Position numbers and translations under genes: made by a program
Part shown: positions 1 through 64,000 of the stretch, one piece after another
Layout of the letters: every line of letters begins with the position of its first letter
Position numbering within the stretch: the stretch's first letter is position 1
Source: Candidatus Omnitrophota bacterium
GTDB lineage: Bacteria > Omnitrophota > Gorgyraeia > Pluralincolimonadales > Pluralincolimonadaceae
Length of the DNA stretch: 64,000 nucleotides
NCBI GenBank assembly: GCA_041653595.1
Contig: JBAZFB010000001.1
Location: forward strand, 4,467-68,466
Direction of reading: 5' to 3'
Notes under the pieces: model-generated
The model's database searches: none
What the model was told of the DNA's origin: nothing
What the model saw: the letters and a program-made list of their open reading frames with translations, nothing else

Positions 1-323
1 CTTTTTCGACCTGTCAATGGAATTGACCTTTCCCCTGATTCCGTCTGCCAAGCATACTCCCGTAAATACAAAAACTATAAAAAATGCAACTACTCCTATC
101 CTCTTCATGCATCGCCCTCCTTTTTTAGCTGTGATCCTTAATCCTCCCGGATTATTACCCGCAAAAAGCCACGACATTTTTTCATATTCATATTTACCCC
201 TTTAAATTCTCAAAATGAAAAAAGGGACCCTTTCACGTTTCACGATTTGGGGATCAGAGAGGGATTCACTCGCGGAATTTGAGCACCTTGAACTTTTTGA
301 ACACCTAAAGCTTTTGTCTAATA

Positions 324-344
324 ATATCCCGCAAAGCGGGATAT
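324..344 (-). terminator. Hairpin ATATCCCGC-AAA-GCGGGATAT just downstream of the GH1 stop, preceded by a second short hairpin (CCTGC-GAA-GCAGG); probable end of the long minus-strand operon
   Basis: Perfect 9-bp inverted repeat read directly from the sequence; on the minus strand it is followed by a T-rich stretch (TATTAGACAAAAGCTTT). Confidence 0.4.
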
Positions 345-385
345 CTAGCGAAATCCTGCGAAGCAGGGTGTCCGTTTTGTCCGCT

Positions 386-1810
386 TCAGAAATCCAGTTT
401 TCCTGACTTGATGATTTGCTCGTATTCTCTTGCCGATCCTCGAATTGTTCGTTCCTGCGTCGTATAGTCCACCCCTATTAACCCAAATCGCGGAGCGAAC
501 CCGTCTGTCCACTCATAATTATCCAAGAACGACCAATAGAAATAACCGATCACAGGAGCCCCCTCATTCATCGCCAGGGCTACGGCCTTAAGATGTTCTA
601 AGATAAATACCGAACGCTTGGCATCATGATTTGTGCAAACGCCGTTTCCCGTGATCAAAATAGGCAGTTTGTATTTTGAAAATTTTTTGATCAACGTGTA
701 CAACCCTTTCGGATAAATTTCCCAGCCAAGGTAATTCCTCATGGCTAAAGGATCTTCTACGGCGAGCCCCTCACCTAAAATTTCAGGCAATAAAAACCCG
801 CGATTGGAAACATATTCCCGCTTAAAATAATCCAAGCCGATAAAATCCAGGGTTTTTGCTCTGGGAAGTTTTATGCTGAAAAAACCTAATATCTTCGCTT
901 TCCCCCGTATTAAGGCCTGAATAAATAAGTGATTGATCGCCTGGTCCCTTAAGCCCGCAGAGATCCGGTCCGGCAAAGAGTTGCTCGAGCGAGGCGAAAA
1001 TATGATCACCTGGTGGGCTATCCCGATCATAGGTTTATTCCAGCCTTTTTGGGCATAGGCTTCGTTGATCTTTACATAAGCCAGGACATGCGCTTCGGCT
1101 AAATTTTGCACGACTTTAAACGCATTTTCCGTTGACTTCTCCCCAGGCGGCCAACTCCCGACCATATAGCCGTTATACGCATAAGATGCCGGTTCATTCA
1201 ACGTTATCCAATAATGAACATCGCTGCCCAGAGTTTCTGTCGTTTTCCGCGCGTATCGGGCGAAAAGTTCCGGACTTTCATCCGAAAGCCATCCCCCCTT
1301 GCTCACAAACCATAAAGGGATCGTAAAATGATTCAACGTTACAATGGGCTCTAACCCCTTAGATTTCAGCGAAAGGATCATCTTGCGGTAATGCTCAAGG
1401 GCTGAGCCGTCAAATTGGCCCGGCGACGGCTCGATGCGGCTCCATTCAACGGAGAAACGATAAGCTGTAAACCCTAAAGATTGGGCGATCTTAAAATCCT
1501 CTTCAAAGCGGTTCCATTCATCACAAGCCAGTCCGGAACGCATTTTCAGGGGAACTTTCTGTTCCCACTGCCACCAGTCGTTATTGGTGTTGTTGCCTTC
1601 GACCTGATGAGAAGATGTGCCTGCCCCCCACAAAAATCCTTTCGGGAATGTAAATTCCTGCAGCGTAGGTACTGTTGTTGTTATGTTAGATCTTTCATAA
1701 GTATCGGCGCCGATATATCCCGGAACCATAAAAATAATAAGAAATAAGGAGAGGCCTGCGCAAATATTTTTTTTAACCTCATGTCCGGCTGTTTGCGGTC
1801 GGATTTGCAT
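386..1810 (-). CDS. GH1 beta-glucosidase family protein with an N-terminal membrane anchor or signal; the catalytic nucleophile Glu is replaced by Gly (ITGNG instead of I/VTENG)
   Basis: GH1 signature motifs TFPKGFLWGAGTSSHQVEG and ITLNEP are present. The nucleophile motif reads LPILITGNGVCT, with the Gly codon GGA at 647-649 on the minus strand. About 75% identical to the paralog at 11480-12874, which has SENG. Confidence 0.88.
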   Translation of the reverse strand: MQIRPQTAGHEVKKNICAGLSLFLIIFMVPGYIGADTYERSNITTTVPTLQEFTFPKGFLWGAGTSSHQVEGNNTNNDWWQWEQKVPLKMRSGLACDEWNRFEEDFKIAQSLGFTAYRFSVEWSRIEPSPGQFDGSALEHYRKMILSLKSKGLEPIVTLNHFTIPLWFVSKGGWLSDESPELFARYARKTTETLGSDVHYWITLNEPASYAYNGYMVGSWPPGEKSTENAFKVVQNLAEAHVLAYVKINEAYAQKGWNKPMIGIAHQVIIFSPRSSNSLPDRISAGLRDQAINHLFIQALIRGKAKILGFFSIKLPRAKTLDFIGLDYFKREYVSNRGFLLPEILGEGLAVEDPLAMRNYLGWEIYPKGLYTLIKKFSKYKLPILITGNGVCTNHDAKRSVFILEHLKAVALAMNEGAPVIGYFYWSFLDNYEWTDGFAPRFGLIGVDYTTQERTIRGSAREYEQIIKSGKLDF

Positions 1811-1822
1811 ATTAACCTCCTT

Positions 1823-2794
1823 TCACGAGGAGTGGCCGCCTGCTATGGTAAACCCAAGCAGTTCCTCCACCATCGATATGAGCAAAGCAGATTGTTTAGA
1901 CATGGCATCGATTACTTTCTTTTGCTCCTCATTAAGATGGCCATATGACCCGTCCTGAAGTAACGATATGTTCCCGCTGATCACTCCCAGCGGTGCGCGC
2001 AGTTTATGCGAGATAAGAGTTAAAGTATCCTGTTTTAGAAATTCCTCGCTGCGCGCTGCGGTAACATCACGCAAGATAAAAACAATGCTTAACAGCTCTC
2101 CGGCGGAATTTTTTATCAGGTCCAAATTCGCCTCTAAATATAATGCCTCCGCCGTTTCTGATTTTTGGCGTACAATATCAAATGTTTTATGCGCAATCGT
2201 TAGATCCGTAAGCGCTTCTTTACTTATAGAAACAGAATAATTCTTAAATAGCGTTTCGACCAAATTGACTTTTGCCGGATCGGTAATATTTAAGTAATTT
2301 AAGATCGCCGCATTGCTGTCTTTGATCAGGTAATCCGGGCTGCAGATGGCAATGCCATCGCTTATTTTATCGACCACTGCCTTGAATTTCTCTTTTTCAT
2401 CCAACTGCCGGAGATAATAACTTATCTTGAGTATGGACTTGACTCTTGCTAATAGTTCAACCTTATCAAAGGGCTTGGAGATAAAATCATCGCATCCTGC
2501 CTCAAGGGCTTTTACCTTGTCTTCGGTCTCCCTAAGCGCGGTTACCATGACCACCGGGATAAGGCGTGTCTTTTCATCGGCGCGCAATTTTTCCAGCACT
2601 TCTATGCCGGACATCCTGGGCATCATTATGTCCAGCAGGACCAGATCGATTTGATCGCCGGAAAGTATTTTCAGCGCTTCTTCACCGCTTGCCGCCTTGA
2701 CAATCTCATAACCCTGCGGAACAAGATACGCTTCGAGAAGTTCAACGCTTTGGAGCTGGTCATCAACAGCTAAAATTACCGGTCTGTCTTTCAT
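1823..2794 (-). CDS. Response-regulator receiver–PAS–HisKA protein with no HATPase_c catalytic domain
   Basis: N-terminal receiver motifs (ILAVDD…LVLLDIMMP…PVVMVTA), a central PAS-like region, and an H-box ISHKLRAPL. The ORF ends right after the dimerisation/phosphoacceptor region with no N/G1/G2 boxes. Confidence 0.72.
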   Translation of the reverse strand: MKDRPVILAVDDQLQSVELLEAYLVPQGYEIVKAASGEEALKILSGDQIDLVLLDIMMPRMSGIEVLEKLRADEKTRLIPVVMVTALRETEDKVKALEAGCDDFISKPFDKVELLARVKSILKISYYLRQLDEKEKFKAVVDKISDGIAICSPDYLIKDSNAAILNYLNITDPAKVNLVETLFKNYSVSISKEALTDLTIAHKTFDIVRQKSETAEALYLEANLDLIKNSAGELLSIVFILRDVTAARSEEFLKQDTLTLISHKLRAPLGVISGNISLLQDGSYGHLNEEQKKVIDAMSKQSALLISMVEELLGFTIAGGHSS

Positions 2795-2797
2795 CCT

Positions 2798-3166
2798 CTA
2801 CCCCTTGATAAATTTACTGATTTCTTTCGCGAAAGTGCGCGTATTTATCGGCTTGCCTATAAATCCGGAGTTAGATATGTCTTTTATCTCTTCCCTGCCT
2901 TCTGCCATTACGGAAGCAGTTACAAAAACAATGGGAATATCGCTTGTCTCTTTGTCTTGACGCAATATCCTGGCAGCTTCGCTACCGCGCATATCCGGAA
3001 GCCGCACATCCATAATTATGACATCCGGTTTTTCTTTCCTGACAATGGCAATTCCGCCGGAAGCATCTTGAGCTACAAATACTTCGAAGCCGGCGACCTC
3101 CAGGAGGTCTTTTTCCAGCGTCAGATTATTCACGTTATCATCGACAATTAAGACTTTCTTCCCCAT
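2798..3166 (-). CDS. Single-domain CheY-like response regulator
   Basis: LIVDDN…DVIIMDVRLPDM…IVFVTA receiver motifs across 122 aa. Confidence 0.85.
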   Translation of the reverse strand: MGKKVLIVDDNVNNLTLEKDLLEVAGFEVFVAQDASGGIAIVRKEKPDVIIMDVRLPDMRGSEAARILRQDKETSDIPIVFVTASVMAEGREEIKDISNSGFIGKPINTRTFAKEISKFIKG

Positions 3167-3167
3167 C

Positions 3168-4442
3168 TCACACCGCCTTTCTGGATATAACCGGCAAAGT
3201 AAACCTGACTTGAGTGCCTTTATTTAGCCCCTCTGATACTACGGAAAACTTCCCGCCATGCAGCTCAACCAGCTTCTTGGAGAGCGGCAAACCGAGACCG
3301 GTTCCCTCAGTTACCCGGGAATATGGAGTATCGACACGGAAAAACCCTTCAAATATTTTCCCCATGTTTTCAGATGCGATCCCGGCCCCCGTATCCCATA
3401 CCACTATTTCTATCTCGGAATCAACCTTTCTCGTAGAGGCCCGCATTCCTATTTTACCACCCTCGGGAGTAAATTTTACCGCGTTTGAAAGCAGGTTGTA
3501 AAGTATCTCTTTTACCCTGAGCTCATCCGCCTCAATATTCGGCAGATCTTCGGTTATTTCAAGCAACATTTGAAGCTTCTTTTTACTGACCATATCCGCT
3601 ACCAGCAGTGAAATGTCATTTAACAGGCTTTTCATGGGTAAGCTGGATAATGCCAGCTTCATCTTCCCCGCTTCAACTTTTGACATATCAAGTATCTGAT
3701 TTATCAGTAAGAGGAGATGTTTTCCGCTGGTTAGAACATATTCAACGTATTTTTTCTGCTTCTCATTAAGCGGCCCGAAAGTCTCGTCGTATAATATCTC
3801 GGAGAAACCGTTAATGGAGTTAAGCGGGGTCCTGAGCTCATGCGACATATTGGCCAGGAACTCGGATTTTGCCCGGGTGGTACGTTTTAACTCGGCGGCC
3901 AACTCCTGTAACTCTTCATGGGCTTTTTCCAGGCCTTTTTCTATCTCCCTGCGCCCGGTAATATCCTCGATAGCCAGGAGGATGATCCGCTCCTTGCCAA
4001 GCGCTCTTTCAATTTGCCGGGCATTCAAAAGCATTATGCGCCTGCCGATGGTAGTAAAATCGTGTTCAACCTCATAGTTATCGAAGGTTGCCTTTTGGGG
4101 AAGGATGGTTTCCAGCAGTTCCCGCAGCTTGGGGATATTCCACTGTTTATTGCCCAGGTCATAAATAAGTTGTCCCACGGTCTCTTCGGGTTTTACCTTA
4201 AAGACATCATAGAAGGAGCGGCTGACGGAGACCACCCTTAGATCTTGATCCAAAGCGATTAGGGATTCACGCACGGTGTTGATGATGCTCTCGGCATAGT
4301 TGCGGGCATCTTGGGCTAATCGCTCTGTTTTCTTACGCTGTTCAATTTCTTGGTGAAGCTTCTTAACATTCCTTCTTTCTGCGACGGTACGGATTCCTGC
4401 CTGATTCTTACATAATTTTTTGTTTTTCTTTATATCTTTCAT
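3168..4442 (-). CDS. Cytoplasmic sensor histidine kinase (coiled-coil/PAS–HisKA–HATPase_c); start probably at the internal Met (MKDIKK)
   Basis: H-box MSHELRTPLNSI, G2 box GTGLGLPLSKKLVELHGG, and no transmembrane segment. The start was trimmed to remove overlap with the GT4 stop at 4456. Confidence 0.82.
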   Translation of the reverse strand: MKDIKKNKKLCKNQAGIRTVAERRNVKKLHQEIEQRKKTERLAQDARNYAESIINTVRESLIALDQDLRVVSVSRSFYDVFKVKPEETVGQLIYDLGNKQWNIPKLRELLETILPQKATFDNYEVEHDFTTIGRRIMLLNARQIERALGKERIILLAIEDITGRREIEKGLEKAHEELQELAAELKRTTRAKSEFLANMSHELRTPLNSINGFSEILYDETFGPLNEKQKKYVEYVLTSGKHLLLLINQILDMSKVEAGKMKLALSSLPMKSLLNDISLLVADMVSKKKLQMLLEITEDLPNIEADELRVKEILYNLLSNAVKFTPEGGKIGMRASTRKVDSEIEIVVWDTGAGIASENMGKIFEGFFRVDTPYSRVTEGTGLGLPLSKKLVELHGGKFSVVSEGLNKGTQVRFTLPVISRKAV

Positions 4443-4455
4443 GGTTTCGCCTCTT

Positions 4456-5814
4456 TTAAAGTTTCCCTTCCTTGGTCGTGCCATTAGATCGGGGGTCTTC
4501 GCTCTTTTCCGTCGTATCTTTGATCTTTACGGGTTCTGTTTTCTGAAAATTTCCTTCGAACACTGATGTGGCAACGGACCTGATATAATTGCTGTAAATA
4601 TCCCACTCCGCTTTCATGCGCCACTGGAAAAGATACCGCGAACTGTTTTTCTTGCCCAGGGAAACAGATTTTCTTGATCTGATTTTATCATAAATTTCCA
4701 ACATGTGTTTTGCGGCAGACTTAATCGGGTATTTCTGTACCGTCATTCTTACGATCTGCTTCATGGCTAGCAACTCTTCAGGAGTCCGGGATAAAGACCA
4801 GGCAAGGGCATCAACAAAACTTTGCTGGTCCATCTCATTGAGCAACCGGCCGTTGTGGTAATCTTCTACGACTTCCCGCGCTCCCGGAGCATCCAATGCT
4901 ACCACCGGAACCCCTGCCGCCATGGCTTCAATAAGAACGATCCCTTGCGTTTCGCTTAATGAAGCGAACGCGAAAACATCCATGGCAAAATAAGCATCAA
5001 CCAGATGCTGATACTGCAAAACTCCGGTTAAATGTAACCTTTTTTCAAGGCCTGCCTTCACAAAGGCGTCCTTGATCATTTTTTCAGATGGCCCTTTGCC
5101 AACGATAAGGGCATGGACCCTTGGATCTTTTTTTAATAATTCGATCATACAATTTGTCAGAAATTCCAGATTCTTTTCCGGAGACAGCCGCCCGGCATGG
5201 CCGACTACTTTAGCATCTGGAGGGATGTTATTCCGCTGGCGAAAAGCTTTTCCATCGCCTTTTGAAAAACGTTCCGCGTCTACCCCTGTCGGGATAACCT
5301 CCATGGGGGTCTTAACACCTCTTTTAAGTAAGATATCCTGCACGCTTTCGCTGGGCACAATTACCTGGTCCACCAAATTGGAATATCCGGCGGCAAGCTT
5401 GACCATAAATCGCTTCACTCCCTCATTGTGAACCGGCCAATCATGCACGTACTGCTCAAACATACAGTGATAAGTAAATACAAGCGGTATGGCGTGCTGT
5501 CGACTGAGCCGTAATGCAAAATCTCCCATGAAAAACGGGCCGTGGCTATGCACAATATCCGGCACGAATTCTTTCATGTATCGCTTTAAGAGCCTAGAGA
5601 TCGGAAAATTAATGGAAAAAATAGTCCCCCTAAATTTTTGGATGGCCGGAATCCGGATAACGCCCGGTTCCTCTGTCGGCGCCCCCCCAAAGGCAGGAGT
5701 AACGATCAAAACCTCATGCCCTAAACTTCTAAATGCCTCGCTAAAAGAATAAACCGATTGCTCTAACCCTCCCACCATCGGAAAATAGGTATTCGTCATC
5801 ATGAGAATATTCAT
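4456..5814 (-). CDS. GT4-family glycosyltransferase (retaining GT-B fold)
   Basis: The EX7E region SETQGIVLIEAMAAGVPVVALD and the overall GT4 pattern. The start overlaps the stop of the upstream gene by 1 nt. Confidence 0.85.
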   Translation of the reverse strand: MNILMMTNTYFPMVGGLEQSVYSFSEAFRSLGHEVLIVTPAFGGAPTEEPGVIRIPAIQKFRGTIFSINFPISRLLKRYMKEFVPDIVHSHGPFFMGDFALRLSRQHAIPLVFTYHCMFEQYVHDWPVHNEGVKRFMVKLAAGYSNLVDQVIVPSESVQDILLKRGVKTPMEVIPTGVDAERFSKGDGKAFRQRNNIPPDAKVVGHAGRLSPEKNLEFLTNCMIELLKKDPRVHALIVGKGPSEKMIKDAFVKAGLEKRLHLTGVLQYQHLVDAYFAMDVFAFASLSETQGIVLIEAMAAGVPVVALDAPGAREVVEDYHNGRLLNEMDQQSFVDALAWSLSRTPEELLAMKQIVRMTVQKYPIKSAAKHMLEIYDKIRSRKSVSLGKKNSSRYLFQWRMKAEWDIYSNYIRSVATSVFEGNFQKTEPVKIKDTTEKSEDPRSNGTTKEGKL

Positions 5815-7271
5815 TATTTATCCTTTAGTTCTATGAGCGCTTTCCTGGCCGCCACGCATATCGCGTCGTAATGATCTTGCGCGCCCATGGACAGCCCTTC
5901 TTTTTCCAGATCTTCGGGGAGGAGCGGCTTGCCGAATCTCACCCTGATCGGGTGGCGTTTGGGATACTTTGCCGTGCTGGGCCATGCCTCATAAGCTCCT
6001 TCTATAGCCACAGGCACAAGCTTTGCTCCCGTCTCCTTAGCCAGGATACCGAACCCTTTTTTAAATTTCCCGACTTTGCCGGTAGTACTGCGCAACCCTT
6101 CCGGGAAATAACACAAACCTTTACCGCGTTGTAATACTAAATAAGCGCTGCGCAGCGCCTCCAGAAAATGCGTTGAATAATCAAATGGAATAAGTCTTTC
6201 CATTTTTACGATATCCCTTAAAAAACGGGATTTTACAAACGGCCTAAAATAATACGGTATGAATAAGAAGTAAAACATTTGCAGCACCGGCCTGCGCGGC
6301 AGGCAAGCGTTAATGGCAGGCCCGTCAAGATCGCTCGTGTGGTTTGGATACAGGATATAAGCCCCTTCTTTCGGCACGTTCTGTTCTCCTTCTGACTTAA
6401 TACTGAAAAACAATCTGAAGATCAAACAATCTATGGCTGTTATGCTGAATCTAAGCAGCCAGGCGAAAAAACCGGTGCTGAATTCGAGCGCTCCCAGATG
6501 CTCTTCTTTCGGAAGGACTTGTAAATGTTTTTTCCAGTAGTCCGGACTTAAAGGTAAACTTTTATCCTCCTCCGGGCGGATGCCTTTTGCTCCTTTTAAC
6601 GCATCCTTTATCCCCAGAATGAGGTCTTTTACAATAAAGGCCCGCGAGATCGCCTCATCTTTTATATCGGCGCTAAAAGCCAGCTCAAGGCGCGAAGCAA
6701 GCTCTATCCTGCCTAATGAATCTACGCCAAGGTCCAGCTCCAAAGAATCCTCAAGTATTATCGGTCTTTTAATACCGCTTTGCTCCTTTAGGCATTTTAA
6801 TATTTTTATGCCGGTCCCGGATCCTATCAACAGTTGGTCCGCGGCCGTTAGCTCCCCCGTTACCGGAAGAGCGCCTTCTATTCCTGCCCTCACCCTAGGC
6901 TCATATATTTCCTTGATCGCATTTCTATCTAACTTACCAAGCAGGTCATACGGTAGATCATCAAGCGTAATAGTAAAACCTTTAAGCCTTTTATAAATAG
7001 GGAGCGATGGCAAGACATTATCAAATCTCTCCTTAATGGCTAAATGCAGGTTCACTGAGGCGAATTTCCTGAAATTATCAAGATCCGGCCGGATGATAGC
7101 CCAAAGAATTTTGGATCCCTTTACATCATCCATTCCGGAGACTGTAAAGACGCACATCTCTGTAATAGGGGCGGCCTTTTTATAGAACTCCTCGATCTCT
7201 TCCGGGTAAATTTTCTTCCCCGACTTCAATATGATAAACTCTTTAAATCTGGCCACAAGGTCTTTTATCAT
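5814..7271 (-). CDS. Carrier-protein (ACP-like)–PlsC-type acyltransferase carrying only the C-terminal subdomain of an AMP-binding enzyme at its N-terminus
   Basis: N-terminus matches the AMP-binding C-terminal subdomain (…KIYPEEIEEFY…). Phosphopantetheine-attachment motif LELDLGVDSLGRIEL. PlsC motifs NHTSDLD (HX4D) and FPEGLRS. Truncated paralog of the 911-aa protein at 14860-17595. Confidence 0.75.
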   Translation of the reverse strand: MIKDLVARFKEFIILKSGKKIYPEEIEEFYKKAAPITEMCVFTVSGMDDVKGSKILWAIIRPDLDNFRKFASVNLHLAIKERFDNVLPSLPIYKRLKGFTITLDDLPYDLLGKLDRNAIKEIYEPRVRAGIEGALPVTGELTAADQLLIGSGTGIKILKCLKEQSGIKRPIILEDSLELDLGVDSLGRIELASRLELAFSADIKDEAISRAFIVKDLILGIKDALKGAKGIRPEEDKSLPLSPDYWKKHLQVLPKEEHLGALEFSTGFFAWLLRFSITAIDCLIFRLFFSIKSEGEQNVPKEGAYILYPNHTSDLDGPAINACLPRRPVLQMFYFLFIPYYFRPFVKSRFLRDIVKMERLIPFDYSTHFLEALRSAYLVLQRGKGLCYFPEGLRSTTGKVGKFKKGFGILAKETGAKLVPVAIEGAYEAWPSTAKYPKRHPIRVRFGKPLLPEDLEKEGLSMGAQDHYDAICVAARKALIELKDK

Positions 7272-9931
7272 TTACCCGCCTCATATTTCAATTCAATAGA
7301 ATTTGTTGCGGGTGTAATTATTACGCTCTTAAAACCGGGTAATCGGATATCGATCGGCGGTTCTTTCGCAAGCCATTGTCCGCGCCATTCGACAAGGATA
7401 TTTTCCCCTCGTAGTTTTATGGAAATTTGAATATCCCCAAAACTTGTCGGCGCGGGGCCAAACGCGATCGTCTGGTTTTTCTCCAGCCAGGCTCGCGGGA
7501 TCCCCGAACATAAAATTAATCGGTTGCCTTCTTCGCGCACAAAACAATTCCTTATCATTAAAACCCATTCCGCCGCGGCCCAGACATGCTGCCCGTCTCC
7601 CATACATCCCCCGCCTGTACGCGGATGTACCGACTCAGGCCATTGTCCTGTTGGCGAAGCCAATTTAGCCACTGCTGTCATCAAACCAAAATACCTGGGA
7701 TCACCTGCGCGCAAGAGCGCCTGTGATAAATGTAACGTAAGGTAAGGATTGATCCCTGAATGGGTCATGTCATGAAAAAAACCGCCGTGGACTAAACAAT
7801 TTTTCATTAAATAATCGGCTGTATCTAAGACCCTTGGATCGTTATGCTCAAAAACTCGAAGCGGATAGCTGGCGACCAAAGAGCCGATCGCTCCCGAATC
7901 TAAACGGCGATAAGGAGAGGCCGGTATCGCGGGTCTTTTTAAACGAACTTCTACTTTCTTTAAACTTTGATCTATGCTCTCCAATAATGCCTGCGATTCC
8001 GTTTCAAAATGAGCGGCCTCATCATTATCCTTATAAGCAGCGCACAAAAAGGCCGCTGCTTTCAATCCCGCAACCGCCCAAAAGTCATCCCAGTAATAAA
8101 AATCATTCGGCCCCAAATGCTCAGCGCTAAATCCGGACGGCAATAAACCTGCGTGAGGGTATGGCCCATTGGCGGGCAGTCGTTTTTTATAGATCCACTT
8201 GCCCGCTTTATAGATCGATTTTCCCCATTCTTTAGGCGGGAGATTTCCTGTCATCTCACAATACCGACGCATTATCCACAATGCCTCGCCGTTAGAATCC
8301 CATTCTCCTTCCTGAGAGAGGAAATAACCTTGGGCTGTCTGACGGGAGCGGAAACAATCCAATGAGCGCCGGACACGTTCCTTTAACCCGACGCATAGCA
8401 AACCATGTAATATAAAAGCGGCATCGCGAAACCAAAACCGCCGGTAAATATAAGGCCCGGGATAAACTTCCTTGGGAGAATGCAAAATCATGGTGCGGAT
8501 GGCAGCATCGTAAAGGAACTGAAAATCTTTATCGGGGATCTGCAATGAACACGCGCCCTGGAGGCTTTTCTTCCACGCAAGCTTCGCAGTTTCCCGGCGG
8601 CTGGAATAGGAATCTTTTTCAATTTTATTCTTAGTTAAAGGCACAGAAACGGTAATTTCTTGCGGTTCTCCCGCTTTCAATATAAAAATGGCCGCAGAGG
8701 TGGCCATGCCGACTTTACATGAAATTTCTTTTTCATCTTCCTTGGCTGACAAGCAGCTATAAACATCTCCTCGCTGATAATCTGAAAATACGCATCGATC
8801 CGGAGGTTTATCAAAATATACGAAGTTTTCTCGATTTACTTGCCAGCCTGACGAGCCTTCGAGGAGAGTAATATTATTTATAAAACTCACGCCTTCAGGG
8901 TTATAAGGCCTGAGAGAAACTACTAACTGCGCATTAACAGAAGCAGAACCTCTGATATTAACCTGGCAGATCGGCACTTCGGCTGAACCGGTAACTTGCG
9001 CATTTAATTGAAGCTTTAATTGCTCGAGACTGAATTCTGTAATCACGCAAAGATTGTCATCGAAACACAGTTTTTGCGATACATTTGGATTGCGCGACGG
9101 GATCAACGGGTCCCCCTCTTTTGGAATGATCCAAACATCAATAGACCAACCGTCATAACGGGGAGTAACAAGGCCGCAAGGATCTACAATAGGAAATTCG
9201 GTGCTGTCAGGAACGCCCAAAGCGGTCCAATTTCTATGTGTAAGATTAATTTGAGTTAATGAAAATGACCGCGGGATAAAGGCCTCGCACTCCGGATCAT
9301 ATTGGCATTCCACCCAATAAGGCCAGATCCAATCAAGGTTATGCTGAATGGCTATGCTATTGATCAGGCCCCGGGCATGCAAGACCACGCCTGAACGCAA
9401 TAGTTCAGTCGGAATCGCCACCTCTGAGGGTTGCGTGAAATTCTGTAATTGAGAAATAAATTTAATCGGGTCTAAAAACCCCCGCCGGCGCGCGACGGTC
9501 CTGACTATGAATTTTAACGGTGACCATTTCCATTGCGCAAAACTAAACTTTTCCTTCGATAAAGTCCTGAAAACCCACCATTTAAAACAAACAAAGGTAA
9601 ATATACCTGTTAATATCGTGGCAATGATCAAAGCTAAAAAAACAGCCCCGGGCCGCACATTGAGAATGGTTTGATTTGTAAAAACATTAATTCCCAAAGC
9701 TAAAAAATTAATCAGCGTATACCGGCCAACCTCAGCGTACGATTGTTGGTTGTGTTTAAACGTCCAAAATTTATTAAGCAAATACCCGACAATGCCCGCG
9801 CACGTAAAGGAAATCCCTTTAGATATGCTAAAAGACAAAAAATGAAATAAAATATAATAGACGCTAAAGTCTGTCGCATTGACGATAGTCCCTGCGATTA
9901 AAAACCGGATTATTTCTTTTTTAGTCTTCAT
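7268..9931 (-). CDS. Fusion of an N-terminal GtrA-like 4-TM domain to a large six-hairpin (alpha/alpha)6 glycoside-hydrolase-like domain (GDE_C, GH63 or GH15-like superfamily)
   Basis: N-terminal approx. 120 aa: IRFLIAGTIVNATDFSVYYILF…LLNKFWTFK, the GtrA pattern. C-terminal approx. 750 aa carry W-x-RD-xxF-type motifs (FWFRDAAFILHGLL) and GDGQHVWAAAEW. ATGA overlap with the downstream gene. Confidence 0.62.
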   Translation of the reverse strand: MKTKKEIIRFLIAGTIVNATDFSVYYILFHFLSFSISKGISFTCAGIVGYLLNKFWTFKHNQQSYAEVGRYTLINFLALGINVFTNQTILNVRPGAVFLALIIATILTGIFTFVCFKWWVFRTLSKEKFSFAQWKWSPLKFIVRTVARRRGFLDPIKFISQLQNFTQPSEVAIPTELLRSGVVLHARGLINSIAIQHNLDWIWPYWVECQYDPECEAFIPRSFSLTQINLTHRNWTALGVPDSTEFPIVDPCGLVTPRYDGWSIDVWIIPKEGDPLIPSRNPNVSQKLCFDDNLCVITEFSLEQLKLQLNAQVTGSAEVPICQVNIRGSASVNAQLVVSLRPYNPEGVSFINNITLLEGSSGWQVNRENFVYFDKPPDRCVFSDYQRGDVYSCLSAKEDEKEISCKVGMATSAAIFILKAGEPQEITVSVPLTKNKIEKDSYSSRRETAKLAWKKSLQGACSLQIPDKDFQFLYDAAIRTMILHSPKEVYPGPYIYRRFWFRDAAFILHGLLCVGLKERVRRSLDCFRSRQTAQGYFLSQEGEWDSNGEALWIMRRYCEMTGNLPPKEWGKSIYKAGKWIYKKRLPANGPYPHAGLLPSGFSAEHLGPNDFYYWDDFWAVAGLKAAAFLCAAYKDNDEAAHFETESQALLESIDQSLKKVEVRLKRPAIPASPYRRLDSGAIGSLVASYPLRVFEHNDPRVLDTADYLMKNCLVHGGFFHDMTHSGINPYLTLHLSQALLRAGDPRYFGLMTAVAKLASPTGQWPESVHPRTGGGCMGDGQHVWAAAEWVLMIRNCFVREEGNRLILCSGIPRAWLEKNQTIAFGPAPTSFGDIQISIKLRGENILVEWRGQWLAKEPPIDIRLPGFKSVIITPATNSIELKYEAGK

Positions 9932-10030
9932 ATCAGTTTTAAAGGGAATTCCTCCTTATGGCCGTCATAATACCGCCGAACGCCCCCGCGAATCATTGCC
10001 GGGGGGCGTTCGTGAGAATCTAGTCCTCAG

Positions 10031-10201
10031 CTATTTCTTTTTGCCGAGAAAAAAATACAGCACCATGCCGATAACGGGCAAAAAGAGTATCAGGATGATC
10101 CATAATGCCTTTTTGCCTGTCTCCATTGAACTTTTTACTGCATCAAGGATGGCAATAATATCTAGAACCAAAACAACTAGCCCTACTAGCATGCTTCCCA
10201 T
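10031..10201 (-). CDS. Small (56-aa) membrane protein with a PLDc_N-like domain; absent from the supplied ORF track because it is shorter than 60 aa
   Basis: A GGAGGA ribosome-binding site is followed by ATG. The translation MGSMLVGLVVLVLDIIAILDAVKSSMETGKKALWIILILFLPVIGMVLYFFLGKKK fits the PLDc_N (cardiolipin-synthase N-terminal) family pattern. Confidence 0.5.
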   Translation of the reverse strand: MGSMLVGLVVLVLDIIAILDAVKSSMETGKKALWIILILFLPVIGMVLYFFLGKKK

Positions 10202-10257
10202 GCGTCCTCCTTTTCCGTCTGCCGATAGGCAGACTTTATTTCCTTAGGTATAGTAAG

Positions 10258-11472
10258 CTATTTTCCCTCCGCCACAAGCCCGGGCGGAGCCTTGTGCCAC
10301 TTATACCCTTCTATCGCGTCATCATATCCGCGCTCAAAGAGCCTCTTCATTTCCTGCTTATCGAACATCTCCTGTTGATTAGGCTTAAAATCTTCCGGAA
10401 TATACGCTAAATTGTAATCCCATCCTTTTTCCTTCGCGAATGAGTATAGATTGTACGTGTCCCCGCCCATTTTTGACGCTGTGGCGGTCTCGATCAGGCG
10501 CGAGGTTATCGCAGTCAGATTGTCTTCCACCTGTTTCGAGTGCGGCGACATATAACAACAATTCAGGATATATAACCGCGTTCTGAATCCCTTGGGATCG
10601 ATCCCGGAAGATCGCGCCGCGGATCCCGCGCCTTCCAATAACGGATAAATATAAAAAACCCCTCCGATGACCCCGCCATCGGCATGCATCTCGTCATAGC
10701 GCCTGCCGCCGGCTTCGACTTGAAAATAGACCGGAGGAAGCATAGCCGGATACGAGCATGAGGCCAGGATTATTTTGCGGAATACCTTCACCGAATCCGG
10801 GCCTCCTTTGGATGCAAGCGCTCCCATATCCCATATAACAAACTCCTGAGCATCAAGATCCGAGGTCCCCACATATAGCCTGCGCCCCTTCGCATGCTCT
10901 TTGGCGATCTTCGCCATCAGATCCTCATTTACCATATCATCTATCTTTTTAGAGAACAGGGATGAGCTGTTCACGGAATTTCCGAATAGGATGCTAAAGA
11001 TGCCCTTTTGTTTCACCACGTCTTTGGTCGATATCGAGGTAAACAGGTCCGCAAGCTGGTCTTCAGATTCTTTTCCTGAAAACACGGCAATGGCTAGGAG
11101 CGACCCGCTTGAGTAGCCTGTAACTATTTTAAATACCGGCCGGGAGCCTTCCTTTGACCACCCTCTCAATAACCCTATACCGTAGGCGCTGTTCGATACG
11201 CCGCCTCCGATAATGAGCGCGGGATAGGTCTTTATACCGTCAACCATATAGTCCGATTTACCTTCTTCTTTAAACGAATCTGCCAGGCTTTTCCGCATAA
11301 AGAGAGAATCGGCCTTATACGTATAGTAGCGTAGATCCGGCATACCGACAACGACGGCCTTCCCGACAAGATTTTCCGGTACGGCATGCCGCACATGGGC
11401 GCAACCTGATGATGCCAGGAAGCAGGATATTGTCACCAGCGCATAAATAACCTTACGATATCGACTCTTCAT
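10258..11472 (-). CDS. Patatin-like phospholipase, lipoprotein
   Basis: GGGVSNSAYGIGLLRG oxyanion motif, GYSSGS (GxSxG), a DGG catalytic Asp, and a lipobox LASSGC. Confidence 0.85.
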   Translation of the reverse strand: MKSRYRKVIYALVTISCFLASSGCAHVRHAVPENLVGKAVVVGMPDLRYYTYKADSLFMRKSLADSFKEEGKSDYMVDGIKTYPALIIGGGVSNSAYGIGLLRGWSKEGSRPVFKIVTGYSSGSLLAIAVFSGKESEDQLADLFTSISTKDVVKQKGIFSILFGNSVNSSSLFSKKIDDMVNEDLMAKIAKEHAKGRRLYVGTSDLDAQEFVIWDMGALASKGGPDSVKVFRKIILASCSYPAMLPPVYFQVEAGGRRYDEMHADGGVIGGVFYIYPLLEGAGSAARSSGIDPKGFRTRLYILNCCYMSPHSKQVEDNLTAITSRLIETATASKMGGDTYNLYSFAKEKGWDYNLAYIPEDFKPNQQEMFDKQEMKRLFERGYDDAIEGYKWHKAPPGLVAEGK

Positions 11473-11479
11473 AATTCTC

Positions 11480-12874
11480 CTATGGGATCATTATTCCCGA
11501 ACGGATGATTTCTGCGAATTTTTCTGACGATGGCCGTATTATTCGTTCCTGCGTCGTATAGTCCACCCCTATCAACCCAAATCGCGGGACAAACCCTTCG
11601 TTCCATTCATAATTATCCAAGAGCGACCAATAAAGATAACCGATGACAGGGGCCCCCTCTTCCATCGCCTGCGCCACAGCCTTAAGATGCTCTACGATAA
11701 ATGCCACACGCTCGGTATCATCGTTGGTAGTAATCCCGTTTTCTGAAACCAAAAGGGGCAATTTGTACCGCGAAAATTCTTTAAGGAACATATACAATCC
11801 CTTCGGATAAATTTCCCATGAAAGAAAATTATATTTACCTGAATGACGGAACTGTTCTGCGGCTTCGCGCGCATTACCTGAAATTTCCGGGAATCCAAAC
11901 CCGCGGCTGGTGACAAAAACCCGCGTGTAATAATTCAAACCTATAAAATCCAGGGTTTTTCCTCTCGGCAAGTGAACATAGAAAAATCCTAAAATACAGG
12001 CTCTTCCCTGTACCAAAGCCTGGACAAATAATCGGTTAAACATCAAATCGCAAGAACCTGTCGCAACCCGGTCCATTAACGAATAGCCCGATGAAGCCTG
12101 GAATACGAGCACGCTTTGGGCAATCCCGACCATAGGCACTTCCCAGCCTTTTTGAGCATAGGTCTCTTTGATCTTTTCATACGCCAGGACATGCCCCAGA
12201 AGTAAATTTTTGAAAACTTTTAATGTTTTATCCGTTGATTTTTCTCCCGGCGGCCATTCGCCGCTCATATATCCCCTGAAGGCGTGGACAACCGGCTCAT
12301 TCAGCGTTATCCAATAATGGACATCGCCTCCGAGAGCATCGGTCACTTTCTGGGCGTATCTGGCAAATAGTTCCGGGGTCTTCTCTGAAAGCCACCCTCC
12401 CTGGTGCGCCAGCCATACGGGAACTGTAAAATGATACAAAGTCACAACAGGCTCTATCCCCTTTGACTTAAGCGAATTGATGACCTCGCGATAATGATCC
12501 AAGGCAGAGGCGTCAAATTGGCCTTCCCGGGGCTCAATGCGGCTCCATTCAATGGAGAAACGGTGGGCTGTGTGTCCTAAAGTCTGGGCAAGCTTAAAAT
12601 CCTCTTCAAAACGGTTCCATTGGTCGCACGCCTGGCCTGAACGAGTTACCGGGGGCCGGGTTTGTTCCCACTCCCACCAATCATTATTAGTATTATTCCC
12701 CTCGACCTGGTGAGAGGAGGTGGAAGCTCCCCATATAAAATCTTTCGGAAATGTAAACTTGTGCGGTACCGTTTTTGTTATTGCCGTTTTATTGATACCG
12801 GCACATCCGCTAAGAAGAAAAACAATCAGCGCGAGGACAATAGAACAACGGCTTTTTTTCGAATGAATTCGCAT
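11480..12874 (-). CDS. GH1 beta-glucosidase, lipoprotein; catalytically intact paralog
   Basis: TFPKDFIWGASTSSHQVEG, ITLNEP (acid/base) and LLVSENG (nucleophile) are all present, plus a lipobox LLSGCAG. Confidence 0.9.
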   Translation of the reverse strand: MRIHSKKSRCSIVLALIVFLLSGCAGINKTAITKTVPHKFTFPKDFIWGASTSSHQVEGNNTNNDWWEWEQTRPPVTRSGQACDQWNRFEEDFKLAQTLGHTAHRFSIEWSRIEPREGQFDASALDHYREVINSLKSKGIEPVVTLYHFTVPVWLAHQGGWLSEKTPELFARYAQKVTDALGGDVHYWITLNEPVVHAFRGYMSGEWPPGEKSTDKTLKVFKNLLLGHVLAYEKIKETYAQKGWEVPMVGIAQSVLVFQASSGYSLMDRVATGSCDLMFNRLFVQALVQGRACILGFFYVHLPRGKTLDFIGLNYYTRVFVTSRGFGFPEISGNAREAAEQFRHSGKYNFLSWEIYPKGLYMFLKEFSRYKLPLLVSENGITTNDDTERVAFIVEHLKAVAQAMEEGAPVIGYLYWSLLDNYEWNEGFVPRFGLIGVDYTTQERIIRPSSEKFAEIIRSGIMIP

Positions 12875-12906
12875 ATTGACCTTAACCTACCCCCTGCGTA
12901 TCTTCT

Positions 12907-13101
12907 TTATTTTCGAATTAAACCTAAAAACCCGACTATGGCAGCAGCAAATCCGCCGATCAGTAGCCATAGCGCCTTATCTGTAGGCGCACCCGTGAAA
13001 AAGCGCGAGACGTCGGAACTTGCTGAGTGGTAGGCGCTAAACCCAAAAACTAGCAAGATAATCCCTGCGACCAGAAGTGCGGCTGATGCACCCTTATTCA
13101 T
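12907..13101 (-). CDS. Small two-TM membrane protein (DUF3185-like)
   Basis: 64 aa with two hydrophobic helices separated by a short polar loop. Confidence 0.4.
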   Translation of the reverse strand: MNKGASAALLVAGIILLVFGFSAYHSASSDVSRFFTGAPTDKALWLLIGGFAAAIVGFLGLIRK

Positions 13102-13290
13102 ATATCCTCCTATTGTTTGTTTCCTGCTTTTGCAATAATTTTACCACTTTCCTGGAGATAAAACAATTGCGAGATTCCGTATTTTTCTGACTTTTTTCTA
13201 CTATAGAAATAAGTCAACAAAAAGAGGAATCCGCCAATTTACAAAATACAGGTTTCAGGTATACTTATAATCAGATAAAGGAGGTGCACC

Positions 13291-13947
13291 ATGTTTAGCC
13301 GTAAGGGAATGGTTTTGGCGGGGATTTTGAGTGCAGTCTTAATTTTCGTATTCGCGCGATCCGGGTTTTGCGTAACGGCGCCCGGTACGGACAAGGTGCG
13401 TCAAGTCTCGGGAGAGATCGTGTGGATCGACCTCAAACAAGGTACATTGCAACTTAGGCAGGAGGGAAACCGCAAAAAAGCGGTTGAGTACAGGATCAAC
13501 GCGCATGACACGTTTGTTACCGATCCGGCGCGCAAGGAATTCCTCACGCTGAACGACCTGCGTGTAGGCCAGGATGTAACATTAGAGCTTCCCGCCGTCC
13601 GCGACTGGAAGATCGTCAGTAAGATAATCGCCGAACCCTTGCCTGTCTTCGAAATAGTTACGGGGGATGTCGTAGCTATAGATACGGAAACAGGGATGAT
13701 GACCTTGCAGGTAATAGGCCGGGGACAGAACGAAGTGTCATATTTCGTATTTCAGCCGGATGATATCTACTATATGAAGAGCCCGAGCAAAGAACCCGTG
13801 CACCTGCAGGTCAAGCGAGGGGACAGGGTAAAAGTTGAATTCCTGCCGGATAGCGGAAAACAGCGCGCGCACTATATAACGCTGATGCCTGCTCCGGCGG
13901 CGGGGTCTACCACGACTACAACGACGACGACTACAACGGTTAAATAA
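13291..13947 (+). CDS. Secreted hypothetical protein with an internal duplicated module and a C-terminal deca-threonine tail
   Basis: A signal peptide, a ribosome-binding site AAAGGAGG before the ATG, two similar segments (GEIVWIDLKQGTLQL and GDVVAIDTETGMMTLQV), and a C-terminus …AAGSTTTTTTTTTTVK. Confidence 0.55.
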   Translation: MFSRKGMVLAGILSAVLIFVFARSGFCVTAPGTDKVRQVSGEIVWIDLKQGTLQLRQEGNRKKAVEYRINAHDTFVTDPARKEFLTLNDLRVGQDVTLELPAVRDWKIVSKIIAEPLPVFEIVTGDVVAIDTETGMMTLQVIGRGQNEVSYFVFQPDDIYYMKSPSKEPVHLQVKRGDRVKVEFLPDSGKQRAHYITLMPAPAAGSTTTTTTTTTTVK

Positions 13948-13981
13948 CCTTACAAACAATTTGCAGAACAGAAGAAATAAT

Positions 13982-14014
13982 AAATCCCTCAACAGTCAAC
14001 CTGTTGAGGGATTT
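13982..14014 (-). terminator. Rho-independent terminator (14-bp stem AAATCCCTCAACAG/CTGTTGAGGGATTT) after the lmo0937-type gene; it may also serve the convergent plus-strand gene
   Basis: Perfect inverted repeat; on the minus strand the stem is followed by TTATTATTTCTT. Confidence 0.6.
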
Positions 14015-14026
14015 ATTACGCGGCTA

Positions 14027-14828
<802 letters not shown>

Positions 14829-14859
14829 TATTCCTCCTTTGTTAGGGTTACTCTCCTTA

Positions 14860-17595
14860 TTATATGCTCCGTTTCCCCTTGAGCTTTATAACCTCTTCCC
14901 TTATGCCAAAGGCTATTGCCTCATATTCATCTTTGACCCCCGATCTTAGCCCCTCTTTCATGAGCTCGCCAAAATCAAAAGGCCTTCCAAAAGTTACTTT
15001 GATCGGATGAGGCCTCGGAAGCGGCTTTGTCCTCGGCCAGGATTCGTATGAACCCGTCATTAATACGGGAACCAGAGGGACATTCAGCTCTTTCGCCAAT
15101 ATCCCGACCCCTTTTTTGAATTCCTTAATATTTCCGTCGATAGTCCTTTGGCCCTCCGGGAAAATACAGATTATCTTGTCATTTCGAAGAACATAAGAAG
15201 ATGCCTGCATAGCTTCCACGAAGTGCATACCCGGATCGATGGGAATGACCCTGATATATTTTACGATATTTCTGATTAAGAACTGTTCGAAATAGGCCCT
15301 GAAACCTACGAAGAAAAGACTCTTTCGTAAACTCGCAGGCATAGAAGCCTCAATGATAAACGCGTCCAGGTAACTGCCGTGGTTGACGCACAGGATGCAC
15401 TTTCCCGTTCTCGGGATATTTTCTGTCCCGAAAACCTCAAGCCGCCAGATCACCCTGAAGACAAGGCGTAAAATTTCAGAGAATAGCAGCATCCCTAAAA
15501 TTGCCATCCGGTTCGGCGCCAGATTGACCTTTTTTATTATATCTTCGGCGGGTTTTTCATTTAAGATCTCATTCCATAGAGCGCGGCTCTTGACCTGCGG
15601 AATGAGCTCTCCCTGGACCCCTTCACCCGGGACCAGCCTCTCTATCCCGAGAATAAGTTCTTTAACGGTAGAGGCCTTAGCCATTACCTCATCCGGTATG
15701 GTAATGTTAAGCGCCTGCTCCAACATCACCATCAGCTCCACGCGGCCCAGCGAATCGATACCTAGATCTAATTCCAGATGATCGGCCGGGGATATCCCCC
15801 TTTTTAACTTCGCATGTTTATTAAGGGCTTCTATTATCCTGCTGCTGACACCGGAAGAGAGCAACCTGAGGTCCTCATCTGTAGCGGGAATTTCCTCCGC
15901 CGCGCCGTCTAATTTTATACCTTTAAGCTCATCCAGATATTTTTTCTTAACTTCATATCTTTTTATCTTGCCTAACCGCGTGCGCGGTATGCCCTCCTTT
16001 ACAATAATAAAGCCCTTGATGCGTTTGTAGGGAGCAAGTCCTTCAGACAGGTTTTCCAGCTCCCACCTGATCGTACTGTTAAGATCGACCTCTCCCTTCT
16101 CGCGGCAATAGTCAGCGTCAGGCACCACTACGGCGGACAGCCTCTCTTCCTCCGTTCCGCCGACGCCAAGGACGCATATTTCTTTAATGTAAGGGCTCTT
16201 GGTATAATGGGATTCTACCTCTTCGGGATAGATGTTTTTCCCGGAGCTTAAAACAATTATCTCTTTCTTCCTACCTGTAATATAAAGATAGCCGTCCTTG
16301 TCTATACGGCCAAGGTCGCCGGAGTAAAACCAGCCGTCCTTTAAAACGCTCGAGGTCTCGTCCGCCCGTTTATAGTAGCCTTTCATGACATTGGGGCCTT
16401 TGATCACCACCTCGCCCATACCCGCTGCGTCGGGACTGTCAATTTTCAATTCCACATCCGGGATCACTCTGCCGACAGAACCGATCTTCGGCTTCTTTAA
16501 CGGGTTGAAAGCTACTACTGGCGATGTTTCGGTAAGTCCGTATCCTTCAAGTATAGTGAAACCTATTTTCACAAGGAATCTCGCCGCTTCTTCATTTAAC
16601 TTTGCGCCGCCGCAGGCAAAAAATCTTAAAGCCCGCCCGAATGGCCGGTGTATTGCCGGCAGGGCAAACCTGCTTAAATTTATTCCGCTAAACCTTCTTA
16701 TTAGCCATAATATCTCTATCAGCCCTAAAAGAGGCATCCTTAACATAAACGGTATCTTCTTTATCTTATCCGATATACTCATATAAAACAGGGAAATGAG
16801 CTGCGGCACGCCTACCAATACCGTTACCCCTGCCTCCCTCATCCGGTCCAGCAATTCATCGCTCCTAATGCTCGAAGTATACGTGACCCCCGCGCGGCAG
16901 AAAAGAGGCGTGATCAGCGTGATCATAAATGGGTAGGCGTGATGCAACGGCAATATCGATATGAAAATATCCTTATCCGAGAAGAGTTTCAGCTTGTCGA
17001 TACTTTGAAAATCAGAGTAAATATTCTCATGCGTGAGCATCACCCCTTTTGGCTTATCGGTGGTGCCTGATGTATAGATAAGCGAAGCGATATCTTCGGA
17101 AAGGACCTCGGGCCATGCGGCGCCTTCAGATGAAGTAAGTTTTACCTGAGACAGGCCTATAAGGTTATCCTTTTGAATATCAAGGTCCAGGATGACGATC
17201 TTGTCCAGCCCTGACTTTATCTTATTAATATTTTTCGCCTGAAAAACGGCATAGGAGACAAATATGACCTTTGCGGCGCAGTCATTGATGAGATTTCCTA
17301 TCTCTTGTTCGGTCAGCTGCGGATCTAAAGGAACGCAGGTAAGGCCCGCAGCCATTATGCCTAAATAGATCACCGCCCATTCCGGACGGTTCTCTAAACA
17401 TATAGCCGCGAAGTCCCCCTTCTTAAAACCCTCTTTAATAAGAAACGCGCCTATCCTCAGGGAGAGGTCTTCTGTTTGCCCATATGTCCATCTCTCCCAG
17501 GCAGGGCCTTTTTTTATCTGAAGGCACACCCTGTCTGAAAACCGGGAAGAAATTTGGGCAAATATCTTATGGATGACCATATCTTCCTTTTTCAT
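14860..17595 (-). CDS. Tri-domain acyl-activating enzyme (AMP-binding)–ACP–PlsC-type acyltransferase (Aas-like but self-contained)
   Basis: AMP-binding motif [16 protein letters not shown]; carrier motif [15 protein letters not shown]; PlsC motifs VNHGSYLD and FPEGQRT. The start was set at MKKEDM, whose ATG overlaps the TGA of the upstream hydrolase (ATGA at 17592-17595). Confidence 0.85.
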
Positions 17596-18359
17596 AGTGT
17601 ACCAAGAAACCATTTTTTTACTTCTGTGACGAATTGCCCGGGATAATCCCGCATTAAGTACTCTGCGTGCGGCCCGTTCTTTATAATGATCATTTTCTTC
17701 GTCCCGCTTGCCTTTTGGTATAGGGCCTCGGAATGCCACGGCCTGATCACCCAATCCCGGCTGCCGTGCATGAACATGATCGGAATGGTGATCTTACCGA
17801 CGTTATCAATGGGCCTCTTCTTAGCCAGCCAGAATGGCCCCGGTCGCACGCCTTTACCGATTTTTCCCTTAGGATCCGATAAAATGTACGCCACGTCACC
17901 TTTCCAGTCAAGGGCCCATACCCAGTAATCAATTCTCGATATATTCGACGGCGCGCTGACACAAATAAAACTATCCACGCGTTTATCATTAGCGAGGAGA
18001 TTAATACTGATGCTTGCTCCCATAGAAAAAGCAACCAACCCGATCTTAGGGTATTGCGGAGCGATAAAATCTAATACCGCCCGTAAATCATTCTCTTCCC
18101 GGCTCGTCCAGGTAAACACGCCGCTGCTTTTGCCATGCCCGCGAAAATCAAACATAAAAATATCGTACTCTCCGCCAAGCGCCTGAGTCAACTGCTGCAA
18201 AAGCAGGCACTGTTTACTATTATAATAACCATGCGCAATAATGATAACGGCGAGCCCGCCATTCTTAAAATGCTGGAATGATATTTTCTGGCGGTCAACG
18301 GTGGCAAGCGTACCGCTGACTACCGCGGGAATAACTGCTTCAAGGCCCGGCGTTTTCAT
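17592..18359 (-). CDS. alpha/beta-fold hydrolase (lipase/thioesterase-like)
   Basis: GHGKSSG and AFSMGAS (GxSxG) motifs; translationally coupled to the downstream tri-domain enzyme. Confidence 0.8.
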   Translation of the reverse strand: MKTPGLEAVIPAVVSGTLATVDRQKISFQHFKNGGLAVIIIAHGYYNSKQCLLLQQLTQALGGEYDIFMFDFRGHGKSSGVFTWTSREENDLRAVLDFIAPQYPKIGLVAFSMGASISINLLANDKRVDSFICVSAPSNISRIDYWVWALDWKGDVAYILSDPKGKIGKGVRPGPFWLAKKRPIDNVGKITIPIMFMHGSRDWVIRPWHSEALYQKASGTKKMIIIKNGPHAEYLMRDYPGQFVTEVKKWFLGTL

Positions 18360-18432
18360 CGCCTTCTCCCCGGATATAAAATGTCCGCCCCGTTAGAGGC
18401 GGACATTTGTATTGTGAGAACCGATTATGCAT

Positions 18433-19041
18433 CTATCTTTGGAGCTTCGTGACCTTCGCGCCGTTCAGGCTGAGGTCATACATCAGTCCTTTTTCTCCGA
18501 ACACGAACGCGACGATCGGCTTGTTGGAAATAGCGCTGCTCATCTGGGTGCCTGCCCCGAGCGCTATGACAGCTACGGATGCGTCAGCGCCGATCTTCCA
18601 GCCCTGGCTATCCCTGAAATTCTTCAAAGCCTCATCGGTCATGAACGCGATTATAATGGTCTTCTTCTGCCCGCCAAGCTGGAATCCTATCGAAGCGGCG
18701 GCAGTACTATAATAATCGACCGTCTTACCGCGTATCCTGAGGGCCCCTTCTCCGTATTCTCCGCCTATTCCAATAGCCCCTTTAAAGACTGACGGAAAAA
18801 TAAGCAGACCCTTCGCCTTATCTATGACGTCACCGCCTCCTTTTATATCCTGAAGGGTTTTAAGCGATACATCCACTCCGGCATCTATATCCTTTGCGCT
18901 TACAGCATACGAATACGTCTCCAGGCAAAACATTACCGCAAAAGCCATGCATAAAACAGCCAACGCTCTCTTTACCATACGCATTTTTCCCATCTTCGGC
19001 TCCTTTCTATTGTTTTTGACCGTATTGCTTAAGAACTTCAT
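18433..19041 (-). CDS. Secreted SYLF (Ysc84/DUF500) lipid-binding domain protein
   Basis: Signal peptide followed by a SYLF-like region GGEYGEGALRIRGKTVDYYSTAAASIGFQLGGQKK. Confidence 0.65.
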   Translation of the reverse strand: MKFLSNTVKNNRKEPKMGKMRMVKRALAVLCMAFAVMFCLETYSYAVSAKDIDAGVDVSLKTLQDIKGGGDVIDKAKGLLIFPSVFKGAIGIGGEYGEGALRIRGKTVDYYSTAAASIGFQLGGQKKTIIIAFMTDEALKNFRDSQGWKIGADASVAVIALGAGTQMSSAISNKPIVAFVFGEKGLMYDLSLNGAKVTKLQR

Positions 19042-19155
19042 CTTCGTTTTGACCTATCTCTCCGGATATACGTAATTATAGACGCATAAAAAAATATGAG
19101 AATTGGCTAATTCACCTTTTTATTGACTTTTTTCCACCGAGCACACCACGAATCG

Positions 19156-19707
19156 TCACATAGGGGGCAAGGAGCTGAAATTGGCATCATCAAAATAGCA
19201 GCACCCCCCTGTCTTCTTTTTGGCAGCCTGGATCACTGCCTTGATCTTTGCTTTAGCGGCGCCTGAGGGCGCAATAACCGCCGGAGTTGATAAAAGCTTC
19301 CAAGTATCGCTGGCGACGGTAAGCGGAGGGCTCTTTATCGGCTCACTTATTATGACGTTATCGGTAGTGCACCATTCTATCTGTATCCACGCTTTAGAAT
19401 CGCCGGAAATAGAGTCGCCGGGCTTGCCTAAAATATAGACGCTCGCTTTATACTGCATGCCGGGAATTATTTTTATGTACTGTTCAAATGATCCGTCTCC
19501 ATAATCCCAAACCCAAGTCTTTCCGGATTGTTTGCCGCTCCTATAGGTTCCCGTATCATATGTGGCGTCGCCGTACAAACCCCATCCGGACGGACCAGCT
19601 TTTTCAAAACCCGGGTTGACAAGCAAATTACCTTGCTCAGCGAACGAGGATAAACCAACAGAGCTCAGGGCAAGGACAAGAAAACAAATAAGACATGATC
19701 TTCTCAT
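19156..19707 (-). CDS. Secreted CBM4_9-like (NPGFE-type) carbohydrate-binding protein, paralog 1
   Basis: Signal peptide then LLVNPGFEKA…; three paralogs occur in tandem; sits directly downstream of promoter cassette copy 1. Confidence 0.6.
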   Translation of the reverse strand: MRRSCLICFLVLALSSVGLSSFAEQGNLLVNPGFEKAGPSGWGLYGDATYDTGTYRSGKQSGKTWVWDYGDGSFEQYIKIIPGMQYKASVYILGKPGDSISGDSKAWIQIEWCTTDNVIISEPIKSPPLTVASDTWKLLSTPAVIAPSGAAKAKIKAVIQAAKKKTGGCCYFDDANFSSLPPM

Positions 19708-19721
19708 CCTTATGTTCCTCC

Positions 19722-19816
19722 TTTTATTTAGCTGGTTTTATTATAGGGGTAATGTCTTGCTATATCAAGGATTTTTGGGTATCAGGGAGGGATTTACTCG
19801 CGGAATTTGAGGCCAC
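19722..19816 (-). repeat. Promoter cassette copy 1 (-35 TTGATA at 19763-19768, -10 TATAAT at 19740-19745 on the minus strand, 17-bp spacer) plus the upstream arm GGAATTTGAG…
   Basis: Read directly from the sequence; about 80-90% identical to the copies at 22255, 25821 and 33681. Confidence 0.55.
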
Positions 19817-19873
19817 TATTAAGAAAATTTTGGGGCAGGGATCTTGGACCCCTGCCCCATCTCTAAACGAAAC

Positions 19874-20464
19874 TTACTTAACTGACTTTTTTCTGTTGAA
19901 ACCAAACAAACCGACCAATCCTGAGCCGAGCAAAAGCATGCTTGCCGGTTCCGGAACTGCCTGCGCATCAAAGTTGGCATTGTCGAAGTAGACATCATTG
20001 CCGCTATGGCTAGTAGGAGATACCAGAACATAACCCAGCTTTGCCGTCGTGGCGCCGTCCGGCGCTACCGTCCATGGAGTTTCAAAGTACGTCCAGTCGG
20101 TATTAGCGGTTGTAAGCTTGGCGCTCTCTACGGCCGTTCCCGCACCATCCCACTGGAACTGTATCCAAGCGCTACCGGTATCTAAACCGGCAGATTTCAG
20201 ATAGCCGCTTGCCTTATAGGCAACACCCCCCGTAACATCAACCGTCTGTTCGAACTTCCCATCGGCGTAGTTCCATGACCAAGCATGCGCTGACTGGGCG
20301 CCGCTCATCTTTACCTCTGTAACATAGTTGCTATCACCCCAGTTGCTCCAACCAGTGCCGGTTTCAAACCCAGGGTCGCTGAGCAAGTTAGCGGATGCTG
20401 TTGACGGCGTTGAGATAAGCGCGACTGCCATGATCACCAAAGTTGCAAAATAGAATTTCTTCAT
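19874..20464 (-). CDS. Secreted CBM4_9-like protein, paralog 2, with a C-terminal PEP-CTERM sorting signal
   Basis: Signal peptide, LLSDPGFETGTGW…, and a C-terminus VPEP-ASMLLLGSGLVGLFGF-NRKK, which is the canonical PEP motif plus TM helix plus basic tail. Confidence 0.7.
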   Translation of the reverse strand: MKKFYFATLVIMAVALISTPSTASANLLSDPGFETGTGWSNWGDSNYVTEVKMSGAQSAHAWSWNYADGKFEQTVDVTGGVAYKASGYLKSAGLDTGSAWIQFQWDGAGTAVESAKLTTANTDWTYFETPWTVAPDGATTAKLGYVLVSPTSHSGNDVYFDNANFDAQAVPEPASMLLLGSGLVGLFGFNRKKSVK

Positions 20465-20503
20465 TTAACTATTTCACCTCCTCTCTTTTCTTTATTCTTG
20501 TAT

Positions 20504-20527
20504 GTTTCTGCTCACGAGAGCAGAAAC
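20504..20527 (-). promoter_or_regulatory. 10-bp perfect stem-loop (GTTTCTGCTC-ACGA-GAGCAGAAAC) in the leader of paralog 2, about 35 nt upstream of its start codon
   Basis: Perfect inverted repeat; it shares the core GCTC(A/T)CG(A/T)GAGC with the hairpin at 21162-21189. Confidence 0.4.
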
Positions 20528-20590
20528 ATTAAAAATCTGTCTCTAATATCCTTCTCATCGGGAATAAGATCTGTTGCTTACATTAATATA

Positions 20591-21136
20591 TTACGGGACC
20601 GTCCTGAAATCCGCATCATCAAAATAGCAAGACCCCGGAGTGTTCTTTTGGGCAGCCTGGATCACTACCTTGATCTTTGCTTTAGCGGCGCTTGGGGGCG
20701 CAATAGCCGTCGGAGTTGATAAGATCGCCCAAGTGTCGCTGGCGCCGGCAAGAGGAGAGCTCTTTACCGGGTCACCAATTATGGCGCTATCGGCAGTGCA
20801 CCATTCTATCTGTATCCACACCTTAGAATCGCCGGAAATAGGGTCGCTGGGTTTACTTAAAACAGAGACGCTCGCTTTATACTGCGTGCCGGGAATTACA
20901 TCGACATACTGCTCGAATACTCCATCGCCATAATCCCAAGCCCAAGCCTTTCCGGATTGTATACCGCTCTTATAGGTTTCAGTATCATATGTAGAGTCGC
21001 CGTACAGATCCCATCCAAGCGAATCAGCTTTTTCAAAACCCGGGTTGACAAGCAAGTTACCGTCAGCAGCGAATAAGGACAAAATGAAGAAAGTCAAAAC
21101 GAAAACAAGAATACAGCCTACGCATACCCCTTTCAT
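20591..21136 (-). CDS. Secreted CBM4_9-like protein, paralog 3 (start at MKGVCVG, preceded by AAAGGAGGAAGG)
   Basis: LLVNPGFEKADSLGW…; about 70% identical to paralog 1; no PEP-CTERM. Confidence 0.65.
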   Translation of the reverse strand: MKGVCVGCILVFVLTFFILSLFAADGNLLVNPGFEKADSLGWDLYGDSTYDTETYKSGIQSGKAWAWDYGDGVFEQYVDVIPGTQYKASVSVLSKPSDPISGDSKVWIQIEWCTADSAIIGDPVKSSPLAGASDTWAILSTPTAIAPPSAAKAKIKVVIQAAQKNTPGSCYFDDADFRTVP

Positions 21137-21161
21137 GCTTCCCTTCCTCCTTTTTTTGATG

Positions 21162-21189
21162 CCTATGCTCTCGTGAGCATAAACATAGG
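21162..21189 (-). promoter_or_regulatory. Nested stem-loop CCTATGCTC-TCGTG-AGCAT-AAA-CATAGG in the leader of paralog 3, downstream of a TTGACA–17–TAACCT promoter (21187-21215)
   Basis: Inverted repeats read directly; -35 TTGACA at 21210-21215 and -10 TAACCT at 21187-21192 on the minus strand. Confidence 0.4.
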
Positions 21190-21234
21190 TTACCATATAG
21201 GCTTTATAATGTCAAGCCGATTTTATTGCTTTTT

Positions 21235-22233
21235 TTAGGTTGATTTTCTAATAACAAGTTTTGGCTCAAAAAAACGCGTGTAGTCCTTATTTTTGCCTTG
21301 GGGGATGACATTTTTGATCAATGTCTCGGCAGCCGCAAAGGCCATATCTTTTACCGGCTGAGAAATCGTAGATAAGGAAGGAGAAAAATTTTCACAGCTC
21401 GGTATATTGTCAAAGCCGATCACGGCTATATCTTTGGGTATATCCCTGCCGGCTTGTTTAATAGCTGACATCGCCGCAAGGGCCATCCTATCGTTTGCGG
21501 CAAAGACAGCGTCGGGGGGTTCTTTTAATGATAACAGCCTTTCGATGGCCAGTTTCTCATAATTAACATGATTATTATCATCGTTATATTGCACGTATTC
21601 AATTATTACCTGTTTGTCCGCCTCTTGTAAAGCTTTTTTATATCCTCTGAATCTATCCTCGGCATCCACCCAGTTCTTGTGGCCATGAATGAACGCTATC
21701 CTCTTGCGGCCGGAATCCAATAAATATTTTGTTGCCAGATAGCCTCCCGTAACATTATCGCAGTCGAAAGAAGAAAGATCCTTAAGATGCGAACATAAAA
21801 GGACTAAGGGTACCTTTTTATCCTGCAATCCAAGCACGTCTTTATAATTGTCTTTTCCGATAGCCGGCAAGATAAAACCTGATACTGATTTATTCAGATA
21901 CGTATTCAAACATTCAAAACTATTAAATTTATCCTGGGTAAATAACATGACTTGATAGCCTTCTTTCTTGGCGGCTTCACTTACACCTTTGATTATTTCC
22001 TGGACATAAGGCTCCATACTAAAGAGGCCTCCTCCAAAGAAAAGAAGCCCAAGGACGTTTATTTTTCCCGAAAGAAGTCTGGCGGAATGGATATTAGGAG
22101 CGTAGGGTTCTTTTTTAAGGTAATCCAGCACCAAAGCGCGGGTTTTTTCCGAAACATACCTGTCTTCCCTTAAGACCCGCGCTACGGTAAACCTTGATAC
22201 TTTTAATTTTTTTCCTATTTCCCTAAGGGACAT
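21235..22233 (-). CDS. LacI-family transcriptional regulator
   Basis: N-terminal helix-turn-helix LREIGKKLKVSRFTVARVL and a periplasmic-binding-protein-like C-terminal domain. Confidence 0.85.
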   Translation of the reverse strand: MSLREIGKKLKVSRFTVARVLREDRYVSEKTRALVLDYLKKEPYAPNIHSARLLSGKINVLGLLFFGGGLFSMEPYVQEIIKGVSEAAKKEGYQVMLFTQDKFNSFECLNTYLNKSVSGFILPAIGKDNYKDVLGLQDKKVPLVLLCSHLKDLSSFDCDNVTGGYLATKYLLDSGRKRIAFIHGHKNWVDAEDRFRGYKKALQEADKQVIIEYVQYNDDNNHVNYEKLAIERLLSLKEPPDAVFAANDRMALAAMSAIKQAGRDIPKDIAVIGFDNIPSCENFSPSLSTISQPVKDMAFAAAETLIKNVIPQGKNKDYTRFFEPKLVIRKST

Positions 22234-22254
22234 TGAAGCCTTAATCTCCTTCTC

Positions 22255-22325
22255 TCCTTAATTAGCTGGTTTTATTATAGGGATAATATCTTGCTATATC
22301 AAGGATTTTTGGGGATTAAAGGCGT
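22255..22325 (-). repeat. Promoter cassette copy 2 (-35 TTGATA at 22297-22302, -10 TATAAT at 22274-22279), positioned to drive the LacI regulator
   Basis: TTGATA, a 17-bp spacer, TATAAT, then AAAACCAGCTAA, as in the other copies. Confidence 0.55.
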
Positions 22326-22332
22326 CATCTCC

Positions 22333-24945
22333 CTATCGCCCCGCATACGCAAAGCGGGTCTGGAGCCGGATGTCGCGGGATGAACTGCCGACGAGAATGT
22401 CGAATTCGCCGGGTTCGGCGACCCAACCCTTCGCCTCAGCGTCGTAGAACGCGAGGGCTCGCTCGTTCAAACGGAAGATGACCTGCTTCGTTTCGCCCGG
22501 CGCCAACTCCACCTTCTCGAACCCCTTGAGCTCCTTCACGGGGCGGAGCAGGCGGGACTCGACATCGTGGACGTAGAGTTGCACGACTTCCTTGCCCTTG
22601 CGCTTGCCCGTGTTCGTGATGTCCACGCTAGCGACAAGGGTCTTGGGGTCCACATTCAGGTTGCTGTACTTGAATGTCGTGTAGGACAATCCGTGCCCGA
22701 ACGGGAAAAGGGGTTCCACGTTCCGAGTGTCGTAGTAACGGTAGCCGACCAGCAGGCCTTCCTTATACTCGCAGTCCTTATCGTTGTACTGCCCGATCGC
22801 GTGGGCTGGACAGTCCTCGAGCCGCTTGGGAAACGTGATCGGCAGCTTGCCGGAGGGGTTGACGTCACCGAACACGATGTCGGCCACGGCGTTTCCGGCT
22901 TCCATGCCGGCATACCACGTCTGGACCACGCAGGGCACTTTGTCGATCCACGGCATCTCTACGGCGCTGCCGGAGATCAGGAACACGGCAGTGCGCGGAT
23001 TGGCCGCCGCGACTGCCTCGATCAACTCGTTCTGCCGCCCGTGCAGCCGGATGTCACGACGGTCCTCACCCTCCATGTCGTACCGATGGTTCTGGCCCGC
23101 GAACACCAGCACGGCATCTGCCGCGCGCGCCGCCTTGATCGCCTCGGCAAATTCGACTTCGGGGCCGACGCGGGAGTCCGGCCGGACCCAACCCAGTTTG
23201 ACCATCGCATCGCCGCTGGATTCATAGTACTCCACCTCGAAGCGGTAGGTCTGGCCCGCGGCCAACTCGATCTTCGCGTCTTTCCGTTCCTCTGCATGAT
23301 CGGCCCAGTTGTCGATCACCACCTTGCCGTTGATCTTCAGCCTCGAACCGTCGTCGCTCGTGAGGCCCAAGTTATAGATCCCGTTGGCAGTCGGCAGGAT
23401 ATCAGCCGTCCACCGCGCGGAGAAGTTATCCTTGGATACACCTGCGGCCGGACCCAGGTCCTTCCAGTTAAAGTCCATGGCCTTCTCATACCGGATCTCG
23501 ACCGGCTGACCATTCAGATTACGGTTGTTGAAGTACTCGCCCTTCCAACTCCGGATGTTTGACTTGGGATCCGTGGTCTGCACATACTTATCGCTGATCG
23601 CTTCGAAGACCGTGGCGTCGCCCGTGTCCCGGTAGCCCTCCACGTACGTGATCTTAACCATTCCCCCGCCCTTGCGTTTCAGCCCCTCGAGCGGGGTGAT
23701 TTCGTAAAGCGCGCGGATCGCCGAACTGCCGCCTTGATTCGCATGCTGCATGACGGCGTTCTCGCCGATCACCGCGAGCTTCAGTGTCTTGTTAATGTCG
23801 AGCGGCAGGACGCCGTCGTTCTTCAGCAGCACCATCGCCTCGCCGGCGACATCCCGGACCGCCTGCTGGTTTGCGGCGGTGTTGCGCGATCCGGTCTTGC
23901 GTGTCGACGGATCAAGCATACCGGCCCGGATCATGAAGCGGAGGATCCGCCGGACCTTGTCGTCGACGACGCTCTCCGGAATCTCCCCGCGCTCGACGGC
24001 CTGCCGAAGGGGATTCGCAAAGAAGAAGGTGTCGTAGTTGTCCGACGTGCCCATCTCTATATCGAGCCCGTTCACCGCGGCATCGCGCGTGCTGTGCGTT
24101 CCGCCCCAGTCCGAAATACAGACGCCGTCGAACCCCCACTCCCCCTTGAGAATGTCGTTCACGAGGTACTTGTTCTCCCCGCACCACTGTCCCCGGAACT
24201 TGTTGTAGGAGGTCATGATAGTCCAGGCACCCGCGCGGACGGCCGCCTCGAACGCCGGCAGGTAAATTTCGCGCAGGGTGCGCTCGTCGGCCACCACGTT
24301 GACCCAACCGCGGTTCCACTCCTGGTTATTCAGCGCGTAGTGCTTCACGCACGCCGCCACATCGTTGCTCTGGATGCCGCGCACCACCTCGGACGCCATC
24401 TGGCCGACTTGGTACGGGTCCTCGCCGTAATACTCAAAATTGCGGCCACAGACGGGAGTGCGGACGATGTTGATGCCGGGGCCCAGGAGGATGTCCTTGT
24501 TACGATGACGCGCCTCCGTGCCCAATGTTTCGCCGAATCGGCGTCCCATTTCCCGATTCCAAGTCGATGCCAGCGCGGAGCCGGTCGGGAGATAGGTCAC
24601 GTAGTCATCCTCCCACCCCGCGGGCTCCCAGGAGTTGGCGGCGGTTTCGCGCCGTACTCCGTGCGGGCCGTCGGACATCGCCACACGGGGGATCCCCAGC
24701 CGTTCAATCCCGGCGGTATTGAACTTCGAATTGGCGTGGCAAAGCGAAAGCTTTTCGGCCAGCGACATCTGCTTCAGCAGGTCATTGATGCGTGTTTCAA
24801 TTGCCGGCACCGGCGCGAGGTTCTCAGCTTTGTCGATAGCGGTCGCGGCAACAGCTTGAGTTTCTGATCCAAAACCCTGGAGTCCGCCGCATGATATAGT
24901 GAATGTTACCAGAAGTGTGACGAAAATGTACTTAAACATATTCAT
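22333..24945 (-). CDS. GH3 beta-glucosidase (BglX-like) with a PA14 insertion and a C-terminal Fn3-like domain; secreted or lipoprotein. GC-rich gene.
   Basis: GH3 motifs (KHYALNNQE, GFDGVCISDWGG), a PA14-like segment (FSARWTADILPTANGIYNLGLTSDDGSRLKINGK), and an N-terminus MNMFKYIFVTLLVTFTISCGG. Confidence 0.9.
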   Translation of the reverse strand: MNMFKYIFVTLLVTFTISCGGLQGFGSETQAVAATAIDKAENLAPVPAIETRINDLLKQMSLAEKLSLCHANSKFNTAGIERLGIPRVAMSDGPHGVRRETAANSWEPAGWEDDYVTYLPTGSALASTWNREMGRRFGETLGTEARHRNKDILLGPGINIVRTPVCGRNFEYYGEDPYQVGQMASEVVRGIQSNDVAACVKHYALNNQEWNRGWVNVVADERTLREIYLPAFEAAVRAGAWTIMTSYNKFRGQWCGENKYLVNDILKGEWGFDGVCISDWGGTHSTRDAAVNGLDIEMGTSDNYDTFFFANPLRQAVERGEIPESVVDDKVRRILRFMIRAGMLDPSTRKTGSRNTAANQQAVRDVAGEAMVLLKNDGVLPLDINKTLKLAVIGENAVMQHANQGGSSAIRALYEITPLEGLKRKGGGMVKITYVEGYRDTGDATVFEAISDKYVQTTDPKSNIRSWKGEYFNNRNLNGQPVEIRYEKAMDFNWKDLGPAAGVSKDNFSARWTADILPTANGIYNLGLTSDDGSRLKINGKVVIDNWADHAEERKDAKIELAAGQTYRFEVEYYESSGDAMVKLGWVRPDSRVGPEVEFAEAIKAARAADAVLVFAGQNHRYDMEGEDRRDIRLHGRQNELIEAVAAANPRTAVFLISGSAVEMPWIDKVPCVVQTWYAGMEAGNAVADIVFGDVNPSGKLPITFPKRLEDCPAHAIGQYNDKDCEYKEGLLVGYRYYDTRNVEPLFPFGHGLSYTTFKYSNLNVDPKTLVASVDITNTGKRKGKEVVQLYVHDVESRLLRPVKELKGFEKVELAPGETKQVIFRLNERALAFYDAEAKGWVAEPGEFDILVGSSSRDIRLQTRFAYAGR

Positions 24946-25010
24946 ACCTTTGCTCCTTTTTATACAAATCATTTAATAATAGCTCCTTTTTTCATTGTTT
25001 CTCTTTATAT

Positions 25011-25024
25011 TGCCCACGTGGGCA
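25011..25024 (-). promoter_or_regulatory. Perfect 14-bp palindrome TGCCCACGTGGGCA (LacI-family operator architecture TG-N4-CG-N4-CA) inside the putative GH3 promoter spacer (TTAAAC–17–TATAAA)
   Basis: The palindrome is seen directly. It lies exactly between the candidate -35 and -10 elements, about 40-60 nt upstream of the GH3 start. The LacI-family regulator is the next gene downstream. Confidence 0.35.
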
Positions 25025-25102
25025 TAGTTTAACACATAATCACCCTTTTTCAAGAGAAATTTACTGCTTTTTTTATGGGAATTCTTGGCAAGGCTACACC
25101 AA

Positions 25103-25807
25103 TTACACGATTTTTCCAAAAAGGGCACCCACGGCGGCCGTCAACGCCATTGCTAATGCTCCCCAAAACGTAACGCGAATAGCTGCTCTCGCTATGGGTG
25201 CTCCGCCTACGAATGCCGCCAGCGCCCCTAACCCCGCGAGAAAAACAAGCGTGACCCCAAAAACAACGGGAACCAATTTCGTTCCCGGAACTACAAACAC
25301 GATGAGAAGCGGCATCGCTGCGCCGACAGAAAAACTCGCTGCCGATGCCCACGCGGCTTGTAACGGGTGAGCGATGAAATTAAGAGAGATGCCGAGTTCG
25401 TCACGGGCGTGTGCCGACAATGCGTCATGGGCCATCAATTGCTCGGCAACCTGTTTTGCGAGCGGCGGATCCAGTCCCCGGCCCTCGTAGATTGACGCCA
25501 GCTCCCTGTGCTCGTTTTCATTATCTACATCGAGTTCCTTGCGCTCGCGCGCCAGGTCTGCTCTTTCGGTATCGGCCTGTGAGCTTACCGATACGTACTC
25601 GCCGGCCGCCATTGACATCGCCCCTGCGACCAAACCGGCGACGCCGGCGACCAATACTGAACCTCTAGACGCGTGAGCCGCAGCTACGCCCACAATGAGG
25701 CTTGCGGTTGATACTATCCCATCGTTCGCGCCCAGAACTGCGGCACGTAACCAACCAATCCGGTACGTACGATGATGTTCCCTATGACTACTTCTGGCCG
25801 CCACCAT
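25103..25807 (-). CDS. VIT1/CCC1-family (DUF125) iron/manganese transporter
   Basis: LRAAVLGANDGIVSTASLIVGVAAA and the C-terminal TM repeats. GC-rich like the GH3 gene. Confidence 0.8.
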   Translation of the reverse strand: MVAARSSHREHHRTYRIGWLRAAVLGANDGIVSTASLIVGVAAAHASRGSVLVAGVAGLVAGAMSMAAGEYVSVSSQADTERADLARERKELDVDNENEHRELASIYEGRGLDPPLAKQVAEQLMAHDALSAHARDELGISLNFIAHPLQAAWASAASFSVGAAMPLLIVFVVPGTKLVPVVFGVTLVFLAGLGALAAFVGGAPIARAAIRVTFWGALAMALTAAVGALFGKIV

Positions 25808-25820
25808 TGTATCTTCCTTT

Positions 25821-25926
25821 CAGCCGAGGGAAACCTCTCTAATTTAGCTGGTTTTATTATAAGGGTTATATCTTAGTATTTCAATAATTTTTGCGGAATT
25901 AGAGAGGGGTTTTATCGCGAAATTTT
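25821..25926 (-). repeat. Promoter cassette copy 3 (-35 TTGAAA at 25879-25884, -10 TATAAT at 25856-25861) with a 5'UTR module AGAGAGGTTTCCCTCGGCTG; positioned to drive the VIT gene
   Basis: Read directly from the sequence. Confidence 0.55.
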
Positions 25927-26382
25927 TAATATTTTGTAGTGTAGAATACCTGCCGGAATTTTTATCTCTATTGCTTCGCCCTCTTTATGATTTATTAAAC
26001 CTTTGCCGACAGGCGATGAAACGGATATCTTCCCCTGCTTATAGTCCGCCTCTACCTCAGAAACCAGCATATACACTATCTTCTCTTCTGTATCCAGGTC
26101 CTCGAGCTCTACTGTCGCGCCGATCAAAATCTTGTCTTTAGGCATCTCTTCATCATTAAGAATACGCACATAGGCCAGCTTCGCTTCCAACTCGGCTATC
26201 TTTTTTTCATTAAAAGCCTGATCTTCCTTGGCGGCATCATATTCGGAATTCTCAGAAATGTCTCCGTGATCCCTGGCTTCTCCTATAGCTTTCGATAATT
26301 GCCTGCGCTTCACCGTTTTTAAGCGCTCCAGGTCCTTTACCAATTTTTGATAACCTTCTTCGGTCAGATATATATCGCTCAC
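25912..26382 (-). CDS. greA: Transcription elongation factor GreA
   Basis: GreA/GreB N-terminal coiled coil and a C-terminal FKBP-like domain (SPVGKGLINHKEGEAIEIKIPAG). Confidence 0.9.
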   Translation of the reverse strand: MSDIYLTEEGYQKLVKDLERLKTVKRRQLSKAIGEARDHGDISENSEYDAAKEDQAFNEKKIAELEAKLAYVRILNDEEMPKDKILIGATVELEDLDTEEKIVYMLVSEVEADYKQGKISVSSPVGKGLINHKEGEAIEIKIPAGILHYKILKISR

Positions 26383-26383
26383 A

Positions 26384-28210
26384 TTAGTTATCCTGCGAAA
26401 ATATTACTACTGTGTATGGCCCGATATTGATTTTTCCGGAGCAAGGCAACCCATCGATTTTTTCCTCATGGGCCTCGACATCAGGGGTAGGATGATTTGC
26501 AAAATTTGGGCCGTATTTATATGAGTCGCTGTTAAATCGCGTTTTCCACAATCCGGCCCGCGGAAAACCGATGACATAACCATCGCAGTTTTGATTTATC
26601 ATATTTACCACCACAACTACGCTATCGGCCGGGCCTTGTTTGTCCCAGCGATGGAAAGCGATGATCTTGGCTCCATCGTCAAAATGATAGATATGGGTAT
26701 TTTGACCGCACAACCCACGCGTCACACCCGATAGATTGCGCCGCAACGCGATCAGGTCCCTGTACATTCCAAAAATACCGTGTTCATCCTCAACACGGGA
26801 CCAGTCGATCGGGTCTTTATCCTGGAACCAGCGGTCTTCCAGCAACTCTTGCCCTTCAAAAATCATCGGGATGCCCGGTGAAGTAAGGACAAGAGCGCCG
26901 GCCAAAGTAGAACGTTTCTTGGAAAACCAGCTATCCACCTTGCCCGGCCAGATCTCCTCCGGCACCCTGGACCGGCCATTGGCGACCTCGTCATGGGACT
27001 CTGTATAAATAATCCGCCGAAAGACGTCTAGATCGTAACGATGCTCGATAGCTTTACTGACTGCCCCCAGATCACGGAGTTTATCATCACGTGTGATGAC
27101 GGCCTGGCGAACGGGGTGAACGAATTCGGCATCCCATTGCGCGTTAAAACCTGCGCCGCCCGCTCCTACATTTTTGATGACCCAGGGGTTATTTTTCATG
27201 CTTTCGCCGATGCTGATCTTGCCGGGAAACAATTGTTGGATCTCCGTATTGATCCACTGCATCAAGCTCCAGCCTTCGGGGATGGCATTAGCCGAATTGT
27301 TGTCACTACCGTCAATGCTTTTGATATAGGCTATCATGTCCCAGCGTAATCCGTCGGCGCGGTACTCCTCGAACCACATCAGGGCGTTATCGCGCAAATA
27401 TTGGCGCACTTCGCCCCGGCCGTAATCGGGGCGTGTCTCGCCCCAGGGCGTTTGCGAGCAACGATCATTGTAAAAGAAGATTCCTCCCTTATTATTTTCG
27501 CTCCAACCGTCAAACTGCCACAAACTAAGATCGCCCGGGCCAAAGTGGTTGTAGACGACATCTATGATAACAGCGATACCATGTTCATGGGCCGCCTTCA
27601 CAAATCGCTTGAGCGCATCCGGCCCGCCGTAAATACTCTCAACGGCAAAGGGAAGCGCCGGATTGTAGCCCCACGAAAAATCACCTGCAAACTCCGCGAC
27701 AGGCATCACTTCGATGGCATTGATACCCAATTTTTTGAGATAAGGGAATTTTTCAATGGCACTATCAAAAGTGCCCGGTTGTCCCTTTTTTTTGACGTTA
27801 AAAGTGCCGATGTGCATCTCGTAAATGACAAGCTCATTCCCCGTGGCCATATGAAACTTATTATCACCCCAGTCAAAGGCTTTGGGGTCATAGATAACTC
27901 CGTTGCCGGTTGAGCCGGTCACCTTTCTGGCATAAGGATCGATGCGGGAAAGAGGAGGAAGCTTCCAATCGACAGGGGTGTGGATCATATACCTGTACTC
28001 ATCTCCCGCTTTTGCTCCCGGCACGCCGATCGACCAGTAACCGCCCTCTTCTTTGGCCAGGGGTATCGAGGTATCGTTCCATTCGTTGAAGGTTCCGGCC
28101 ACATAAACCTTTTCTGCATGCGGCGCCCATACGCGAAACGTTACACCCCTTGCACCGGGTATGGCCCCCATGCTCGGGCGCTTTATCGCGTTATTGGTTT
28201 TTTTTGGCAT
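26384..28210 (-). CDS. GH13 alpha-amylase-family enzyme with an N-terminal CBM48 (TreZ/GlgX/GlgB-like)
   Basis: CBM48 segment (GVTFRVWAPHAEKVYVAGTFNEWN) and GH13 conserved regions (DVVYNH, GLRWDM, IGES, YTESHDE). Confidence 0.85.
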   Translation of the reverse strand: MPKKTNNAIKRPSMGAIPGARGVTFRVWAPHAEKVYVAGTFNEWNDTSIPLAKEEGGYWSIGVPGAKAGDEYRYMIHTPVDWKLPPLSRIDPYARKVTGSTGNGVIYDPKAFDWGDNKFHMATGNELVIYEMHIGTFNVKKKGQPGTFDSAIEKFPYLKKLGINAIEVMPVAEFAGDFSWGYNPALPFAVESIYGGPDALKRFVKAAHEHGIAVIIDVVYNHFGPGDLSLWQFDGWSENNKGGIFFYNDRCSQTPWGETRPDYGRGEVRQYLRDNALMWFEEYRADGLRWDMIAYIKSIDGSDNNSANAIPEGWSLMQWINTEIQQLFPGKISIGESMKNNPWVIKNVGAGGAGFNAQWDAEFVHPVRQAVITRDDKLRDLGAVSKAIEHRYDLDVFRRIIYTESHDEVANGRSRVPEEIWPGKVDSWFSKKRSTLAGALVLTSPGIPMIFEGQELLEDRWFQDKDPIDWSRVEDEHGIFGMYRDLIALRRNLSGVTRGLCGQNTHIYHFDDGAKIIAFHRWDKQGPADSVVVVVNMINQNCDGYVIGFPRAGLWKTRFNSDSYKYGPNFANHPTPDVEAHEEKIDGLPCSGKINIGPYTVVIFSQDN

Positions 28211-28221
28211 CCTCTTTTCTC

Positions 28222-29199
28222 CTACAACCCGACTTCTTTAATAACTTCTTTGATAGCGCTTGAAGATTTTTTGAGCGCCTTCTCTTCTTTTTTAGTAAGC
28301 TCGAGTGTCAAAAGCCCTCTAACGCCGTTCTTGTTAACTACGGCGGGAAGGCTTAGATATACATCGCGCATATCCAGATAACCGGTGATCAGGCTTGACA
28401 CAGGCAAGACCGCGTTTTCATCATGAAGGATCGCCTGTGTTATCCTTGCCAAAGACAGGCCGATCCCATATGACGTCTCGCCCTTCTTTTCTATGATCTT
28501 ATAGGCGGAATCCCTTACTTCGAAAAATATTTCTTCCAGCTTTTCCTCGTGGCGGCACCCGTGTCTGTCGCCGCACACTGAACAATAATTTTTAAACAAA
28601 ACCCCGCCGATCGTAGCGTTACTCCAAATAGGCGATTCACTATTCCCGTGCTCGCCCAGAATATAGGCATGGACGTTGTGCGGATCTATTTTACAGTGCT
28701 TGGCTAAAAGGAACCGGAAGCGCGCCGTATCCAGAACCGTCCCGGAGCCGATCACTTCATTTGCCGGCTTAGACGAAAATTTGTAAGCCGCGTACGATAG
28801 GATATCTACGGGATTGGTTGCAATCAAGAGGATGGCCGAAGGGGCATATTTGACTATCTGAGATACTACCTGCCGGAAGATCTCTACATTGTCTTTGGCA
28901 AGCGCGAGCCTGGTCTGGCCGGGCTTTTGCTTCTTACCGGCGGTTATCACCACCAGATCGGAATCTTTTATATCCGGGTAGTCTCCGGAGGCGATCTCAA
29001 CCGGTGAGAGATAAGGCGCGCCGTGGGACAGGTCCATGACTTCCCCTTCAAGGCGCTTTTTGTCCATATCGGTTATAACAACGCTTCTTGCCAGCCCTTT
29101 CATGATCAGCGCGTAGGCATAACGCATCCCCACGTTACCGCAACCGATGATTGAAACCTTTGGTCTTAATTCAGTTGTAGATTTACTGGTGGCGATCAA
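28222..29199 (-). CDS. L-lactate/malate dehydrogenase (TTG start overlapping the upstream TGA)
   Basis: KVSIIGCGNVGM Rossmann motif, a GQTRLALAKDN substrate loop, and IGEHGNSE. Confidence 0.9.
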   Translation of the reverse strand: MIATSKSTTELRPKVSIIGCGNVGMRYAYALIMKGLARSVVITDMDKKRLEGEVMDLSHGAPYLSPVEIASGDYPDIKDSDLVVITAGKKQKPGQTRLALAKDNVEIFRQVVSQIVKYAPSAILLIATNPVDILSYAAYKFSSKPANEVIGSGTVLDTARFRFLLAKHCKIDPHNVHAYILGEHGNSESPIWSNATIGGVLFKNYCSVCGDRHGCRHEEKLEEIFFEVRDSAYKIIEKKGETSYGIGLSLARITQAILHDENAVLPVSSLITGYLDMRDVYLSLPAVVNKNGVRGLLTLELTKKEEKALKKSSSAIKEVIKEVGL

Positions 29200-29345
29200 A
29201 GCGGTTTACGTCCGCTGATCAAACGCAAAAGAATAACGACAATAGCGATGACGAGCAAGACGTGTATAAACCCGCCCAAAGTGTATGAGGTGACCAGACC
29301 TAACAGCCAAAGCACGACCAAAATAACCGCGATTGTGTATAACAT
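29196..29345 (-). CDS. lmo0937-family small membrane protein (49 aa), copy 2; not in the ORF track
   Basis: A GGAGG ribosome-binding site then [49 protein letters not shown]; about 90% identical to copy 1. Confidence 0.6.
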   Translation of the reverse strand: MLYTIAVILVVLWLLGLVTSYTLGGFIHVLLVIAIVVILLRLISGRKPL

Positions 29346-29484
29346 GCTCCGCCTCCTTTTATGATGATATTATATAAGTATACGGCCTTGAATTAATTAT
29401 ACCATTTCAGTGGTACAAATATCAAGCGAGGCACACCACGCCCCTTTAGGGGCGGACATTTGTGCACTGTGTGGGAATTTTATC

Positions 29485-29964
29485 TTATTTTTCTTTCAGG
29501 TTCTCGAAGGTCTCCTCATGGGTTATCTCTTCGCTCATTATGTGGGTGACGAGCTGGTAGGTCGCGTGGTCTTTACCGAAGGTCTTTTTGGCGATCTTGT
29601 TATAGACCTCTATCGCCCCAGCTTCCGCGGCTGTGACTAGCTTGATTATCGTGTCGTAATCGTGTAAGTTCTTCATCACGCCCGGATACGGGCTGTTCGC
29701 GTTCTTCTCAATGTCGCTCAGGCTGCTTGTCGGGATGCCGCCAAGCTTGACTATTCTGTCCGCCAATTCCGTGGCATGCTCGAGCTCGTCCTTGGCAATC
29801 TTGCCCAGGAACTCGGCCATATCCTCATAGCCCTTCCCGTCAACGGTCTGAGACATGAACCACCACGCGTAGTAAGCGAGCCACTCGTCGCAATACGCCT
29901 TATTCAGGTCCTTGATAAGGTCCTTCAGGTCGATCCCGACTATTTCCCTGGCTTTCTTGCCCAT
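29485..29964 (-). CDS. Ferritin-like (bacterioferritin/Dps/rubrerythrin superfamily) protein
   Basis: 159-aa four-helix-bundle-type sequence with the E…EXXH metal-site spacing (DELEHATELADRIV…EEITHEE). Confidence 0.55.
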   Translation of the reverse strand: MGKKAREIVGIDLKDLIKDLNKAYCDEWLAYYAWWFMSQTVDGKGYEDMAEFLGKIAKDELEHATELADRIVKLGGIPTSSLSDIEKNANSPYPGVMKNLHDYDTIIKLVTAAEAGAIEVYNKIAKKTFGKDHATYQLVTHIMSEEITHEETFENLKEK

Positions 29965-29995
29965 TTTAACCCTCCTTTTTTTATGTTGCTCCCCA

Positions 29996-31975
29996 TTAAG
30001 GAATCCCTATTATAAGAAACAATCTCCCGACAAGCCCGCCTATCGTAACAGCCAGGACAATGGTAAACAATGATATTATCAGACTTTTCTTCCAGCCAAA
30101 CTCATGCTTTAAAACCGCAAGGGTCCCAATGCAAGGGAAGTACAAGGCAACAACCAGGGCGAATATGAATATCTGCAGAGGAGTCATAAAATTCAACAGG
30201 CTCGAGCTTCCCCCGAGCACAAACAGCAATGCTAATGCCATTTCTTTTCTTAGTATTCCGTAGATCAGCGTAATACCCGCAACAGCAGGGAGCATAAGCC
30301 AGCCGTTAATAATCGGAGAAAAGGGTTTTGCGAGGATTTCGAGGATACCATAAGCTTTGAGCAGGCCCAAGACAATAGAGCCTATGATAATCAAGGGAAA
30401 TGCGATCCCGATAAAACCTCTTACTCTCATCCATGTCTTTTTCCAGACATTCTTAAGCTGGGGTAACCGGTATTCCGGCATCTCCATTATAAGCCCGGTC
30501 GATTCACCGGGCAGGAACTTCCCAAGGATGTAGCCAACCGCAAATATAAGCAATAACACGATCCCATAGATCAAAAGCGCATAACCTGCCCCGATAAATT
30601 TCCCGACTGCGCCGAAGATAACAGCAGTCCTTGCTGAACATGGGATCATGCAAATCAAAATGGAGGTCAATATCCTGTCTTTCTTATTAGGCAATATGCG
30701 CGTTGCAAGCACTGCCGGAACGCTGCAGCCGAATCCGAGCATCATTGGTATGATGGCGTTGCCGTGCAAGTGCATCTTATGCATTAACCTGTCCAAAAGA
30801 TAAGCCATGCGGGGAAGATACCCTGTATCTTCCAATGCGCCCAGCGCCAGATAAAAGACAAAGATATACGGCAGCGCTATTTGCATCCCTGCATTTACGC
30901 CTTGCAGCCCCCAGCTAAGAGTTGTCTGCAAAATCGTACTCGGGATCACCTTTATGAGGGGGGCCGTTGGGTTAGTGACAATTATGTCAAACCATTTCCC
31001 GACCAGGTCGCTAAGATAATTCCCCACCGTAAACAGGGCGAAGAAAATCACGCTCATTACAATAACCAGCGAGATGCTTCCCGTCAGGGGCTCGGTCGTA
31101 AACCTGTCGAGAAAATCCTTAAAATGCTTTTTCGGCTTGCCCTTAATCATTACTTTCTGGGCTATTAATGCCGCCTGGCCATGGCGCTCCCGCGCGATCT
31201 CCGTATTAAGATCAAGGGCATGCTCTTTGCTGAGTTCATCTATGATCCTTCTGATCTTTTCCTTATGCCCGGCTTTCCCCCATTCAACATCATCTTCTTC
31301 AAGCAGGTTGATTGCCGCCGCTCGTTTCGGGATATCATCCTCTTCGACGATCCCCGCGATCTTATCAATTGCCCTTTCTATATGGTCATCATATATAACA
31401 TTATAATGATCGAGATCGGCAGGACCGCTCATAACAGCATCTATTGTCCTGACCAGCAGGTCTATGCCTGCTCCGCGCAACGCATCAATAGGCACAACAG
31501 GCACGCCCAGTAATGCGCTCAGGTTTTTATAATCTATGCTGATGCCCTTATCTTCTAACTCTTCATAAAAATTCAAGGCTATGACCATCGGGACCTGCAG
31601 CTCCAGTAATTGCAGGGTCAGGTAAAGATTGCGCTCTAAAAGCGCGGCATCCACCATATTTACTATTACGCCGGGCTTTTTCTCAATAATATAATCGGTG
31701 GCGACTCTTTCATCATCGCTTGATGAGCCAAGATTGTATATGCCTGGCAGATCAGCTACATGCAGAACCTTATCGCCAATTGCGGTTTTGCCCTCAAGGA
31801 TCTCGACAGTCGTTCCCGGATAATTTGATACTATAGCATCAGTAGTAGTAAGCTGGTTAAAAAGGCAGCTCTTGCCTGTATTTGGATTTCCGGCAAGCAC
31901 AATATCTGCGCCGCAAACTTTTGCGCCGAATTTATGCATATAGGCTTTCCCTGAAAGCCGGGGATGGCAGCTCAT
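29996..31975 (-). CDS. feoB: Ferrous iron transporter FeoB (start set at MSCHP, ATGA-coupled to the upstream gene)
   Basis: G-domain GNPNTGKSCLFNQLT and the polytopic membrane domain. Confidence 0.9.
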   Translation of the reverse strand: MSCHPRLSGKAYMHKFGAKVCGADIVLAGNPNTGKSCLFNQLTTTDAIVSNYPGTTVEILEGKTAIGDKVLHVADLPGIYNLGSSSDDERVATDYIIEKKPGVIVNMVDAALLERNLYLTLQLLELQVPMVIALNFYEELEDKGISIDYKNLSALLGVPVVPIDALRGAGIDLLVRTIDAVMSGPADLDHYNVIYDDHIERAIDKIAGIVEEDDIPKRAAAINLLEEDDVEWGKAGHKEKIRRIIDELSKEHALDLNTEIARERHGQAALIAQKVMIKGKPKKHFKDFLDRFTTEPLTGSISLVIVMSVIFFALFTVGNYLSDLVGKWFDIIVTNPTAPLIKVIPSTILQTTLSWGLQGVNAGMQIALPYIFVFYLALGALEDTGYLPRMAYLLDRLMHKMHLHGNAIIPMMLGFGCSVPAVLATRILPNKKDRILTSILICMIPCSARTAVIFGAVGKFIGAGYALLIYGIVLLLIFAVGYILGKFLPGESTGLIMEMPEYRLPQLKNVWKKTWMRVRGFIGIAFPLIIIGSIVLGLLKAYGILEILAKPFSPIINGWLMLPAVAGITLIYGILRKEMALALLFVLGGSSSLLNFMTPLQIFIFALVVALYFPCIGTLAVLKHEFGWKKSLIISLFTIVLAVTIGGLVGRLFLIIGIP

Positions 31976-32604
31976 TTTTTCTCCACAAATATGCTCGCGC
32001 AAACATCGGGCCCTAGGGCGATCTTGCTTCCTTTTATATTCAAGATCAGGGGTCCTCCGTTTAATTTGCGCACTACCCTGACTTTTGCCTGAGGAACAAA
32101 CCCGAGTGAATTCAAGCGCTCAAAGCATGCCTTGCTCTTGCTGGCTACAAACACAACCTCTGCCTTGCTTTTCTCCGGAAGCTGAGTCAACTCTACTACG
32201 TTGCTGTTCTTGTCGGGAATAGGATTGCCATCCGGACAAAGCTTCGGCTTCTTCAGCATGCTATCAAGCTTATCCGTTGCCGCGTCAGATAAAGCATGTT
32301 CCATGGCATGCGCTTCCTCATGGATATCTTTTTTTATTTTCAGATTTAGTACCCTGCTGAAAAAGACCTCCAGAAGCTGATGCTTTCTGACTATTTTTCT
32401 GGCTTCTTTGATCCCTAAGGCAGTAAGGCTGATCCCGCCGAAACGCTCGAAAGTAACTAATTTCTCCTTTTCAAGCCTTCTTATCATTTCGGAAACGCTT
32501 GGATCGGAAACCTTAAGCACACGTGCCAGTTCAGTAACCCTTGCAGCGCGGTTATTGCGGTACTGGATCATATACATTTCTTCGAGGTAATCTTCTTTTT
32601 TCAT
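31972..32604 (-). CDS. DtxR/MntR-family metalloregulator fused to a C-terminal FeoA (SH3-like) domain
   Basis: Helix-turn-helix RVTELARVLKVSDPSVSEMIRRLE, a dimerisation/metal-binding region, and a C-terminal FeoA-like segment VRKLNGGPLILNIKGSKIALG. Confidence 0.78.
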   Translation of the reverse strand: MKKEDYLEEMYMIQYRNNRAARVTELARVLKVSDPSVSEMIRRLEKEKLVTFERFGGISLTALGIKEARKIVRKHQLLEVFFSRVLNLKIKKDIHEEAHAMEHALSDAATDKLDSMLKKPKLCPDGNPIPDKNSNVVELTQLPEKSKAEVVFVASKSKACFERLNSLGFVPQAKVRVVRKLNGGPLILNIKGSKIALGPDVCASIFVEKK

Positions 32605-32614
32605 GGTCTTAATG

Positions 32615-32632
32615 TTAGGTTATCCTAACTTA
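32615..32632 (-). promoter_or_regulatory. DtxR-type iron box TTAGGTTATCCTAACTTA immediately upstream of the DtxR-FeoA/feoB operon
   Basis: Near-palindrome matching the TWAGGTWAGSCTWACCTWA consensus at about 14 of 19 positions, at the expected promoter position. Confidence 0.45.
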
Positions 32633-32679
32633 TTTATATAAGTTTATCACAGTTAAGTTATAAGTCAAGTAATTAATTT

Positions 32680-32727
32680 TTGAAAAAATAAAAAACGGCT
32701 ATGATCGCTGTTTCGACCATAGCCGTT
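32680..32727 (-). terminator. Rho-independent terminator: 10-bp stem AACGGCTATG/CATAGCCGTT followed on the minus strand by TTTTTTATTTTTT
   Basis: Read directly from the sequence; it lies downstream of the two-gene operon at 32797-33662. Confidence 0.6.
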
Positions 32728-32760
32728 AATCTCTCCCATTATCCGAGGAGAACGGAATTA

Positions 32761-32803
32761 CTGGGGTCCCTCTCCTATTTCATGAGGGGAAACCTCTCAA
32801 TTT
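32761..32803 (-). repeat. Partial copy of the cassette's 5'UTR module (GGGGTCCCTCTCCTATT…GAGGGGAAACCTCTC) with no promoter
   Basis: Matches positions 33681-33720 of copy 4. Confidence 0.4.
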
Positions 32804-33348
32804 TCCTTAACGAGATTTTTCAGCAGGTCTTCAATAATGCCGATATCTTTATCCTCAACCTGGCCTGAAGCGTAATATCTTATGATACCTTTCTTATTTA
32901 TGATTATCACATTGCTTTCGTCTTCCTTGGCGTGATAATCAGCGGACATTTTTCCATCCCAGTCGCCGTATATCGTCAACTTTTCCTTTTCCGAATTATG
33001 CCGGAGGTTCTTTTCCCACTCTCTTCTAAACAATACGCCTTGGCAATCGATCACTCCTATCCTGACAATATCTTTTTTTACGGAATCGGATTGTTCGTCG
33101 TAAAACACATCAAGGCTGGTCTTTAGTTTTCGGTTTTGCTCGATAGCGATTTTTGCTTCATAAAACAATACCACCACTTTGCCTTTTATATCATCTAAGG
33201 TCAATGCTTCTTTATCTCCCGATATGATTTTGAAAGAAGGGGCGGAGCTGCCGATTAAGCTGTCGTTTGCGGAATAGGCTGCAGATAATAAGAGTGGGGT
33301 GACGAGAAAAGAAACGATAAAAATTAAACGTGCCCTACGCATCACCAT
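32797..33348 (-). CDS. Secreted thioredoxin-fold (AhpC/TSA-like) protein lacking the peroxidatic Cys
   Basis: Signal peptide, then SAPSFKIISGDKEALTLDDIKGKVVVLFYEA, which resembles peroxiredoxin/TlpA substrate-entry motifs but has no Cys. Confidence 0.45.
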   Translation of the reverse strand: MVMRRARLIFIVSFLVTPLLLSAAYSANDSLIGSSAPSFKIISGDKEALTLDDIKGKVVVLFYEAKIAIEQNRKLKTSLDVFYDEQSDSVKKDIVRIGVIDCQGVLFRREWEKNLRHNSEKEKLTIYGDWDGKMSADYHAKEDESNVIIINKKGIIRYYASGQVEDKDIGIIEDLLKNLVKEN

Positions 33349-33662
33349 AACAAGTACCTAAATTGACCGATAGCGTTCATCCCTGCCGCGAATTGTCCCA
33401 GACCAAATATTAATCCCAATGCAAACTGGGCGACCGCAAATATTCCCACAGCAAACTGCGCTAAACCAAATATTAAACCGACTGCGAACTGCCCTATTGC
33501 GATTATGCCTATCGCGAATTGCCCGATCGCAATAACGCCTTTTGCCACAAGAAGTTTTCCTGTTTTGCGGTCTTTCCCGAAGGCGATGTGCACGAAGGGT
33601 AAGCCGAAAATTTCCGTCTTGCTCCTCCATTCATAACCGATATTCCAAATATCTTTTATCAT
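33342..33662 (-). CDS. Small (106-aa) protein whose C-terminal 70 aa are about 7 tandem decapeptide repeats of the form [IL]A[IV]GQFA[IV]G[IL]
   Basis: …GVIAIGQFAIGIIAIGQFAVGLIFGLAQFAVGIFAVAQFALGLIFGLGQFAAGMNAIGQFRYLLW. It is the first gene after promoter cassette copy 4. Confidence 0.5.
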   Translation of the reverse strand: MIKDIWNIGYEWRSKTEIFGLPFVHIAFGKDRKTGKLLVAKGVIAIGQFAIGIIAIGQFAVGLIFGLAQFAVGIFAVAQFALGLIFGLGQFAAGMNAIGQFRYLLW

Positions 33663-33680
33663 TTAAGTTACCGTTGAGAA

Positions 33681-33796
33681 TTGGGGTCCCTTTCCTATTA
33701 GGCGAGGGAAAACCTCTCTTATTTGGCAGGCTTTATTATAGAGGTAATATCCTACTATATCAAGGATTTTTGGGGACCAGAGAGGTAATTCCTCGC
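33681..33796 (-). repeat. Promoter cassette copy 4, the most complete (-35 TTGATA at 33758-33763, -10 TATAAT at 33735-33740) with a roughly 95-nt leader module
   Basis: Read directly from the sequence. Confidence 0.55.
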
Positions 33797-34531
33797 TTAA
33801 TATCCTTTTTTGCTCTTAAGTTCCTGGCACTGTTTTTTGATTATCCTCATCTCTTCCGGGTCAATGAGTTTAGAGATGGTAGCCATAAGCTCGGGGTATT
33901 GTTTTTCTATTCCCTTAGCCATGTCATTCCTCGGCTCCACATCCATATCTGCGATAGGTGCCTCAGTACCAGCAGTTATTTTTTCCCATGGCAATCCTTT
34001 TCCCCACTTGGCCGTTGCCCATGTTATGGGGAAATCAAATTCGCTCAAGGGGGTGGTTTTGGACCACATCAGTTCACCGGTTACAACTTCTTTTAATACC
34101 AGAGTGAGCTTCCCGCTGATTTTCAAGGTACTACCATTGCTTTTTTGGACAACCGATAACTCCAGCTTTGGCATTGCATATAAATCAATGGCTTTCTTGT
34201 CTTGATATGGTATCAAATCATAAGAATCAAAAGGGCCGCGGACAGTAAAGCCCTTTGCCGCAAGAAGTTTATTTAAATCTTGTTTTATCGCAGTATCTAA
34301 ATTGGCAAATTGCGGCCAGGTGGGCCACGGTGTAAAACTATTAGATTCAAAACTAACATTTGCTATCGCAAAAGTTACTCCGGCTGAACCGGGCGTTTCT
34401 TGCGAAGAGGGCGTATAATCAAAATTCGCCACGTATACAGCCTCTTCACCTTTGGACGCTGCCGCCAACGCATGGCTTGCGTAAATAACGGATAAAAGAA
34501 CAAATACTAAAACCACCGGATATTTTCTCAA
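33797..34531 (-). CDS. Secreted hypothetical protein
   Basis: A signal peptide (MRKYPVVLVFVLLSVIYASHALA) and no recognisable motifs. Confidence 0.45.
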   Translation of the reverse strand: MRKYPVVLVFVLLSVIYASHALAAASKGEEAVYVANFDYTPSSQETPGSAGVTFAIANVSFESNSFTPWPTWPQFANLDTAIKQDLNKLLAAKGFTVRGPFDSYDLIPYQDKKAIDLYAMPKLELSVVQKSNGSTLKISGKLTLVLKEVVTGELMWSKTTPLSEFDFPITWATAKWGKGLPWEKITAGTEAPIADMDVEPRNDMAKGIEKQYPELMATISKLIDPEEMRIIKKQCQELKSKKGY

Positions 34532-34564
34532 TGTATTTTTCCTTTCATGATATAGAATAAATTT

Positions 34565-34642
34565 TGGGGTGGCTGACGGGGATCGAACCCGCGACCCTTA
34601 GAACCACAATCTAATGCTCTAACCAGCTGAGCTACAGCCACC
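34565..34642 (-). tRNA. tRNA-His (GTG), with G-1 and an encoded CCA
   Basis: Manual fold: G-1, acceptor GTGGCTG/CAGCCAC, anticodon loop TTGTGGT, T-loop TTCGATC. Confidence 0.85.
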
Positions 34643-34663
34643 GCAGATCTAATTTTCAATTTT

Positions 34664-34741
34664 TGGCGCGCCTGGGGCGATTCGAACGCCCGACACCCTG
34701 CTTAGAAGGCAGGTGCTCTATCCAACTGAGCTACAGGCGCG
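34664..34741 (-). tRNA. tRNA-Arg (TCT)
   Basis: Manual fold: acceptor GCGCCTG/CAGGCGC, anticodon stem CCTGC/GCAGG, loop CTTCTAA. Confidence 0.85.
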
Positions 34742-34776
34742 TTGGCCCGCCCATCTGAGCGGGTAAATCTAATTTT

Positions 34777-34854
34777 TGGTCGGGGCGCTCGGACTTGAAC
34801 CGAGGACCTTCTGCTCCCAAAGCAGACGCGCTAGCCAAACTGCGCTACGCCCCG
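34777..34854 (-). tRNA. tRNA-Pro (TGG)
   Basis: Manual fold: acceptor CGGGGCG/CGCCCCG, anticodon stem TCTGC/GCAGA, loop TTTGGGA. Confidence 0.85.
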
Positions 34855-34961
34855 AAGATTAAAAAACGCTCCCAATCGTCGGGGAGCGAACGAAATTTGC
34901 CATTTAGATTTTACCAATTCGCGCTTGCAAAGTCAAACCCTTTTAATATAGAATATATGCC

Positions 34962-37874
34962 ATGCAGGAACAACCGAAACGCAGGGGTATCCCCTTTTTA
35001 CGGAAGATATTCTTCTTATTCATATTGTTCGTCATCCTGGGCTCTATCGGGCTTTGGTATGTCAACGAGAATATCATGCCCACGAAGGGTAAGTCGCTCA
35101 TTATCGAGTACCTCACAAAGGCGACCGGCCGCGAGGTCACGCTTGAGAGCGTCTATTACAACCCGTTCAGGGGCATCGTCCTGAGGAACCTGGCGATCTC
35201 CGACGAACCGAAATATAAAAGGAAGTTCCTGGAGGTCGGAAAGCTTTACCTGAATATCCTCTATATCCCCCTTCTCCATGAGAAGAAGCTGGTGATCTCG
35301 TCGGTAAGGATCGACTCGCCGAAAATAGCCCTCACCGTAGACGATCGGGACAAGTGGAACTTCCAGTCGCTCGCCTTCCTTAACCAGCCTAAATCCGGGG
35401 GCGGAGATATGACCACCATCGTCAACAGCGTCATCATATCCAACGCGCGGATAGCGCTCGAGGACCTCGCCGCCGTACCGGCTTTCAGGAAAGAATTGAA
35501 GGATACGGATCTCCAGGTATCTCTCTCGTACCCGCTTAAGATCAAATACAGGTTAAACTCCGGGCTTGACATAAAACAGGCTAATTTCTTTTCGGCCGAC
35601 GGGCAATTCGATCCCTTCAAAAAAAGCGCGACACTCAATCTTAAGCTTAAGGACATACCGCTTGCGGAATTCCAGCCGTATTACACGGATCTGCCGTTCA
35701 AGGCCCTGGCCGGGAACCTGAGCGGGAACATCAGCGCTTCCTATTCCCATGAGAAAAGCCTGACGGTCGCGACTGTCTCGTCGGTCACCGGGCTGGTCTT
35801 CGGCCGCGAGGATTACACCGCGAAAGGCGCCATCGACCTGAGCGGAAAGATAATTTTAGACCTAAAGGACAAGGCCGGAGCAAAGATGCCATGCGTCATA
35901 AACGCCGCCGCTAAACTGGCCGTGGTCGAGCTCGTATCGAAAGATTTCTCGGTAAAAGGCGACGTCGACGCGAACGGCAAATTCTCGTTCGACCTTAAGG
36001 ACAAGACCGTTCCCCTGAAATATACGGCCGACACGCAGCTGCGCGACACGAAGATCGCCGGAGTGCCGGTCTTCGGCGCAATAGACAGGATAAACGGAAA
36101 AATATACTTCGACGAGACGAAACTCTGGACAGACCTGCTTAAGGGGCTCGCAAAGGGTTTCGACTGCGTATTCTCCGGGACGGTAAAGGACTATAGCAAT
36201 CCCCGCCTGGACCTGACCGCAAAGACCGACCTCGACCTCGCGCGGCTCAACGAACTGCTTGCGCCGGATATGAAGGAAAAACTTAAGGGTTACACATTCA
36301 GCGGGATAAGCAAGCTCTCGCTTAACGTCAGCGGCATGCTGAAACAGCAGGATAAGGTCCCCCTCGCCTACATCGTTACTTCCGAACTTTTGGATTGCGG
36401 CGTAAAAACGGCTTTCCTGGATAAGCCCGTCAAATCGATAAACGGGAAGCTCGTCGTGAAACAGGACTCGCTGGCGCTGAAAGATATCTCGGCGTTCTTT
36501 GACGACAAAAAATACCTTTTAAGCGGAGAGGTAACGGGCTTCAAGGCGCCGGCGTGCGACCTCTCGCTCTCCTCGGATGACCTTAAGCTGAGGACGGCGT
36601 TCAAGTACATGGAAGATTCCGTGACGTTCGGAAAATTCGACGGACGGTACAAGGATACGGTCTTCAACCTCTCCGGGTCTTACGCTAATTTCAAGGATCC
36701 TGCCGTCAGCGTAAAGGGAACGGTCGTGACGAGGATTGGCGAGATATCCCGGCATCTCCCGAAGGAGAGCGCGGAATTCCTCAATAAACTCAATCCCGCC
36801 ACATCCCTCTCTTCCTCTTTTGAGTTCAAAGGAAAGGCAAGGAAACAGGAGACGTGGGACCTCCTGCTTAATAAATTTGAAGGGAAATCAAGCGCCGTAG
36901 ACCTGGCGGTTTTCGGCTCCATATCGGATTTCAAAGACCCTTCTCTGGACCTCCGCGGCAGCCTTAACACGACCGTTGAGGAGCTGAAAAAATTCCTGGC
37001 GCCGCAGCAGGCGGAGATGCTCACAAAGAGCGAGGTCGGCGGGGACCTTACATTGAAATTCGTATTTAAAGGCAAGCAAAAGTCCCAGGATACCTGGCAG
37101 GCCGACCTGATTGCCGATTCCCCGCAGGTCAACATCAAGAAATTTAAATTAGCCGGTTGCCATCTCGAGGCCAAATTCAAGGATAAGTTCCTGACTTTCC
37201 CCCGCGTCACCGCCAACCCGTATGACGGCGCATTAGCCGCTAACGCGGTCATCGATTTCAGCCAGCAGAATCCCCAGTATGTCGTGCAGGTCGCGGTGCG
37301 GGATATCGATATCAGCAGGTGGAAGGATGATACCGATATGAAAGATAAAAAACTGCAGGGGCGTTTTTCGGCGAACGCCGATTTGGGCGGGTTCGGGAGC
37401 AACCTGGAGACTCTGAAAGGCAAAGGAAAGTTCGAGATAAAAGACGGGCATTTCTGGGAATTGCCGGTATTCTCCGGGATAGCGAATATCCTTTATATAC
37501 CCGGGGTAAGCAATATAGCCTTCGGCGAAGCGCGCGGGACCTTTAGTATCGCGAACAAAAAAGTATATACGGAAGATACCCAGATGGTCTCCGAGCAGAT
37601 GAAACTGACAGGCAACGGCACGGTGGATTTCGACGGCAACCTCGATTTCCAGACCACCGTGACTTTCGACAAAGGCCTTCTTCAGATAGCTTCTCCCCTC
37701 GGGCCGTTCCGCGACTTCTTAATAGATAAAGAAGGCAATTATCTCGGCATCATAACACTGAACGGGACGACAAAAGACCCGAAGTTCAAGACCAACGCGC
37801 CTAGCTTTGACAGGATATTCCAAAACAAACTTTTCAATAACATCAAGAACGGGATCTTCGGAGGGAACGAATGA
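34962..37874 (+). CDS. AsmA-family (TamB/AsmA-like) envelope protein
   Basis: A single N-terminal TM then a roughly 940-aa periplasmic beta-rich region with the AsmA-like composition. Confidence 0.7.
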   Translation: MQEQPKRRGIPFLRKIFFLFILFVILGSIGLWYVNENIMPTKGKSLIIEYLTKATGREVTLESVYYNPFRGIVLRNLAISDEPKYKRKFLEVGKLYLNILYIPLLHEKKLVISSVRIDSPKIALTVDDRDKWNFQSLAFLNQPKSGGGDMTTIVNSVIISNARIALEDLAAVPAFRKELKDTDLQVSLSYPLKIKYRLNSGLDIKQANFFSADGQFDPFKKSATLNLKLKDIPLAEFQPYYTDLPFKALAGNLSGNISASYSHEKSLTVATVSSVTGLVFGREDYTAKGAIDLSGKIILDLKDKAGAKMPCVINAAAKLAVVELVSKDFSVKGDVDANGKFSFDLKDKTVPLKYTADTQLRDTKIAGVPVFGAIDRINGKIYFDETKLWTDLLKGLAKGFDCVFSGTVKDYSNPRLDLTAKTDLDLARLNELLAPDMKEKLKGYTFSGISKLSLNVSGMLKQQDKVPLAYIVTSELLDCGVKTAFLDKPVKSINGKLVVKQDSLALKDISAFFDDKKYLLSGEVTGFKAPACDLSLSSDDLKLRTAFKYMEDSVTFGKFDGRYKDTVFNLSGSYANFKDPAVSVKGTVVTRIGEISRHLPKESAEFLNKLNPATSLSSSFEFKGKARKQETWDLLLNKFEGKSSAVDLAVFGSISDFKDPSLDLRGSLNTTVEELKKFLAPQQAEMLTKSEVGGDLTLKFVFKGKQKSQDTWQADLIADSPQVNIKKFKLAGCHLEAKFKDKFLTFPRVTANPYDGALAANAVIDFSQQNPQYVVQVAVRDIDISRWKDDTDMKDKKLQGRFSANADLGGFGSNLETLKGKGKFEIKDGHFWELPVFSGIANILYIPGVSNIAFGEARGTFSIANKKVYTEDTQMVSEQMKLTGNGTVDFDGNLDFQTTVTFDKGLLQIASPLGPFRDFLIDKEGNYLGIITLNGTTKDPKFKTNAPSFDRIFQNKLFNNIKNGIFGGNE

Positions 37875-38448
37875 TGGTCCGCGCTTTCTTTAACGCGCGG
37901 CCGCGGTGGCTTATAGAATTCTTCTGTGAAGCGGAAAGTTCCGCGAAAGTCTTCTTGAATTCCGGCGAAAAGAATACCGGGTCGTAGCCGAAGCCGTTTG
38001 CGCCCTTGGGTTCAAAAGTTATCCTGCCGGAGCATTCTCCCCTGACTATACCTTTAATGCCGTCAGGCCCGGCGATCGCGACCACAGAAACGAATTTAGC
38101 TCCCCTCTTATTCCCCGGCACACTCTCAAGAAGCCTTAACAGTTTCCGGTTATTACCTTCATAGTCGGCTTTATTTCCCGCGAACCTAGCGGAACGGACG
38201 CCCGGCCTTCCGCCGAGCGCTTTGACGGCAAGGCCCGAATCATCGGCCATAACCAACCGTTTTGTGTATTTCGCTATCTTAAGGGCTTTGAGCCTGGCGT
38301 TCGCCTCGAAAGTCTTTCCCGTCTCTTTTACCTTCGGGGCACCGGGAAAATCGTTCAGGTCGAGGACTTTTATGCCGAGGCCTTTAAGGAGGGCTTTGAG
38401 CTCACGCTTCTTTTCTTTATTCCTTGATGATATGACTATCTCGAACAC
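37843..38448 (-). CDS. rdgB: dITP/XTP pyrophosphatase RdgB (Ham1)
   Basis: FEPKGANGFGYDPVF and SHRGRALKK motifs. Confidence 0.85.
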   Translation of the reverse strand: MFEIVISSRNKEKKRELKALLKGLGIKVLDLNDFPGAPKVKETGKTFEANARLKALKIAKYTKRLVMADDSGLAVKALGGRPGVRSARFAGNKADYEGNNRKLLRLLESVPGNKRGAKFVSVVAIAGPDGIKGIVRGECSGRITFEPKGANGFGYDPVFFSPEFKKTFAELSASQKNSISHRGRALKKARTIIRSLRRSRS

Positions 38449-39171
38449 TTAAATACCCAATGTCTTCTTCTGTATGTCGATAAGCTGGCCTATGCCCTTC
38501 TTGGCGAGTTCGAGCAATTTATGCAGCTCTTCGCCGTCAAAAGGTTCGCCCTCGGCCGTTCCCTGGACCTCGATGAACTTCCCCCCGCCGGTCATGACGA
38601 TATTCATGTCGACATCGGCGTTCGAGTCCTCCTGGAAAGTCAGGTCGAGGACCGGCTCGCCTTTTATCATGCCTACGCTTGTCGCGGCCACGTAATCGAG
38701 CACCGGGATCTTCGTTATCATGCCCTTCTTCTTCATCCATGATAACGCGTCGGCAAGCGCGATGAAACTTCCGGTTATCGAGGCGCAACGCGTGCCGCCG
38801 TCCGCCTGGATGACGTCGCAATCTATCCAGACCGACCTTTCCCCTAATACCGGGAGGTCGACCACGGCCCTGAGCGAACGCCCGACCAGGCGCTGTATTT
38901 CGTGCGTCCTTCCGCCTATCGCGCCCCGGACCGCTTCCCTCTGCACCCTCTGCTGGCACGAACGGGGAAGCATACCGTATTCGGAAGTCACCCAGCCCGT
39001 CCCCTTGCCCTTAAGGAACATCGGGACATTCTCTTCGACCGAGGCGGAGCAGATGACCTTCGTCTCGCCCAATTCCATAAGGCACGACCCTTCGGCGAAT
39101 TTCATATAATTGCGCGTGACATTCACCTTCCTTAAGAATTCCGCGCCGCGCCCGTCCGCTCTTTTTATCAT
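38449..39171 (-). CDS. rph: Ribonuclease PH
   Basis: [13 protein letters not shown]… and [18 protein letters not shown]. Confidence 0.9.
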
Positions 39172-39172
39172 T

Positions 39173-39688
39173 CTATATTTCCTTTCCCATTGCGTCTATC
39201 CCGACGATAGCGGGAAAATCTTTTAACTTCAATTCGTAAACAGCCTCCGCGCCCAGGTCTTTATACAAGACCGGCTTCGCGTCTATTATCATTTTGGAAA
39301 GATACGCGCCGGCGCCGGCGATAGTGATAAAATAGACCGCCTTATGCCTCTTTATCGCGCGCCTGACATCCTCGGAACGCGAACCTTTTCCTATCATTCC
39401 CTTAAGCCCGGCCTTCAAGAGGTGCGGCGTAAAGAAATCCATCCTGCTTGAAGTGGTCGGGCCGCATGAGCCTACGGCTTTCCCCGGGCGCGCGGGAGTG
39501 GGCCCCGCGTAATAGATCACCTGGCCCCTGAGGTCCAACGGCATCTTCTTTTTCGCGTATGCCCCTACCAGCCTGAAATGCGCCTGGTCGCGGGCGGTAT
39601 AGACAGGGCCGTTCAGCAACACCTCATCGCCTGCCCTGAGAGTTTTTATTACGTCGTCTTTAAGAGGTAACTGGATAGAGCGTATCAT
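39173..39688 (-). CDS. Class I fumarate hydratase (Fe-S hydro-lyase), beta subunit
   Basis: Fumerase_C-type sequence; adjacent to the alpha subunit. Confidence 0.85.
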
Positions 39689-39689
39689 T

Positions 39690-40532
39690 CTAAAGTGTGG
39701 CTGTCGCGCTCCTCGTCGCGTGGCAGGATATGCTTACGCAGACCGGAAGGCCGGCTATATGGGTCGGATATGTCTCTATATTGACGCCCAGGCAGGTGGC
39801 CCCGCCGCCGAACCCCATCGGGCCGATCTTTAAGGCGTTTATCTTCTTAAATAATTCCTTTTCCAACCCCGCGATATGGCGTTTTGCGCTCCGTTTATCT
39901 ATAGGGCGCATCAGCGCTTTTTTAGACAAAAGGCATGCCTTATCAAGGGTGCCGCCGAGGCCCACGCCTATAATATACGGCGGGCATGCGTCGGCGCCGG
40001 CTTTCTTTACCGATTCGATCACGAACGCCCCGATCTCATCCGCGCCCTGGGTAGGGTTGAGCATCTTGACGGCGGTCTTGTTCTCGCTGCCGAACCCTTT
40101 GGGTACGACGGTTATCCTTACTTTGTTCCCCGGGACTATCTCCTCGTGTATGACCGCAGGCGCGTTATCCCTTGTATTGACCCTCAGGATAGGGTCGGCG
40201 ACAACAGATTTGCGCAGGTGGCCTTTTTTGTATCCTTCGCGGATACCGTCATTGACCGCTCCGGAAAGACTGCCGCCCGTAAGGCTGACGCCCTGTCCTA
40301 TCTCTATAAATACGACTGCCATCCCGGTATCCTGGCAGATCGCTATTCTTTCATATTTCGCTATCGCGGCGTTGGAGAGGAGTATTTTAAGGATATTTTT
40401 GGCCTTCCGGTCTTTTTCGGCCAGGTATGCTTTCCTTATGGCGCGGACAATATCCCCGCGCAGGATGAGGTTTGCCTCGACCGCGAGCTTCGCGACCGCG
40501 GACTTTATTTTTTTGACATTTATCTTTTTCAT
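39690..40532 (-). CDS. Class I fumarate hydratase, alpha subunit
   Basis: ICQDTGMAVVFIEIG and the Cys ligands of the Fumerase N-terminal domain. Confidence 0.85.
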   Translation of the reverse strand: MKKINVKKIKSAVAKLAVEANLILRGDIVRAIRKAYLAEKDRKAKNILKILLSNAAIAKYERIAICQDTGMAVVFIEIGQGVSLTGGSLSGAVNDGIREGYKKGHLRKSVVADPILRVNTRDNAPAVIHEEIVPGNKVRITVVPKGFGSENKTAVKMLNPTQGADEIGAFVIESVKKAGADACPPYIIGVGLGGTLDKACLLSKKALMRPIDKRSAKRHIAGLEKELFKKINALKIGPMGFGGGATCLGVNIETYPTHIAGLPVCVSISCHATRSATATL

Positions 40533-41239
40533 TTTACACCCTTGATCTTATGGAGTTGCGGTATTATCCTCACGTCCTTCAGTTTCGCCAGCGCCTTCTT
40601 CTGCCAATCGAGAAGTTTGGCGTTTTCAGGGACGCCCTTGAACTCCCCGAAGGCAGAGGCCGGCTGGAATATAAGCGGTATATTCCTGTCGATGCTCTCT
40701 ATCAACGCGATAGCCTTTTCGACATCGGCGTCGTGGGTCTCGTTCGTGACGACCATCTTGATAAAAACTTCTTTCTCTTTAGCCGCTTTCAGGAATTCGA
40801 AGTGCTCTTCCCAAAAATGCCTGTTCTTCGTCGAGGACGGCAGTTTGATATCCATGGCGATGACATCGACAAGGCCTATCACTTCCTTCGCCTTATCCGG
40901 GAGGGTCCCGTTCGTATCGAGGTGTATCTTATATCCCCTTTCCTTTAGCGCCGGCAGGAGGACTTTCAGGAATTGCGTGTGAAGTAAAGGTTCACCTCCC
41001 GTTATCGTGACAGCCTTCGCTTTTTTACCTTTATCCGCGTCGAATACCTTATCGACGACAGCCCTTATCGAAGACTCTTCGGGCGCTTCCGGCTGTGGCG
41101 TATCGCAAAACGCGCAGCGCAGGTTGCAGCCGTGGAAACGGACGAAGACATGGTCCTCTCCGGCATAGACACCCTCGCCCTGGATAGAGAGGAAGACTTC
41201 GGTCACTTTCGCAGTAGGTTGTTTGAATATTATTTTCAT
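40529..41239 (-). CDS. queE: 7-carboxy-7-deazaguanine synthase QueE (radical SAM)
   Basis: CNLRCAFCDT cluster motif; start set at MKIIFK, ATGA-coupled to the queC stop. Confidence 0.85.
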   Translation of the reverse strand: MKIIFKQPTAKVTEVFLSIQGEGVYAGEDHVFVRFHGCNLRCAFCDTPQPEAPEESSIRAVVDKVFDADKGKKAKAVTITGGEPLLHTQFLKVLLPALKERGYKIHLDTNGTLPDKAKEVIGLVDVIAMDIKLPSSTKNRHFWEEHFEFLKAAKEKEVFIKMVVTNETHDADVEKAIALIESIDRNIPLIFQPASAFGEFKGVPENAKLLDWQKKALAKLKDVRIIPQLHKIKGVK

Positions 41240-41913
41240 CTCTTTTTCGAGGGGTCTTTTATCTTGGCCTCCCTGAAACCTTTTTCCCTTATGATGCACG
41301 AATCACACGTAAGGCAAGGGCCCTTGCCTCCGGCGTAGCACGACCACGTATATTCGTACGGCACGCCCAATTTCGTCCCCAACCTGATGATCCGCGCTTT
41401 TGCCATGCCTATGAGCGGCGTAAATATCTTTATCTTGGCGCCGGCTTTTGTTCCGCGCTTAATCAATTTATTGAAAACTTTATAATATCCGGGCCTGCAA
41501 TCGGGATACCCGCTGAAATCGACCGCGTTCGCGCCGATAAATATCGCGGTCGCGCCTGTCGCCTCGGCGCAGGAAACCGCGAAACTCAGAAATACCGTGT
41601 TCCTTGCCGGCACATAAGTGGCCGGTATCCCTTTTGCCGGATGCCTTCCGCTCTTTGGCACGGCTATGCGCCTGTCAAGGAGGGCGCTCCCTTTCCACGG
41701 CAAAGCGATCTTTATGATCTCGTAATCCGCGCCGCAGGATCCGGCGATCTTCTTCGCGCTTTCGATCTCTTTTTTATGGCGCTGTCCGTAATCAAAGACC
41801 AGGCACTTGCAATCGTATCCCTTGCTCTTCGCGTAATAAAGCGTAGTCGCGGAATCCAACCCGCCCGACAGCAATACCACCGCCTTCCTTGTCCTGCGCG
41901 TGCGATTCTTCAT
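41236..41913 (-). CDS. queC: 7-cyano-7-deazaguanine synthase QueC
   Basis: SGGLDSAT PP-loop and a C-terminal zinc motif CLTCDSC. Confidence 0.9.
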   Translation of the reverse strand: MKNRTRRTRKAVVLLSGGLDSATTLYYAKSKGYDCKCLVFDYGQRHKKEIESAKKIAGSCGADYEIIKIALPWKGSALLDRRIAVPKSGRHPAKGIPATYVPARNTVFLSFAVSCAEATGATAIFIGANAVDFSGYPDCRPGYYKVFNKLIKRGTKAGAKIKIFTPLIGMAKARIIRLGTKLGVPYEYTWSCYAGGKGPCLTCDSCIIREKGFREAKIKDPSKKR

Positions 41914-42278
41914 TCAAAATACGTGGCGCAGGAATCCCTCGTCTCCCAGACGCTCACGCGCCTCAGCGAGACCTTATCGCCCTTAAGCGCCTTCTTTAAA
42001 TTATCGTATATATACTTCGCGATATTCTCCGCGGAGGGATTGCCTTTTTTAAAGAATATTATGCCGTTCAAGTCGCGGTGGTCGAGCGAATCCAGGACGG
42101 CGTTCAATTTATTCCTAAGGGTCCTGAAATCTATCGCCAGGCCGCCGTGGTCCAGTTTTTTCGTCGCCGCGAAAACCTCGACGTCCCAATTGTGGCCGTG
42201 GAGGGCCTCGCATTTGCCGCGGTAGCCCTTCAGCCTGTGCGCGCCGCTGAAACTCCCTTTTACCGATACCTCAAACAT
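41910..42278 (-). CDS. queD: 6-carboxy-5,6,7,8-tetrahydropterin synthase QueD
   Basis: PTPS-fold motifs CEALHGHNW. Confidence 0.85.
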   Translation of the reverse strand: MFEVSVKGSFSGAHRLKGYRGKCEALHGHNWDVEVFAATKKLDHGGLAIDFRTLRNKLNAVLDSLDHRDLNGIIFFKKGNPSAENIAKYIYDNLKKALKGDKVSLRRVSVWETRDSCATYFE

Positions 42279-43071
42279 CCTTCACCTGCTCCGCTGTCTT
42301 GACGTCCGTGCCGAGGAACCTTTTCGCGACGGTCAGGAACTTACCCGGCGCGTCGCTTACATAAAATCTGGAACGTCCCGCCCTCCGGCCCGGGTATTTC
42401 AACCCGCACTCCTCAAGCAAGTTCCTCGCCTCTATGGCGGTCTCCTCGGCCGAATCCACAAGTTTTACCGCCTTACCCATCACCTTTTGTATGGCGGGTT
42501 TCAGGAGAGGGTAATGCGTGCAGCCGAGGATCACCGTATCTATCTTCTTTTCTTTGAGCCCGGAGAGATATTTCCCCGCCGCTATGTCGACTATGCCGTC
42601 GCCGGCCCAACCCTCTTCGACGAGCGGGACGAATAGAGGGCAGTCCTTGCTGTAAACTTTGATCTTCGGGTCGAGGGCATTTATCTCCTTCTCATAGGCC
42701 TTGCTCAGGACCGTAGCCGTCGTCCCTATTACGCCCACCCGGCCGTTCCTGGTCGAGCGTATCGCCGCCTTCGCGCCGGGCTTGATGACGCCGATTATCG
42801 GCACGCTGAAATATTTGGAGAGGAAAGGCAATCCTATCGCGGACGAAGTGTTGCAGGCGATGATAATAAGCTTCACGTCGAAATTCAGCAGGAAGAGGAC
42901 GTTCTCTATCGAAAATTTCTTTATCGTCGACGGGGATTTCGTGCCGTAAGGGACGCGCGCGGTGTCGCCGAAATAGATGATATCCTCGGCAGGCATCTCT
43001 TTCGCCAGTTGCTTGACGACGGTGAGCCCGCCTACACCCGAGTCAAAGACCCCTATAGGCTTATCTCTCAT
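42271..43071 (-). CDS. murI: Glutamate racemase
   Basis: GVFDSGVGGLTV, IIACNTSS, GCTHYP. Confidence 0.9.
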   Translation of the reverse strand: MRDKPIGVFDSGVGGLTVVKQLAKEMPAEDIIYFGDTARVPYGTKSPSTIKKFSIENVLFLLNFDVKLIIIACNTSSAIGLPFLSKYFSVPIIGVIKPGAKAAIRSTRNGRVGVIGTTATVLSKAYEKEINALDPKIKVYSKDCPLFVPLVEEGWAGDGIVDIAAGKYLSGLKEKKIDTVILGCTHYPLLKPAIQKVMGKAVKLVDSAEETAIEARNLLEECGLKYPGRRAGRSRFYVSDAPGKFLTVAKRFLGTDVKTAEQVKDV

Positions 43072-44177
43072 TTGGTAAATCCGTCGGTAGATTCATAGAT
43101 CTTCTTGTAATTGAGTATCCCTTTCGCTATCGCCGATGCTACATCCTCCCTGCACGAGGCGCTCTTAAGGTCTTTTTCTTCCGCGGGATTGGATATAAAA
43201 CCGATCTCGACCAGCACGGCCGGCATCTGCGCGCCCTTTAATACATAGAACCTCGCGCTCTTGACGCCGCGGCAATAAAGGGAGGTAGACGCGTCCACGG
43301 ATTTCGAGATATTCCGGGCTAGCTCTATCGATTCTTCCCTGTTCTCGGTATATACGAGGTCCCAGAGCGTCGCCTCGAGGTCTGTATTGCGGCGCTGGAA
43401 AGAGGAATCGTCAAATTTCAGGAAAGAATTTTCTGCGGCCTCCACGGCGCGGGCGTTGTCATCGACCGCGGTCGACAGGTAATATACCTCGAACCCCTTC
43501 GCGCCTTTCAGTCTCGCCGAATTGGCATGGATACTGACAAAGAAATCTACGTTGTTCTCGTTGGCTATCTGCGACCTCTTTTCCAGCGGGATAAACCTGT
43601 CCCTGTCGCGGGTCATTACCACATCGACGCCGTTCTCGTTGAGCTGTTCTTTTACGCGCCTGGCTACATCGAGGACGAGGTCTTTTTCTTTTAATCCGGT
43701 CCGGCCTACCGCCCCGGGATCATTGCCGCCGTGGCCCGCATCGATAACAACCTTCCTTACCAGGTATTTCTGTGTGACCGGCGGCCTGGGGCCGGTGATC
43801 CGCGGAGGGCTGAGCACTCTAGCTATCGAATTGATGGCAAAATCGGCGGGTATCGCGGCCGAACCCTCATAAAAAACCACCGGGGAGCTTAATCTTTCCG
43901 GCTTTCCGTTTATAGCGGCGTAGTCCATGCCGACATAAAAAGCGAATATCTTGTTTTCCTTGATTAGGTCGGCCCTTCTCGCCACCGGGTCCCATTCGCA
44001 CCTGGCCTGGTAGTATCCGGCGATGAGCGTCAGCGGGATATAACTCTTGCCGTCGATCTTCACGGCCTGCGATGAAAGCGCGCCCCGTATCTCTCCCATC
44101 CTCGGGGCGGTCGCGCATCCCGCGGTAAAAAGAAGAAGCGCCGCGAAAATCACCAGGAACAGCCTTCTCGTTATCAT
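43068..44177 (-). CDS. N-acetylmuramoyl-L-alanine amidase (Amidase_3)
   Basis: VVIDAGHGGNDPGA, FVSIHANS, VLVEIGFISNPAEE. Confidence 0.88.
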   Translation of the reverse strand: MITRRLFLVIFAALLLFTAGCATAPRMGEIRGALSSQAVKIDGKSYIPLTLIAGYYQARCEWDPVARRADLIKENKIFAFYVGMDYAAINGKPERLSSPVVFYEGSAAIPADFAINSIARVLSPPRITGPRPPVTQKYLVRKVVIDAGHGGNDPGAVGRTGLKEKDLVLDVARRVKEQLNENGVDVVMTRDRDRFIPLEKRSQIANENNVDFFVSIHANSARLKGAKGFEVYYLSTAVDDNARAVEAAENSFLKFDDSSFQRRNTDLEATLWDLVYTENREESIELARNISKSVDASTSLYCRGVKSARFYVLKGAQMPAVLVEIGFISNPAEEKDLKSASCREDVASAIAKGILNYKKIYESTDGFTK

Positions 44178-44199
44178 TCTCCCCTTAAATGGTGGAGGC

Positions 44200-44540
44200 G
44201 CGGGGATTCGAACCCCGGTCCTTAAGTCACTCGATAAGAGCTCCTACGTGCGTTTCCTGCGTTTTGTCATTCGCCCTTCACGGCCGCGCGAGCAGGCCCG
44301 CTGCCGGAAAGACTAGCCTTTTGATCTTCTTGTCCCATTTCTTAAAGGCGAAAGGAATGGGACCAGCCTGCTGCGGTGTCCGACCCGGCTTCGCAGGCAA
44401 AACCGGAGGACATGCTGCTTAATTAAGCAGCTAGCGCGAGTTCATTCGCGTTTAACTTTGTTGCCAGGTTTTAACGAGGCCACCTGACACCCTCGGCACG
44501 CAACCCTTAACTTGCTTCTTAAGTCGAAGCCTTTCGCCCC
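44200..44540 (-). ncRNA. ssrA: tmRNA (ssrA); tag reading frame encodes ANELALAA
   Basis: 5' end GGGGGCGAAAGGCTTCGAC…, 3' tRNA-like end GGGGTTCGAATCCCCGCGCCTCCACCA, and the internal ORF GCG AAT GAA CTC GCG CTA GCT GCT TAA with the stop inside a GCTGCTTAATTAAGCAGC hairpin. Confidence 0.85.
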
Positions 44541-44541
44541 C

Positions 44542-44991
44542 TCACTTTCCTCTAAACTCCCGACGCAGATCCCTGTCGGAGTCGCGTTTCTTGATATCGT
44601 CACGCCTGTCATAGAGCTTTTTGCCCTTCACCAGGGCGATCTCTGCCTTGGCCATGCCCTTCTTGAAATATATCTTCAGCGGGACAAGAGTAAGGCCTTT
44701 CTGGGCCAGATCCCCCTGAAGCTTGTTTATCTGGGGCTTATGCATCAATAGCTTGCGCCGCCTCTTAGGGTCGGGCGCGAACCTGCCGGCCTGAGGATAC
44801 GGCGATATGTGCATATTATAGAGAAAAAGCTCGTCATCGTCTATCCTGGCAAAACTGTCCTTCAGGTTTGCCTTCTTGTCCCTCAGGGACTTTACCTCCG
44901 CGCCCTGAAGGGCTATACCCGCCTCGAAGGTCTCGAGGATGTGGTAATTATGACGGGCTTCCCTATTTGTGGCAACTGTCTCGTCTGCCAT
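44542..44991 (-). CDS. smpB: SsrA-binding protein SmpB
   Basis: NREARHNYHILETFEAGIALQGAEVKSLR…; start trimmed to MADETV. Confidence 0.88.
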   Translation of the reverse strand: MADETVATNREARHNYHILETFEAGIALQGAEVKSLRDKKANLKDSFARIDDDELFLYNMHISPYPQAGRFAPDPKRRRKLLMHKPQINKLQGDLAQKGLTLVPLKIYFKKGMAKAEIALVKGKKLYDRRDDIKKRDSDRDLRREFRGK

Positions 44992-45086
44992 TTTGTGGTA
45001 ATAATATATCATATCGAAGCTGATAAAGCAATGGGGCCGCCGGGGGGTCTCCGCGCCCCACTGAGGTGGGATGTTCGCATTTTCCA

Positions 45087-45115
45087 TTGAAAAACGCCCC
45101 GATTATCGGTATAAT
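45087..45115 (+). promoter_or_regulatory. Consensus sigma70 promoter TTGAAA–17–TATAAT for the phosphorylase gene
   Basis: Read directly from the sequence, about 22 nt upstream of the ATG. Confidence 0.5.
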
Positions 45116-45137
45116 CTATTAAGTTTTAAAGAAAACC

Positions 45138-47150
45138 ATGGAAGACTACCTTAAAGAATTCCTAGATCTTGTCAAAGTCCACCGGTTCGAGGAGTTATAT
45201 TCGAAAGATATAACCGCTGAAAACTACTTCGGCTTCCCCCTGCGGAGCATTGTCGAGGCGGAGAAGAGGCTCCTCTCCGCGGAAGAACCGTCGGTGGCCT
45301 ATCTCTCGATGGAATACGGCCTCGGGACCAGCATCTACAATACATTTATCCCGGCGAAACCCGTTTCGGAATCCAATATCCTGCCCAGGCAGAACATATT
45401 TTCGAATATGAGGATACGGGATTATTACTTCAGTTTCAAGGTGGACCACAGGATAATGGACCTGCCTATCTACAGCGGCGGCCTCGGCGTCCTAGCCGGA
45501 GATACGCTCAAATCCTCGGCGGACTTAAACGTATCCCTGGCGGCGATCGGTATACTCTGGCGCAAGGGGTATTTCAAGCAGAACTTCTGGTACAAGGACG
45601 GGCAGGTGCCTGAGGAGCTCAATTGGGACCCGTATTCGTACCCGGGCCTCATCCCCCTCGATACGGTCATTAAGATACCGCTAAGCGGCGGCGACCTGCT
45701 GCTCCGGCTCTGGAAATATTACGTATACAGTTTCGACAAGAAACACGTCATACCGCTTACCCTCCTTGATTCCGACGTCGAGGGAAATAACCCGGAATTC
45801 AGGACGCTCACCGACCAGCTCTACAGGAGCGATAATTCCTACATAAAGATCGTTCAGCGCGTGATACTCGGGATAGGCGGGATAAAAGCGCTCGAGGCTC
45901 TCGGCTATTCGATAAGGAAATACCACCTAAATGAGGGGCACGCGGCTCTCGCGCTCGTCCAGAAGGCGGACGCGCTGCAAAAAGACGGCCTGGCCTCGCT
46001 CGAAAAAGATTTTATTTACACATGCCATACGCCGGTCGCGGCCGGCCATGACCGTTTCCCGATAAAAGAGCTTGAGAAGATCCTTCCCCTGGAGAATGTC
46101 GATTTCATAAGAAATCACGGCCTCGAGGGAGATGACACCGCGAACTTCACGCAGCTCCTCCTTAATTGCTGCGACCATGTGAACGCGGTCGCGAAAAAAC
46201 ACGGCGAGGTGACCCGGCTGCAATTCCCGCAGCATGCGGACAAGATACAAACGATAACCAACGGCATCCACATCCCGACGTGGATATCCGGCAGTTTCTC
46301 CGACCTGTTGAAAAAATACGGGAACGATATCGGCCAATGCGCCTCCGGGCACGCGGAACCTGCCGACCTCGAGAAACTCAGGAACAATAACGAGTTCAGG
46401 CTTGATCTATGGAAAGCTCACCAGGAGAACAAGCGCAACCTGCAGTCGATATTCGAGAACTGGGACATCAGGGAGAACGTCTTTACGGTATGCTGGGCGC
46501 GAAGGATAGCCGCTTACAAGAGGCCGAGCCTGATATTCCAGGATCCCCGGCGCCTGGTCGATATAGCGAACAGGGTCGGCCCTATCCAGGTGGTCATCGC
46601 CGGGAAGGCGCATCCCAACGACAACCTCGTCGGGACATTCATAAACAACATAATGAACACGATAGACGCGCTGGGGACACAGGGCTCGTCCATCAGGATA
46701 ATAATGCTCGAGAATTATGACATATTTTTCGGGAAGATCCTCAGTAACTCGGTCGATGTCTGGCTTAATAATCCCCTTCCCCCGTTCGAGGCCTCCGGCA
46801 CGAGCGGGATGAAGGCTATACTAAACGGGGTCGTCCAGCTCTCCACGCTCGACGGGTGGGTCGTGGAGGCCGAGGACGCGGGCATGGGCGAGATATTCGG
46901 GTACCGGCACAAGACAGGCGAGCCGATAGGCAATGAACTTGACCTTCGCCTTGACGCCGATTCCGGCGAGCTCTATAACGCGCTGGAGAGGCTGGTAAAA
47001 CTCTATTACGAGACAAACCGGGACGGCAACGCCAATGCGGGTTCCAAATGGATCGATATTATGATAAACTGTATGATACAAAGCCATTACTTCAACACCT
47101 GCAGGATGGTCAAGGAATACCGCGACAAGATGTGGTTCGATAAGAATTAG
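45138..47150 (+). CDS. alpha-glucan phosphorylase family protein (GT35, DUF3417-type)
   Basis: GGLGVLAGD, HLNEGHAAL and AGKAHPND (PLP-Lys region). Confidence 0.8.
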   Translation: MEDYLKEFLDLVKVHRFEELYSKDITAENYFGFPLRSIVEAEKRLLSAEEPSVAYLSMEYGLGTSIYNTFIPAKPVSESNILPRQNIFSNMRIRDYYFSFKVDHRIMDLPIYSGGLGVLAGDTLKSSADLNVSLAAIGILWRKGYFKQNFWYKDGQVPEELNWDPYSYPGLIPLDTVIKIPLSGGDLLLRLWKYYVYSFDKKHVIPLTLLDSDVEGNNPEFRTLTDQLYRSDNSYIKIVQRVILGIGGIKALEALGYSIRKYHLNEGHAALALVQKADALQKDGLASLEKDFIYTCHTPVAAGHDRFPIKELEKILPLENVDFIRNHGLEGDDTANFTQLLLNCCDHVNAVAKKHGEVTRLQFPQHADKIQTITNGIHIPTWISGSFSDLLKKYGNDIGQCASGHAEPADLEKLRNNNEFRLDLWKAHQENKRNLQSIFENWDIRENVFTVCWARRIAAYKRPSLIFQDPRRLVDIANRVGPIQVVIAGKAHPNDNLVGTFINNIMNTIDALGTQGSSIRIIMLENYDIFFGKILSNSVDVWLNNPLPPFEASGTSGMKAILNGVVQLSTLDGWVVEAEDAGMGEIFGYRHKTGEPIGNELDLRLDADSGELYNALERLVKLYYETNRDGNANAGSKWIDIMINCMIQSHYFNTCRMVKEYRDKMWFDKN

Positions 47151-47154
47151 ACGG

Positions 47155-47241
47155 GCCGAAGTGGCGGAACTGGCATACGCGCTGCGTTCAGGGCGCAGTG
47201 ACCGTAAGGTCTTGAGAGTTCAAATCTCTCCTTCGGCACCA
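47155..47241 (+). tRNA. tRNA-Leu (CAG)
   Basis: Manual fold: acceptor GCCGAAG/CTTCGGC, D-arm GCG…CGC, anticodon stem CTGCG/CGCAG with loop TTCAGGG, a long variable arm GACC-GTAA-GGTC, and T-arm GAGAG-TTCAAAT-CTCTC. Confidence 0.8.
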
Positions 47242-47268
47242 TTTGATCCAACCTGAATGAAAGGAGGC

Positions 47269-47745
47269 ATGGAGATGGCGATAGCGGCGAAGTTAAAGAA
47301 ATACCTGGACTCGAACAAGGTCAAATACAAGGCGCTAAAGCACAAACTCGCCTACACCGCCCAGGAGATAGCGGCCGCGCAGGAAGTGCCGGGTAAACAG
47401 GTCGTAAAATCGGTGCTGGTAAAAGCCGGCGACAGGTTCGTCCTCGCTGTCCTGCCCGCGATACACCTCATCGACGCGAAGAAGCTCAAGGCCGTCCTGA
47501 AGTGCAAGTCCATAAAGATCGCCACTGAAAAGGATATCAAGAAGGTCATCCCGGATTACAAGCCCGGCTCGATGCCGCCGTTCGGGAACCTCTTCGGCCT
47601 CGAGACCTGCGCCGACAAGATGCTTAAGGAAGATGTGGAGATCGTATTCAACGGCGGGACTCACACCGATACGGTGAAGATGAAATACGCGGATTTTGAA
47701 AAACTGGCGAAACCGAAGGTCTCGGATTTCGGCAAACACGTATAA
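47269..47745 (+). CDS. YbaK/ProX-type aminoacyl-tRNA deacylase domain protein
   Basis: YbaK/ProX domain pattern (…SVLVKAGDRFVLAVLP…NGGTHTD…); a ribosome-binding site AAAGGAGG lies upstream. Confidence 0.7.
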   Translation: MEMAIAAKLKKYLDSNKVKYKALKHKLAYTAQEIAAAQEVPGKQVVKSVLVKAGDRFVLAVLPAIHLIDAKKLKAVLKCKSIKIATEKDIKKVIPDYKPGSMPPFGNLFGLETCADKMLKEDVEIVFNGGTHTDTVKMKYADFEKLAKPKVSDFGKHV

Positions 47746-47759
47746 CAACCTCGACTTTT

Positions 47760-49290
47760 TCAAAACCCCAGATTCCTGTCCAAGCTCCTGTAATTTATCG
47801 CCTCGGAGATATGTTCTGCAGATATCGTCTCTGTTCCCGCGAGGTCGGCTACCGTCCTCGCGATCTTGAGCACCTTATCATAGCCCCTCGCGCTCAGGCC
47901 TAGCTCCAGGATCGCCAGCTTCAAAAGTTCCGCCGCTTCTTTATCTATTCGGCAGAATTGCTCGAGGTGTTTCGGGGAGAGATGGGCGTTACAGAATATA
48001 TTCAGCCCTTTATACCTTTCCCCCTGCATCTTCCTCGCCTTATCCACCCTCTCTTTTATATCCGCCGAACTCTCGCCCCTGCTCTTATTGGAGAGCTCCT
48101 TATATCTCAATGACGGGACCTCGAGATGTATATCTATCCTGTCCAATAGCGGGCCCGAGACCTTAGAAAGGTAACGTTGGATCGCCGGCGGCGCAGTGGC
48201 ATTCCTTCTTCGGGTCGGTAAAATATCCGCACGGGCACGGGTTCATCGCGGCGACGAGCATGAATTTGGCCGGGTAACTGAAATTATACGCGGCCCTCGA
48301 AACGGTGATCGTCCCTCCTTCAAGCGGCTGGCGCAAAGCCTCCAAAGCGTCGCGATGGAATTCCGGGAGCTCGTCCAAAAATAGCACGCCGTTATGCGCG
48401 AGGCTTATCTCCCCGGGCTTTAAAACCTTGCCTCCCCCGACAAGGCCGGCATATGAGACCGTATGGTGCGGCATGCGGAACGGGCGCCGCGAGACCAGGA
48501 AGTTCCTGCTGTCGAGCAGCCCCGAGACGCTGTGGATCTTTGTCGTCTCGAGCATCTCCCCGAAGGATAGCCCCGGCAATATGGTTACCAGCCGCTGGGC
48601 GAGCATCGTCTTGCCGGAGCCGGGCGGGCCGATCATAAGGACGTTGTGGCCGCCGGCGGCCGCGACCTCGAGGCCGCGCTTTACGTGCCATTGCCCTTTT
48701 ACGTCGCTGAAATCTATATCAGAACCGCCGGACGGCTTCGGCGCCCCGGCAAGATCGACTTTCAACGGTTCGATCTTCGCGTTGCCCTTCAGGAAATTCA
48801 CCACTTCGCCGAGGTCCTTCGCCGAAAAGACCGAGATCCCGCTGACGATGGCCGCCTCCCTGGCGTTTTCCGACGGCAGGATAAAATCATTCCCCCCGTT
48901 CTCCGAAATACCTATCGCGATAGGCAGGGCGCCGTTTATCGGCCTCAGCCCGCCGTCAAGCGATAGCTCCCCGCAAAATACTTTTCCGTCCACATGGCCC
49001 TGCTCCAGGTCCCCGGCGGAGACGAGCAAGCCCAACGCTATGGCCAGGTCAAAAGAAGCCCCTTCTTTCCGCAGATCCGCCGGCGCCAGGTTTATCGTTA
49101 TCTTTTTCGGATGCAATTTAAAACCGGAATTTTTTATCGCCGAGACGACCCTGTCCCTGCTTTCCCTGACCGCGGTATCCGGGAGGCCGACTATCGTAAA
49201 ACCCGGCAGGCCTCCGCTGGTATCCACCTCTACATCAACTTTCTTCGCTTCTATCCCCAGCACTGTCCTGCTTTCTATTTTCGCAAGCAT
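47760..49290 (-). pseudogene. comM: YifB/ComM Mg-chelatase-like AAA+ protein, split into two ORFs by a frameshift around 48150-48165
   Basis: The N-terminal ORF (48163-49290) ends …[25 protein letters not shown]. The conserved continuation [23 protein letters not shown] is in the +1 frame and continues as ORF 47760-48146. This is either a genuine frameshift or an indel error. Confidence 0.6.
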
Positions 49291-49291
49291 T

Positions 49292-49660
49292 TTAGCTCCA
49301 GAATGCGTCCTTTATGATTTCAGTATCCTTTATGTTGCCCTTTTTGTCGAAGATCACCGAAACACAATCAAATCTTGAATCATGGTCCAAAAGACCATAT
49401 TTCATCTGAAAAACGGTCGCGACCCGCCTTATATGCTGTCTCTTGGTATGGTTTATCGTCTCGTACGGAAGCCCGTACCCGTCATCCGACCTGGAGCGGA
49501 CCTCAATAAATACGAGCGTTCCCCGGTCCATCGCGATTATATCTATCTCCCCGAACCTGCAGCGGAACTTCCGCGCGATTATGCTGTAGCCTCTTAAGGC
49601 GAGGGACCTCGCCGCGTGCGTCTCGCCGAGGTCCCCCAATTCCTTATTCCCCACTTCCAA
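49292..49660 (-). CDS. yraN: YraN-family (UPF0102) endonuclease
   Basis: GETHAARSL…GEIDIIA…VFIEVRSR. Confidence 0.8.
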
Positions 49661-49907
49661 AGGCTTCCATCACGACCTTATCGATCTCTTTCTTGGCTTC
49701 GTCATTTAACGGGTAGGCCGTAGGGTACCATTTGCCGTCGTTACCGGCCTGCTGGGGGCCGGATACGAATAATCCGTTCTTACCCTCCACCACCCGGAAC
49801 CCCTTCACCAGGAACTCCTCGCCGATGGCGACGTCCGCGAACGCCTTGAGCGAGCCTTCTCCGTCGAACCTGTACAGCCTCTTTACGCTGAAATTGAGCA
49901 TCTGCAT
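49644..49907 (-). CDS. spoVG: SpoVG-family regulator
   Basis: FADVAIGEEFLVKGFRVVEGKNGLFVSGP matches SpoVG along its length. Confidence 0.8.
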   Translation of the reverse strand: MQMLNFSVKRLYRFDGEGSLKAFADVAIGEEFLVKGFRVVEGKNGLFVSGPQQAGNDGKWYPTAYPLNDEAKKEIDKVVMEAFGSGE

Positions 49908-49997
49908 GCCCTCCTTTCAGCTATATAGACGTAAGTTTTGGGCAAATTCTTTCAATTATTTTTGAAATATTTTCGGAAGGCGGGAAAAGAAGTTACG

Positions 49998-51026
49998 CTA
50001 GAACCTGCAATAAAGTCCCAGGGAGGTGATGGAGCCGGAGTATTTCTGGGTAGGGTTATTAGAGAGGTTTTGCCTGTATGAATAGCTGAGGCCTAAAGTC
50101 GCATTCTTGTAAATGTCGTAAAAAAGCGACGCGGATGAAACCCAGGTCCTGTCTTTCTCCGCTTGAGTAGCGTCTCCCGGGATAGTCCTGCCCGAATAAT
50201 TCCTGAATTGCCTGTAATATGAAAAAGAGGCGCTCATCTTGCCGGTCAGGAGGTATATCATCGAAGATCCGAGCCTCAGGGATTGATAATCGTAATAATC
50301 GAGGAAATTGTCGTTGGAGTCGTTGTAGTAATATTCGCCGAAGACCTTGAACATCGTCTTTTTCAAATAGACACCCAGGTCGTAATAGACGGTGTTCCTG
50401 CTGTCCTGCCTCTTACGGTCGGATATCATGCCCGAGGCGTCGAGCGTCCTCATGTCGGAATAATGCCTGTAGAAATACTCGTAATTGAACGAATGGAAGA
50501 AATTATTCGGCAGCTTCTGTTTCAGCACCAGCCCGACCTTGTCGCCGAGGTAATTGCCGTCGGCGTTCGCCTGGTATTCGACCAATTCGACGTCATTGTA
50601 GGCCGTAAGCGTCATGCCGCCCGGGAGTTTCCCGTCGAAACCGAATTTTAAGTCCACGTCCGTAAGGTTGGCGTCGGTCTCCTTCCAGTAAGTTATGTTA
50701 TGCGCCGATATCCCGCCGGTGACATCCCACCTGCCGCTTAACGGATATGAGACGCCGGCGTCGACGATGGCCTCTGAAAATGTGTCCTGGGCCCTGCGCG
50801 GGTCAAGGAAGACGTTATTATCGTATCCCTGGATCGCCGCGGCCAACAATTTCGTCCGGTATCTCTGCCCTTCTTTTACGGCCTCAACCTTCTTGTAGGC
50901 CTTCTCCTCTGACTTTCCGAGGTATTTTTCGGTCGTCTGTTCTTCTTTTATGTCAGCCGCGTTTACAGGAAAAGAGAATATCAATACTATAAACAGCGCG
51001 AAAAGAAACAGTGACAATTTATTCAT
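49998..51026 (-). CDS. Outer-membrane beta-barrel protein (C-terminal Phe)
   Basis: Signal peptide MNKLSLFLFALFIVLIFSFPVNA, alternating amphipathic strands, and a terminal …LGLYCRF. Confidence 0.55.
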   Translation of the reverse strand: MNKLSLFLFALFIVLIFSFPVNAADIKEEQTTEKYLGKSEEKAYKKVEAVKEGQRYRTKLLAAAIQGYDNNVFLDPRRAQDTFSEAIVDAGVSYPLSGRWDVTGGISAHNITYWKETDANLTDVDLKFGFDGKLPGGMTLTAYNDVELVEYQANADGNYLGDKVGLVLKQKLPNNFFHSFNYEYFYRHYSDMRTLDASGMISDRKRQDSRNTVYYDLGVYLKKTMFKVFGEYYYNDSNDNFLDYYDYQSLRLGSSMIYLLTGKMSASFSYYRQFRNYSGRTIPGDATQAEKDRTWVSSASLFYDIYKNATLGLSYSYRQNLSNNPTQKYSGSITSLGLYCRF

Positions 51027-51054
51027 TATCTCCCTATGCGGCATTACGGATATG

Positions 51055-51894
51055 TTAATAATGCGGGCCTCCGACTTGACCGCCGCCTCCTCTTCCAACC
51101 GTCCCCTCCTGCCGGATCCTGTCGTTTATTATATTTTTGTCTTCCGTTTCCCGGAGGTCCTGCTTAAAATCGTCCCGTTTTTCGGTCGCCGCTTCTATCG
51201 CCTGGATATCATTAAATTCGCCGGACCTGTCTATTTCTTTTTCGCCGCCGGCCTGCAGGCGGTCGTTCAGGTCGTCGCGCCATGAGTTCCAATCCTGTTT
51301 GTCCCTATCCGCCAGCTCAATGAGTTCGCCGGGCGCCTGGAACCTGTCTATCATCACCTCCCACCCTTCCCTGACCAGGATCTCTTTTATTAATTTACCG
51401 TCCTGGTCGTAAGCCTGGACGAATATCTCATCCTCAAAGGCCTTGACGTTATCCCTTTTTTCGGAAGCGGAGACATCCCATCCGCTTCCCCTTGCCCCGG
51501 CGATGATGGTGGGTGTTTTTATCTCAAAGGAAGTCCCTTTATCAAGCTTTTTGACCAGCGAACGTATCCTGCCCTGGGGCAGCTCTATCTGTTTAAGCAT
51601 CCTTCCGCGCAGGACAAGCGTCGAGCTCTCCTCAAGCCTGACCAGGTTCTTGTTCTCGCTATCAAAAGAGATCTCTATGGCCGCGCCCTTTCCTGTCTTG
51701 GCGGTATCGCCGTCGGCTAGAAGCATGCCTTTTTTCGCGGAGATCCATTCGGCCTTGCCGGCCCTCTGGACTTTCGCGTCGCCTTTGGCGAAGATCACCC
51801 TCGCTTCCCTTTCCAGCTCCTTGGCGCAAAGGGACAAGGGGCTAAAGAACAGGAAACCGAACAACAAAAAATATACCGGAAATTTAAGCCTCAT
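51055..51894 (-). CDS. Secreted FecR-domain protein with an acidic C-terminal extension
   Basis: A FecR-like segment FEIKTPTIIAGARGSGWDV. Confidence 0.55.
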   Translation of the reverse strand: MRLKFPVYFLLFGFLFFSPLSLCAKELEREARVIFAKGDAKVQRAGKAEWISAKKGMLLADGDTAKTGKGAAIEISFDSENKNLVRLEESSTLVLRGRMLKQIELPQGRIRSLVKKLDKGTSFEIKTPTIIAGARGSGWDVSASEKRDNVKAFEDEIFVQAYDQDGKLIKEILVREGWEVMIDRFQAPGELIELADRDKQDWNSWRDDLNDRLQAGGEKEIDRSGEFNDIQAIEAATEKRDDFKQDLRETEDKNIINDRIRQEGTVGRGGGGQVGGPHY

Positions 51895-51912
51895 ATCCTT
51901 CCTCTTCTGTTA

Positions 51913-52572
51913 TTACTTCTTGGGACCGGACTTTGGCGGGACTTCCTTGCCTTTCATGAGAAGCTTCCAGGGATTCCGCTTCACTTCGTCGCTGAATTCC
52001 TTTAAGTTCTCGGAAGAGTCCTTGAGGTTCGCGGATGAATCCTTGAGATTCATTATCGTAGCCCTGATATCGTCCTTATTCTCTACGAGGACGGTGTCGG
52101 CATCGCCCATAAGTTTCTGCAAATCCTGCACCGCGGAATCCACTTTAGCTATGAGCTCTTCCATAACGAACGGGTCTACCCCTGTCAATGTCTTGCCTTT
52201 TTCGACGACTGGCGAACCTTTTTTCCCGCCGGTTATCTCGATGTATTTCTCCCCTATCAGCCCGGTCGTGCTTATCATTATCTTTGAATCTTCCCTGACC
52301 CTGGTCCCGTCGTTAAGGGTGAGCTGGACAAGCACTTTGGTCTCATCATTATCATAGATATGCGCGACCTTCTTCACCTCTCCTACGTTGACGCCCGCCA
52401 GTTTTACCGGCGCCTTGTCTTCGAGGCCGTTTACGTAACTGAACATGACATTAAGGTCGTAGCCCCCGATAACCTTCTTCCCGCCCCCCATCATCGCGGA
52501 GATATACATAAACACCAATACCGCGGCTACGACGACTATCCCGGTCTTTATCTCGTTATTGAATTTAGCCAT
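51913..52572 (-). CDS. mlaD: MlaD (MCE-domain) protein
   Basis: N-terminal TM followed by an MCE domain. Confidence 0.8.
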   Translation of the reverse strand: MAKFNNEIKTGIVVVAAVLVFMYISAMMGGGKKVIGGYDLNVMFSYVNGLEDKAPVKLAGVNVGEVKKVAHIYDNDETKVLVQLTLNDGTRVREDSKIMISTTGLIGEKYIEITGGKKGSPVVEKGKTLTGVDPFVMEELIAKVDSAVQDLQKLMGDADTVLVENKDDIRATIMNLKDSSANLKDSSENLKEFSDEVKRNPWKLLMKGKEVPPKSGPKK

Positions 52573-52608
52573 GTCATTGCTCCTTTTTATGGTGAGCCAA
52601 GCGAACCA

Positions 52609-53400
52609 TTATTTTGTCAATTCCTCGAGGTATCCCTCATCCGGCGCGAAGAACCGCATCGGGCCTTCTATGGTCCCGTTTATGAACTGCTGTATATATT
52701 CGTTCTTGGAATTCCTTATCTCGTCTTTAGTCCCTATCTGCAGGACCTTGCCTTTATATAACATCACTATCCTGTCGGCTATCCTAAAGACGGAATTCAT
52801 GTCATGGGTGACCACGACCGAAGTGATCGACAGCGCGCCGGCGAGGTCGACTATCAGTTTATCGACGACCGCGGTCACGACAGGGTCGAGGCCGGCCGAC
52901 GGCTCGTCATAGAAGATTATCTCCGGGTCGAGGGCCACAGCGCGGGCGAGTCCGACGCGCTTCCTCATGCCTCCTGAAAGCTGCGACGGCATAAGATGGC
53001 CGAAGCCGCGGAGGCCTACCTGGTTGAGCTTCATCTTTACCATGATCTTTATGATGTGCTCGTCGAGCTTGGTGTGCTCCCTGAGCGGGAGCGCGATGTT
53101 CTCCTCGACGGTAAGCGAATCGAACAGAGCGGCCGACTGAAAGAGCATGCCGAAGCGTTTTTTCAGCCGATCCATCTGGCTTTCCTTCAGGCGGGTAATA
53201 TCCTCCCCGAAGAGATGGATCTTCCCGGCATCGGGTCTTAACTGCCCTATTATATGGCGCAAGAGGGTTGATTTCCCGCAGCCGGACCCGCCTACGATGA
53301 CGATCGTTTCGCCCTTATAAACCTCGAGATTTATGTTCTCCAGGACGCGGCGCCCGTCGAACGCTTTCACGAGGTTCTCTATCTTTATGACAGTTTCCAT
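52609..53400 (-). CDS. mlaF: MlaF ABC ATPase
   Basis: Walker A GGSGCGKST and an LSGGMRKRVGLARA signature. Confidence 0.88.
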   Translation of the reverse strand: METVIKIENLVKAFDGRRVLENINLEVYKGETIVIVGGSGCGKSTLLRHIIGQLRPDAGKIHLFGEDITRLKESQMDRLKKRFGMLFQSAALFDSLTVEENIALPLREHTKLDEHIIKIMVKMKLNQVGLRGFGHLMPSQLSGGMRKRVGLARAVALDPEIIFYDEPSAGLDPVVTAVVDKLIVDLAGALSITSVVVTHDMNSVFRIADRIVMLYKGKVLQIGTKDEIRNSKNEYIQQFINGTIEGPMRFFAPDEGYLEELTK

Positions 53401-53413
53401 ATTATCCGCCGTT

Positions 53414-54208
53414 TTACACGTTCGCGAAATAGAATATACCGGTCAATATTGCGTCAGCCAGTATTATGAGTATAAAACTTATAACGACGCTAAGGGTGGT
53501 AGAGCGCCCGACGCCCTCGGCGCCGCCTTTCGTATTAAGGCCCTGATAGCATCCGATCATCGATATGATTACGGCGAAGACGACGCTCTTTAAAAGGCCG
53601 GTCATCACATCCTTCGCCACGAGGAATTCAAAATTTGTCTTTATATAAAGGCCCGGGCTTATCTTGAGGTTATAGACGCCGACCAGATACCCTCCGAACA
53701 TCCCTACCAGGTCTCCCATTATCGTAAGGGCGGGAAGCATGATGAGGAGGGCTAAAAATCTCGGCACGACCAAAAACCTTACCGGGTTGAGGGCCATCGT
53801 CTCGAGCGCCTCTATCTGCTCGGTTACTTTCATGGTGCCTAGTTCCGCCGCTATCGCGGAACCGACTCTCCCTGCGACCACGAGCGCTATCAGCACCGGC
53901 CCCATCTCACGGCACATCGAGACGCTGATAAGGGCCGCCACGAACCTCACCGCGCCGAGCTTATCCAGCTGGTACGCGCCCTGCATCGCGAGGACTATTC
54001 CTATGAACAACGTGACAAAAAATACTATCAGGATGGACTGTACGCCTGCGAAGACCATCTGTTGGAAGATGTACCGCCTTCCGATAAATTTGCCTATAAA
54101 AGGCGCGAATAACAGCCAGTATAGGGTATTAAAAAACAACGCGAACACGTCCCATATCGCCGTGCCCGCGCTCAGGGTAGCCCTGCCTATAGCTTGCAAA
54201 ATGTTCAT
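53414..54208 (-). CDS. mlaE: MlaE ABC permease
   Basis: Permease with the MlaE family pattern. Confidence 0.85.
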   Translation of the reverse strand: MNILQAIGRATLSAGTAIWDVFALFFNTLYWLLFAPFIGKFIGRRYIFQQMVFAGVQSILIVFFVTLFIGIVLAMQGAYQLDKLGAVRFVAALISVSMCREMGPVLIALVVAGRVGSAIAAELGTMKVTEQIEALETMALNPVRFLVVPRFLALLIMLPALTIMGDLVGMFGGYLVGVYNLKISPGLYIKTNFEFLVAKDVMTGLLKSVVFAVIISMIGCYQGLNTKGGAEGVGRSTTLSVVISFILIILADAILTGIFYFANV

Positions 54209-54224
54209 AGAGCCTTCATCCTCT

Positions 54225-54557
54225 TTAAGCGGACTTTAAGGCATCCTCTTCTGTGGCGTATATCTCGAAAAGTTTCTCTAATTTTGTTATTTCAAACAGG
54301 CTCTTCACCTTAGGGGTGAGGCTGGCGAGCTTAAGCTTGCCGCCTATGCTCTTTATCTTCTGGTGCGCCTCGACGAGCGTTGCCAGTCCGGACGAGTCGA
54401 CATAAGCCACTCCGGCTAGGTTTATGACGGCTTTCTGCGCCTTCGAATCCAGGACCTTAATAAAGGCCTTCCTGAAATCCGGGGATGAGGTGAAATTTAT
54501 CTCGCCCTCCACTTCCAGCACGACCGCGTCTCCGACCTTCCTATCTTTTACTACCAT
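54225..54557 (-). CDS. STAS-domain protein (MlaB or anti-sigma-factor antagonist)
   Basis: STAS fold sequence with a conserved Ser-containing region …VDSSGLATLVEA. Confidence 0.7.
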   Translation of the reverse strand: MVVKDRKVGDAVVLEVEGEINFTSSPDFRKAFIKVLDSKAQKAVINLAGVAYVDSSGLATLVEAHQKIKSIGGKLKLASLTPKVKSLFEITKLEKLFEIYATEEDALKSA

Positions 54558-54969
54558 GGGCTTTACCTCCGCTTATAAATTTTATCATCTTTATCTCGTT
54601 TCCGCTATCATTATATATGACCTCATCCATGAGGTTATTTATCAAAAAGATGCCGCGGCCGCCGTGCTTGAGTATATTCGCGTCGGAGCGCGGGTCAGGC
54701 GTGGCCTTGTAATCGAAACCTGCGCCCTGGTCGCGGACGGTTATCTCGAGCTTCCCCCCGGAAAACGCGTAGCTGATAACGACCGGCAGCCTGTCGTCAA
54801 GCTTGTTGCCGTATTTTATGGCGTTTATGACCGCCTCTTCCAGGCAAAGCCTTATGTCGAAGAGCGTCTCCTTGTCCAGCTTGAGTTCCCTGAGCGCGCG
54901 GATCAGTTTGGCTGAGGCGAGTTTTATATATTTAGGATCGCTCGGTATCTCGAAGACGAGATCTTTCAT
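54541..54969 (-). CDS. RsbW/SpoIIAB-like anti-sigma factor serine kinase (HATPase_c_2)
   Basis: N-box [11 protein letters not shown] and G1 box RDQGAGFD. Confidence 0.65.
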
Positions 54970-55925
54970 TCCGTTGAGAACGCTCCTATCTTCCTGTATT
55001 TTTCGTATCTGGCTTCTATGAGAGCAGCCGGCGCCAGTGCCGAAAGGTCTTTAAGGTATCTTTTTACGGCTTCTTTTATCGCGGCCGCTGTCATGGCCGG
55101 GTCGCGGTGGGCGCCGCCCAGAGGTTCGTGCACTATTTCATCGATAAGCCCGAGCCCCAAAAGGTCCTGCGCGGTCAATTTTAAGGCCTTCGCCGCGTCC
55201 GGGGCCCTTGCCCTGTCCTTCCAGAGTATTGCGGCGCAGCCTTCGGGCGAGATCACGGAATAATACGCGTTCTCGAGGACGCATATCCTGTCACCCACGC
55301 CTATTCCCAACGCGCCGCCTGAACCGCCCTCGCCGATGATGAAACATATGATCGGCACCTTTATGCGCGCCATCTCCATGAGGTTCAAAGCTATCGCCTC
55401 GGCTTGTCCCCTCTCTTCCGCGCCGATGCCGGGATAAGCGCCGGGCGTGTCTATGAAGACTATCACGGGCAGCTTGAACTTCTCGCCCAGCTTCATCACC
55501 CTCATCGCCTTCCTGTACCCTTCCGGATGCGCGGAGCCGAAGTTCCTCATCAGGTTCTCTTTGGTGTCACGGCCCTTCTGGTGGCCCATGACGATGACCT
55601 TCTGCCCGTCTATCTTCGCAAAGCCGCATATCAGGGCCTTGTCATCGCCGAAGACCCTGTCCCCGTGTATCTCGGAAAAATCGGTCATGATAAGCCCTAC
55701 GTAATCTAAAGTATAAGGCCTTTTGGGATGGCGGGCGATCTGGACCCTCTGCCAGGGAGTGAGCCCTTCGAAGACCTCTTTTTTTACCTTGTCGAGCTTG
55801 TCCTCGAGTTTCTTTATCTCCGTGGAGAGGTCTATGTTCTCCGAGGAGGTGAATTTCTTGAGCTCTTCGATCTTGCGCTCAAGCTCAAGTATGGGTTTTT
55901 CGAAATCCAGGCCGATTCCGTTCAT
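54966..55925 (-). CDS. accA: Acetyl-CoA carboxylase carboxyltransferase alpha subunit
   Basis: AccA family along its full length (…[18 protein letters not shown]…). Confidence 0.9.
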
Positions 55926-55934
55926 ATGGGCTCT

Positions 55935-56729
55935 TTAGTCGACTATCGTGACTTCTGTGCCTTCCGGCAATATACCGTAAAGTTCCTCGACTTCGCTGTT
56001 AAGCATCCTTACGCAGCCGGCCGTCGCCTGTTTTCCGAGGGAGGACGGGTCGGTCGTGCCGTGGATACCGTATCCTTCCTTGGAAATGCCCATCCAGCGC
56101 GTCCCCAGTATATTCTCCGGGCTTCCCGGAGGGACGGCCGCGCCCGTCTTATACCAGACCGGGTCGACCAGTTTCGTCGTTATCTTGAAAGTGCCTACGG
56201 GCGTGCAGTTGTTCAGGCCGGTGGCAACCTTGTAAGTCTTCATTACGTTATCGTTCTGCTTGAGCATGAGTATATTCTGCGATTTATCGACGACGACGCT
56301 GAATTTCGAGGTCACTACTTTTAATTTCTGCCCCAGCCTTATGTTATCGCCGGTAAGGTTATTGGATTTCTTGATGAGGTCGACGGTCGTACCGAAGACC
56401 TTCGCTATCTTGCCCAGCGTATCTCCGGCCTGGACCGTGTATTCCCTGCTGTCGCTGTCCACGATCGGCGAGAAGAGTATCTTCATGCTGAGCTCTTCCG
56501 CTTTCGGTTTCGCAACTTTTACTATCGCCGGGTCCGGATACTCCTCATATGCTTTTTTGTAGGCATCCCTCGCCTCCGGGATCTTATTATCCTTCTCATA
56601 GAGCGCGGCCTGCGATAGCAACGCCTCGCCCTCTTTAGGTGCGAACTGGATCTTGGGCAGGAATATTACTAGTAATCCTATCACTACTACCGCGATCACT
56701 ACCGCGGGCAAAAAAGCTTTTATCTTCAT
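55935..56729 (-). CDS. LysM-domain L,D-transpeptidase (YkuD)
   Basis: LysM YTVQAGDTLGKIAK and the catalytic HGT…GCVRM. Confidence 0.85.
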   Translation of the reverse strand: MKIKAFLPAVVIAVVVIGLLVIFLPKIQFAPKEGEALLSQAALYEKDNKIPEARDAYKKAYEEYPDPAIVKVAKPKAEELSMKILFSPIVDSDSREYTVQAGDTLGKIAKVFGTTVDLIKKSNNLTGDNIRLGQKLKVVTSKFSVVVDKSQNILMLKQNDNVMKTYKVATGLNNCTPVGTFKITTKLVDPVWYKTGAAVPPGSPENILGTRWMGISKEGYGIHGTTDPSSLGKQATAGCVRMLNSEVEELYGILPEGTEVTIVD

Positions 56730-56747
56730 GTTACTGCGTCTCCCTTT

Positions 56748-57197
56748 CTAAAGCATTATGATTGCGGCGATCACTATCCCTATCAACGAACCTACAAATA
56801 CTTCAAAAGGCGTGTGCCCGATGAGTTCCTTGAGCCTGCTTTCCTGTATCTTCCGGCGCCAGTAGATGTCATCCATTATCTTGTTCAGGATCTCGGCCTG
56901 CTGGCCTGTGGCGCGCCTGACACCCTGCGCATCGAAGGCGATGACAACAGCAAAGACCAGAGCGGCGACAAAAAGCGCCGAATCGAATCCCTGCTGGATG
57001 CCGACGGCGGTAGCCAGGGCCATCACGCCTGAAGAGTGGGCGCTGGGCATGCCGCCGGTGCTCACCACCCAGCGGAAGTTAAATTTCCTCTCCCTGATGC
57101 TGTTTATGACTATCTTGATGGTTTGGGCGGTCACCCAGCCAAGGAGCGTGGCCCAAAAGACCTTGTTCTGGAAGACCAGGAAGACTGAGTTATTCAT
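56748..57197 (-). CDS. DUF212 / divergent PAP2 family membrane protein
   Basis: GGMPSAHSSGVMALATAV, a PAP2-like motif. Confidence 0.7.
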   Translation of the reverse strand: MNNSVFLVFQNKVFWATLLGWVTAQTIKIVINSIRERKFNFRWVVSTGGMPSAHSSGVMALATAVGIQQGFDSALFVAALVFAVVIAFDAQGVRRATGQQAEILNKIMDDIYWRRKIQESRLKELIGHTPFEVFVGSLIGIVIAAIIML

Positions 57198-57245
57198 ATC
57201 TGGTGTCTATTATACTATATTTTTGCCGGGCTTGATAATAAAAAA

Positions 57246-57812
57246 TCACGACTTTATGAGCGAGAGCGTCTCGGACCGCGTCTTCTCGTTCGAACGGAAT
57301 ACGCCCCTCACCGCGCTCGTGACCGTCGATATCCCGGGCTTCTTCAAACCCCTCATCGACATGCAGAGATGCTCGGCCTCTATCACGACCATGCATCCGC
57401 GGGGCTTGAGCTCGCGCATTATGACCTCGGCGATCTGGGTCGTAAGCCTTTCCTGGACCTGCGGCCTCTTGGCGAGTATATCTACCGCCCTGCCCAGCTT
57501 GCTTAAGCCAGTCACCCTGCCCTCTTTTGGGATATAGGCGATATGGGCCCTCCCGAGGAACGGCAACAGGTGGTGTTCGCACACGGAATAAAGAGGAATA
57601 TTCTTAAGGAGGATTATCTCCTCGTGTTTCTGGTCGAGGACGACCTCGAGTTCCTTGGCCGGGTCCTGGCTTATCCCGGCGAATATCTCCCCGTACATCT
57701 CCGCTACCCTGCGCGGGGTCTCCTGCAGGTCTTTGCGTTTAGGGTTCTCTCCGACCGCCTCGAGTATCATAGTCACGGCCTTGATTATCTTCTTCTTGTC
57801 GATCTCTCTCAC
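57246..57812 (-). CDS. folE: GTP cyclohydrolase I
   Basis: CEHHLLPF and QVQERLT. Confidence 0.92.
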
Positions 57813-57831
57813 TTGATTTTTCCTTTCTATC

Positions 57832-59217
57832 CTATTTCCCGATACAAAATTGCGAGAATACCTTATCGAGTATATCGTCGGTCACGGTCTCTCCGACCAT
57901 CTCGCCTATGCAATCTAGCGATTCCCTGAGCTCTATCGCTATCAATTCGGGCGAGAGTTTTCCATCTACCGCCTTGATCGCCTCCGTCAGCGATTCGTAC
58001 GAGCGCCTCAGCGCGTCCTTCTGCCTGGCGTTCGTTATCACCGCGCCCTCGGCCGCGCGCACACCGCCTCCGAAGACTTTTTCAGCCATCTTCTCTTTAA
58101 GCCCGCCGATGCCTTCGCCTGACTTCGCGGATACTTCCGCGACCGTCTCGCCTTTAGCGACGGCGAACGTTAATTTCCTCGCAAGGTCGATCTTATTCAG
58201 GACTACTATCCTCTGCCGGCCTTTCGTATCCTCGAGCAATACCCTGTCCTCATCTGTAAGGCGGGAACTCGCGTCGAGGAGGAGCAGTACCAGGTCGGCG
58301 GCCTCGATATGCTCGCGGCTCCTCAGCACGCCCTCCCTTTCGACTATGTCCTCGGTAGGAGTGATGCCGGCCGTATCTGTCAGTTTGAAAGGGATCCCCA
58401 GGATATTGACGAATTCCTCGATGGTATCCCTTGTCGTGCCCGGTATATGGGTGACTATGGCCCGCTCTCTTCCGATGAGCGCGTTAAGCAGGCTTGATTT
58501 CCCGACATTCGGCTTGCCGCATATTACGCAAGAAATACCTTCCCTCAGGATAATGCCCCTGTCCGCCGTCTCCAGCAGCCGCGAGATCTCCAGTTTCACG
58601 GATCCCAGGCGTTCCGAGGTCTTCGCCCCGGATAATATCTCCATATCTTCATCTGGAAAATCTATTGAAGCCTCGACCTCCGCAGATATTGAAATAAGTT
58701 CATCCCTTATCTTGTTAAGGCTGGATGAGAGCCTGCCGTCGAGCTGGCCCAGCGCCGCCCTTAGCGAGGCGTCGGTCTTTGCCCTTATTATATCGAGGAC
58801 AGCCTCGGCCTGCGTAAGGTCAAGCCTGCCGTTGATAAAAGCGCGCTTTGTGAACTCGCCGGGTTCGGCGAGCCGCGCCCCGTTCTCCAATACAAGCCCC
58901 AGCGCCTTTTTTAACGGTATTACGCCGCCGTGGCAGCTTATCTCTACGACCTCTTCCTTTGTGTAGCTTTTCGGGGCCCTCATTACGGTCAACAGGGCCT
59001 CATCTACAACCACGCCCTTATCATGGACATGGCCGAAATGCGAAGTGAATGAACGGAAGCTCGACGGGAGTTTCCCTTTTTTAGAGCGGAATATCCTGTC
59101 GGCTATCTCGGCGGCGTCCTTCCCGCTCAGGCGCACTATGCCGATAGCGCATTCGCCCAAAGAGGTCGATATCGCCGCTATGGTATCTTCCGCGCCTATT
59201 TTAGACTGCTTTTTCAT
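57832..59217 (-). CDS. mnmE: tRNA modification GTPase MnmE
   Basis: [15 protein letters not shown]-domain and a C-terminal CIGK. Confidence 0.92.
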
Positions 59218-60553
59218 TTATTAAGCTCTTCTTTCCCAGATATTTTAAGGCCTCGCCGACCACGAATAACGAACCGGTAACTAGTATAAGGTCTTCCTGC
59301 CCCGCGTGGCGCCGCGCCAGTTCCACGGCTTCCCCCGCGTTGAATGTCGCGACCGACCTCTTCTCGTAATCCGGAAAATCCTTCCGTATCTTTTCCGGCG
59401 ATACGGCTCGCGGCGAATCTGCCCTGGTAAAGAAGATCTCGTCGGCAAGCGGAAAAAGGTTGCGAGCCAGGCCTTTTATGTCTTTCCCGGAGGAGACGCC
59501 GAATACAAGATAAAGTTTTTTATAGGAGAAGATGCTTTTTACCGTCTCTTTGAGCGCCTGCGCCGACGCCTCGTTCTGCGCGCCGTCGAGTATTATCCAC
59601 GGCGATTTTGAGACGACCTGGAGCCTCCCCGGCCAATTGACGTTCCTTATTCCGCCGGTTATATTATGCGAACATATCGTTATGCCGCGCGCCCTCAGGG
59701 ATTCTATCAGCCCGATGGCGGCTGCGGCGTTCGCGGCCTGATGCCTCCCCAGGAGAGGAGTTGTCAGTAAAGCGTATTCGCCGTATAGGCCGCGGACATT
59801 GAAAGTTTGCTCCTCCGGGCTCGCCGTAAGCGGCTCGTAAGATATATCCTTGCCCACGAGGTAAAGTTTCGCTTTCCTGTCAGCGGCCGCCTTGCGTATG
59901 CAATTCAATACCGCCGGTTCCTGTTCGGCGGAGACGACGATGGAATTCTCTTTTATTATGCCGCACTTCTCCTTAGCGATCGCCTCAACGGTCTTTCCGA
60001 GCCTGTCCGTATGGTCGAGGCTTACCGGGGATATCCCTACAGCCAGGGGATCGAGCGTATTCGTGGCGTCGAGCCTGCCTCCCATCCCGACCTCTATCAC
60101 GGCGATATCCGTTTTCTTTATGCTGAAGAAGAGGAAGGCCAGCGCCGTATAGACCTCGAAGAAGGAAGGCGGACCGAACCTGGATGATTTTGAAAAATTG
60201 TCGAGGAACTTCTTTATCCTCGCCACGAGGGCCGCGACCTCGGCCTCTTCGATATCCCTCTCCTTCGGGAAGGATATCCTTATGCGTTCCTTAAAATCCA
60301 GCAGATGCGGGGATGTGTACAGGCCGGCTTTTATCCCGCCCTCTTTCAATATCGAATATACGAAAGCGCAGGTCGAGCCCTTGCCCTTGGTCCCGGCTAT
60401 GTGTATCGACCTGAAATTACGCTGGGGGTTCCCCAGCCCGTCGAGCAGTGCCCGCATCCTGTCCAATTTCATCACGGAGCGGTAATCGTATACGGGACGC
60501 TTCTCGTAATCTACGAATGAATCGAGGTATTTTAGCGCTTCCTGATAGGTCAT
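59201..60553 (-). CDS. folC: Folylpolyglutamate synthase/dihydrofolate synthase
   Basis: Mur-ligase P-loop IHIAGTKGKGST. Confidence 0.88.
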   Translation of the reverse strand: MTYQEALKYLDSFVDYEKRPVYDYRSVMKLDRMRALLDGLGNPQRNFRSIHIAGTKGKGSTCAFVYSILKEGGIKAGLYTSPHLLDFKERIRISFPKERDIEEAEVAALVARIKKFLDNFSKSSRFGPPSFFEVYTALAFLFFSIKKTDIAVIEVGMGGRLDATNTLDPLAVGISPVSLDHTDRLGKTVEAIAKEKCGIIKENSIVVSAEQEPAVLNCIRKAAADRKAKLYLVGKDISYEPLTASPEEQTFNVRGLYGEYALLTTPLLGRHQAANAAAAIGLIESLRARGITICSHNITGGIRNVNWPGRLQVVSKSPWIILDGAQNEASAQALKETVKSIFSYKKLYLVFGVSSGKDIKGLARNLFPLADEIFFTRADSPRAVSPEKIRKDFPDYEKRSVATFNAGEAVELARRHAGQEDLILVTGSLFVVGEALKYLGKKSLINEKAV

Positions 60554-60559
60554 ATGAGG

Positions 60560-62128
60560 TTAATGCCTGAAATGCCTTACGCCGGTCGTCACCATCGCGA
60601 TCCTGGCCTTATCCGCGGCCTTGACGGAATCCTCGTCTTTTATCGAGCCGCCCGGCTGTATTATAGCGGATATGCCCGCTTTTCCAGCCAATTGCACCGA
60701 ATCCGGCTTCGGGAAGAACCCGTCGGTCGCGAGGCAGGAATCCTTGGCGCTCTTCCCCGCTTTCCTGATGGCTATTTTCGCCGAATCGACCCTGCTCGGC
60801 TGCCCGCCGCCTATGCCCACCGTCTTCTCCCCCTTAACGATGACTATAGCATTAGACCTGACGTGCTTAGCTACTTTCCATGCGAAAAGGAGTGATTTTA
60901 TCTGGCTTTCCGAAGGGCTTTTCTTTGTCACAGTCTTCAGGTCTGACTTCCCGATCCCGAGCTCATCCTGCTCCTGCAGCAACATCCCGCCCTCGATCTT
61001 CTTTACGTCGCATGAATAGACGCCGCGTTCAGGCCCTTTTCCAATATCTTTATATTCGATTATCCGCACGTTCTTCTTCTCGGTCAGTATCTTAAGGGCG
61101 GCGGCCTCATAAGAGGGGGCGATCACGCATTCCAGGAACCCCGAATCCGATATCGCCTTCGCGGTCTTTACGTCGACCTTCCTGTTGAGGCCCACTATGC
61201 CGCCGAACGCCGAAAGGGTATCGCAGGCAAAGGCATCTTTATATGCCTGGTCGAGCCGCAGGGATGAAGCGACCCCGCAGGGAGAATTATGCTTGACGAC
61301 GCACGCGGTGGGAGCCTCAAAATCCTTTACTATCTGGACCGCGGAGTGCAGGTCCAGGAAGTTATTGAACGAGAGTTCCTTGCCATGAAGCTGTTTCATA
61401 TTCCCGAAACCGTAAGCCGGTTTTACCGCGTCTGCGTAGAAGGCGGCCTTCTGGTGCGGATTCTCGCCGTAACGCAGGCCCTGCGCCCTCTCGAAGACGA
61501 GATGGAGCAGGTCGGGGAATTTGTCCTTTGTCCGGCCCAAACGTCCGCTTAAAAAAGCGTATATCGCCGCGTCATACTTCGCCGTATGGCCGAATGCCTC
61601 TAACGCGAGCGCCTCGCGCGTGTCATCCGAAAGGGAACAATCGTTCTTCTGCAATTCCATCAGCACGCAGAGGTACCTGCCGGGATTGCATAAGACGGCG
61701 ACATCATCGAAGTTCTTGGCGGCCGAGCGTATCATCGCCGGCCCGCCTATATCTATCATCTCTACGGCCGCATCGAGCTTGACCCTGGGATTCCTGACCG
61801 TGTCCTCGAACGGGTAGAGGTTCACGACGACCATGTCGATCAGGCCTATTTTGTGCTTCCTGGCCTGGGACATGTGTTCTTTGTCGCCGCGTCGCGCGAG
61901 TATCCCGCCGTGGATCTTGGGGTGGAGGGTCTTCACGCGCCCGCTCAGCATCTCGGGAGAACCCGTCACGTCCGAGATGGCGCGGATCTTTATCCTGTTC
62001 TCTTTCAGGACCTTCGCGGTCCCGCCTGTCGAGATGATCTCCACGCCTAGCTTCTCGAGTCCCCTGGCGAAATCGACAATGCCCTTCTTGTCGGAAACGC
62101 TGATAAGCGCCCTCTTTATCCTAGTCAT
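60560..62128 (-). CDS. purH: Bifunctional AICAR transformylase/IMP cyclohydrolase
   Basis: MGS-like N-terminal domain (RALISVSDKKGIV) and an AICARFT domain. Confidence 0.92.
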   Translation of the reverse strand: MTRIKRALISVSDKKGIVDFARGLEKLGVEIISTGGTAKVLKENRIKIRAISDVTGSPEMLSGRVKTLHPKIHGGILARRGDKEHMSQARKHKIGLIDMVVVNLYPFEDTVRNPRVKLDAAVEMIDIGGPAMIRSAAKNFDDVAVLCNPGRYLCVLMELQKNDCSLSDDTREALALEAFGHTAKYDAAIYAFLSGRLGRTKDKFPDLLHLVFERAQGLRYGENPHQKAAFYADAVKPAYGFGNMKQLHGKELSFNNFLDLHSAVQIVKDFEAPTACVVKHNSPCGVASSLRLDQAYKDAFACDTLSAFGGIVGLNRKVDVKTAKAISDSGFLECVIAPSYEAAALKILTEKKNVRIIEYKDIGKGPERGVYSCDVKKIEGGMLLQEQDELGIGKSDLKTVTKKSPSESQIKSLLFAWKVAKHVRSNAIVIVKGEKTVGIGGGQPSRVDSAKIAIRKAGKSAKDSCLATDGFFPKPDSVQLAGKAGISAIIQPGGSIKDEDSVKAADKARIAMVTTGVRHFRH

Positions 62129-62162
62129 TTATCGCTCCTGTTTTGGGATACTTCTAGGTAGG

Positions 62163-62750
62163 CTAATATTTTAGCAGGTTTAGTTCCTGCCTGTAAAGCT
62201 GGATTTCGCGGCGGAGGGAGGTTATCTCTTCTTCGAGAGGCGCCAGTTCCTGCTTCGCCTTCTCTACATTGTTCTGCAATTCGGCTTGTTCCTGCGTCGA
62301 GAGGCTTAATTTCTTATTATCGAGGAGGCCCTTCTGGTTCTTTATAGAACTCCTGATGGACGATGCCCGCGCTTCCTTGCCGGCCAGTTTCACCTTCAGC
62401 TCTTCGGCCTTGCTGTTTATCTTCTGCCTCTCGGGGTCAAGGTTGGCGTTAAGGTCGTGGGTCTTCGCGTAAAGGTCCTTCCTCGCGGCCTTGAGTTCCT
62501 CTTCAAGTTCCATTATCTTCGAGTTTATCTCGCCCTGTTTCGCGCGGAATTCGCCGTTCATTGTCTCTATCCGGGAATCTATCTGGGCCTTTTTATCGAG
62601 GACAGCCTTGAAAGAGGGGTCGAACTCGAGCAGCGCGGCCTTTATCTCTTCGGGTTTCTGCTGGGGCCCGCAGCCCAGGAATAATAACGGCAAGGTGGCC
62701 GCCGCGGCGATCGATATGAAGAGTCTTTTCGCGCCCATGCTTATCATCAT
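62163..62750 (-). CDS. Coiled-coil lipoprotein (Skp/OmpH-like?)
   Basis: Lipobox LFLGCG and heptad-rich sequence. Confidence 0.45.
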   Translation of the reverse strand: MMISMGAKRLFISIAAAATLPLLFLGCGPQQKPEEIKAALLEFDPSFKAVLDKKAQIDSRIETMNGEFRAKQGEINSKIMELEEELKAARKDLYAKTHDLNANLDPERQKINSKAEELKVKLAGKEARASSIRSSIKNQKGLLDNKKLSLSTQEQAELQNNVEKAKQELAPLEEEITSLRREIQLYRQELNLLKY

Positions 62751-63976
62751 GCGGCGGCTGGTTTCGTCTCGGCCGTCTTTACGTCCTTCTTGCCCTGAGC
62801 CGAGGCGTAGGTCTTCGCGGGTTTTCCCTGATGGTTGACCCTTACCACTTCGCCTTCCTCGACAGGCTCATGATAGGTGAATATCTGTCCGGCGAAATTC
62901 CTTAAGGTAAAGGAGCCCTTTGCCTGCGATATGACGTAGTTCGGCGCCACGGGTATCTTTCCGCCCCCGCCGGGCGCGTCGACGACATACGTCGGGACCG
63001 CGTAGCCCGATGTATGGCCGCGCATCTTCTCCATTATATTTATCCCGGTCGCTATCGGCGTCCTGAAGTGGCTAATGCCTTTCGCCGGATCGCACTGGTA
63101 AATATAATAAGGCCGCACCCTGGCTTTAAGGAGCTCGTGCATGAGCCTGCGCATCGTAGACGGCCTGTCGTTTACGCCTTTTAACAGCACCGTCTGGCTC
63201 CCGAGCGGCACGCCCGCGTCCGCCAGCATATCGCACGCCTTCCTGCAGCGTTTTGTCAGTTCCTTCGGATGGTTGAAATGGAGCGATATCCATACCGGGG
63301 AATATTTCTTAAGCATCGATACCAGGCTCTCGGTCACCCTCATCGGGACCGTGACCGGCATCCTCGTCCCGATGCGGACGAATTCGACGCTCGGGATATC
63401 CTTCAAATTCTTAATGATATCATCCAGCGTCTCGTCCGGCAGCATGAGCGGGTCTCCGCCGGAGATCAGGACGTCGCGTATCCTGCGGTTGGACCTTATA
63501 TATTCATACGCCTTCTCGAAATTCTGCGGGCTTGTCAGGTGCGCCTCCGACCCGACGATCCTCCTCCTCGTGCAATGGCGGCAATACATCGCGCATTTCT
63601 CCGTCGCCAACAGGAGCACCCTGTCCGGATACCTGTGGACGAGCCCGGGGACAGGCGAGTCCTTGTCCTCCCCGCACGGGTCTTCCATATCAAAAGCCGA
63701 GACATCGAACTCCTCGGCCGTCGGTATCGCCTGCTTCCTGATGGGGCAGGTCGGCCTCATCTCGTCTATAAGCGAAAGCCAATACGGCGTTATCGCCATC
63801 AGGAGACGGCCCTTCGACCTTTTGACCCCGATCTCTTCGGACGGGGTGAGCTTGATGACCTCTTTCAGGCCGTCATAGGTCATTATCCTGTTCTTTATCT
63901 GCCAATGCCAATCCTCCCAGTCGCTTTCAGGCACGTCCTTCCAGTGTTCTGCCAAGGAATTAGAGGCGTTTATCAA
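62747..63976 (-). CDS. kamA: Lysine 2,3-aminomutase-family radical SAM enzyme (KamA/EpmB-like)
   Basis: CAMYCRHCTRRR (CxxxCxxC) and an N-terminus …WQIKNRI. Confidence 0.85.
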   Translation of the reverse strand: MINASNSLAEHWKDVPESDWEDWHWQIKNRIMTYDGLKEVIKLTPSEEIGVKRSKGRLLMAITPYWLSLIDEMRPTCPIRKQAIPTAEEFDVSAFDMEDPCGEDKDSPVPGLVHRYPDRVLLLATEKCAMYCRHCTRRRIVGSEAHLTSPQNFEKAYEYIRSNRRIRDVLISGGDPLMLPDETLDDIIKNLKDIPSVEFVRIGTRMPVTVPMRVTESLVSMLKKYSPVWISLHFNHPKELTKRCRKACDMLADAGVPLGSQTVLLKGVNDRPSTMRRLMHELLKARVRPYYIYQCDPAKGISHFRTPIATGINIMEKMRGHTSGYAVPTYVVDAPGGGGKIPVAPNYVISQAKGSFTLRNFAGQIFTYHEPVEEGEVVRVNHQGKPAKTYASAQGKKDVKTAETKPAAA

Positions 63977-64000
63977 CGTGAACTCCTTTCTTGTAGGGCC

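Follow-up and report, generated by a model that had tools for sequence, protein, structure and literature searches.

Organization of the GH1 locus

The window, that is, the whole 64,000-nt stretch of the Omnitrophota contig that was analysed, carries two glycoside hydrolase family 1 (GH1) genes, GH1-A and GH1-B, together with the genes listed in Table 1. GH1-A ends a co-directional run in which the gaps from the GtrA-like gene through GH1-A range from -29 to +12 nt, and the two-component genes (1823-4484) are located upstream of it in this run. The tight run includes the PAS histidine kinase and the response regulators, and GH1-A had thus been correctly described in the initial annotation as the last gene of an operon with a two-component system. 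A hairpin with a 9-bp stem and a 3-nt loop lies 3' of the GH1-A stop codon and is a possible operon-end terminator; it has no clear T-run and was not called by a consensus terminator scan.

The GT4, ACP-acyltransferase, GtrA and patatin-like set also adjoins GH1 genes in loci L003, L005, L006, L009 and L010, and linkage of GH1 to two-component genes is repeated in related Omnitrophota loci. The conserved cluster is of the lipid/glycolipid type. The ATPase-less RR-HisKA protein might be taken for a truncated kinase marking a recent junction; this was ruled out, the same architecture being kept in the relative L009 (87% identity, 320 aa).

Table 1. Genes, motifs and signals of the GH1 cluster, with positions in the window.
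Feature	Position	Strand	Basis
Hairpin 3' of GH1-A stop, ATATCCCGC-TTT-GCGGGATAT	324-344	-	Read from sequence
GH1-A, disabled-centre GH1 protein, BGPh-like subfamily, 474 aa (MFA5338524.1)	386-1810	-	ORF and translation
Codon TTC, F428 (WSLLDNYEW to WSFLDNYEW)	527-529	-	Private change in a column conserved in at least 97%
Codon GGA, Gly388 in place of the nucleophile Glu (TENG to TGNG)	647-649	-	Sequence and alignment
Codons GAT TAT TTT AAG, D327-Y328-F329-K330, replacing family motif N-Y-Y-T	821-832	-	Codons and alignment
Acid/base motif N205-E206-P207, retained, codons AAT GAA CCG	1190-1198	-	Sequence
N-terminal export/anchor region of GH1-A, hydrophobic segment at residues 12-30	1703-1810	-	Sequence
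Strong Shine-Dalgarno AAGGAGG, 5 nt 5' of the GH1-A ATG	1816-1822	-	Read from sequence
RR-HisKA protein lacking the ATPase domain (stop codon at 1823-1825)	1823-2794	-	Profile search
Single-domain response regulator	2798-3166	-	Profile search
PAS histidine kinase, cytoplasmic	3168-4484	-	Profile search
GT4 glycosyltransferase	4456-5814	-	Profile search
ACP-acyltransferase	5814-7271	-	Profile search
GtrA-domain membrane protein, 887 aa	7268-9931	-	Profile search
Patatin-like lipase	10258-11472	-	Profile search
GH1-B, canonical paralog (PLLVSENG, GLNYYT, NEP, lipobox LLSGC)	11480-12874	-	Sequence and alignment

Family and fold of GH1-A

GH1-A matched the Pfam profile PF00232 (clan GH-A) over the whole domain, scoring 288 bits where the cut-off is 22.6. 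A PDB search returned 191 GH1 chains at E < 1e-20, with 1VFF, the structure of BGPh from Pyrococcus horikoshii, as the top sequence match (E 1e-98). The AF2 model of GH1-A has a mean pLDDT of 86, residues 51-474 being mostly above 90, and its top Foldseek match was again 1VFF (TM 0.92, 41% identity), consistent with a confidently predicted (beta/alpha)8 barrel. The ORF contains no stop, frameshift or other low-quality signature. GH1-A appears to be a true ortholog within a GH1 clade that is conserved in Omnitrophota and related to BGPh.

BGPh is the closest solved structure by both sequence and fold, and shares with GH1-A the compact barrel of about 420 residues and membrane association. In the summary of Akiba et al. 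2004 given in PMC8790579, BGPh is described as membrane-bound and as preferring alkyl-beta-glycosides, a preference that fits the lipid/glycolipid-type neighbourhood of GH1-A. The motifs of BGPh, namely ITENG, GVNYYT and NEP, are canonical, where GH1-A has TGNG and LDYFK. Furthermore, BGPh is archaeal, whereas GH1-A is found in Omnitrophota in a GT4/acyltransferase/GtrA/two-component cluster.

Full-length clade-A orthologs carry a lipobox Cys (...GAGC-A-S/G...). GH1-A reads VPGYIGAD instead, and so lacks the signal peptide with lipobox Cys that marks the Omnitrophota clade-A lipoproteins. In the polarised comparison this loss falls on the GH1-A branch. GH1-A had also been proposed to act as a sensor. 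A role as accessory to the adjoining kinase is unlikely, since the PAS histidine kinase is cytoplasmic, no membrane segment being predicted in it, while GH1-A bears an N-terminal export/anchor segment; nor is GH1-A thought to be a purpose-built sensor.

Substitutions at the catalytic centre

The nucleophile motif of GH1-A reads PILITGNG. The replacement of Glu by Gly had been noted correctly, although the string then given, LILITGNG, is LPILITGNG in the translation. GH1-A was compared with 119 database homologs (82-54% identity) plus the paralog GH1-B, an alignment against GH1 family members having been proposed as a check. At the nucleophile column all 120 of these sequences carry Glu, and of the 56 strictly invariant columns GH1-A departs at this one alone. 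Codon 388 is GAA or GAG in P0002, P0006, P0012, P0017, P0035 and GH1-B. The nearest ortholog, P0002, has GAA; GH1-A therefore differs from it by one A-to-G change, in agreement with the single-nucleotide difference first described.

The glycine had been presented as an isolated change, and this does not hold. The family motif GLNYYT is GLDYFK in GH1-A, comprising N327D, Y329F and T330K, and a further change, L428F, is also present. These four substitutions lie in columns conserved in at least 97% of sequences; each is a single-nucleotide change and each is private to the GH1-A lineage, as is the loss of the lipobox Cys. L428F is probably benign because 1VFF also carries Phe at this position. 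In all, GH1-A shows five deviations at 117 highly conserved columns, and at least five are seen at those columns in only 2 of the 120 other sequences, both more divergent than GH1-A. N327, Y329 and E388 are kept in 43 of 43 clade-A orthologs.

Eight glycone-binding residues of subsite -1 (Q69, R118, H161, N205, E206, W426, E433 and W434) are unchanged. Thus, GH1-A has the acid/base Glu of N-E-P and the glycone residues of a retaining GH1 enzyme, and lacks the nucleophile Glu and both the Tyr and the Asn of the N-x-Y motif. The earlier description, in which NEP and the rest of the fold were retained, is borne out for the motif and for the fold but not for the remainder of the catalytic centre.

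[quoted passage not shown] When these roles are carried over by motif correspondence (N-x-Y and T-E-N-G), F329 would replace the nucleophile-bonding Tyr and D327 the anchoring Asn of the acid/base Glu.

Relationship between GH1-A and GH1-B

GH1-B was confirmed as canonical at the nucleophile, reading PLLVSENG. The two copies had been called recently duplicated. They share 62% protein identity, with dN of 0.27 and dS of about 0.95, and the smallest neighbour-joining clade containing both holds 92 of the 121 sequences. Each has a closer ortholog in a different genome, P0046 for GH1-B (89% identity) and P0002 for GH1-A (81-82%). A recent duplication is ruled out by these values, and the paralogs are best regarded as ancient duplicates. 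GH1-B, with all its motifs canonical, is likely to be the functional enzyme of the cluster.

A chimera or gene conversion as the source of the unusual motif was also rejected by sliding-window nucleotide identity, in which GH1-A was nearer to P0002 than to GH1-B in all windows but one, both motif regions included. The exception is a window of about 90 nt near the 3' end (89% to GH1-B vs 84% to P0002).

Authenticity of the allele and selection on GH1-A

The 3,168-bp JGI contig Ga0265297_10062783 is 100% identical to window positions 1-2535, so that it and the 185,650-bp NCBI MAG contig agree base for base across 2,535 nt. When the exact N-containing pattern for either allele was searched in JGI metagenomes, the sole match was this already known identical contig; the same search in GTDB representative genomes gave no match. 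Only a single population shows the TGNG/DYFK state, with no further cluster member above 90% identity. A sequencing error is hard to invoke because four single-nucleotide changes fall in catalytic-centre codons, and the GGA codon is taken to be genuine from the agreement of the sequences.

Polarised N:S counts were 32:20 on the GH1-A branch vs 33:40 on the sister branch (Fisher p = 0.10). Relaxed constraint would shift the counts this way, and the signal is weak. Tajima relative-rate tests on GH1-A were mostly non-significant. Pairwise dN/dS between GH1-A and its nearest ortholog was 0.21, similar to other pairs. Accelerated evolution of GH1-A was rejected, the Tajima tests and the polarised counts giving only a weak, non-significant trend.

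Comparison with glycosynthases and with natural precedents

Nucleophile mutants and glycosynthases engineered from GH1 enzymes include Agrobacterium Abg E358A/G/S and Br2 E350G (PDB 8j5m). GH1-A resembles them in having a small, non-nucleophilic residue (Gly388) in place of the nucleophile Glu within a folded GH1 barrel, which would abolish hydrolysis. The description of GH1-A as glycosynthase-like is nevertheless not sustained, since in engineered glycosynthases the remainder of the centre is left as it was, including the Tyr and the acid/base hydrogen-bond network, whereas GH1-A carries Y329F, N327D and T330K. With the Tyr and the anchoring Asn lost as well, GH1-A is more remote from a functioning catalyst than glycosynthases are. 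Glycosynthases depend on an activated donor of inverted anomeric configuration and accept alpha-glycosyl fluorides alone. We know of no natural equivalent of these donors in cells, and profile annotation of the GH1-A cluster identified no gene forming an activated donor.

When the literature was searched for bacterial GH1 enzymes that naturally lack the nucleophile, nothing specific emerged; GH97 and Klotho were the only precedents found. Some GH97 members have Gly at the nucleophile position, and nucleophile-less outliers in that family [quoted passage not shown] (Gloster et al. 2008; PMC2670981). GH97 is a different family with a different anomeric specificity, and its Gly members form a conserved subfamily for which the alternative base is defined, where in GH1-A any such base is only putative. 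The GH1-fold KL domains of Klotho each lack one of the two catalytic Glu residues and are mainly binding scaffolds (PMC11696049). They are eukaryotic, conserved across species and documented co-receptors; GH1-A in contrast is a single-lineage bacterial variant whose Gly none of the 119 homologs shares.

Two clades of metagenomic, distant relatives from the same BGPh-like subfamily (38-39% identity to GH1-A) also have the nucleophile replaced by a small residue: the TANG clade (P0165, P0271-P0278) and the TSNG/NYF/DEP clade (P0148, P0388-P0404). The TSNG/DEP proteins include MSBL1 AKJ65_01880. The TSNG clade shares the Tyr-to-Phe change with GH1-A and has NEP changed to DEP or AEP as well; P0165 shares Asn-to-Asp. 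The nucleophile-less state is conserved over 9 (TANG) and 18 (TSNG) sequence clusters, down to 45% identity, and is therefore maintained there. GH1-A differs in being a singleton nested in a fully canonical clade. One of the two clades has a GH20-like Asp-Glu pair and adjoins a YdjC deacetylase gene. Both look more interesting than GH1-A itself.

Discussion

The explanation to which we give somewhat better than even weight is a lineage-specific dismantling of the GH1-A catalytic centre, a young loss of function under relaxed constraint with GH1-B covering for it. The lineage would have split from its 81%-identical ortholog, after which Glu388 became Gly, the nucleophile-positioning Tyr became Phe, the anchoring Asn became Asp, the adjacent Thr became Lys and the lipoprotein Cys was lost. 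A single mutational event might account for the three changes that lie within 11 nt. Without the nucleophile and its Tyr no glycosyl-enzyme intermediate could form, and the Koshland double displacement would be blocked; from GH1 enzymology GH1-A should therefore be hydrolysis-dead, or have its activity lowered by many orders of magnitude. This accords with the inactive copy first suspected, as loss of the nucleophile Glu alone should abolish normal retaining hydrolysis. The gene would have stayed intact and translatable with fold and sugar subsite unchanged, and the loss would be tolerated because canonical GH1-B of the same cluster supplies the activity. Against decay, the ORF is open, the Shine-Dalgarno sequence is strong, and 112 of the 117 conserved columns and the eight glycone residues are kept.

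A further counter-point is that the private changes at conserved sites are grouped around the catalytic centre. Uniform decay explains this less well than a selective loss of catalysis in which binding is kept. GH1-A could then be a retained pseudoenzyme, an exported glycoside or glycolipid binder by which the cluster's substrate would be held, shielded or presented but left uncleaved. Retention of the eight subsite -1 residues while three catalytic-centre residues are replaced, the intact ORF, Shine-Dalgarno sequence and fold, and the dN/dS of 0.21 all agree with it; the TANG and TSNG clades show that a nucleophile-less GH1 can be stably kept, and the Klotho domains (PMC11696049) are an animal parallel. 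This reading is unlikely but deserves some weight. A maintained pseudoenzyme is expected to have a conserved dead state. Gly occurs at the nucleophile column in 0 of 119 homologs, and the closest ortholog, at 81-82% identity, has the canonical motifs, so that a selected, maintained function of GH1-A finds no comparative support. GH1-A has lost the lipobox Cys by which its orthologs are localised; judging from the Td2F2 work, N327D puts a carboxylate next to the acid/base Glu, with possible disturbance of the pocket; and the cytoplasmic location of the adjoining kinase makes a direct sensor-accessory role unlikely.

It is improbable that GGA, and possibly DYFK too, arose as an error of consensus or assembly, or belongs to a defective strain variant taken up by the assembler while the dominant population is normal. 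The sequence does come from a metagenome-assembled genome of one known population, and the JGI contig may be from the same or a related sample, in which case the two assemblies may be non-independent. However, two separate assemblies are identical over 2,535 nt, the ORF shows no frameshifts or low-quality signatures, and at least five independent conserved-codon substitutions plus the N-terminal change would all need to be errors.

Slightly more improbable still is altered chemistry, in which the cavity at Gly388 takes water or an anion (e.g. phosphate) as nucleophile, with E206 as the acid assisted by the new D327 (or K330), giving an inverting hydrolase, a phosphorylase or a transglycosylase: natural retaining and inverting GH97 members differ by Asp vs Gly at the nucleophile with the base elsewhere (PMC2670981), two conserved GH1 clades are nucleophile-less, one with the same Tyr-to-Phe change and the other including the N-to-D protein P0165, and GH1-A keeps its acid/base Glu and sugar subsite, but its state is an unconserved singleton, the Td2F2 Asn equivalent to D327 is buried and bonded to the acid/base Glu rather than lying opposite it (10.1101/2025.02.06.636774), and the Tyr and lipobox losses are more decay-like. 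If it were true, GH1-A would be a sporadic case of a route stably taken by the TANG and TSNG clades.

Lineage-specific dismantling with GH1-B covering thus remains the preferred reading. GH1-A is a modest curiosity and a small result alone, not a new system. It would represent a natural snapshot of a bacterial GH1 just after loss of the catalytic centre with the sugar pocket untouched, and a handy natural control for the decay of a catalytic network or the birth of a pseudoenzyme after loss of key residues. It also indicates that "beta-glucosidase" annotations in MAGs can conceal dead copies. With two conserved clades in the subfamily, nucleophile-less GH1 proteins are not merely accidents, and their biochemical study is worthwhile.

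Nucleophile and catalytic centre of GH1-A

GH1-A, one of two GH1 proteins encoded in the window, is identical to NCBI MFA5338524.1 (185,650-bp contig), which is annotated as 'MAG: glycoside hydrolase family 1 protein [Candidatus Omnitrophota bacterium]'. The protein was aligned with 119 other database homologs (82-54% identity) and with its paralog GH1-B. Glu is present at the nucleophile column in all 120 other sequences and Gly in GH1-A only, confirming the replacement reported in the initial annotation, which was also right that GH1-B has a canonical nucleophile motif (PLLVSENG) and that GH1-A keeps the NEP acid/base motif. This is the only one of the 56 strictly invariant columns at which GH1-A departs. 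The codon differs from the GAA of P0002, the nearest GH1-A ortholog, by a single A-to-G. The single change claimed earlier thus stands for the nucleophile codon, but four more columns conserved at 97% or above are altered by one nucleotide each: N327D (AAT to GAT), Y329F (TAT to TTT), T330K (ACG to AAG) and L428F (TTG to TTC). The canonical residues at the altered columns are kept in P0002 and in all 43 orthologs of clade A, the Omnitrophota clade to which GH1-A belongs; at least five such deviations are found in just 2 of the 120 other sequences, both more divergent.

Coordinates of the features discussed
Feature	Position	Strand	Description
GH1-A	386-1810	-	ORF, 474-aa protein; Pfam Glyco_hydro_1 at 288 bits
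Nucleophile motif P-I-L-I-T-G-N-G, GH1-A	649-647 (Gly388 = GGA)	-	read from sequence
G-L-N-Y-Y-T to G-L-D-Y-F-K, GH1-A	codons 821-832	-	family motif altered; from alignment
Acid/base motif N205-E206-P207, GH1-A	1190-1198	-	read from sequence
RR-HisKA	1823-2794	-	323 aa
Conserved set around GH1 genes	4456-17754	-	FAAL-ACP-acyltransferase, patatin-like lipase, 887-aa GtrA-domain protein, ACP-acyltransferase, GT4
GH1-B	11480-12874	-	paralog
218-aa gene	13291-13947	+	inverted relative to GH1-B
FAAL-ACP-acyltransferase fusion	14860-17754	-	member of conserved gene set

Residue roles were carried over by motif correspondence from neutron crystallography of the GH1 enzyme Td2F2. In Td2F2, the Tyr of the N-x-Y motif hydrogen-bonds the nucleophile Glu, and Y295F is nearly inactive; the buried Asn of the same motif anchors three residues, namely the acid/base Glu, the NEP Asn and the Thr before the nucleophile (10.1101/2025.02.06.636774). 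By this correspondence the nucleophile, its Tyr partner and the acid/base anchor are all replaced in GH1-A. The glycone-binding residues are unchanged (8 of 8: Q69, R118, H161, N205, E206, W426, E433, W434). The AF2 model is confident over the barrel, including the strands bearing D327/F329 and G388, and supports the earlier statement that the rest of the fold is kept. The fold and the sugar subsite have both been preserved. The lipobox Cys (...GAGCA...) of nearly all full-length orthologs is absent from GH1-A, which reads VPGYIGAD, and its loss maps to the GH1-A branch.

Age of the paralogs and constraint on GH1-A

The two paralogs had been described as recently duplicated. This was rejected on identity, substitution values and the NJ tree: GH1-A and GH1-B share 62% protein identity (dN 0.27, dS ~0.95), each has a closer ortholog in another genome (GH1-B 89% identical to P0046, GH1-A 81% to P0002), and the smallest NJ clade with both holds 92 of the 121 sequences. 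Other Omnitrophota contigs likewise have a pair of GH1 genes within this cluster (L006). A stretch of ~90 nt near the GH1-A 3' end (~410-500, minus strand) is 89% identical to GH1-B (~11500-11590) versus 84% to P0002; it may reflect a short tract of gene conversion between the two copies, or simply strong conservation of the region.

Evidence on decay versus maintenance of GH1-A is mixed. Pairwise dN/dS between GH1-A and P0002 is 0.21 (0.08-0.26 for other pairs). In Tajima relative-rate tests, private substitutions number 28-35 in GH1-A versus 19-32 in P0002, with significance for just 2 of 9 outgroups. After polarisation with four outgroups, synonymous and nonsynonymous changes number 20 and 32 on the GH1-A branch, and 40 and 33 on that of P0002 (Fisher p = 0.10), a tendency to relaxed constraint, not proof. 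The data are consistent with a recent event, most of the GH1-A branch having been under normal constraint and the ORF having no stops yet.

Gene neighbourhood

The run that starts with the GtrA-like gene and ends with GH1-A is tightly spaced, its intergenic distances being -29 to +12 nt (negative values are overlaps). The genes encode, in order, an 887-aa GtrA-domain membrane protein, an ACP-acyltransferase, a GT4 glycosyltransferase, a PAS histidine kinase, a response regulator, RR-HisKA and GH1-A. GH1-A has a strong Shine-Dalgarno sequence (AAGGAGG) and a hairpin 3' of its stop codon. The earlier view that it closes an operon containing a two-component system is reasonable. A sensing role was also suggested; as the PAS kinase is without a membrane segment and GH1-A has an export/anchor segment, a direct sensing partnership between them is unlikely.

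Upstream of the packed run lie the patatin-like lipase gene, GH1-B and, further out, the FAAL-ACP-acyltransferase gene. Since this gene set recurs beside GH1 genes at five further Omnitrophota loci (L003, L005, L006, L009, L010), it is a conserved cluster, and it looks like one for lipid or glycolipid synthesis or remodelling. Among solved structures, GH1-A is closest to 1VFF, the BGPh of Pyrococcus horikoshii (E 1e-98, TM 0.92), an enzyme described as membrane-bound and hydrolysing alkyl-beta-glycosides (cited via PMC8790579), an activity that fits this neighbourhood.

RR-HisKA has a receiver fused to HisKA, without a HATPase_c domain. Truncation was rejected, an 87%-identical 320-aa ortholog of the same architecture being found in L009 and L010; the protein may act in phosphotransfer or as a phosphatase module. 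Gene order around the two GH1 copies departs from that of close relatives. In L009, RR-HisKA, DUF3185, a 218-aa gene and a GH1-B ortholog follow one another on a single strand, but in the window GH1-A comes directly after RR-HisKA, DUF3185 is absent at that place and the 218-aa gene (76% identity) is inverted. In L002, a GH1-A ortholog comes after the FAAL-ACP-acyltransferase gene. In the window lineage, the two copies seem to have exchanged their neighbourhoods (386-17754 compared with L009 and L002). A 326-nt non-coding gap (9932-10257) in the otherwise tight run, between the patatin-like and GtrA-domain genes, could contain an internal promoter or a regulatory element. With its predicted start, the PAS-kinase gene overlaps the last 29 nt of the GT4 gene (4456-4484), and the kinase has a very basic N-terminus (MARPRKGNFKRGETMKDIKKNKK...); translation may in truth begin at an internal Met.

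Nucleophile-less GH1 clades

Two of 142 diverse representatives of the GH1-A subfamily are without the nucleophile. They are not accidents, as searches with each return whole conserved clades, of which no published description was found in literature searches. The TANG clade (P0165, P0271-P0278; nine clusters, 64-74% identity to P0165, 495-549 aa) has Ala in place of the nucleophile, with NEP kept and NYY largely kept. Its members have an N-terminal extension; GT4 and DUF3108 genes lie near one of them (P0276, L008:6001-7494), and in L003 and L004 a DUF3108 gene likewise comes after the GH1-A ortholog.

The TSNG clade (P0148, P0388-P0404; eighteen clusters, down to 45% identity) includes MSBL1 archaeon AKJ65_01880 and a Haloarculaceae MAG. 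It has Ser in place of the nucleophile, Phe for Tyr (NYF for NYY) and mostly DEP for NEP. Member P0392 (L007:6001-7263) is directly downstream of a YdjC-family gene, with ROK kinase, MFS transporter and PfkB kinase genes nearby. GH20 enzymes are substrate-assisted hexosaminidases. By analogy, the adjacent Asp-Glu pair, the lack of an enzyme nucleophile and the deacetylase neighbour suggest that TSNG proteins may use substrate-assisted catalysis on N-acetylhexosaminides.

Discussion

GH1-A belongs to the GH1 family by homology and fold, but lacks catalytic features that define a retaining GH1 enzyme. With nucleophile, Tyr and acid/base anchor replaced, a glycosyl-enzyme intermediate would not form and the protein would be hydrolytically dead, its function probably covered by canonical GH1-B. 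We concur with the earlier view that GH1-A is probably inactive, and consider this very likely. Engineered nucleophile mutants and glycosynthases, such as Br2 E350G (8j5m, among the fold matches), resemble GH1-A at the Gly only, the remainder of their centre being intact. The glycosynthase and sensor analogies drawn at first were too optimistic. Klotho KL domains are likewise a natural GH1 fold without a catalytic Glu (PMC11696049), but they are conserved across species, whereas the state of GH1-A is not.

A young loss-of-function is the reading to which we incline, by a modest degree of belief. That GH1-A is kept as a binding pseudoenzyme is rather unlikely. Its private changes at conserved sites cluster at the catalytic centre and spare the binding residues, a pattern also compatible with selective loss of catalysis and continued binding, but three of them fall within 11 nt and possibly arose in one mutational event. 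An artefact or minority allele behind the Gly codon is improbable; several independent substitutions concentrated in catalytic codons speak against a sequencing artefact. JGI contig Ga0265297_10062783 (3300029288, 3,168 bp), from a separate assembly, matches window 1-2535 at 100% identity, GGA codon included; a pattern scan permitting either allele returned no additional contig from JGI metagenomes or GTDB genomes. The disabled state is private to one population. Altered chemistry, in which a water or anion in the Gly cavity would act as nucleophile, follows the Gly/Asp switch that separates inverting from retaining GH97 enzymes (PMC2670981) and is the most improbable reading.

The core observation of the initial annotation is real and somewhat richer than first described, and its interpretation holds in part; GH1-A would add to the catalytically dead glycosidase homologs, a kind already known.

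Follow-up and report, generated by a model that had tools for sequence, protein, structure and literature searches.

A conserved X750-GT4 gene pair in a candidate membrane-glycolipid locus of an uncultured Omnitrophota bacterium

Closest described systems

Lipid remodelling under phosphate stress by the PlcP-Agt system combines a phospholipase C with a GT4 glycosyltransferase making MGDG and GADG (PMC4796936). The locus examined in the present study resembles this system in the genetic coupling of a lipid-type GT4 to phospholipid-processing enzymes, and the phosphodiesterase and EEP domains found with the GT4 in related loci could supply diacylglycerol. It differs in having no PlcP-type metallophosphoesterase, as the cluster in the window (the whole 64,000-nt stretch analysed) encodes an ACP-PlsC protein and no phosphodiesterase, and in the obligatory presence of X750, a 750-aa protein region, with GtrA or DedA partners that are without counterpart in PlcP-Agt.

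X750 has the same three-part architecture as GH15 glucoamylase and glucodextranase and the GH65 and GH94 phosphorylases (Foldseek E 1e-19 to 1e-13), and the YHxxWxRD motif is common to X750 and GH15. However, sequence identity is just 10-13%, TM-scores are about 0.5-0.66, no Pfam or NCBIfam glycoside hydrolase family is matched, and the GtrA fusion is a feature of X750 and not of these families. Cyclic beta-1,2-glucan synthase (Cgs, GT84-GH94, 8rf0) likewise brings a glycosyltransferase and a barrel enzyme together at the membrane. GtrABC O-antigen glucosylation shares the GtrA-family four-helix membrane domain with the cluster, which however lacks GtrB (GT2) and GtrC; here GtrA is part of a fusion with a 750-aa cytoplasmic enzyme and has a GT4 as partner. 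E. coli Aas (2-acyl-GPE acyltransferase/acyl-ACP synthetase) likewise joins a PlsC-type acyltransferase to an acyl-AMP ligase and draws on acyl groups bound to ACP, whereas the Omnitrophota proteins have the reversed domain order and a built-in ACP, and the in-cluster copy lacks the whole adenylation core while keeping its C-terminal subdomain, the same state as in 39 loci.

Among GH1 enzymes, glycosynthases have been engineered (Agrobacterium Abg E358A/S/G) and natural pseudo-enzymes are represented by Klotho domains. One of the two GH1 proteins of the locus, GH1b, carries exactly the glycosynthase substitution (nucleophile Glu to Gly, acid/base Glu intact), but the change is natural, restricted to a single genome and accompanied by three further changes in the NYYT motif, and GH1b is not known to have an activated alpha-glycosyl donor in vivo. 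The closest solved relative of the other protein, GH1a, is BGPh (1vff) of Pyrococcus horikoshii, which is membrane-associated and hydrolyses alkyl-beta-glycosides (PMC8790579); BGPh differs in being archaeal and without a lipoprotein signal, and GH1b in lacking the nucleophile.

Gene layout and the conserved core

The open reading frames of the window confirm the co-directional, tightly packed run at 386-12874 described in an earlier note, with all genes on the minus strand. That interval contains ten genes and not the eleven reported, the eleventh (DUF3185, 13101-12907) lying just outside, and the earlier domain list is essentially correct, in agreement with a Pfam profile search. Genes do overlap at 7268-7271 (ATGA) and by 1 nt at 5814, and the remaining gaps are 1-12 nt, except for those of 56 and 99 nt flanking the PLDc_N gene. 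Of the terminator hairpins placed at 324-344, sequence reading and folding identify a 10-bp minus-strand hairpin 42 nt past the GH1b stop codon; it is a weak terminator candidate, with a poor U-tract (its tail, UAUUAUUAG, has no clean U-run), and the 86-nt region folds at -24.5 kcal/mol, modestly better than shuffles (z = -1.9). Promoter and terminator scans gave results no better than shuffles.

With the GtrA-X750 protein (GtrA887) as anchor, 80 related loci were recovered, including representatives of Gammaproteobacteria, Desulfobacterota and Nitrospinota. X750 and GT4 are the invariant core of this set, the GT4 lying downstream of X750, directly or after ACP-PlsC, wherever the contig extends far enough. 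These two predicted cytoplasm-facing enzymes, the GT4 being probably of lipid-acceptor type, are evolutionarily fixed. The fused GtrA anchors X750 in the membrane, with a DedA/VTT partner instead in other phyla: GtrA is fused or adjacent to X750 in 54 of the 80 loci, and a DedA/VTT gene lies directly upstream of X750 in five proteobacterial or desulfobacterial loci. The synteny check suggested by the earlier note returned GtrA-X750, ACP-PlsC and GT4 as a conserved unit of about 40 Omnitrophota loci. Omnitrophota place the truncated ligase-ACP-PlsC in the core, and other lineages have GT4 fusions with phosphodiesterase domains instead (24 loci with Phosphodiest and Exo_endo_phos (EEP) domains fused or adjacent).

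In the GtrA-X750 fusion (7268-9931), GtrA occupies residues 1-121 (about 9569-9931; 54 bits against a Pfam cut-off of 26) and X750 residues about 131-887 (7268-9541). X750 was previously unannotated, with no sequence match in Pfam, NCBIfam or PDB; a profile of its diverse relatives gave a weak GH15 glucoamylase match through the YHxxWxRD motif (E 0.014). The AF2 model (pLDDT 95, pTM 0.95) predicts an (alpha/alpha)6 barrel between an N-terminal beta-sandwich and a C-terminal beta domain, and Foldseek matched it to GH15 structures (1ug9, E 1e-19; 1lf6; 9ju0), GH94 and GH65, its neighbours including glucoamylase, glucodextranase and the 2-O-alpha-glucosylglycerol, kojibiose and maltose phosphorylases. 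The model thereby bears out the earlier description of a GtrA-glycosidase fusion, and X750 is a predicted enzyme of GH15/GH65/GH94-type fold, glucoamylase- or phosphorylase-like, of a family numbering 2506 clusters at 50% identity. Going by motif spacing, its presumptive acid position would be an invariant Asp (YYWDD) and not the GH15 Glu.

The GT4 (4456-5814; Pfam Glyco_transf_4 and Glycos_transf_1), a retaining glycosyltransferase, has its EX7E motif at 288-296. Its best NCBIfam family is MGlcDAG synthase (alpha-monoglucosyl-diacylglycerol synthase; it scores 141 bits, the cut-off being 400), followed by a PEP-CTERM/XrtA-system EPS glycosyltransferase and GlcNAc-phosphatidylglycerol synthase. 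MshA and PimA are the closest solved structures, with BshA and sucrose-phosphate-synthase-like proteins also among the matches. The first of these assignments, though under the family cut-off, upholds the earlier glycan/lipid reading of the central genes, and the GT4 probably acts on a lipid acceptor. MshA, the best solved relative, has a soluble acceptor, a point against a lipid substrate.

Between these two genes lies the truncated ligase-ACP-PlsC (5814-7271; Pfam PP-binding and Acyltransferase), which comprises an adenylation C-terminal subdomain only (1-125), a carrier (DSL184) and an LPLAT acyltransferase (HTSDLD311). The DSL and HX4D motifs are intact, in line with the acyltransferase with its own carrier domain noted previously. 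NCBIfam matches are to acyl-ACP-phospholipid O-acyltransferase and the CoA-ligase C-terminus. The truncated form is kept in 39 loci, its ligase remnant being as conserved as the ACP, and it shares 38% identity with residues 492-961 of a full-length, 964-aa AMP-ligase/ACP/PlsC paralogue (14860-17754, minus strand; Pfam AMP-binding, AMP-binding_C, PP-binding and Acyltransferase) that recurs near the cluster in related loci (L004, L014, L031, L035).

Judged from homology and synteny, we consider it an evenly balanced proposition that the locus serves membrane-glycolipid synthesis and remodelling. This reading is favoured because of the domain content, with catalytic motifs intact in all enzymes except GH1b; because GT4 follows X750 across loci and X750 is paired with a small polytopic membrane protein; because the best curated families of the GT4 are lipid-active and PimA is among its closest structures; and because of the conserved truncated protein with its recurrent paralogue and the confident X750 model with its fold matches. 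It is also favoured because the closest solved relative of the GH1 proteins is a membrane-bound alkyl-beta-glycosidase and a PlsC-GH1 fusion exists, and because the GT4-phosphodiesterase/EEP pairing parallels PlcP-Agt logic (PMC4796936). Against it stand the GT4 score, well under the MGlcDAG-synthase cut-off, and the X750 structural relatives, which act mostly on soluble glucosides. In the proposed mechanism, the GT4 would work at the inner leaflet, adding a sugar to diacylglycerol or a phospholipid headgroup, X750 would trim, elongate or phosphorolyse this lipid-linked sugar, and the GtrA or DedA partner would hold or flip the lipid. The truncated ligase-ACP-PlsC might re-acylate a lyso-lipid or acylate the glycolipid, its carrier being loaded in trans by the nearby 964-aa paralogue; exported GH1 and patatin would act outside the cytoplasm to degrade or recycle glycolipid and acyl chains. 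Paired with the lipid-type GT4, X750 and its flippase-like membrane anchor probably mark an undescribed route for making or reshaping membrane glycolipids.

Accessory genes and their attachment to the core

GH1a (11480-12874; Pfam PF00232, 298 bits) and GH1b (386-1810; PF00232, 288 bits) had been described as about 90% identical at the nucleotide level, framing the cluster through recent duplication or gene conversion. Measured identity is 70.8% for DNA and 62% for protein. The stretches cited as near-identical (430-550 versus 11530-11640) are indeed elevated and correspond to the 3' ~160 nt, the sole tract this high, at 85-88%; it may be at most a short gene-conversion tract. The two proteins fall in different old GH1 subclades and each is nearer to orthologues elsewhere than to the other (89% for GH1a, P0046, and 82% for GH1b, against 60.5% between the two), so they are not the product of a recent duplication; the GH1 bracket is missing even in the closest relative, which has a different gene order and no upstream GH1.

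GH1a has both catalytic Glu residues (NEP192, ENG378) and an LSGC lipobox, and 1vff (E 1e-98) exceeds its next structure match by ~60 bits. In GH1b, the Gly variant of the earlier note proved genuine: Gly388 replaces the nucleophile (ENG to GNG; ITGNG against (S/T)ENG in GH1a and 119 homologues), with NEP205 intact and N327D, Y329F and T330K converting NYYT to DYFK. Gly occurs at this position in one of 120 homologue clusters, that of its own genome. GH1b deviates at 5 of 141 conserved columns, four lying within or next to conserved active-site motifs, with no rate acceleration relative to P0002 (31 versus 22 unique changes, p = 0.27). It may be a hydrolytically dead copy confined to this lineage, which either serves as a binding protein or has lost its function very recently. 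Its N-terminus carries a signal or anchor segment; many GH1 homologues are 424-430 aa, covering just 89% of the query, and these may be without the N-terminal signal region, making the argument for export less clear.

The patatin-like lipase (10258-11472; PF01734, 56.5 bits) has GYSSG119 and DGG265 motifs and is a probable lipoprotein (SSGC). The mention of two lipases was overstated, the PLDc_N protein (10031-10201; PF13396, 55.7 bits) being a 56-aa membrane peptide of two helices that lacks a catalytic motif; many Omnitrophota loci keep its gene upstream of the core. The DUF3185 gene, the first of the co-directional run and preceded by AGGAGG, encodes a 64-aa two-helix membrane protein, 70-87% identical in 23 related loci and mostly directly upstream of the GtrA-X750 gene (family assigned via the orthologue in L081).

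Downstream of the GT4, Pfam identifies a PAS-HisKA-HATPase histidine kinase (3168-4484), a CheY-like single-domain receiver (2798-3166; Response_reg, 82 bits) and a Rec-PAS-HisKA protein without ATPase domain (1823-2794). The kinase is soluble, with no hydrophobic segment and H-box SHELRTPL at 214, and may truly start at ATG 4442; orthologues (81-88%) follow the GT4 in L001, L006, L015, L016, L017, L031, L058 and L081. The Rec-PAS-HisKA protein (H-box SHKLRAPL at 262) has a full-length form of 320-323 aa conserved among relatives. Pfam found no DNA-binding output domain in the triad, which might modulate the system through a phosphorelay and not via a transcription factor of its own; the two-component control proposed earlier for the cluster is uncertain.

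GH1 and patatin are mobile accessories and not fixed members, since in relatives either of them can fill the slot upstream of the core, and the triad is variable too, following the GT4 in 7 of the 80 anchored loci and two loci of the closest relative. Since these genes and PLDc_N shift position or are missing in many loci, their membership in one pathway is weak. The locus could thus be a loose juxtaposition of the three-gene core (GtrA-X750, ACP-PlsC, GT4) with an unrelated phosphorelay and with exported hydrolases scavenging nutrients, prey or host lipids, for which the lipoprotein-type signals of GH1a and patatin would be suited. The ligase-ACP-PlsC proteins would then be an Aas-like salvage of exogenous fatty acids and lysolipids, in keeping with the best NCBIfam matches of their PlsC domains (Aas-type acyl-ACP-phospholipid acyltransferases), and the varying PLDc_N and DUF3185 positions also fit. 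We regard this as unlikely, given that the accessories recur a few kb from the core across dozens of genomes despite rearrangement (e.g. L035, L031), that junctions in the window overlap or are very short, and that there is one PlsC-GH1 in-frame fusion protein.

Alternative substrates of the core and upstream genes

Quite improbable, in our judgement, is a core acting on polyprenyl-phosphate-linked sugars as in GtrABC, with X750 editing a lipid-linked intermediate in the modification of a surface glycan (O-antigen, EPS or teichoic-like polymer). The GtrA score, the EPS glycosyltransferase as second match of the GT4 and the implication of DedA/VTT proteins in undecaprenyl-phosphate recycling would agree with it, as would the PEP-CTERM proteins encoded a few kb upstream of the cluster, inside the window. 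However, neither the cluster nor the related loci encode a GtrB-type GT2, a GtrC, a polymerase, Wzx/Wzy or an initiating phosphoglycosyl transferase, and the presence of acyltransferase, patatin and phosphodiesterase/EEP partners suggests glycerolipids instead. Very improbable is a core making and breaking a soluble glycoside (a compatible solute or storage oligosaccharide of trehalose, glucosylglycerol or kojibiose type), with the GT4 as synthase and X750 as GH15/GH65-like hydrolase or phosphorylase, because, although both are predicted cytoplasmic and soluble-substrate enzymes are among their structural matches, X750 is fused to or encoded beside GtrA or DedA/VTT membrane proteins, an acyltransferase gene lies between the two, the GT4 is elsewhere fused to phosphodiesterase and EEP domains, and its best curated matches are lipid glycosyltransferases.

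Upstream of the cluster, a 255-aa alpha/beta-hydrolase is encoded on the minus strand at 17592-18359 (Pfam Hydrolase_4 and Abhydrolase), relatives of which (38-49% identity, and 81% in L035) are encoded just after the GT4 in about 17 loci.

Gene content and organisation

Ten genes, all on the minus strand, occupy positions 386-12874 of the window, which derives from a Candidatus Omnitrophota metagenome-assembled genome. In order of transcription, and as annotated with Pfam and NCBIfam, these are a GH1 gene (GH1a, 12874-11480, 464 aa), a patatin-like lipase (11472-10258), a PLDc_N mini-protein (10201-10031, 56 aa), an 887-aa protein (9931-7268) in which a GtrA domain (residues 9-121) is followed by ~750 unannotated residues, here termed X750, a PP-binding and PlsC-acyltransferase protein (7271-5814, 485 aa), a GT4 glycosyltransferase (5814-4456), a soluble PAS-HisKA-HATPase kinase (4484-3168), a CheY-like receiver (3166-2798), a Rec-PAS-HisKA protein that lacks an ATPase domain (2794-1823), and a second GH1 gene (GH1b, 1810-386, 474 aa). 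The earlier note had described eleven co-directional genes in this interval; the shared direction holds, but the count is ten, the eleventh, for a DUF3185 membrane protein (13101-12907, minus strand, 64 aa), lying outside it; this gene is 32 nt upstream of GH1a and its ribosome-binding site is good. The reported junction overlaps, an ATGA at 7268-7271 and a single nucleotide at 5814, are both present. The proposed terminator at 324-344 does contain a 10-bp hairpin but its U-tract is poor, and generic promoter and terminator scans performed no better than on shuffled sequence. Taken as a whole, the observations in that note were confirmed in part and its interpretation was supported in part.

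The X750 domain and its conserved neighbourhood

The analysis is most valuable for a module that spans phyla and joins X750, GT4 and a flippase-like protein, and for the X750 family itself, which is unannotated but could be modelled with confidence. The GtrA portion of the 887-aa protein is a four-helix PF04138 domain (54.4 against 26.1 bits). X750 had no match in Pfam, NCBIfam or the PDB sequences at permissive thresholds (E <= 5 for the per-member Pfam/NCBIfam scan) across the 43 family members scanned. The family is large, with 4317 and 4818 matches to two different queries in a 90% collection and at least 2500 clusters at 50% identity (2506 representatives), and its members are named only 'GtrA family' or 'hypothetical' in their sources. 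A profile of 81 diverse representatives gave a weak match to a GH15 glucoamylase in the PDB (E 0.014) at a YHxxWxRD motif. The AF2 model of X750 built from 81 diverse representatives (pLDDT 95, pTM 0.95) predicts an N-terminal beta-sandwich, an (alpha/alpha)6 barrel and a C-terminal beta domain; a model of the full 887-aa protein from a shallow alignment (74-84% identity) reached a pLDDT of 57 and was discarded. Foldseek comparison of the X750 model with the PDB returned the GH15 glucodextranase 1ug9 (E 1.2e-19), a bacterial glucoamylase (1lf6, TM-scores 0.59/0.66) and dextran dextrinase, followed by GH94 and GH65 phosphorylases and the GH94 domain of cyclic glucan synthase, at sequence identities of 10-13%. 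The predicted fold of X750 is the beta-sandwich plus (alpha/alpha)6 barrel of GH15 and clan GH-L-type enzymes, and its sequence matches no GH-family profile of Pfam or NCBIfam. The model and the GH15, GH94 and GH65 matches thus bear out, at the level of the fold, the earlier description of a GtrA-glycosidase fusion. Judged from the predicted structure, X750 may be a hydrolase, a phosphorylase or a transglycosylase. GtrA proteins have an N-in/C-in topology and positive residues border the GtrA helices here, from which we infer that X750 resides in the cytoplasm.

A search with the 887-aa protein yielded 80 loci for comparison by tblastn and ORF clustering. X750 followed by GT4 is universal among them wherever the contig continues, and these loci include MAGs labelled Gammaproteobacteria, Pseudomonadota (L075), Desulfobacterales, Desulfobacteraceae and Deltaproteobacteria. 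In 54 of the 80, GtrA is either fused to X750 or encoded by an adjacent gene; a DedA/VTT gene lies directly upstream instead in all five proteobacterial/desulfobacterial loci that have upstream sequence. About a dozen Omnitrophota loci (L036-L052, L062) carry GtrA and X750 as separate matches 0-500 nt apart, and in two loci (L046, L054) a stand-alone GtrA gene lies downstream of GT4; the fusion must therefore have formed or come apart on more than one occasion. The family, with its predicted glycoside hydrolase/phosphorylase fold, is firmly tied to a GT4 of lipid type and to a flippase-like protein across Omnitrophota, Gammaproteobacteria (methanotrophs and others), Desulfobacterota and Nitrospinota. 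Methylobacter and other Gammaproteobacteria encode near homologues, P0248 among them.

Two different arms accompany this core, and they occur together in only three loci. In 42 Omnitrophota loci, including the window, X750 is separated from a short GT4 by the ACP-PlsC gene (485 aa). In 24 of the 80, Phosphodiest and Exo_endo_phos domains are fused to GT4 or come after it, as in the 1231-aa GT4-phosphodiesterase/EEP fusion of L007 (12532-16227, plus strand) and in L079 (13353-15923); a PDB sequence search with the phosphodiesterase/EEP region returned only one unnamed EEP structure. These GT4-linked domains are of the NPP type (Phosphodiest) and Exo_endo_phos/PGAP2IP-like. By analogy, a GT4 with EtNP-transferase-like and PGAP2IP-like domains may recall the enzyme types of GPI-anchor biosynthesis, which we regard as a lead.

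The position upstream of the core is taken by patatin or GH1 (of either subclade) in ~30 loci, and PLDc_N and DUF3185 are recurrent small neighbours. The three signalling genes follow GT4 in seven of the 80 loci, plus the two loci of the closest relative recovered (L081 and L082), whose proteins are 76-91% identical to those of the window across the cluster. The order in the relative is patatin, GtrA-X750, ACP-PlsC, GT4, kinase, CheY, Rec-PAS-HisKA, DUF3185, orf218 and a GH1a orthologue, with no upstream GH1 in either locus. The GH1 bracket is specific to the window genome. The product of orf218 (13291-13947, plus strand) is secreted and has two beta-barrel repeats of CusF-like type and, at its C-terminus, ten consecutive threonines. 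The gene is conserved beside the cluster in many loci (38-46% identity; 76% in L081); it is co-directional with the cluster in L081 and inverted in the window. A block encoding a LacI-type regulator, one or more PEP-CTERM proteins and a 183-aa CBM_4_9-like protein lies upstream of the cluster in the window (19156-22233, minus strand) and downstream of it in L081 (16899-20585), where there are three paralogues of the 182-183-aa protein.

The two GH1 genes

Both GH1 genes match PF00232 over its full length (288 and 298 bits against a cut-off of 22.6) and retain the acid/base Glu of the T(L/I)NEP motif (NEP at 192 in GH1a and 205 in GH1b), a residue present in 122 of 122 aligned sequences. The GH1 beta-glucosidase equivalog TIGR03356 was missed by both (298 and 325 bits against 478.5). 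By these sequence comparisons both genes belong to family GH1, with a specificity that is not assignable.

The pair had been put at about 90% nucleotide identity and read as a recent duplication or gene conversion framing the cluster. They are 70.8% identical in DNA over aligned bases and 62% in protein, they fall in separate subclades, and the closest relative lacks the bracket, so neither the identity figure nor a recent duplication holds. In an alignment with the best 120 homologues, GH1a is 89% identical to P0046 and GH1b 82% identical to P0002, compared with 60.5% between the two; separate subclades, each with a closer orthologue, make the duplication an old one. The bracket is a lesser, lineage-specific result. 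Gene conversion of the whole gene was rejected, since only a 3' tract of ~160 nt is unusually similar. Over this tract (430-590 against 11520-11680) GH1a and GH1b are 86.8% identical, and the GH1a segment is nearer to that of GH1b than to that of any of its own orthologues (<=83%). Cross-paralogue identity of the segment between genomes is 70-82%, and synonymous-codon identity is 0.84 in the tract compared with 0.60 over the whole gene. A short conversion tract at the 3' ends is thus possible, the suggestive signal amounting to a handful of nucleotides. The two genes form direct repeats at the cluster flanks, and in the closest relative the DUF3185-orf218-GH1a block lies on the opposite side of the cluster, a rearrangement that recombination between GH1 copies may have caused.

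The earlier reading of GH1b as a glycine variant was correct: it has ITGNG (Gly388) where GH1a has SENG, and the position is Glu in 119 of 119 homologues from other sources. GH1b thereby lacks the (T/S)ENG nucleophile Glu required for an active retaining glycosidase. It differs at 5 of 141 highly conserved alignment columns (homologue mean 2.3, sd 2.0, maximum 9), and four of these departures lie in or beside active-site motifs, namely N327D, Y329F and T330K in the NYYT motif and E388G. Four coordinated changes in active-site motifs are not a single base-call error, and sequencing error was not supported as the source of the glycine. A decaying pseudogene was likewise not supported, as the ORF is intact, the 5 departures are within the homologue range and there is no rate acceleration (31 unique changes against 22 in P0002; relative-rate comparison, p = 0.27). 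On the evidence of its sequence, the GH1b gene is intact and its catalytic centre has been remodelled in a specific way, which was seen in a single genome. As encoded, it cannot be a normal retaining glycosidase; a binding protein, an enzyme of altered chemistry and a very recent loss are the candidate readings. At the sequence level only, it has the prerequisite of a glycosynthase-like enzyme, with the nucleophile replaced by Gly and the acid/base retained.

Many homologues in the GH1b clade (P0023-P0043 and others) are 424-430 aa long and cover only 89% of the query, probably without the N-terminal signal/anchor region that both copies in the window have; orthologues may therefore not all share one cellular location. 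A single 631-aa protein on a 2.6-kb ENA contig (P0052) is an in-frame PlsC-GH1 fusion with no signal peptide; its PlsC part is 32% identical to the cluster PlsC and its GH1 belongs to the same clade. It may be a Rosetta-stone connection of the two activities, or else an artefact of assembly or frameshift, and ties the acyltransferase weakly to the GH1 clade.

Predicted lipid-active enzymes, and proposed pathway and regulation

The GT4 protein has the two-domain GT-B profile (Glyco_transf_4, 127 bits; Glycos_transf_1, 115 bits) and the EX7E motif of CAZy family GT4 (ETQGIVLIE, 288-296). Its best-scoring curated family is alpha-monoglucosyl-diacylglycerol synthase (NF049988), matched end to end at 141 bits against an equivalog cut-off of 400; it is below every equivalog cut-off. 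GlcNAc-phosphatidylglycerol synthase is also among its best curated families, and PimA is among the closest solved structures. The patatin (56.5 against 27.7 bits) has the GxSxG serine and DG(A/G) aspartate of the family's catalytic dyad (GYSSG at 119, DGG at 265), a GGG at 89 and no match in a PDB sequence search.

The 485-aa protein carries a PlsC domain (PF01553, 61 against 23 bits) with an HX4D motif (HTSDLD at 311) and a carrier domain (PP-binding, 24.8 against 20.8 bits) whose phosphopantetheine-serine motif (DSL at 184) is conserved in orthologues. It lacks the complete AMP-binding core of an Aas-type ligase/acyltransferase, keeping only the adenylation C-terminal subdomain, which aligns to residues 492-607 of a 964-aa AMP-ligase/ACP/PlsC paralogue (14860-17754, minus strand); overall it is 38% identical to residues 492-961 of that protein. 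The truncated form is kept in 39 loci, with the remnant conserved as strongly as the carrier domain, and is therefore a stable architecture and not debris. The adenylation core is complete in the 964-aa paralogue, and it is a reasonable idea that this protein may load the 485-aa carrier domain in trans. The paralogue has hydrophobic stretches within its adenylation domain (residues 263-352) and adjoins an alpha/beta-hydrolase gene (17592-18359, minus strand); both recur beside the cluster in relatives. With its annotated TTG start the ligase gene overlaps the hydrolase gene by ~160 nt; since alignments to homologues begin only at residue 37-57, the true start probably lies further downstream.

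The best reading of the cluster would be a locus for the synthesis and remodelling of membrane glycolipids. This is suggested by the GT4, whose best curated families are lipid glycosyltransferases and which has PimA among its closest solved relatives; by X750's obligatory membrane partner, the arms of phosphodiesterase/EEP or acyltransferase type and the lipase; and by a membrane-bound alkyl-beta-glycosidase as the closest solved structure to GH1. PlcP-Agt lipid remodelling (PMC4796936) is functionally analogous, but the parts of the cluster differ: there is no PlcP-type phospholipase C within the window, and related loci have Phosphodiest and Exo_endo_phos domains in place of PlcP. The accessory genes are mobile across loci, and a loose juxtaposition of genes with a scavenging role has some support, as does a cycle of soluble glycosides. 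A polyprenyl-linked surface-glycan pathway has some support as well; of the partners in a GtrABC glucosylation system, neither GtrB (a GT2 polyprenyl-phosphate glucosyltransferase) nor a GtrC-like gene is among the cluster genes or their recurrent neighbours.

Omnitrophota are uncultured, widespread and often ultra-small, and to our knowledge almost nothing is known of their membranes; a literature search on Omnitrophota glycolipids and on GtrA-hydrolase/GT4/DedA clusters turned up no relevant work. Should the product be a glycolipid, the module would be an unrecognised, environmentally abundant route to non-phosphorus or remodelled membrane lipids, and X750 probably a new CAZy-type family. 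A conserved carrier-PlsC without an adenylation core and a natural nucleophile-to-glycine GH1 are of enzymological interest in themselves. A more specific scheme, unlikely when all its parts are taken jointly, would make X750, GT4 and a flippase-like GtrA or DedA an undescribed phylum-spanning pathway to a new class of membrane glyco(phospho)lipids. X750 would then be a lipid-linked glycoside phosphorylase or transglycosylase, not a hydrolase, building or sizing the head group at the inner leaflet like the GH94 domain of cyclic-glucan synthase. The anchor would be fed or edited by phosphodiesterase/EEP fusions in some lineages and by the in-trans-loaded, carrier-linked PlsC in others, and GH1b would be a natural glycosynthase-like or lectin-like partner of the exported product.

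The earlier note also placed the cluster under its own two-component control. The kinase combines HisKA and HATPase_c domains with an H-box (SHELRTPL at 214), as in a classical histidine kinase. None of the three signalling proteins is a response regulator with a DNA-binding output, one being receiver-only and another a Rec-PAS-HisKA protein, and no membrane segment was found in the kinase; such control is therefore unproven. A phosphorelay that acts on proteins is no less likely than transcriptional control. In the window (3168-4484, minus strand) the kinase has 438 aa, against 418 aa in L082 and 560 aa in L081 (5978-7660), where it has an extra PAS domain, and several other loci (L015, L016 and L017) contain extra partial kinase-like segments between GT4 and the kinase. 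These segments and length variants suggest repeated gain and loss of PAS domains.

Follow-up and report, generated by a model that had tools for sequence, protein, structure and literature searches.

The fusion protein considered here is encoded in the genome of an uncultured Omnitrophota bacterium, on a stretch of 64,000 nucleotides that is called the window below (Table 1). The open reading frame is a real and conserved gene, since databases hold over 3000 homologues of the 887-aa product, the best 120 being full length and 71–84% identical. A GtrA domain is followed, after a linker of about 13 residues, by an enzyme part of about 750 aa. The fusion gene is co-transcribed with the acyl carrier–acyltransferase gene, which it overlaps by 4 nt, and with a gene for a GT4 glycosyltransferase. 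The curated families closest to this GT4 are MGlcDAG synthase (the best match), GlcNAc-PG synthase, MshA and PimA, all matched below cut-off, and their acceptors are lipids or inositol phosphate. The PAS kinase and receiver genes are found downstream of GT4 in many Omnitrophota loci. Elsewhere in the window, the gene for an Aas-like ligase with ACP and acyltransferase domains is a paralogue of the co-transcribed acyltransferase gene, and the alpha/beta hydrolase, of lysophospholipase/lipase type, occurs fused to GT4 in other, sister genomes. A link of the fusion protein to lipid-bound sugars is plausible because of the GT4, which resembles enzymes with lipid acceptors, the acyltransferases and lipases, and the DedA/VTT proteins of other phyla.

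Table 1. Features of the fusion gene and its surroundings (window coordinates; aa, residues of the fusion protein)
Feature	Window position	Residues (aa)	Strand	Basis
Whole ORF, GtrA and GH15-like fusion	7268..9931	887 in total	-	ATG start, AAGGAGG upstream
GtrA-type domain, four TM helices	9566..9931	1-122	-	Pfam, AlphaFold2, invariant residues
Linker TLSKEKFSFAQWKW	9524..9565	123-136	-	sole low-confidence stretch of AlphaFold2 model
Trp/Arg-rich helical N-segment of enzyme	9227..9523	137-235	-	conservation, AlphaFold2
N-terminal beta-sandwich	8612..9226	236-440	-	AlphaFold2, Foldseek
(alpha/alpha)6 barrel, 12 helices, GH15-like regions	7541..8611	441-797	-	AlphaFold2, Foldseek, alignments
Candidate general-acid region	8087..8122	E604 to D615	-	conservation, 9ju0 alignment
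Candidate catalytic base	7634..7636	E766	-	invariant; assigned by motif spacing only
C-terminal beta-sandwich	7271..7540	798-887	-	AlphaFold2
Adenylating-enzyme C-terminal subdomain remnant, acyl-carrier domain and PlsC-type acyltransferase	5814..7271		-	profile matches, conserved position
GT4 glycosyltransferase, co-transcribed	4456..5814		-	profile matches, family-wide partner
PAS histidine kinase, receiver, receiver-HisKA protein	1823..4484		-	synteny
PLDc_N membrane peptide (56 aa), upstream	10031-10201		-	domain match, synteny
Patatin-like lipoprotein, upstream	10258-11472		-	domain matches, synteny
Aas-like acyl-AMP ligase with ACP and acyltransferase, and alpha/beta hydrolase	14860..18359		-	profile matches

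The N-terminus, read as GtrA-like in a preliminary description of this DNA, is a true GtrA domain. Pfam PF04138 (GtrA_DPMS_TM, IPR007267) matches aa 9–121 over the full length of the model (1–117 of 117; E 1.8e-14; 54.4 bits against a curated cut-off of 26.1), and AlphaFold2 places transmembrane helices at residues 2–28, 34–57, 65–92 and 97–120. The domain thus has about 120 aa and four helices, and both termini are predicted to be cytoplasmic from these helices and the K/R bias. Its repeated K-x-W-x-F motifs, NKFWTF and FKWWVF, are both invariant in the fused clade, in which the intramembrane polar residues D21 and N86 are also conserved. The full-length Pfam match, the four helices and the family motifs are shared with the GtrA/GtcA/Rv3789 family, small membrane proteins of three-component glycosylation systems. 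It differs from that family in that GtrA is here fused to, or encoded beside, an enzyme and its partner is a GT4 rather than a GT2 GtrB-type or GT-C enzyme. In the loci examined, the conserved operon contains neither a GT2 polyprenyl-phosphate sugar synthase nor a GT-C transferase; in their place are GT4, an acyltransferase, and a hydrolase or a protein with Phosphodiest and Exo_endo_phos domains (PDE+EEP). The fusion had been called unusual, and it does appear to be undescribed, such proteins being named only ‘GtrA family protein’ in the sources, but a search of other genomes, as suggested at the time, found it: PF04138 is present in 118 of the 120 best 90%-identity clusters, and one whole Omnitrophota clade has the fusion as its standard form.

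A six-hairpin glycosidase-like domain had been proposed to follow the short linker, and the AlphaFold2 model of the enzyme part, built with a diverse alignment (mean pLDDT 91, pTM 0.83), agrees with this. In the model the helical N-segment spans residues 131–210, the first beta-sandwich about 236–431, the barrel 442–797 and the second beta-sandwich 798–882. Residues 124–136, in the linker, form its sole stretch of low confidence (pLDDT below 50), and the relative placement of the GtrA and enzyme domains is of low confidence in the model. The helical N-segment is conserved; stand-alone homologues have it too, and its role could be that of an interfacial or wrapping element. In a Foldseek search of the PDB the top five matches were all GH15 enzymes (E 7e-18 to 2e-15); the GH15 structures matched are Arthrobacter glucodextranase (1ug9, E 7e-18), a bacterial glucoamylase (1lf6, TM-score 0.65 normalised to the target) and Gluconobacter dextran dextrinase (9ju0). 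GH65 and GH94 phosphorylases, which have the same multi-domain six-hairpin fold, rank below GH15 (E 1e-15 to 1e-12), and the GH116 structures 9vmj and 8ic6 are also among the matches. Pfam, which recognised the GtrA half, did not do the same for the other: the enzyme part has no significant match among the sequence models of Pfam, NCBIfam or the PDB. The window protein gives no match to the Pfam GH15 model PF00723 even at E-values up to 10, and a single homologue reaches E 0.047 over a 30-aa stretch only, below the curated threshold, as are the PDB profile matches of the enzyme to GH15 (E 0.009–0.13). Since none of these models is significant, the enzyme part, judged by its predicted fold, is an unclassified GH15-like family, very distantly related to GH15. 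It shares the N-terminal beta-sandwich, found in bacterial GH15, GH65 and GH94 enzymes alike, and the (alpha/alpha)6 barrel with 1lf6, 1ug9 and 9ju0, and the aligned regions come in the same order in both (Y..W-x-R-D; E/Q-x-D-G-x-A-L; W-D/E-D/E; N-P-W/Y; E...W-x-x-A-A). The identity to GH15 is, however, about 12%, and the Omnitrophota enzyme adds the helical N-segment of about 100 aa and the C-terminal beta-sandwich.

Both motifs quoted in the preliminary description, FWFRDAAFI (aa 499–507) and GDGQHVWAAAEW (aa 778–789), are present; across 128 homologues with identities as low as 33% they vary little or not at all, and they would match conserved regions 1 and 5 of GH15. The barrel regions as a whole read Y496..W500-x-R502-D503; E543-W-D545..G548; S602-A-E604-H605..W614-D615-D616; H724..N728-P-Y730; and W764-P-E766..D779-G-x-H782-x-W784. 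When aligned to GH15 with MAFFT, FWFRD falls on TWTRD, EGEW-DSNGEAL on GSWGRPQRDGPAL, and GGFFHDMTHSGINPYLTL on GRYPEDTYYNGNPWFLCTL, whilst HMMER, comparing the catalytic-domain profile with 9ju0, aligned GPNDYYYWDD with GPADYSIWED. The GH15-type residues so aligned are invariant or nearly so in the 128 sequences, and these include Y496, W500, R502 and D503 (W500 and D503 at 90% or more). In the Aspergillus niger GH15 enzyme the conserved residues are Tyr48, Trp52, Arg54 and Asp55, with the general acid in W-E-E and Glu400 as the base. The alignment of W614-D615-D616 with the W-E-D/E motif of 9ju0 would make the acid an Asp. E604 and D615 are both invariant in the 128 homologues, and the candidate general acid is ambiguous between the two; compared with GH15, the acid position is probably Asp rather than Glu, or shifted to E604. 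E766 precedes W784 by 18 residues, against 17 between E400 and W417 in Aspergillus glucoamylase. The candidate active site would use E766 as the base and either D615 or E604 as the acid, while Y496, W500, R502 and D503 would lie at subsite −1.

The earlier proposal that the glycosidase-like domain acts on the sugar once it has been translocated, at the outer side of the membrane, runs against several observations. Applied to the K/R distribution, the positive-inside rule locates the N-terminus, the TM2–TM3 loop and the segment after TM4 (10 K/R in 40 aa) inside the cell. Orthologues of 75–82% identity exist as separate proteins that begin at the linker position (MWLKWFPWRF...) and have no signal peptide or transmembrane segment. 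The enzyme domain contains 18 Cys, and the partner GT4 is cytoplasmic and depends on nucleotide sugars. For these reasons we strongly infer that the enzyme domain is most likely cytoplasmic. The type III dolichyl-phosphate mannose synthase of Pyrococcus furiosus, which likewise joins a GtrA-like transmembrane domain to a cytoplasmic carbohydrate-active domain, provides a precedent: its catalytic domain acts on a membrane lipid, and flipping of the product has been proposed for the transmembrane domain (PMC12992685). There the catalytic domain comes first, the reverse of the order here, and it is a GT2 transferase rather than a glycosidase fold.

The GH15-like family is present in at least 585 species, with Methylobacter, Thiohalophilus, Bowmanella and Marinobacter among its cultured carriers, and in every lineage examined a GT4 gene almost always adjoins it. 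This pairing, together with the membrane tether of the Omnitrophota enzyme, is a further difference from GH15. Of the 62 non-fused species loci, 54 have GT4 as the next gene downstream, and GT4 is adjacent also in the branch with 33–38% identity. So constant a partner across bacteria points to an undescribed pathway, which is probably glycolipid-related. GtrA is fused to the enzyme in 15 loci, is a separate ORF immediately upstream in four (L011, L016, L017 and L087), is upstream but separated by one DUF2062 gene in L088, and is just downstream of GT4 in L019; fused or immediately adjacent GtrA is the pattern of one Omnitrophota clade. In 34 loci a DedA/VTT gene is directly upstream and overlaps the start of the enzyme gene. 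In about 34 loci GT4 is followed by a PDE+EEP protein of about 800 aa with hydrophobic segments; in L026, L087 and L088 the two are fused. Loci of the 33–38% branch have no membrane partner, and a PHP-type phosphoesterase is part of their GT4. A HAD phosphatase is present in L061 and L072, and the adjacent HAD domain is phosphoglycolate-phosphatase-like, not beta-phosphoglucomutase-like. Both patterns would fit a soluble sugar-phosphate pathway too.

Considering these data together, we propose, with a probability of roughly 0.45, that the protein is a membrane-tethered, cytoplasm-facing alpha-glycosidase or transglycosylase acting on the product of the GT4, probably a glycolipid; the glycolipid substrate, the choice between hydrolysis and transfer, and any flipping are what we infer. 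The enzyme would be bitopic, with a GtrA-type four-helix domain whose ends are both cytoplasmic and a catalytic module on its C-terminus. This GH15-like module would work with the translationally coupled GT4 which, being a retaining enzyme, is expected to form an alpha-glycoside; its acceptor would be membrane-bound and is most likely a glycerolipid. The module would then trim, turn over or transglycosylate the alpha-glycosyl head group at the inner leaflet, and the GtrA domain, or in other phyla DedA/VTT, would keep the enzyme at the membrane and bind or flip the lipid. A hydrolase beside the synthase of its own substrate would imply futile cycling unless its activity is regulated; with a transferase the problem would not arise. 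It is doubtful, though conceivable, that the GH15-like module founds a new glycoside-hydrolase family with membrane glycolipid substrates, within a widespread and hitherto undescribed bacterial machine of translocator, GT4 and phosphoesterase. Such a machine would turn phospholipids into glycolipids, the phosphoesterase acting on the head group. The glycolipids would be edited while still in the inner leaflet, and flipping would follow, by GtrA where it is fused or adjacent and by DedA/VTT elsewhere. The editing might be a transglycosylation independent of nucleotide sugars, as in dextran dextrinase.

Characterised GH15 enzymes act on soluble alpha-glucosides, and the pathway may alternatively be imagined as one in which GT4 and a phosphatase make a cytoplasmic alpha-glycoside, either a compatible solute of the trehalose, sucrose or glucosylglycerate type or an alpha-glucan, which the GH15-like enzyme degrades. 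GtrA or DedA would then serve only to localise the enzyme, export the solute or have an unrelated neighbouring function. The frequent phosphoesterase of the module (PDE+EEP, PHP or HAD) recalls synthase and phosphatase pathways, MshA is among the best GT4 matches, the distant branch manages without a membrane partner and many carriers are halophiles or marine bacteria. It is harder to see in such a scheme why the enzyme is fused to, or tightly beside, a lipid-handling membrane domain, with an overlapping DedA/VTT gene in 34 loci; why the PDE+EEP protein has hydrophobic segments; and why the window operon encodes an acyl carrier–acyltransferase, the sister genomes fuse GT4 to a lipase-type hydrolase and the best curated GT4 match is MGlcDAG synthase. 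We consider the soluble pathway somewhat unlikely. A transferase would escape the futile cycle, and the enzyme might be no hydrolase, building or rearranging lipid glycans from a glycoside donor as a transglycosylase similar to dextran dextrinase or as a GH65/GH94-like phosphorylase. At the level of sequence the best PDB match is dextran dextrinase, a GH15 transglucosylase; at the level of fold, strong matches include the GH94 and GH65 phosphorylases as well as Cgs, a cyclic glucan synthase embedded in the membrane. We think this unlikely overall; the phosphorylase version in particular would conflict with the invariant E766, which by motif spacing would be at the expected position of the GH15 base, where GH65 and GH94 phosphorylases have a phosphate site and no catalytic carboxylate, and with the type of the adjacent HAD domain. 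It is more improbable that GtrA is a mere anchor that neither binds nor flips lipid, the fusion raising the local enzyme concentration at the membrane. Split and fused forms do interchange freely, and the mycobacterial GtrA protein Rv3789 has been argued, in work cited in PMC12992685, to anchor or recruit rather than flip; yet the fused clade shows no variation in the intramembrane polar residues or in either K-x-W-x-F motif, and other phyla have at this place DedA/VTT, another lipid-translocating family and no generic anchor. Finally, although proteins of the GtrA family have been proposed to flip lipid-linked sugars and the six-hairpin fold is confirmed, the topological evidence above and an operon with no GT2 GtrB-like or GT-C gene make it most improbable that a polyprenyl-phosphate sugar is flipped by GtrA and trimmed or transglycosylated by the six-hairpin domain at the periplasmic side.

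For the cytoplasm-facing enzyme that we favour, a functional analogy may be drawn with the non-lysosomal glucosylceramidase GBA2 (GH116), a beta-sandwich and (alpha/alpha)6 enzyme that removes the sugar from a glycolipid at the cytosolic face of the membrane. GBA2 differs in being a retaining beta-glucosidase of another clan and in its peripheral membrane association, with no fused transmembrane domain. The pair of GT4 and PDE+EEP, sometimes one fused protein, resembles in composition the PlcP-Agt lipid-remodelling pair of marine bacteria, in which a phosphoesterase removes phospholipid head groups and a GT4 glycosylates the resulting diacylglycerol (PMC4796936), although the phosphoesterase families are different and PlcP-Agt includes no glycosidase-fold or DedA/GtrA component. 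The cyclic beta-1,2-glucan synthase Cgs (8rf0) is an integral membrane protein that combines a cytoplasmic six-hairpin GH94-like domain with glycosyltransferase function; it is, however, one giant polypeptide that includes a GT84 domain, its six-hairpin phosphorylase controls length, and its product is a soluble periplasmic glucan.

The target gene is no annotation artefact, since it has more than 3000 homologues in the protein database, the best 120 of which are full length at 71–84% identity. The named members among those 120 are all Candidatus Omnitrophota MAG entries, labelled merely ‘GtrA family protein’ or ‘putative flippase GtrA’. The GtrA-like N-terminus proposed in the preliminary description is borne out by a match at residues 9–121 to the whole Pfam model GtrA_DPMS_TM (positions 1–117 of 117; E 1.8e-14, 54.4 bits vs a cut-off of 26.1), and direct sequence searches with the C-terminal ~757 residues gave no match in Pfam (E up to 10), NCBIfam or the PDB sequences. 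An initial AlphaFold2 model from 35 close homologues (pLDDT 67, active-site loops unresolved) was superseded by one built on a 128-sequence alignment, A3, with identities down to 33%, which reached a mean pLDDT of 91 and a pTM of 0.83 (Table). Hydrophobic moments across residues 128–175, tested for an amphipathic helix, were moderate at most (0.15–0.46), so no membrane-binding helix is claimed there.

Table. Features of the target protein and motifs shared with GH15
Feature	Location	Strand	GH15 counterpart	Length or basis
Target ORF	7268..9931	-		887 aa
Four TM helices	residues 2-120			AlphaFold2 model
Flexible linker	residues 124-136			sole stretch with pLDDT <50 (AlphaFold2)
Helical segment	residues 131-210			AlphaFold2 model
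Beta-sandwich	residues ~236-431			AlphaFold2 model
Twelve-helix (alpha/alpha)6 barrel	residues 442-797			AlphaFold2 model
C-terminal beta-sandwich	residues 798-882			AlphaFold2 model
Region 1 (includes FWFRDAAFI)	Y496-x3-W500-x-R502-D503		Y48/W52/R54/D55	MAFFT and profile alignment
Region 2	E543-W-D545-S-N-G-E-A-L		Q-R-D-G-P-A-L	MAFFT alignment
Region 3	G-P-N-D-Y/F-Y-Y-W614-D615-D616		G-P-A-D-Y-S-I-W-E-D of 9ju0	profile alignment
Region 4	G-G-F-F-H-D-M-T-H-S-G-I-N-P-Y-L-T-L		G-R-Y-P-E-D-T-Y-Y-N-G-N-P-W-F-L-C-T-L	MAFFT alignment
Region 5 (second motif of the preliminary description)	W-P-E766...D-G-Q-H-V-W784-A-A-A		S-E400-Q...D-L-T-W417-S-Y-A-A	MAFFT aligns last part only

The six-hairpin glycosidase-like fold, suggested earlier from two motifs, is recovered as an (α/α)6 barrel in the second model. 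Its top Foldseek matches in the PDB are GH15 enzymes, among them glucodextranase 1ug9 (E 7e-18), bacterial glucoamylase 1lf6 (TM 0.65 on the target) and dextran dextrinase 9ju0. GH94 and GH65 phosphorylases, the cyclic glucan synthase Cgs, GH116, GH52 and GH78 followed, and identity to all PDB fold matches was ~12%; the poorer first model had given a mixed top list of GH15, GH94 and GH65. Matches of the family profile to GH15 structures were marginal (1lf6, E 0.025; 1ug9, E 0.08), as was that of the catalytic-domain profile to 9ju0 (E 0.009), and the segments aligned in them are the GH15 signature regions in preserved order. For further comparison we used the GH15 motifs and an Aspergillus glucoamylase sequence, including E400 and W417. 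Added to the alignment with MAFFT --add, that sequence aligned in regions 1, 2 and 4 and at the end of region 5, leaving region 3 and the catalytic base unaligned; hhalign of the family profile against it gave a spurious 28-column match and nothing more. Both earlier motifs fall in GH15 signature regions, FWFRDAAFI with Y48–D55 and the end of the second with the W417 region, and the spacing from Glu to Trp is 18 residues (E766–W784) vs 17 in the Aspergillus enzyme. Across the 128 sequences Y496, R502, E543, D545, E604, D615 and E766 are invariant, and W500 and D503 nearly so (at least 90%). The enzyme part, which would work like GH15 and appears to be a distant relative of it, yet fails the GH15 sequence model and is best called GH15-like, a candidate new family. 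Two JGI entries carry the label ‘GH15 family’; nearly all other relatives are annotated ‘hypothetical protein’.

The preliminary description had suggested that the glycosidase domain could act on the outer face of the membrane, and this sidedness needs correcting. Lysines and arginines number three at the N-terminus, three in the TM2–TM3 loop and ten in the 40 residues after TM4, with one in each of the other two loops, a distribution that predicts an N-in, C-in topology. Orthologues encoded by separate genes, at 72–82% identity to the enzyme part, come with a ribosome-binding site and a start (MWLKWFPWRF...) of their own exactly at the linker's end, and neither they nor any proteobacterial homologue checked has a signal peptide or hydrophobic segment. 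The enzyme domain contains 18 cysteines, and its constant partner, a GT4 glycosyltransferase, is a nucleotide-sugar enzyme. Taken together, these sequence features make a cytoplasmic catalytic module most likely.

A search for the same fusion in other genomes, proposed at the outset, found it in 15 of 21 close Omnitrophota loci, two more of the 21 being cut by contig ends. Elsewhere GtrA is a separate ORF, immediately upstream of the enzyme in loci L011, L016, L017 and L087, upstream with one DUF2062 membrane-protein gene (5523–5999) intervening in L088, and just downstream of GT4 in L019, where a VTT gene is also kept; L009 has the fusion plus an additional stand-alone GtrA gene. In relatives this close, the occurrence of both fused and split forms is classic evidence that the GtrA and enzyme polypeptides act as one unit. 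Across the family the enzyme as a rule stands alone: a full HMMER scan against 1.8 billion representatives found 2502 relatives (485 with E <1e-30), typically of 750–800 aa and aligned from about residue 4. When one genome was scanned per species, at least 585 species carried the family, in Omnitrophota, Gamma-, Alpha- and Betaproteobacteria (including Methylobacter, Marinobacter, Thiohalophilus, Thiobacillus and Bowmanella), Desulfobacterota, Planctomycetota, Nitrospinota and Fibrobacterota; further members, in Sumerlaeota, Hydrogenedentota, Spirochaetales and Acidobacteriota, came from protein searches.

Of the 62 non-fused species loci, 54 have as their next gene a GT4 that is 41–56% identical to the GT4 of the window; its start codon usually overlaps the stop codon of the enzyme gene. 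A DedA/VTT membrane protein (PF09335) lies directly upstream of the enzyme gene in 34 loci, and an ~800-aa Phosphodiest + Exo_endo_phos protein follows GT4 in ~34. GT4 has two alternative fusion partners in Omnitrophota, this phosphodiesterase protein in L026, L087 (8268–11963) and L088 (8268–12029), giving one polypeptide of 1231–1253 aa, and a lysophospholipase-type alpha/beta hydrolase in L001, L002, L006, L016 and L020; the latter fusion is frequent in sister genomes, and the hydrolase is a separate gene at 17592–18359 in the window. In the branch at 33–38% identity GT4 is still adjacent, with an N-terminal PHP-type phosphoesterase in two of three cases examined (motif judged by eye). In L085 (4467–6704) and L086 (4566–7004), both of this branch, the N-terminal extension of GT4 is 330–400 aa and starts with the PHP-type motif VDLHVHSKYSDRP...ISDHN, again by eye. 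The Marinobacter locus comprises VTT, the enzyme, EamA and a diacylglycerol-kinase-like gene. In L061 (12271–13587) and L072 (12213–13604) a VTT/DedA-HAD fusion takes the usual GT4 position directly downstream of the GH15-like gene; a beta-phosphoglucomutase there would have hinted at a GH65-like phosphorylase, a clue that was rejected because the HAD is phosphoglycolate-phosphatase-like.

GT4 is a retaining enzyme, and DedA proteins are documented flippases of lipids or undecaprenyl-phosphate. The nearest curated families to the window's GT4, all below cut-off, are MGlcDAG synthase, GlcNAc-PG synthase, MshA, PimA and LTA-anchor synthases. In the best-supported reading, GT4 would attach a sugar in alpha linkage to a membrane acceptor. 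GtrA would keep the GH15-like module at the inner leaflet, where the module would hydrolyse that sugar or transfer it, and the lipid would be bound or translocated by the GtrA domain (elsewhere by DedA/VTT). We infer that the substrate is a glycolipid, that its sugar is either hydrolysed or transferred, and that any flipping takes place. The main rival, a synthase, phosphatase and hydrolase set for a soluble alpha-glycoside (a compatible solute or alpha-glucan), seems to us less likely but plausible. It draws on the 33–38% identity branch without membrane partners and on a phosphatase taken as a constant member of the set. The window and many sister genomes lack the phosphoesterase and have instead an acyl-carrier + PlsC acyltransferase between enzyme and GT4. 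Type III DPMS is a known case of a cytoplasmic enzyme with an integral GtrA-like TM domain, which may flip the product (PMC12992685). The family's pairing of GT4 with a phosphoesterase is similar in logic to PlcP-Agt lipid remodelling (PMC4796936). The target belongs to the GtrA family by sequence and lies outside the classical GtrA/GtrB/GtrC system.

The architecture itself is not shocking; that the fusion leads to an uncharacterised, widespread module is well supported. If correct, this is a glycosidase family in at least 585 species and at least eight phylum-level groups without a Pfam or NCBIfam model, a candidate new CAZy family related to GH15, tied by repeated fusions and operons to GT4, phosphoesterases and two lipid-translocator families (GtrA, DedA/VTT). 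It would make an envelope-lipid or glycoside pathway that is so far undescribed accessible to testing and, after type III DPMS, offer a second case of a GtrA-type domain within an enzyme, bearing on whether GtrA proteins act as flippases or as anchors that present the substrate. In Omnitrophota, with no cultured representative among the genomes seen here, it would imply a highly conserved (70–84% identity), probably important membrane function; cultured carriers (Methylobacter, Thiohalophilus, Bowmanella, Marinobacter) make experiments feasible. Literature searches returned no description of the fusion, of GtrA in Omnitrophota or of a DedA-GH-GT4 operon.

The 485-aa ACP-acyltransferase (5814–7271, minus strand) looks like a truncated paralogue that would need an acyl group from elsewhere, since residues 5–124 are what is left of an adenylate-forming enzyme's C-terminal subdomain and it is 36–40% identical to the C-terminal half of an Aas-like 964-aa ligase-ACP-acyltransferase (14860–17754, minus). 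The mechanical TTG start of the latter ORF overlaps the upstream hydrolase gene (17592–18359, minus) by 163 nt, and translation probably begins at an internal Met instead.

Synteny with sister genomes extends to a patatin lipoprotein, a PLDc_N peptide, lipoprotein GH1 beta-glucosidases and a PAS two-component system. The PLDc_N membrane peptide (PF13396, E 4.7e-15; 56 aa, 10031–10201, minus), missed by the 80-aa ORF listing, lies between the patatin gene and the target, is syntenic in L002 and L087, and is followed by a GC-rich hairpin at ~9975–10010; a promoter and terminator scan gave nothing above shuffled expectation. Paralogous GH1 genes on the minus strand flank the module: 11480–12874 has a lipoprotein-type signal (...LLSGCAG), and 386–1810 a hydrophobic, cysteine-free N-terminal segment. 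Many sister genomes have a syntenic GH1 gene upstream of the target. The sole plus-strand gene of the neighbourhood (13291–13947) encodes a secreted 218-aa protein with eleven consecutive threonines at its end; the single family match is CusF-like and sub-threshold. Three paralogous small secreted proteins of ~183–201 aa (19156–21196, minus), the middle one (19874–20464) ending in a PEP-CTERM sorting signal (PF07589, E 3.5e-7), are followed by a LacI-type regulator (21235–22233). At ~22 kb the G+C content steps from ~0.45–0.48 to 0.52–0.58, and the first gene beyond (22333–24972) encodes a GH3 + PA14 + Fn3 beta-glucosidase. Further along lie tRNA-His, tRNA-Arg and tRNA-Pro (34565–34854), a tmRNA (44190–44541) with the tag ANELALAA, and tRNA-Leu (47155–47241).
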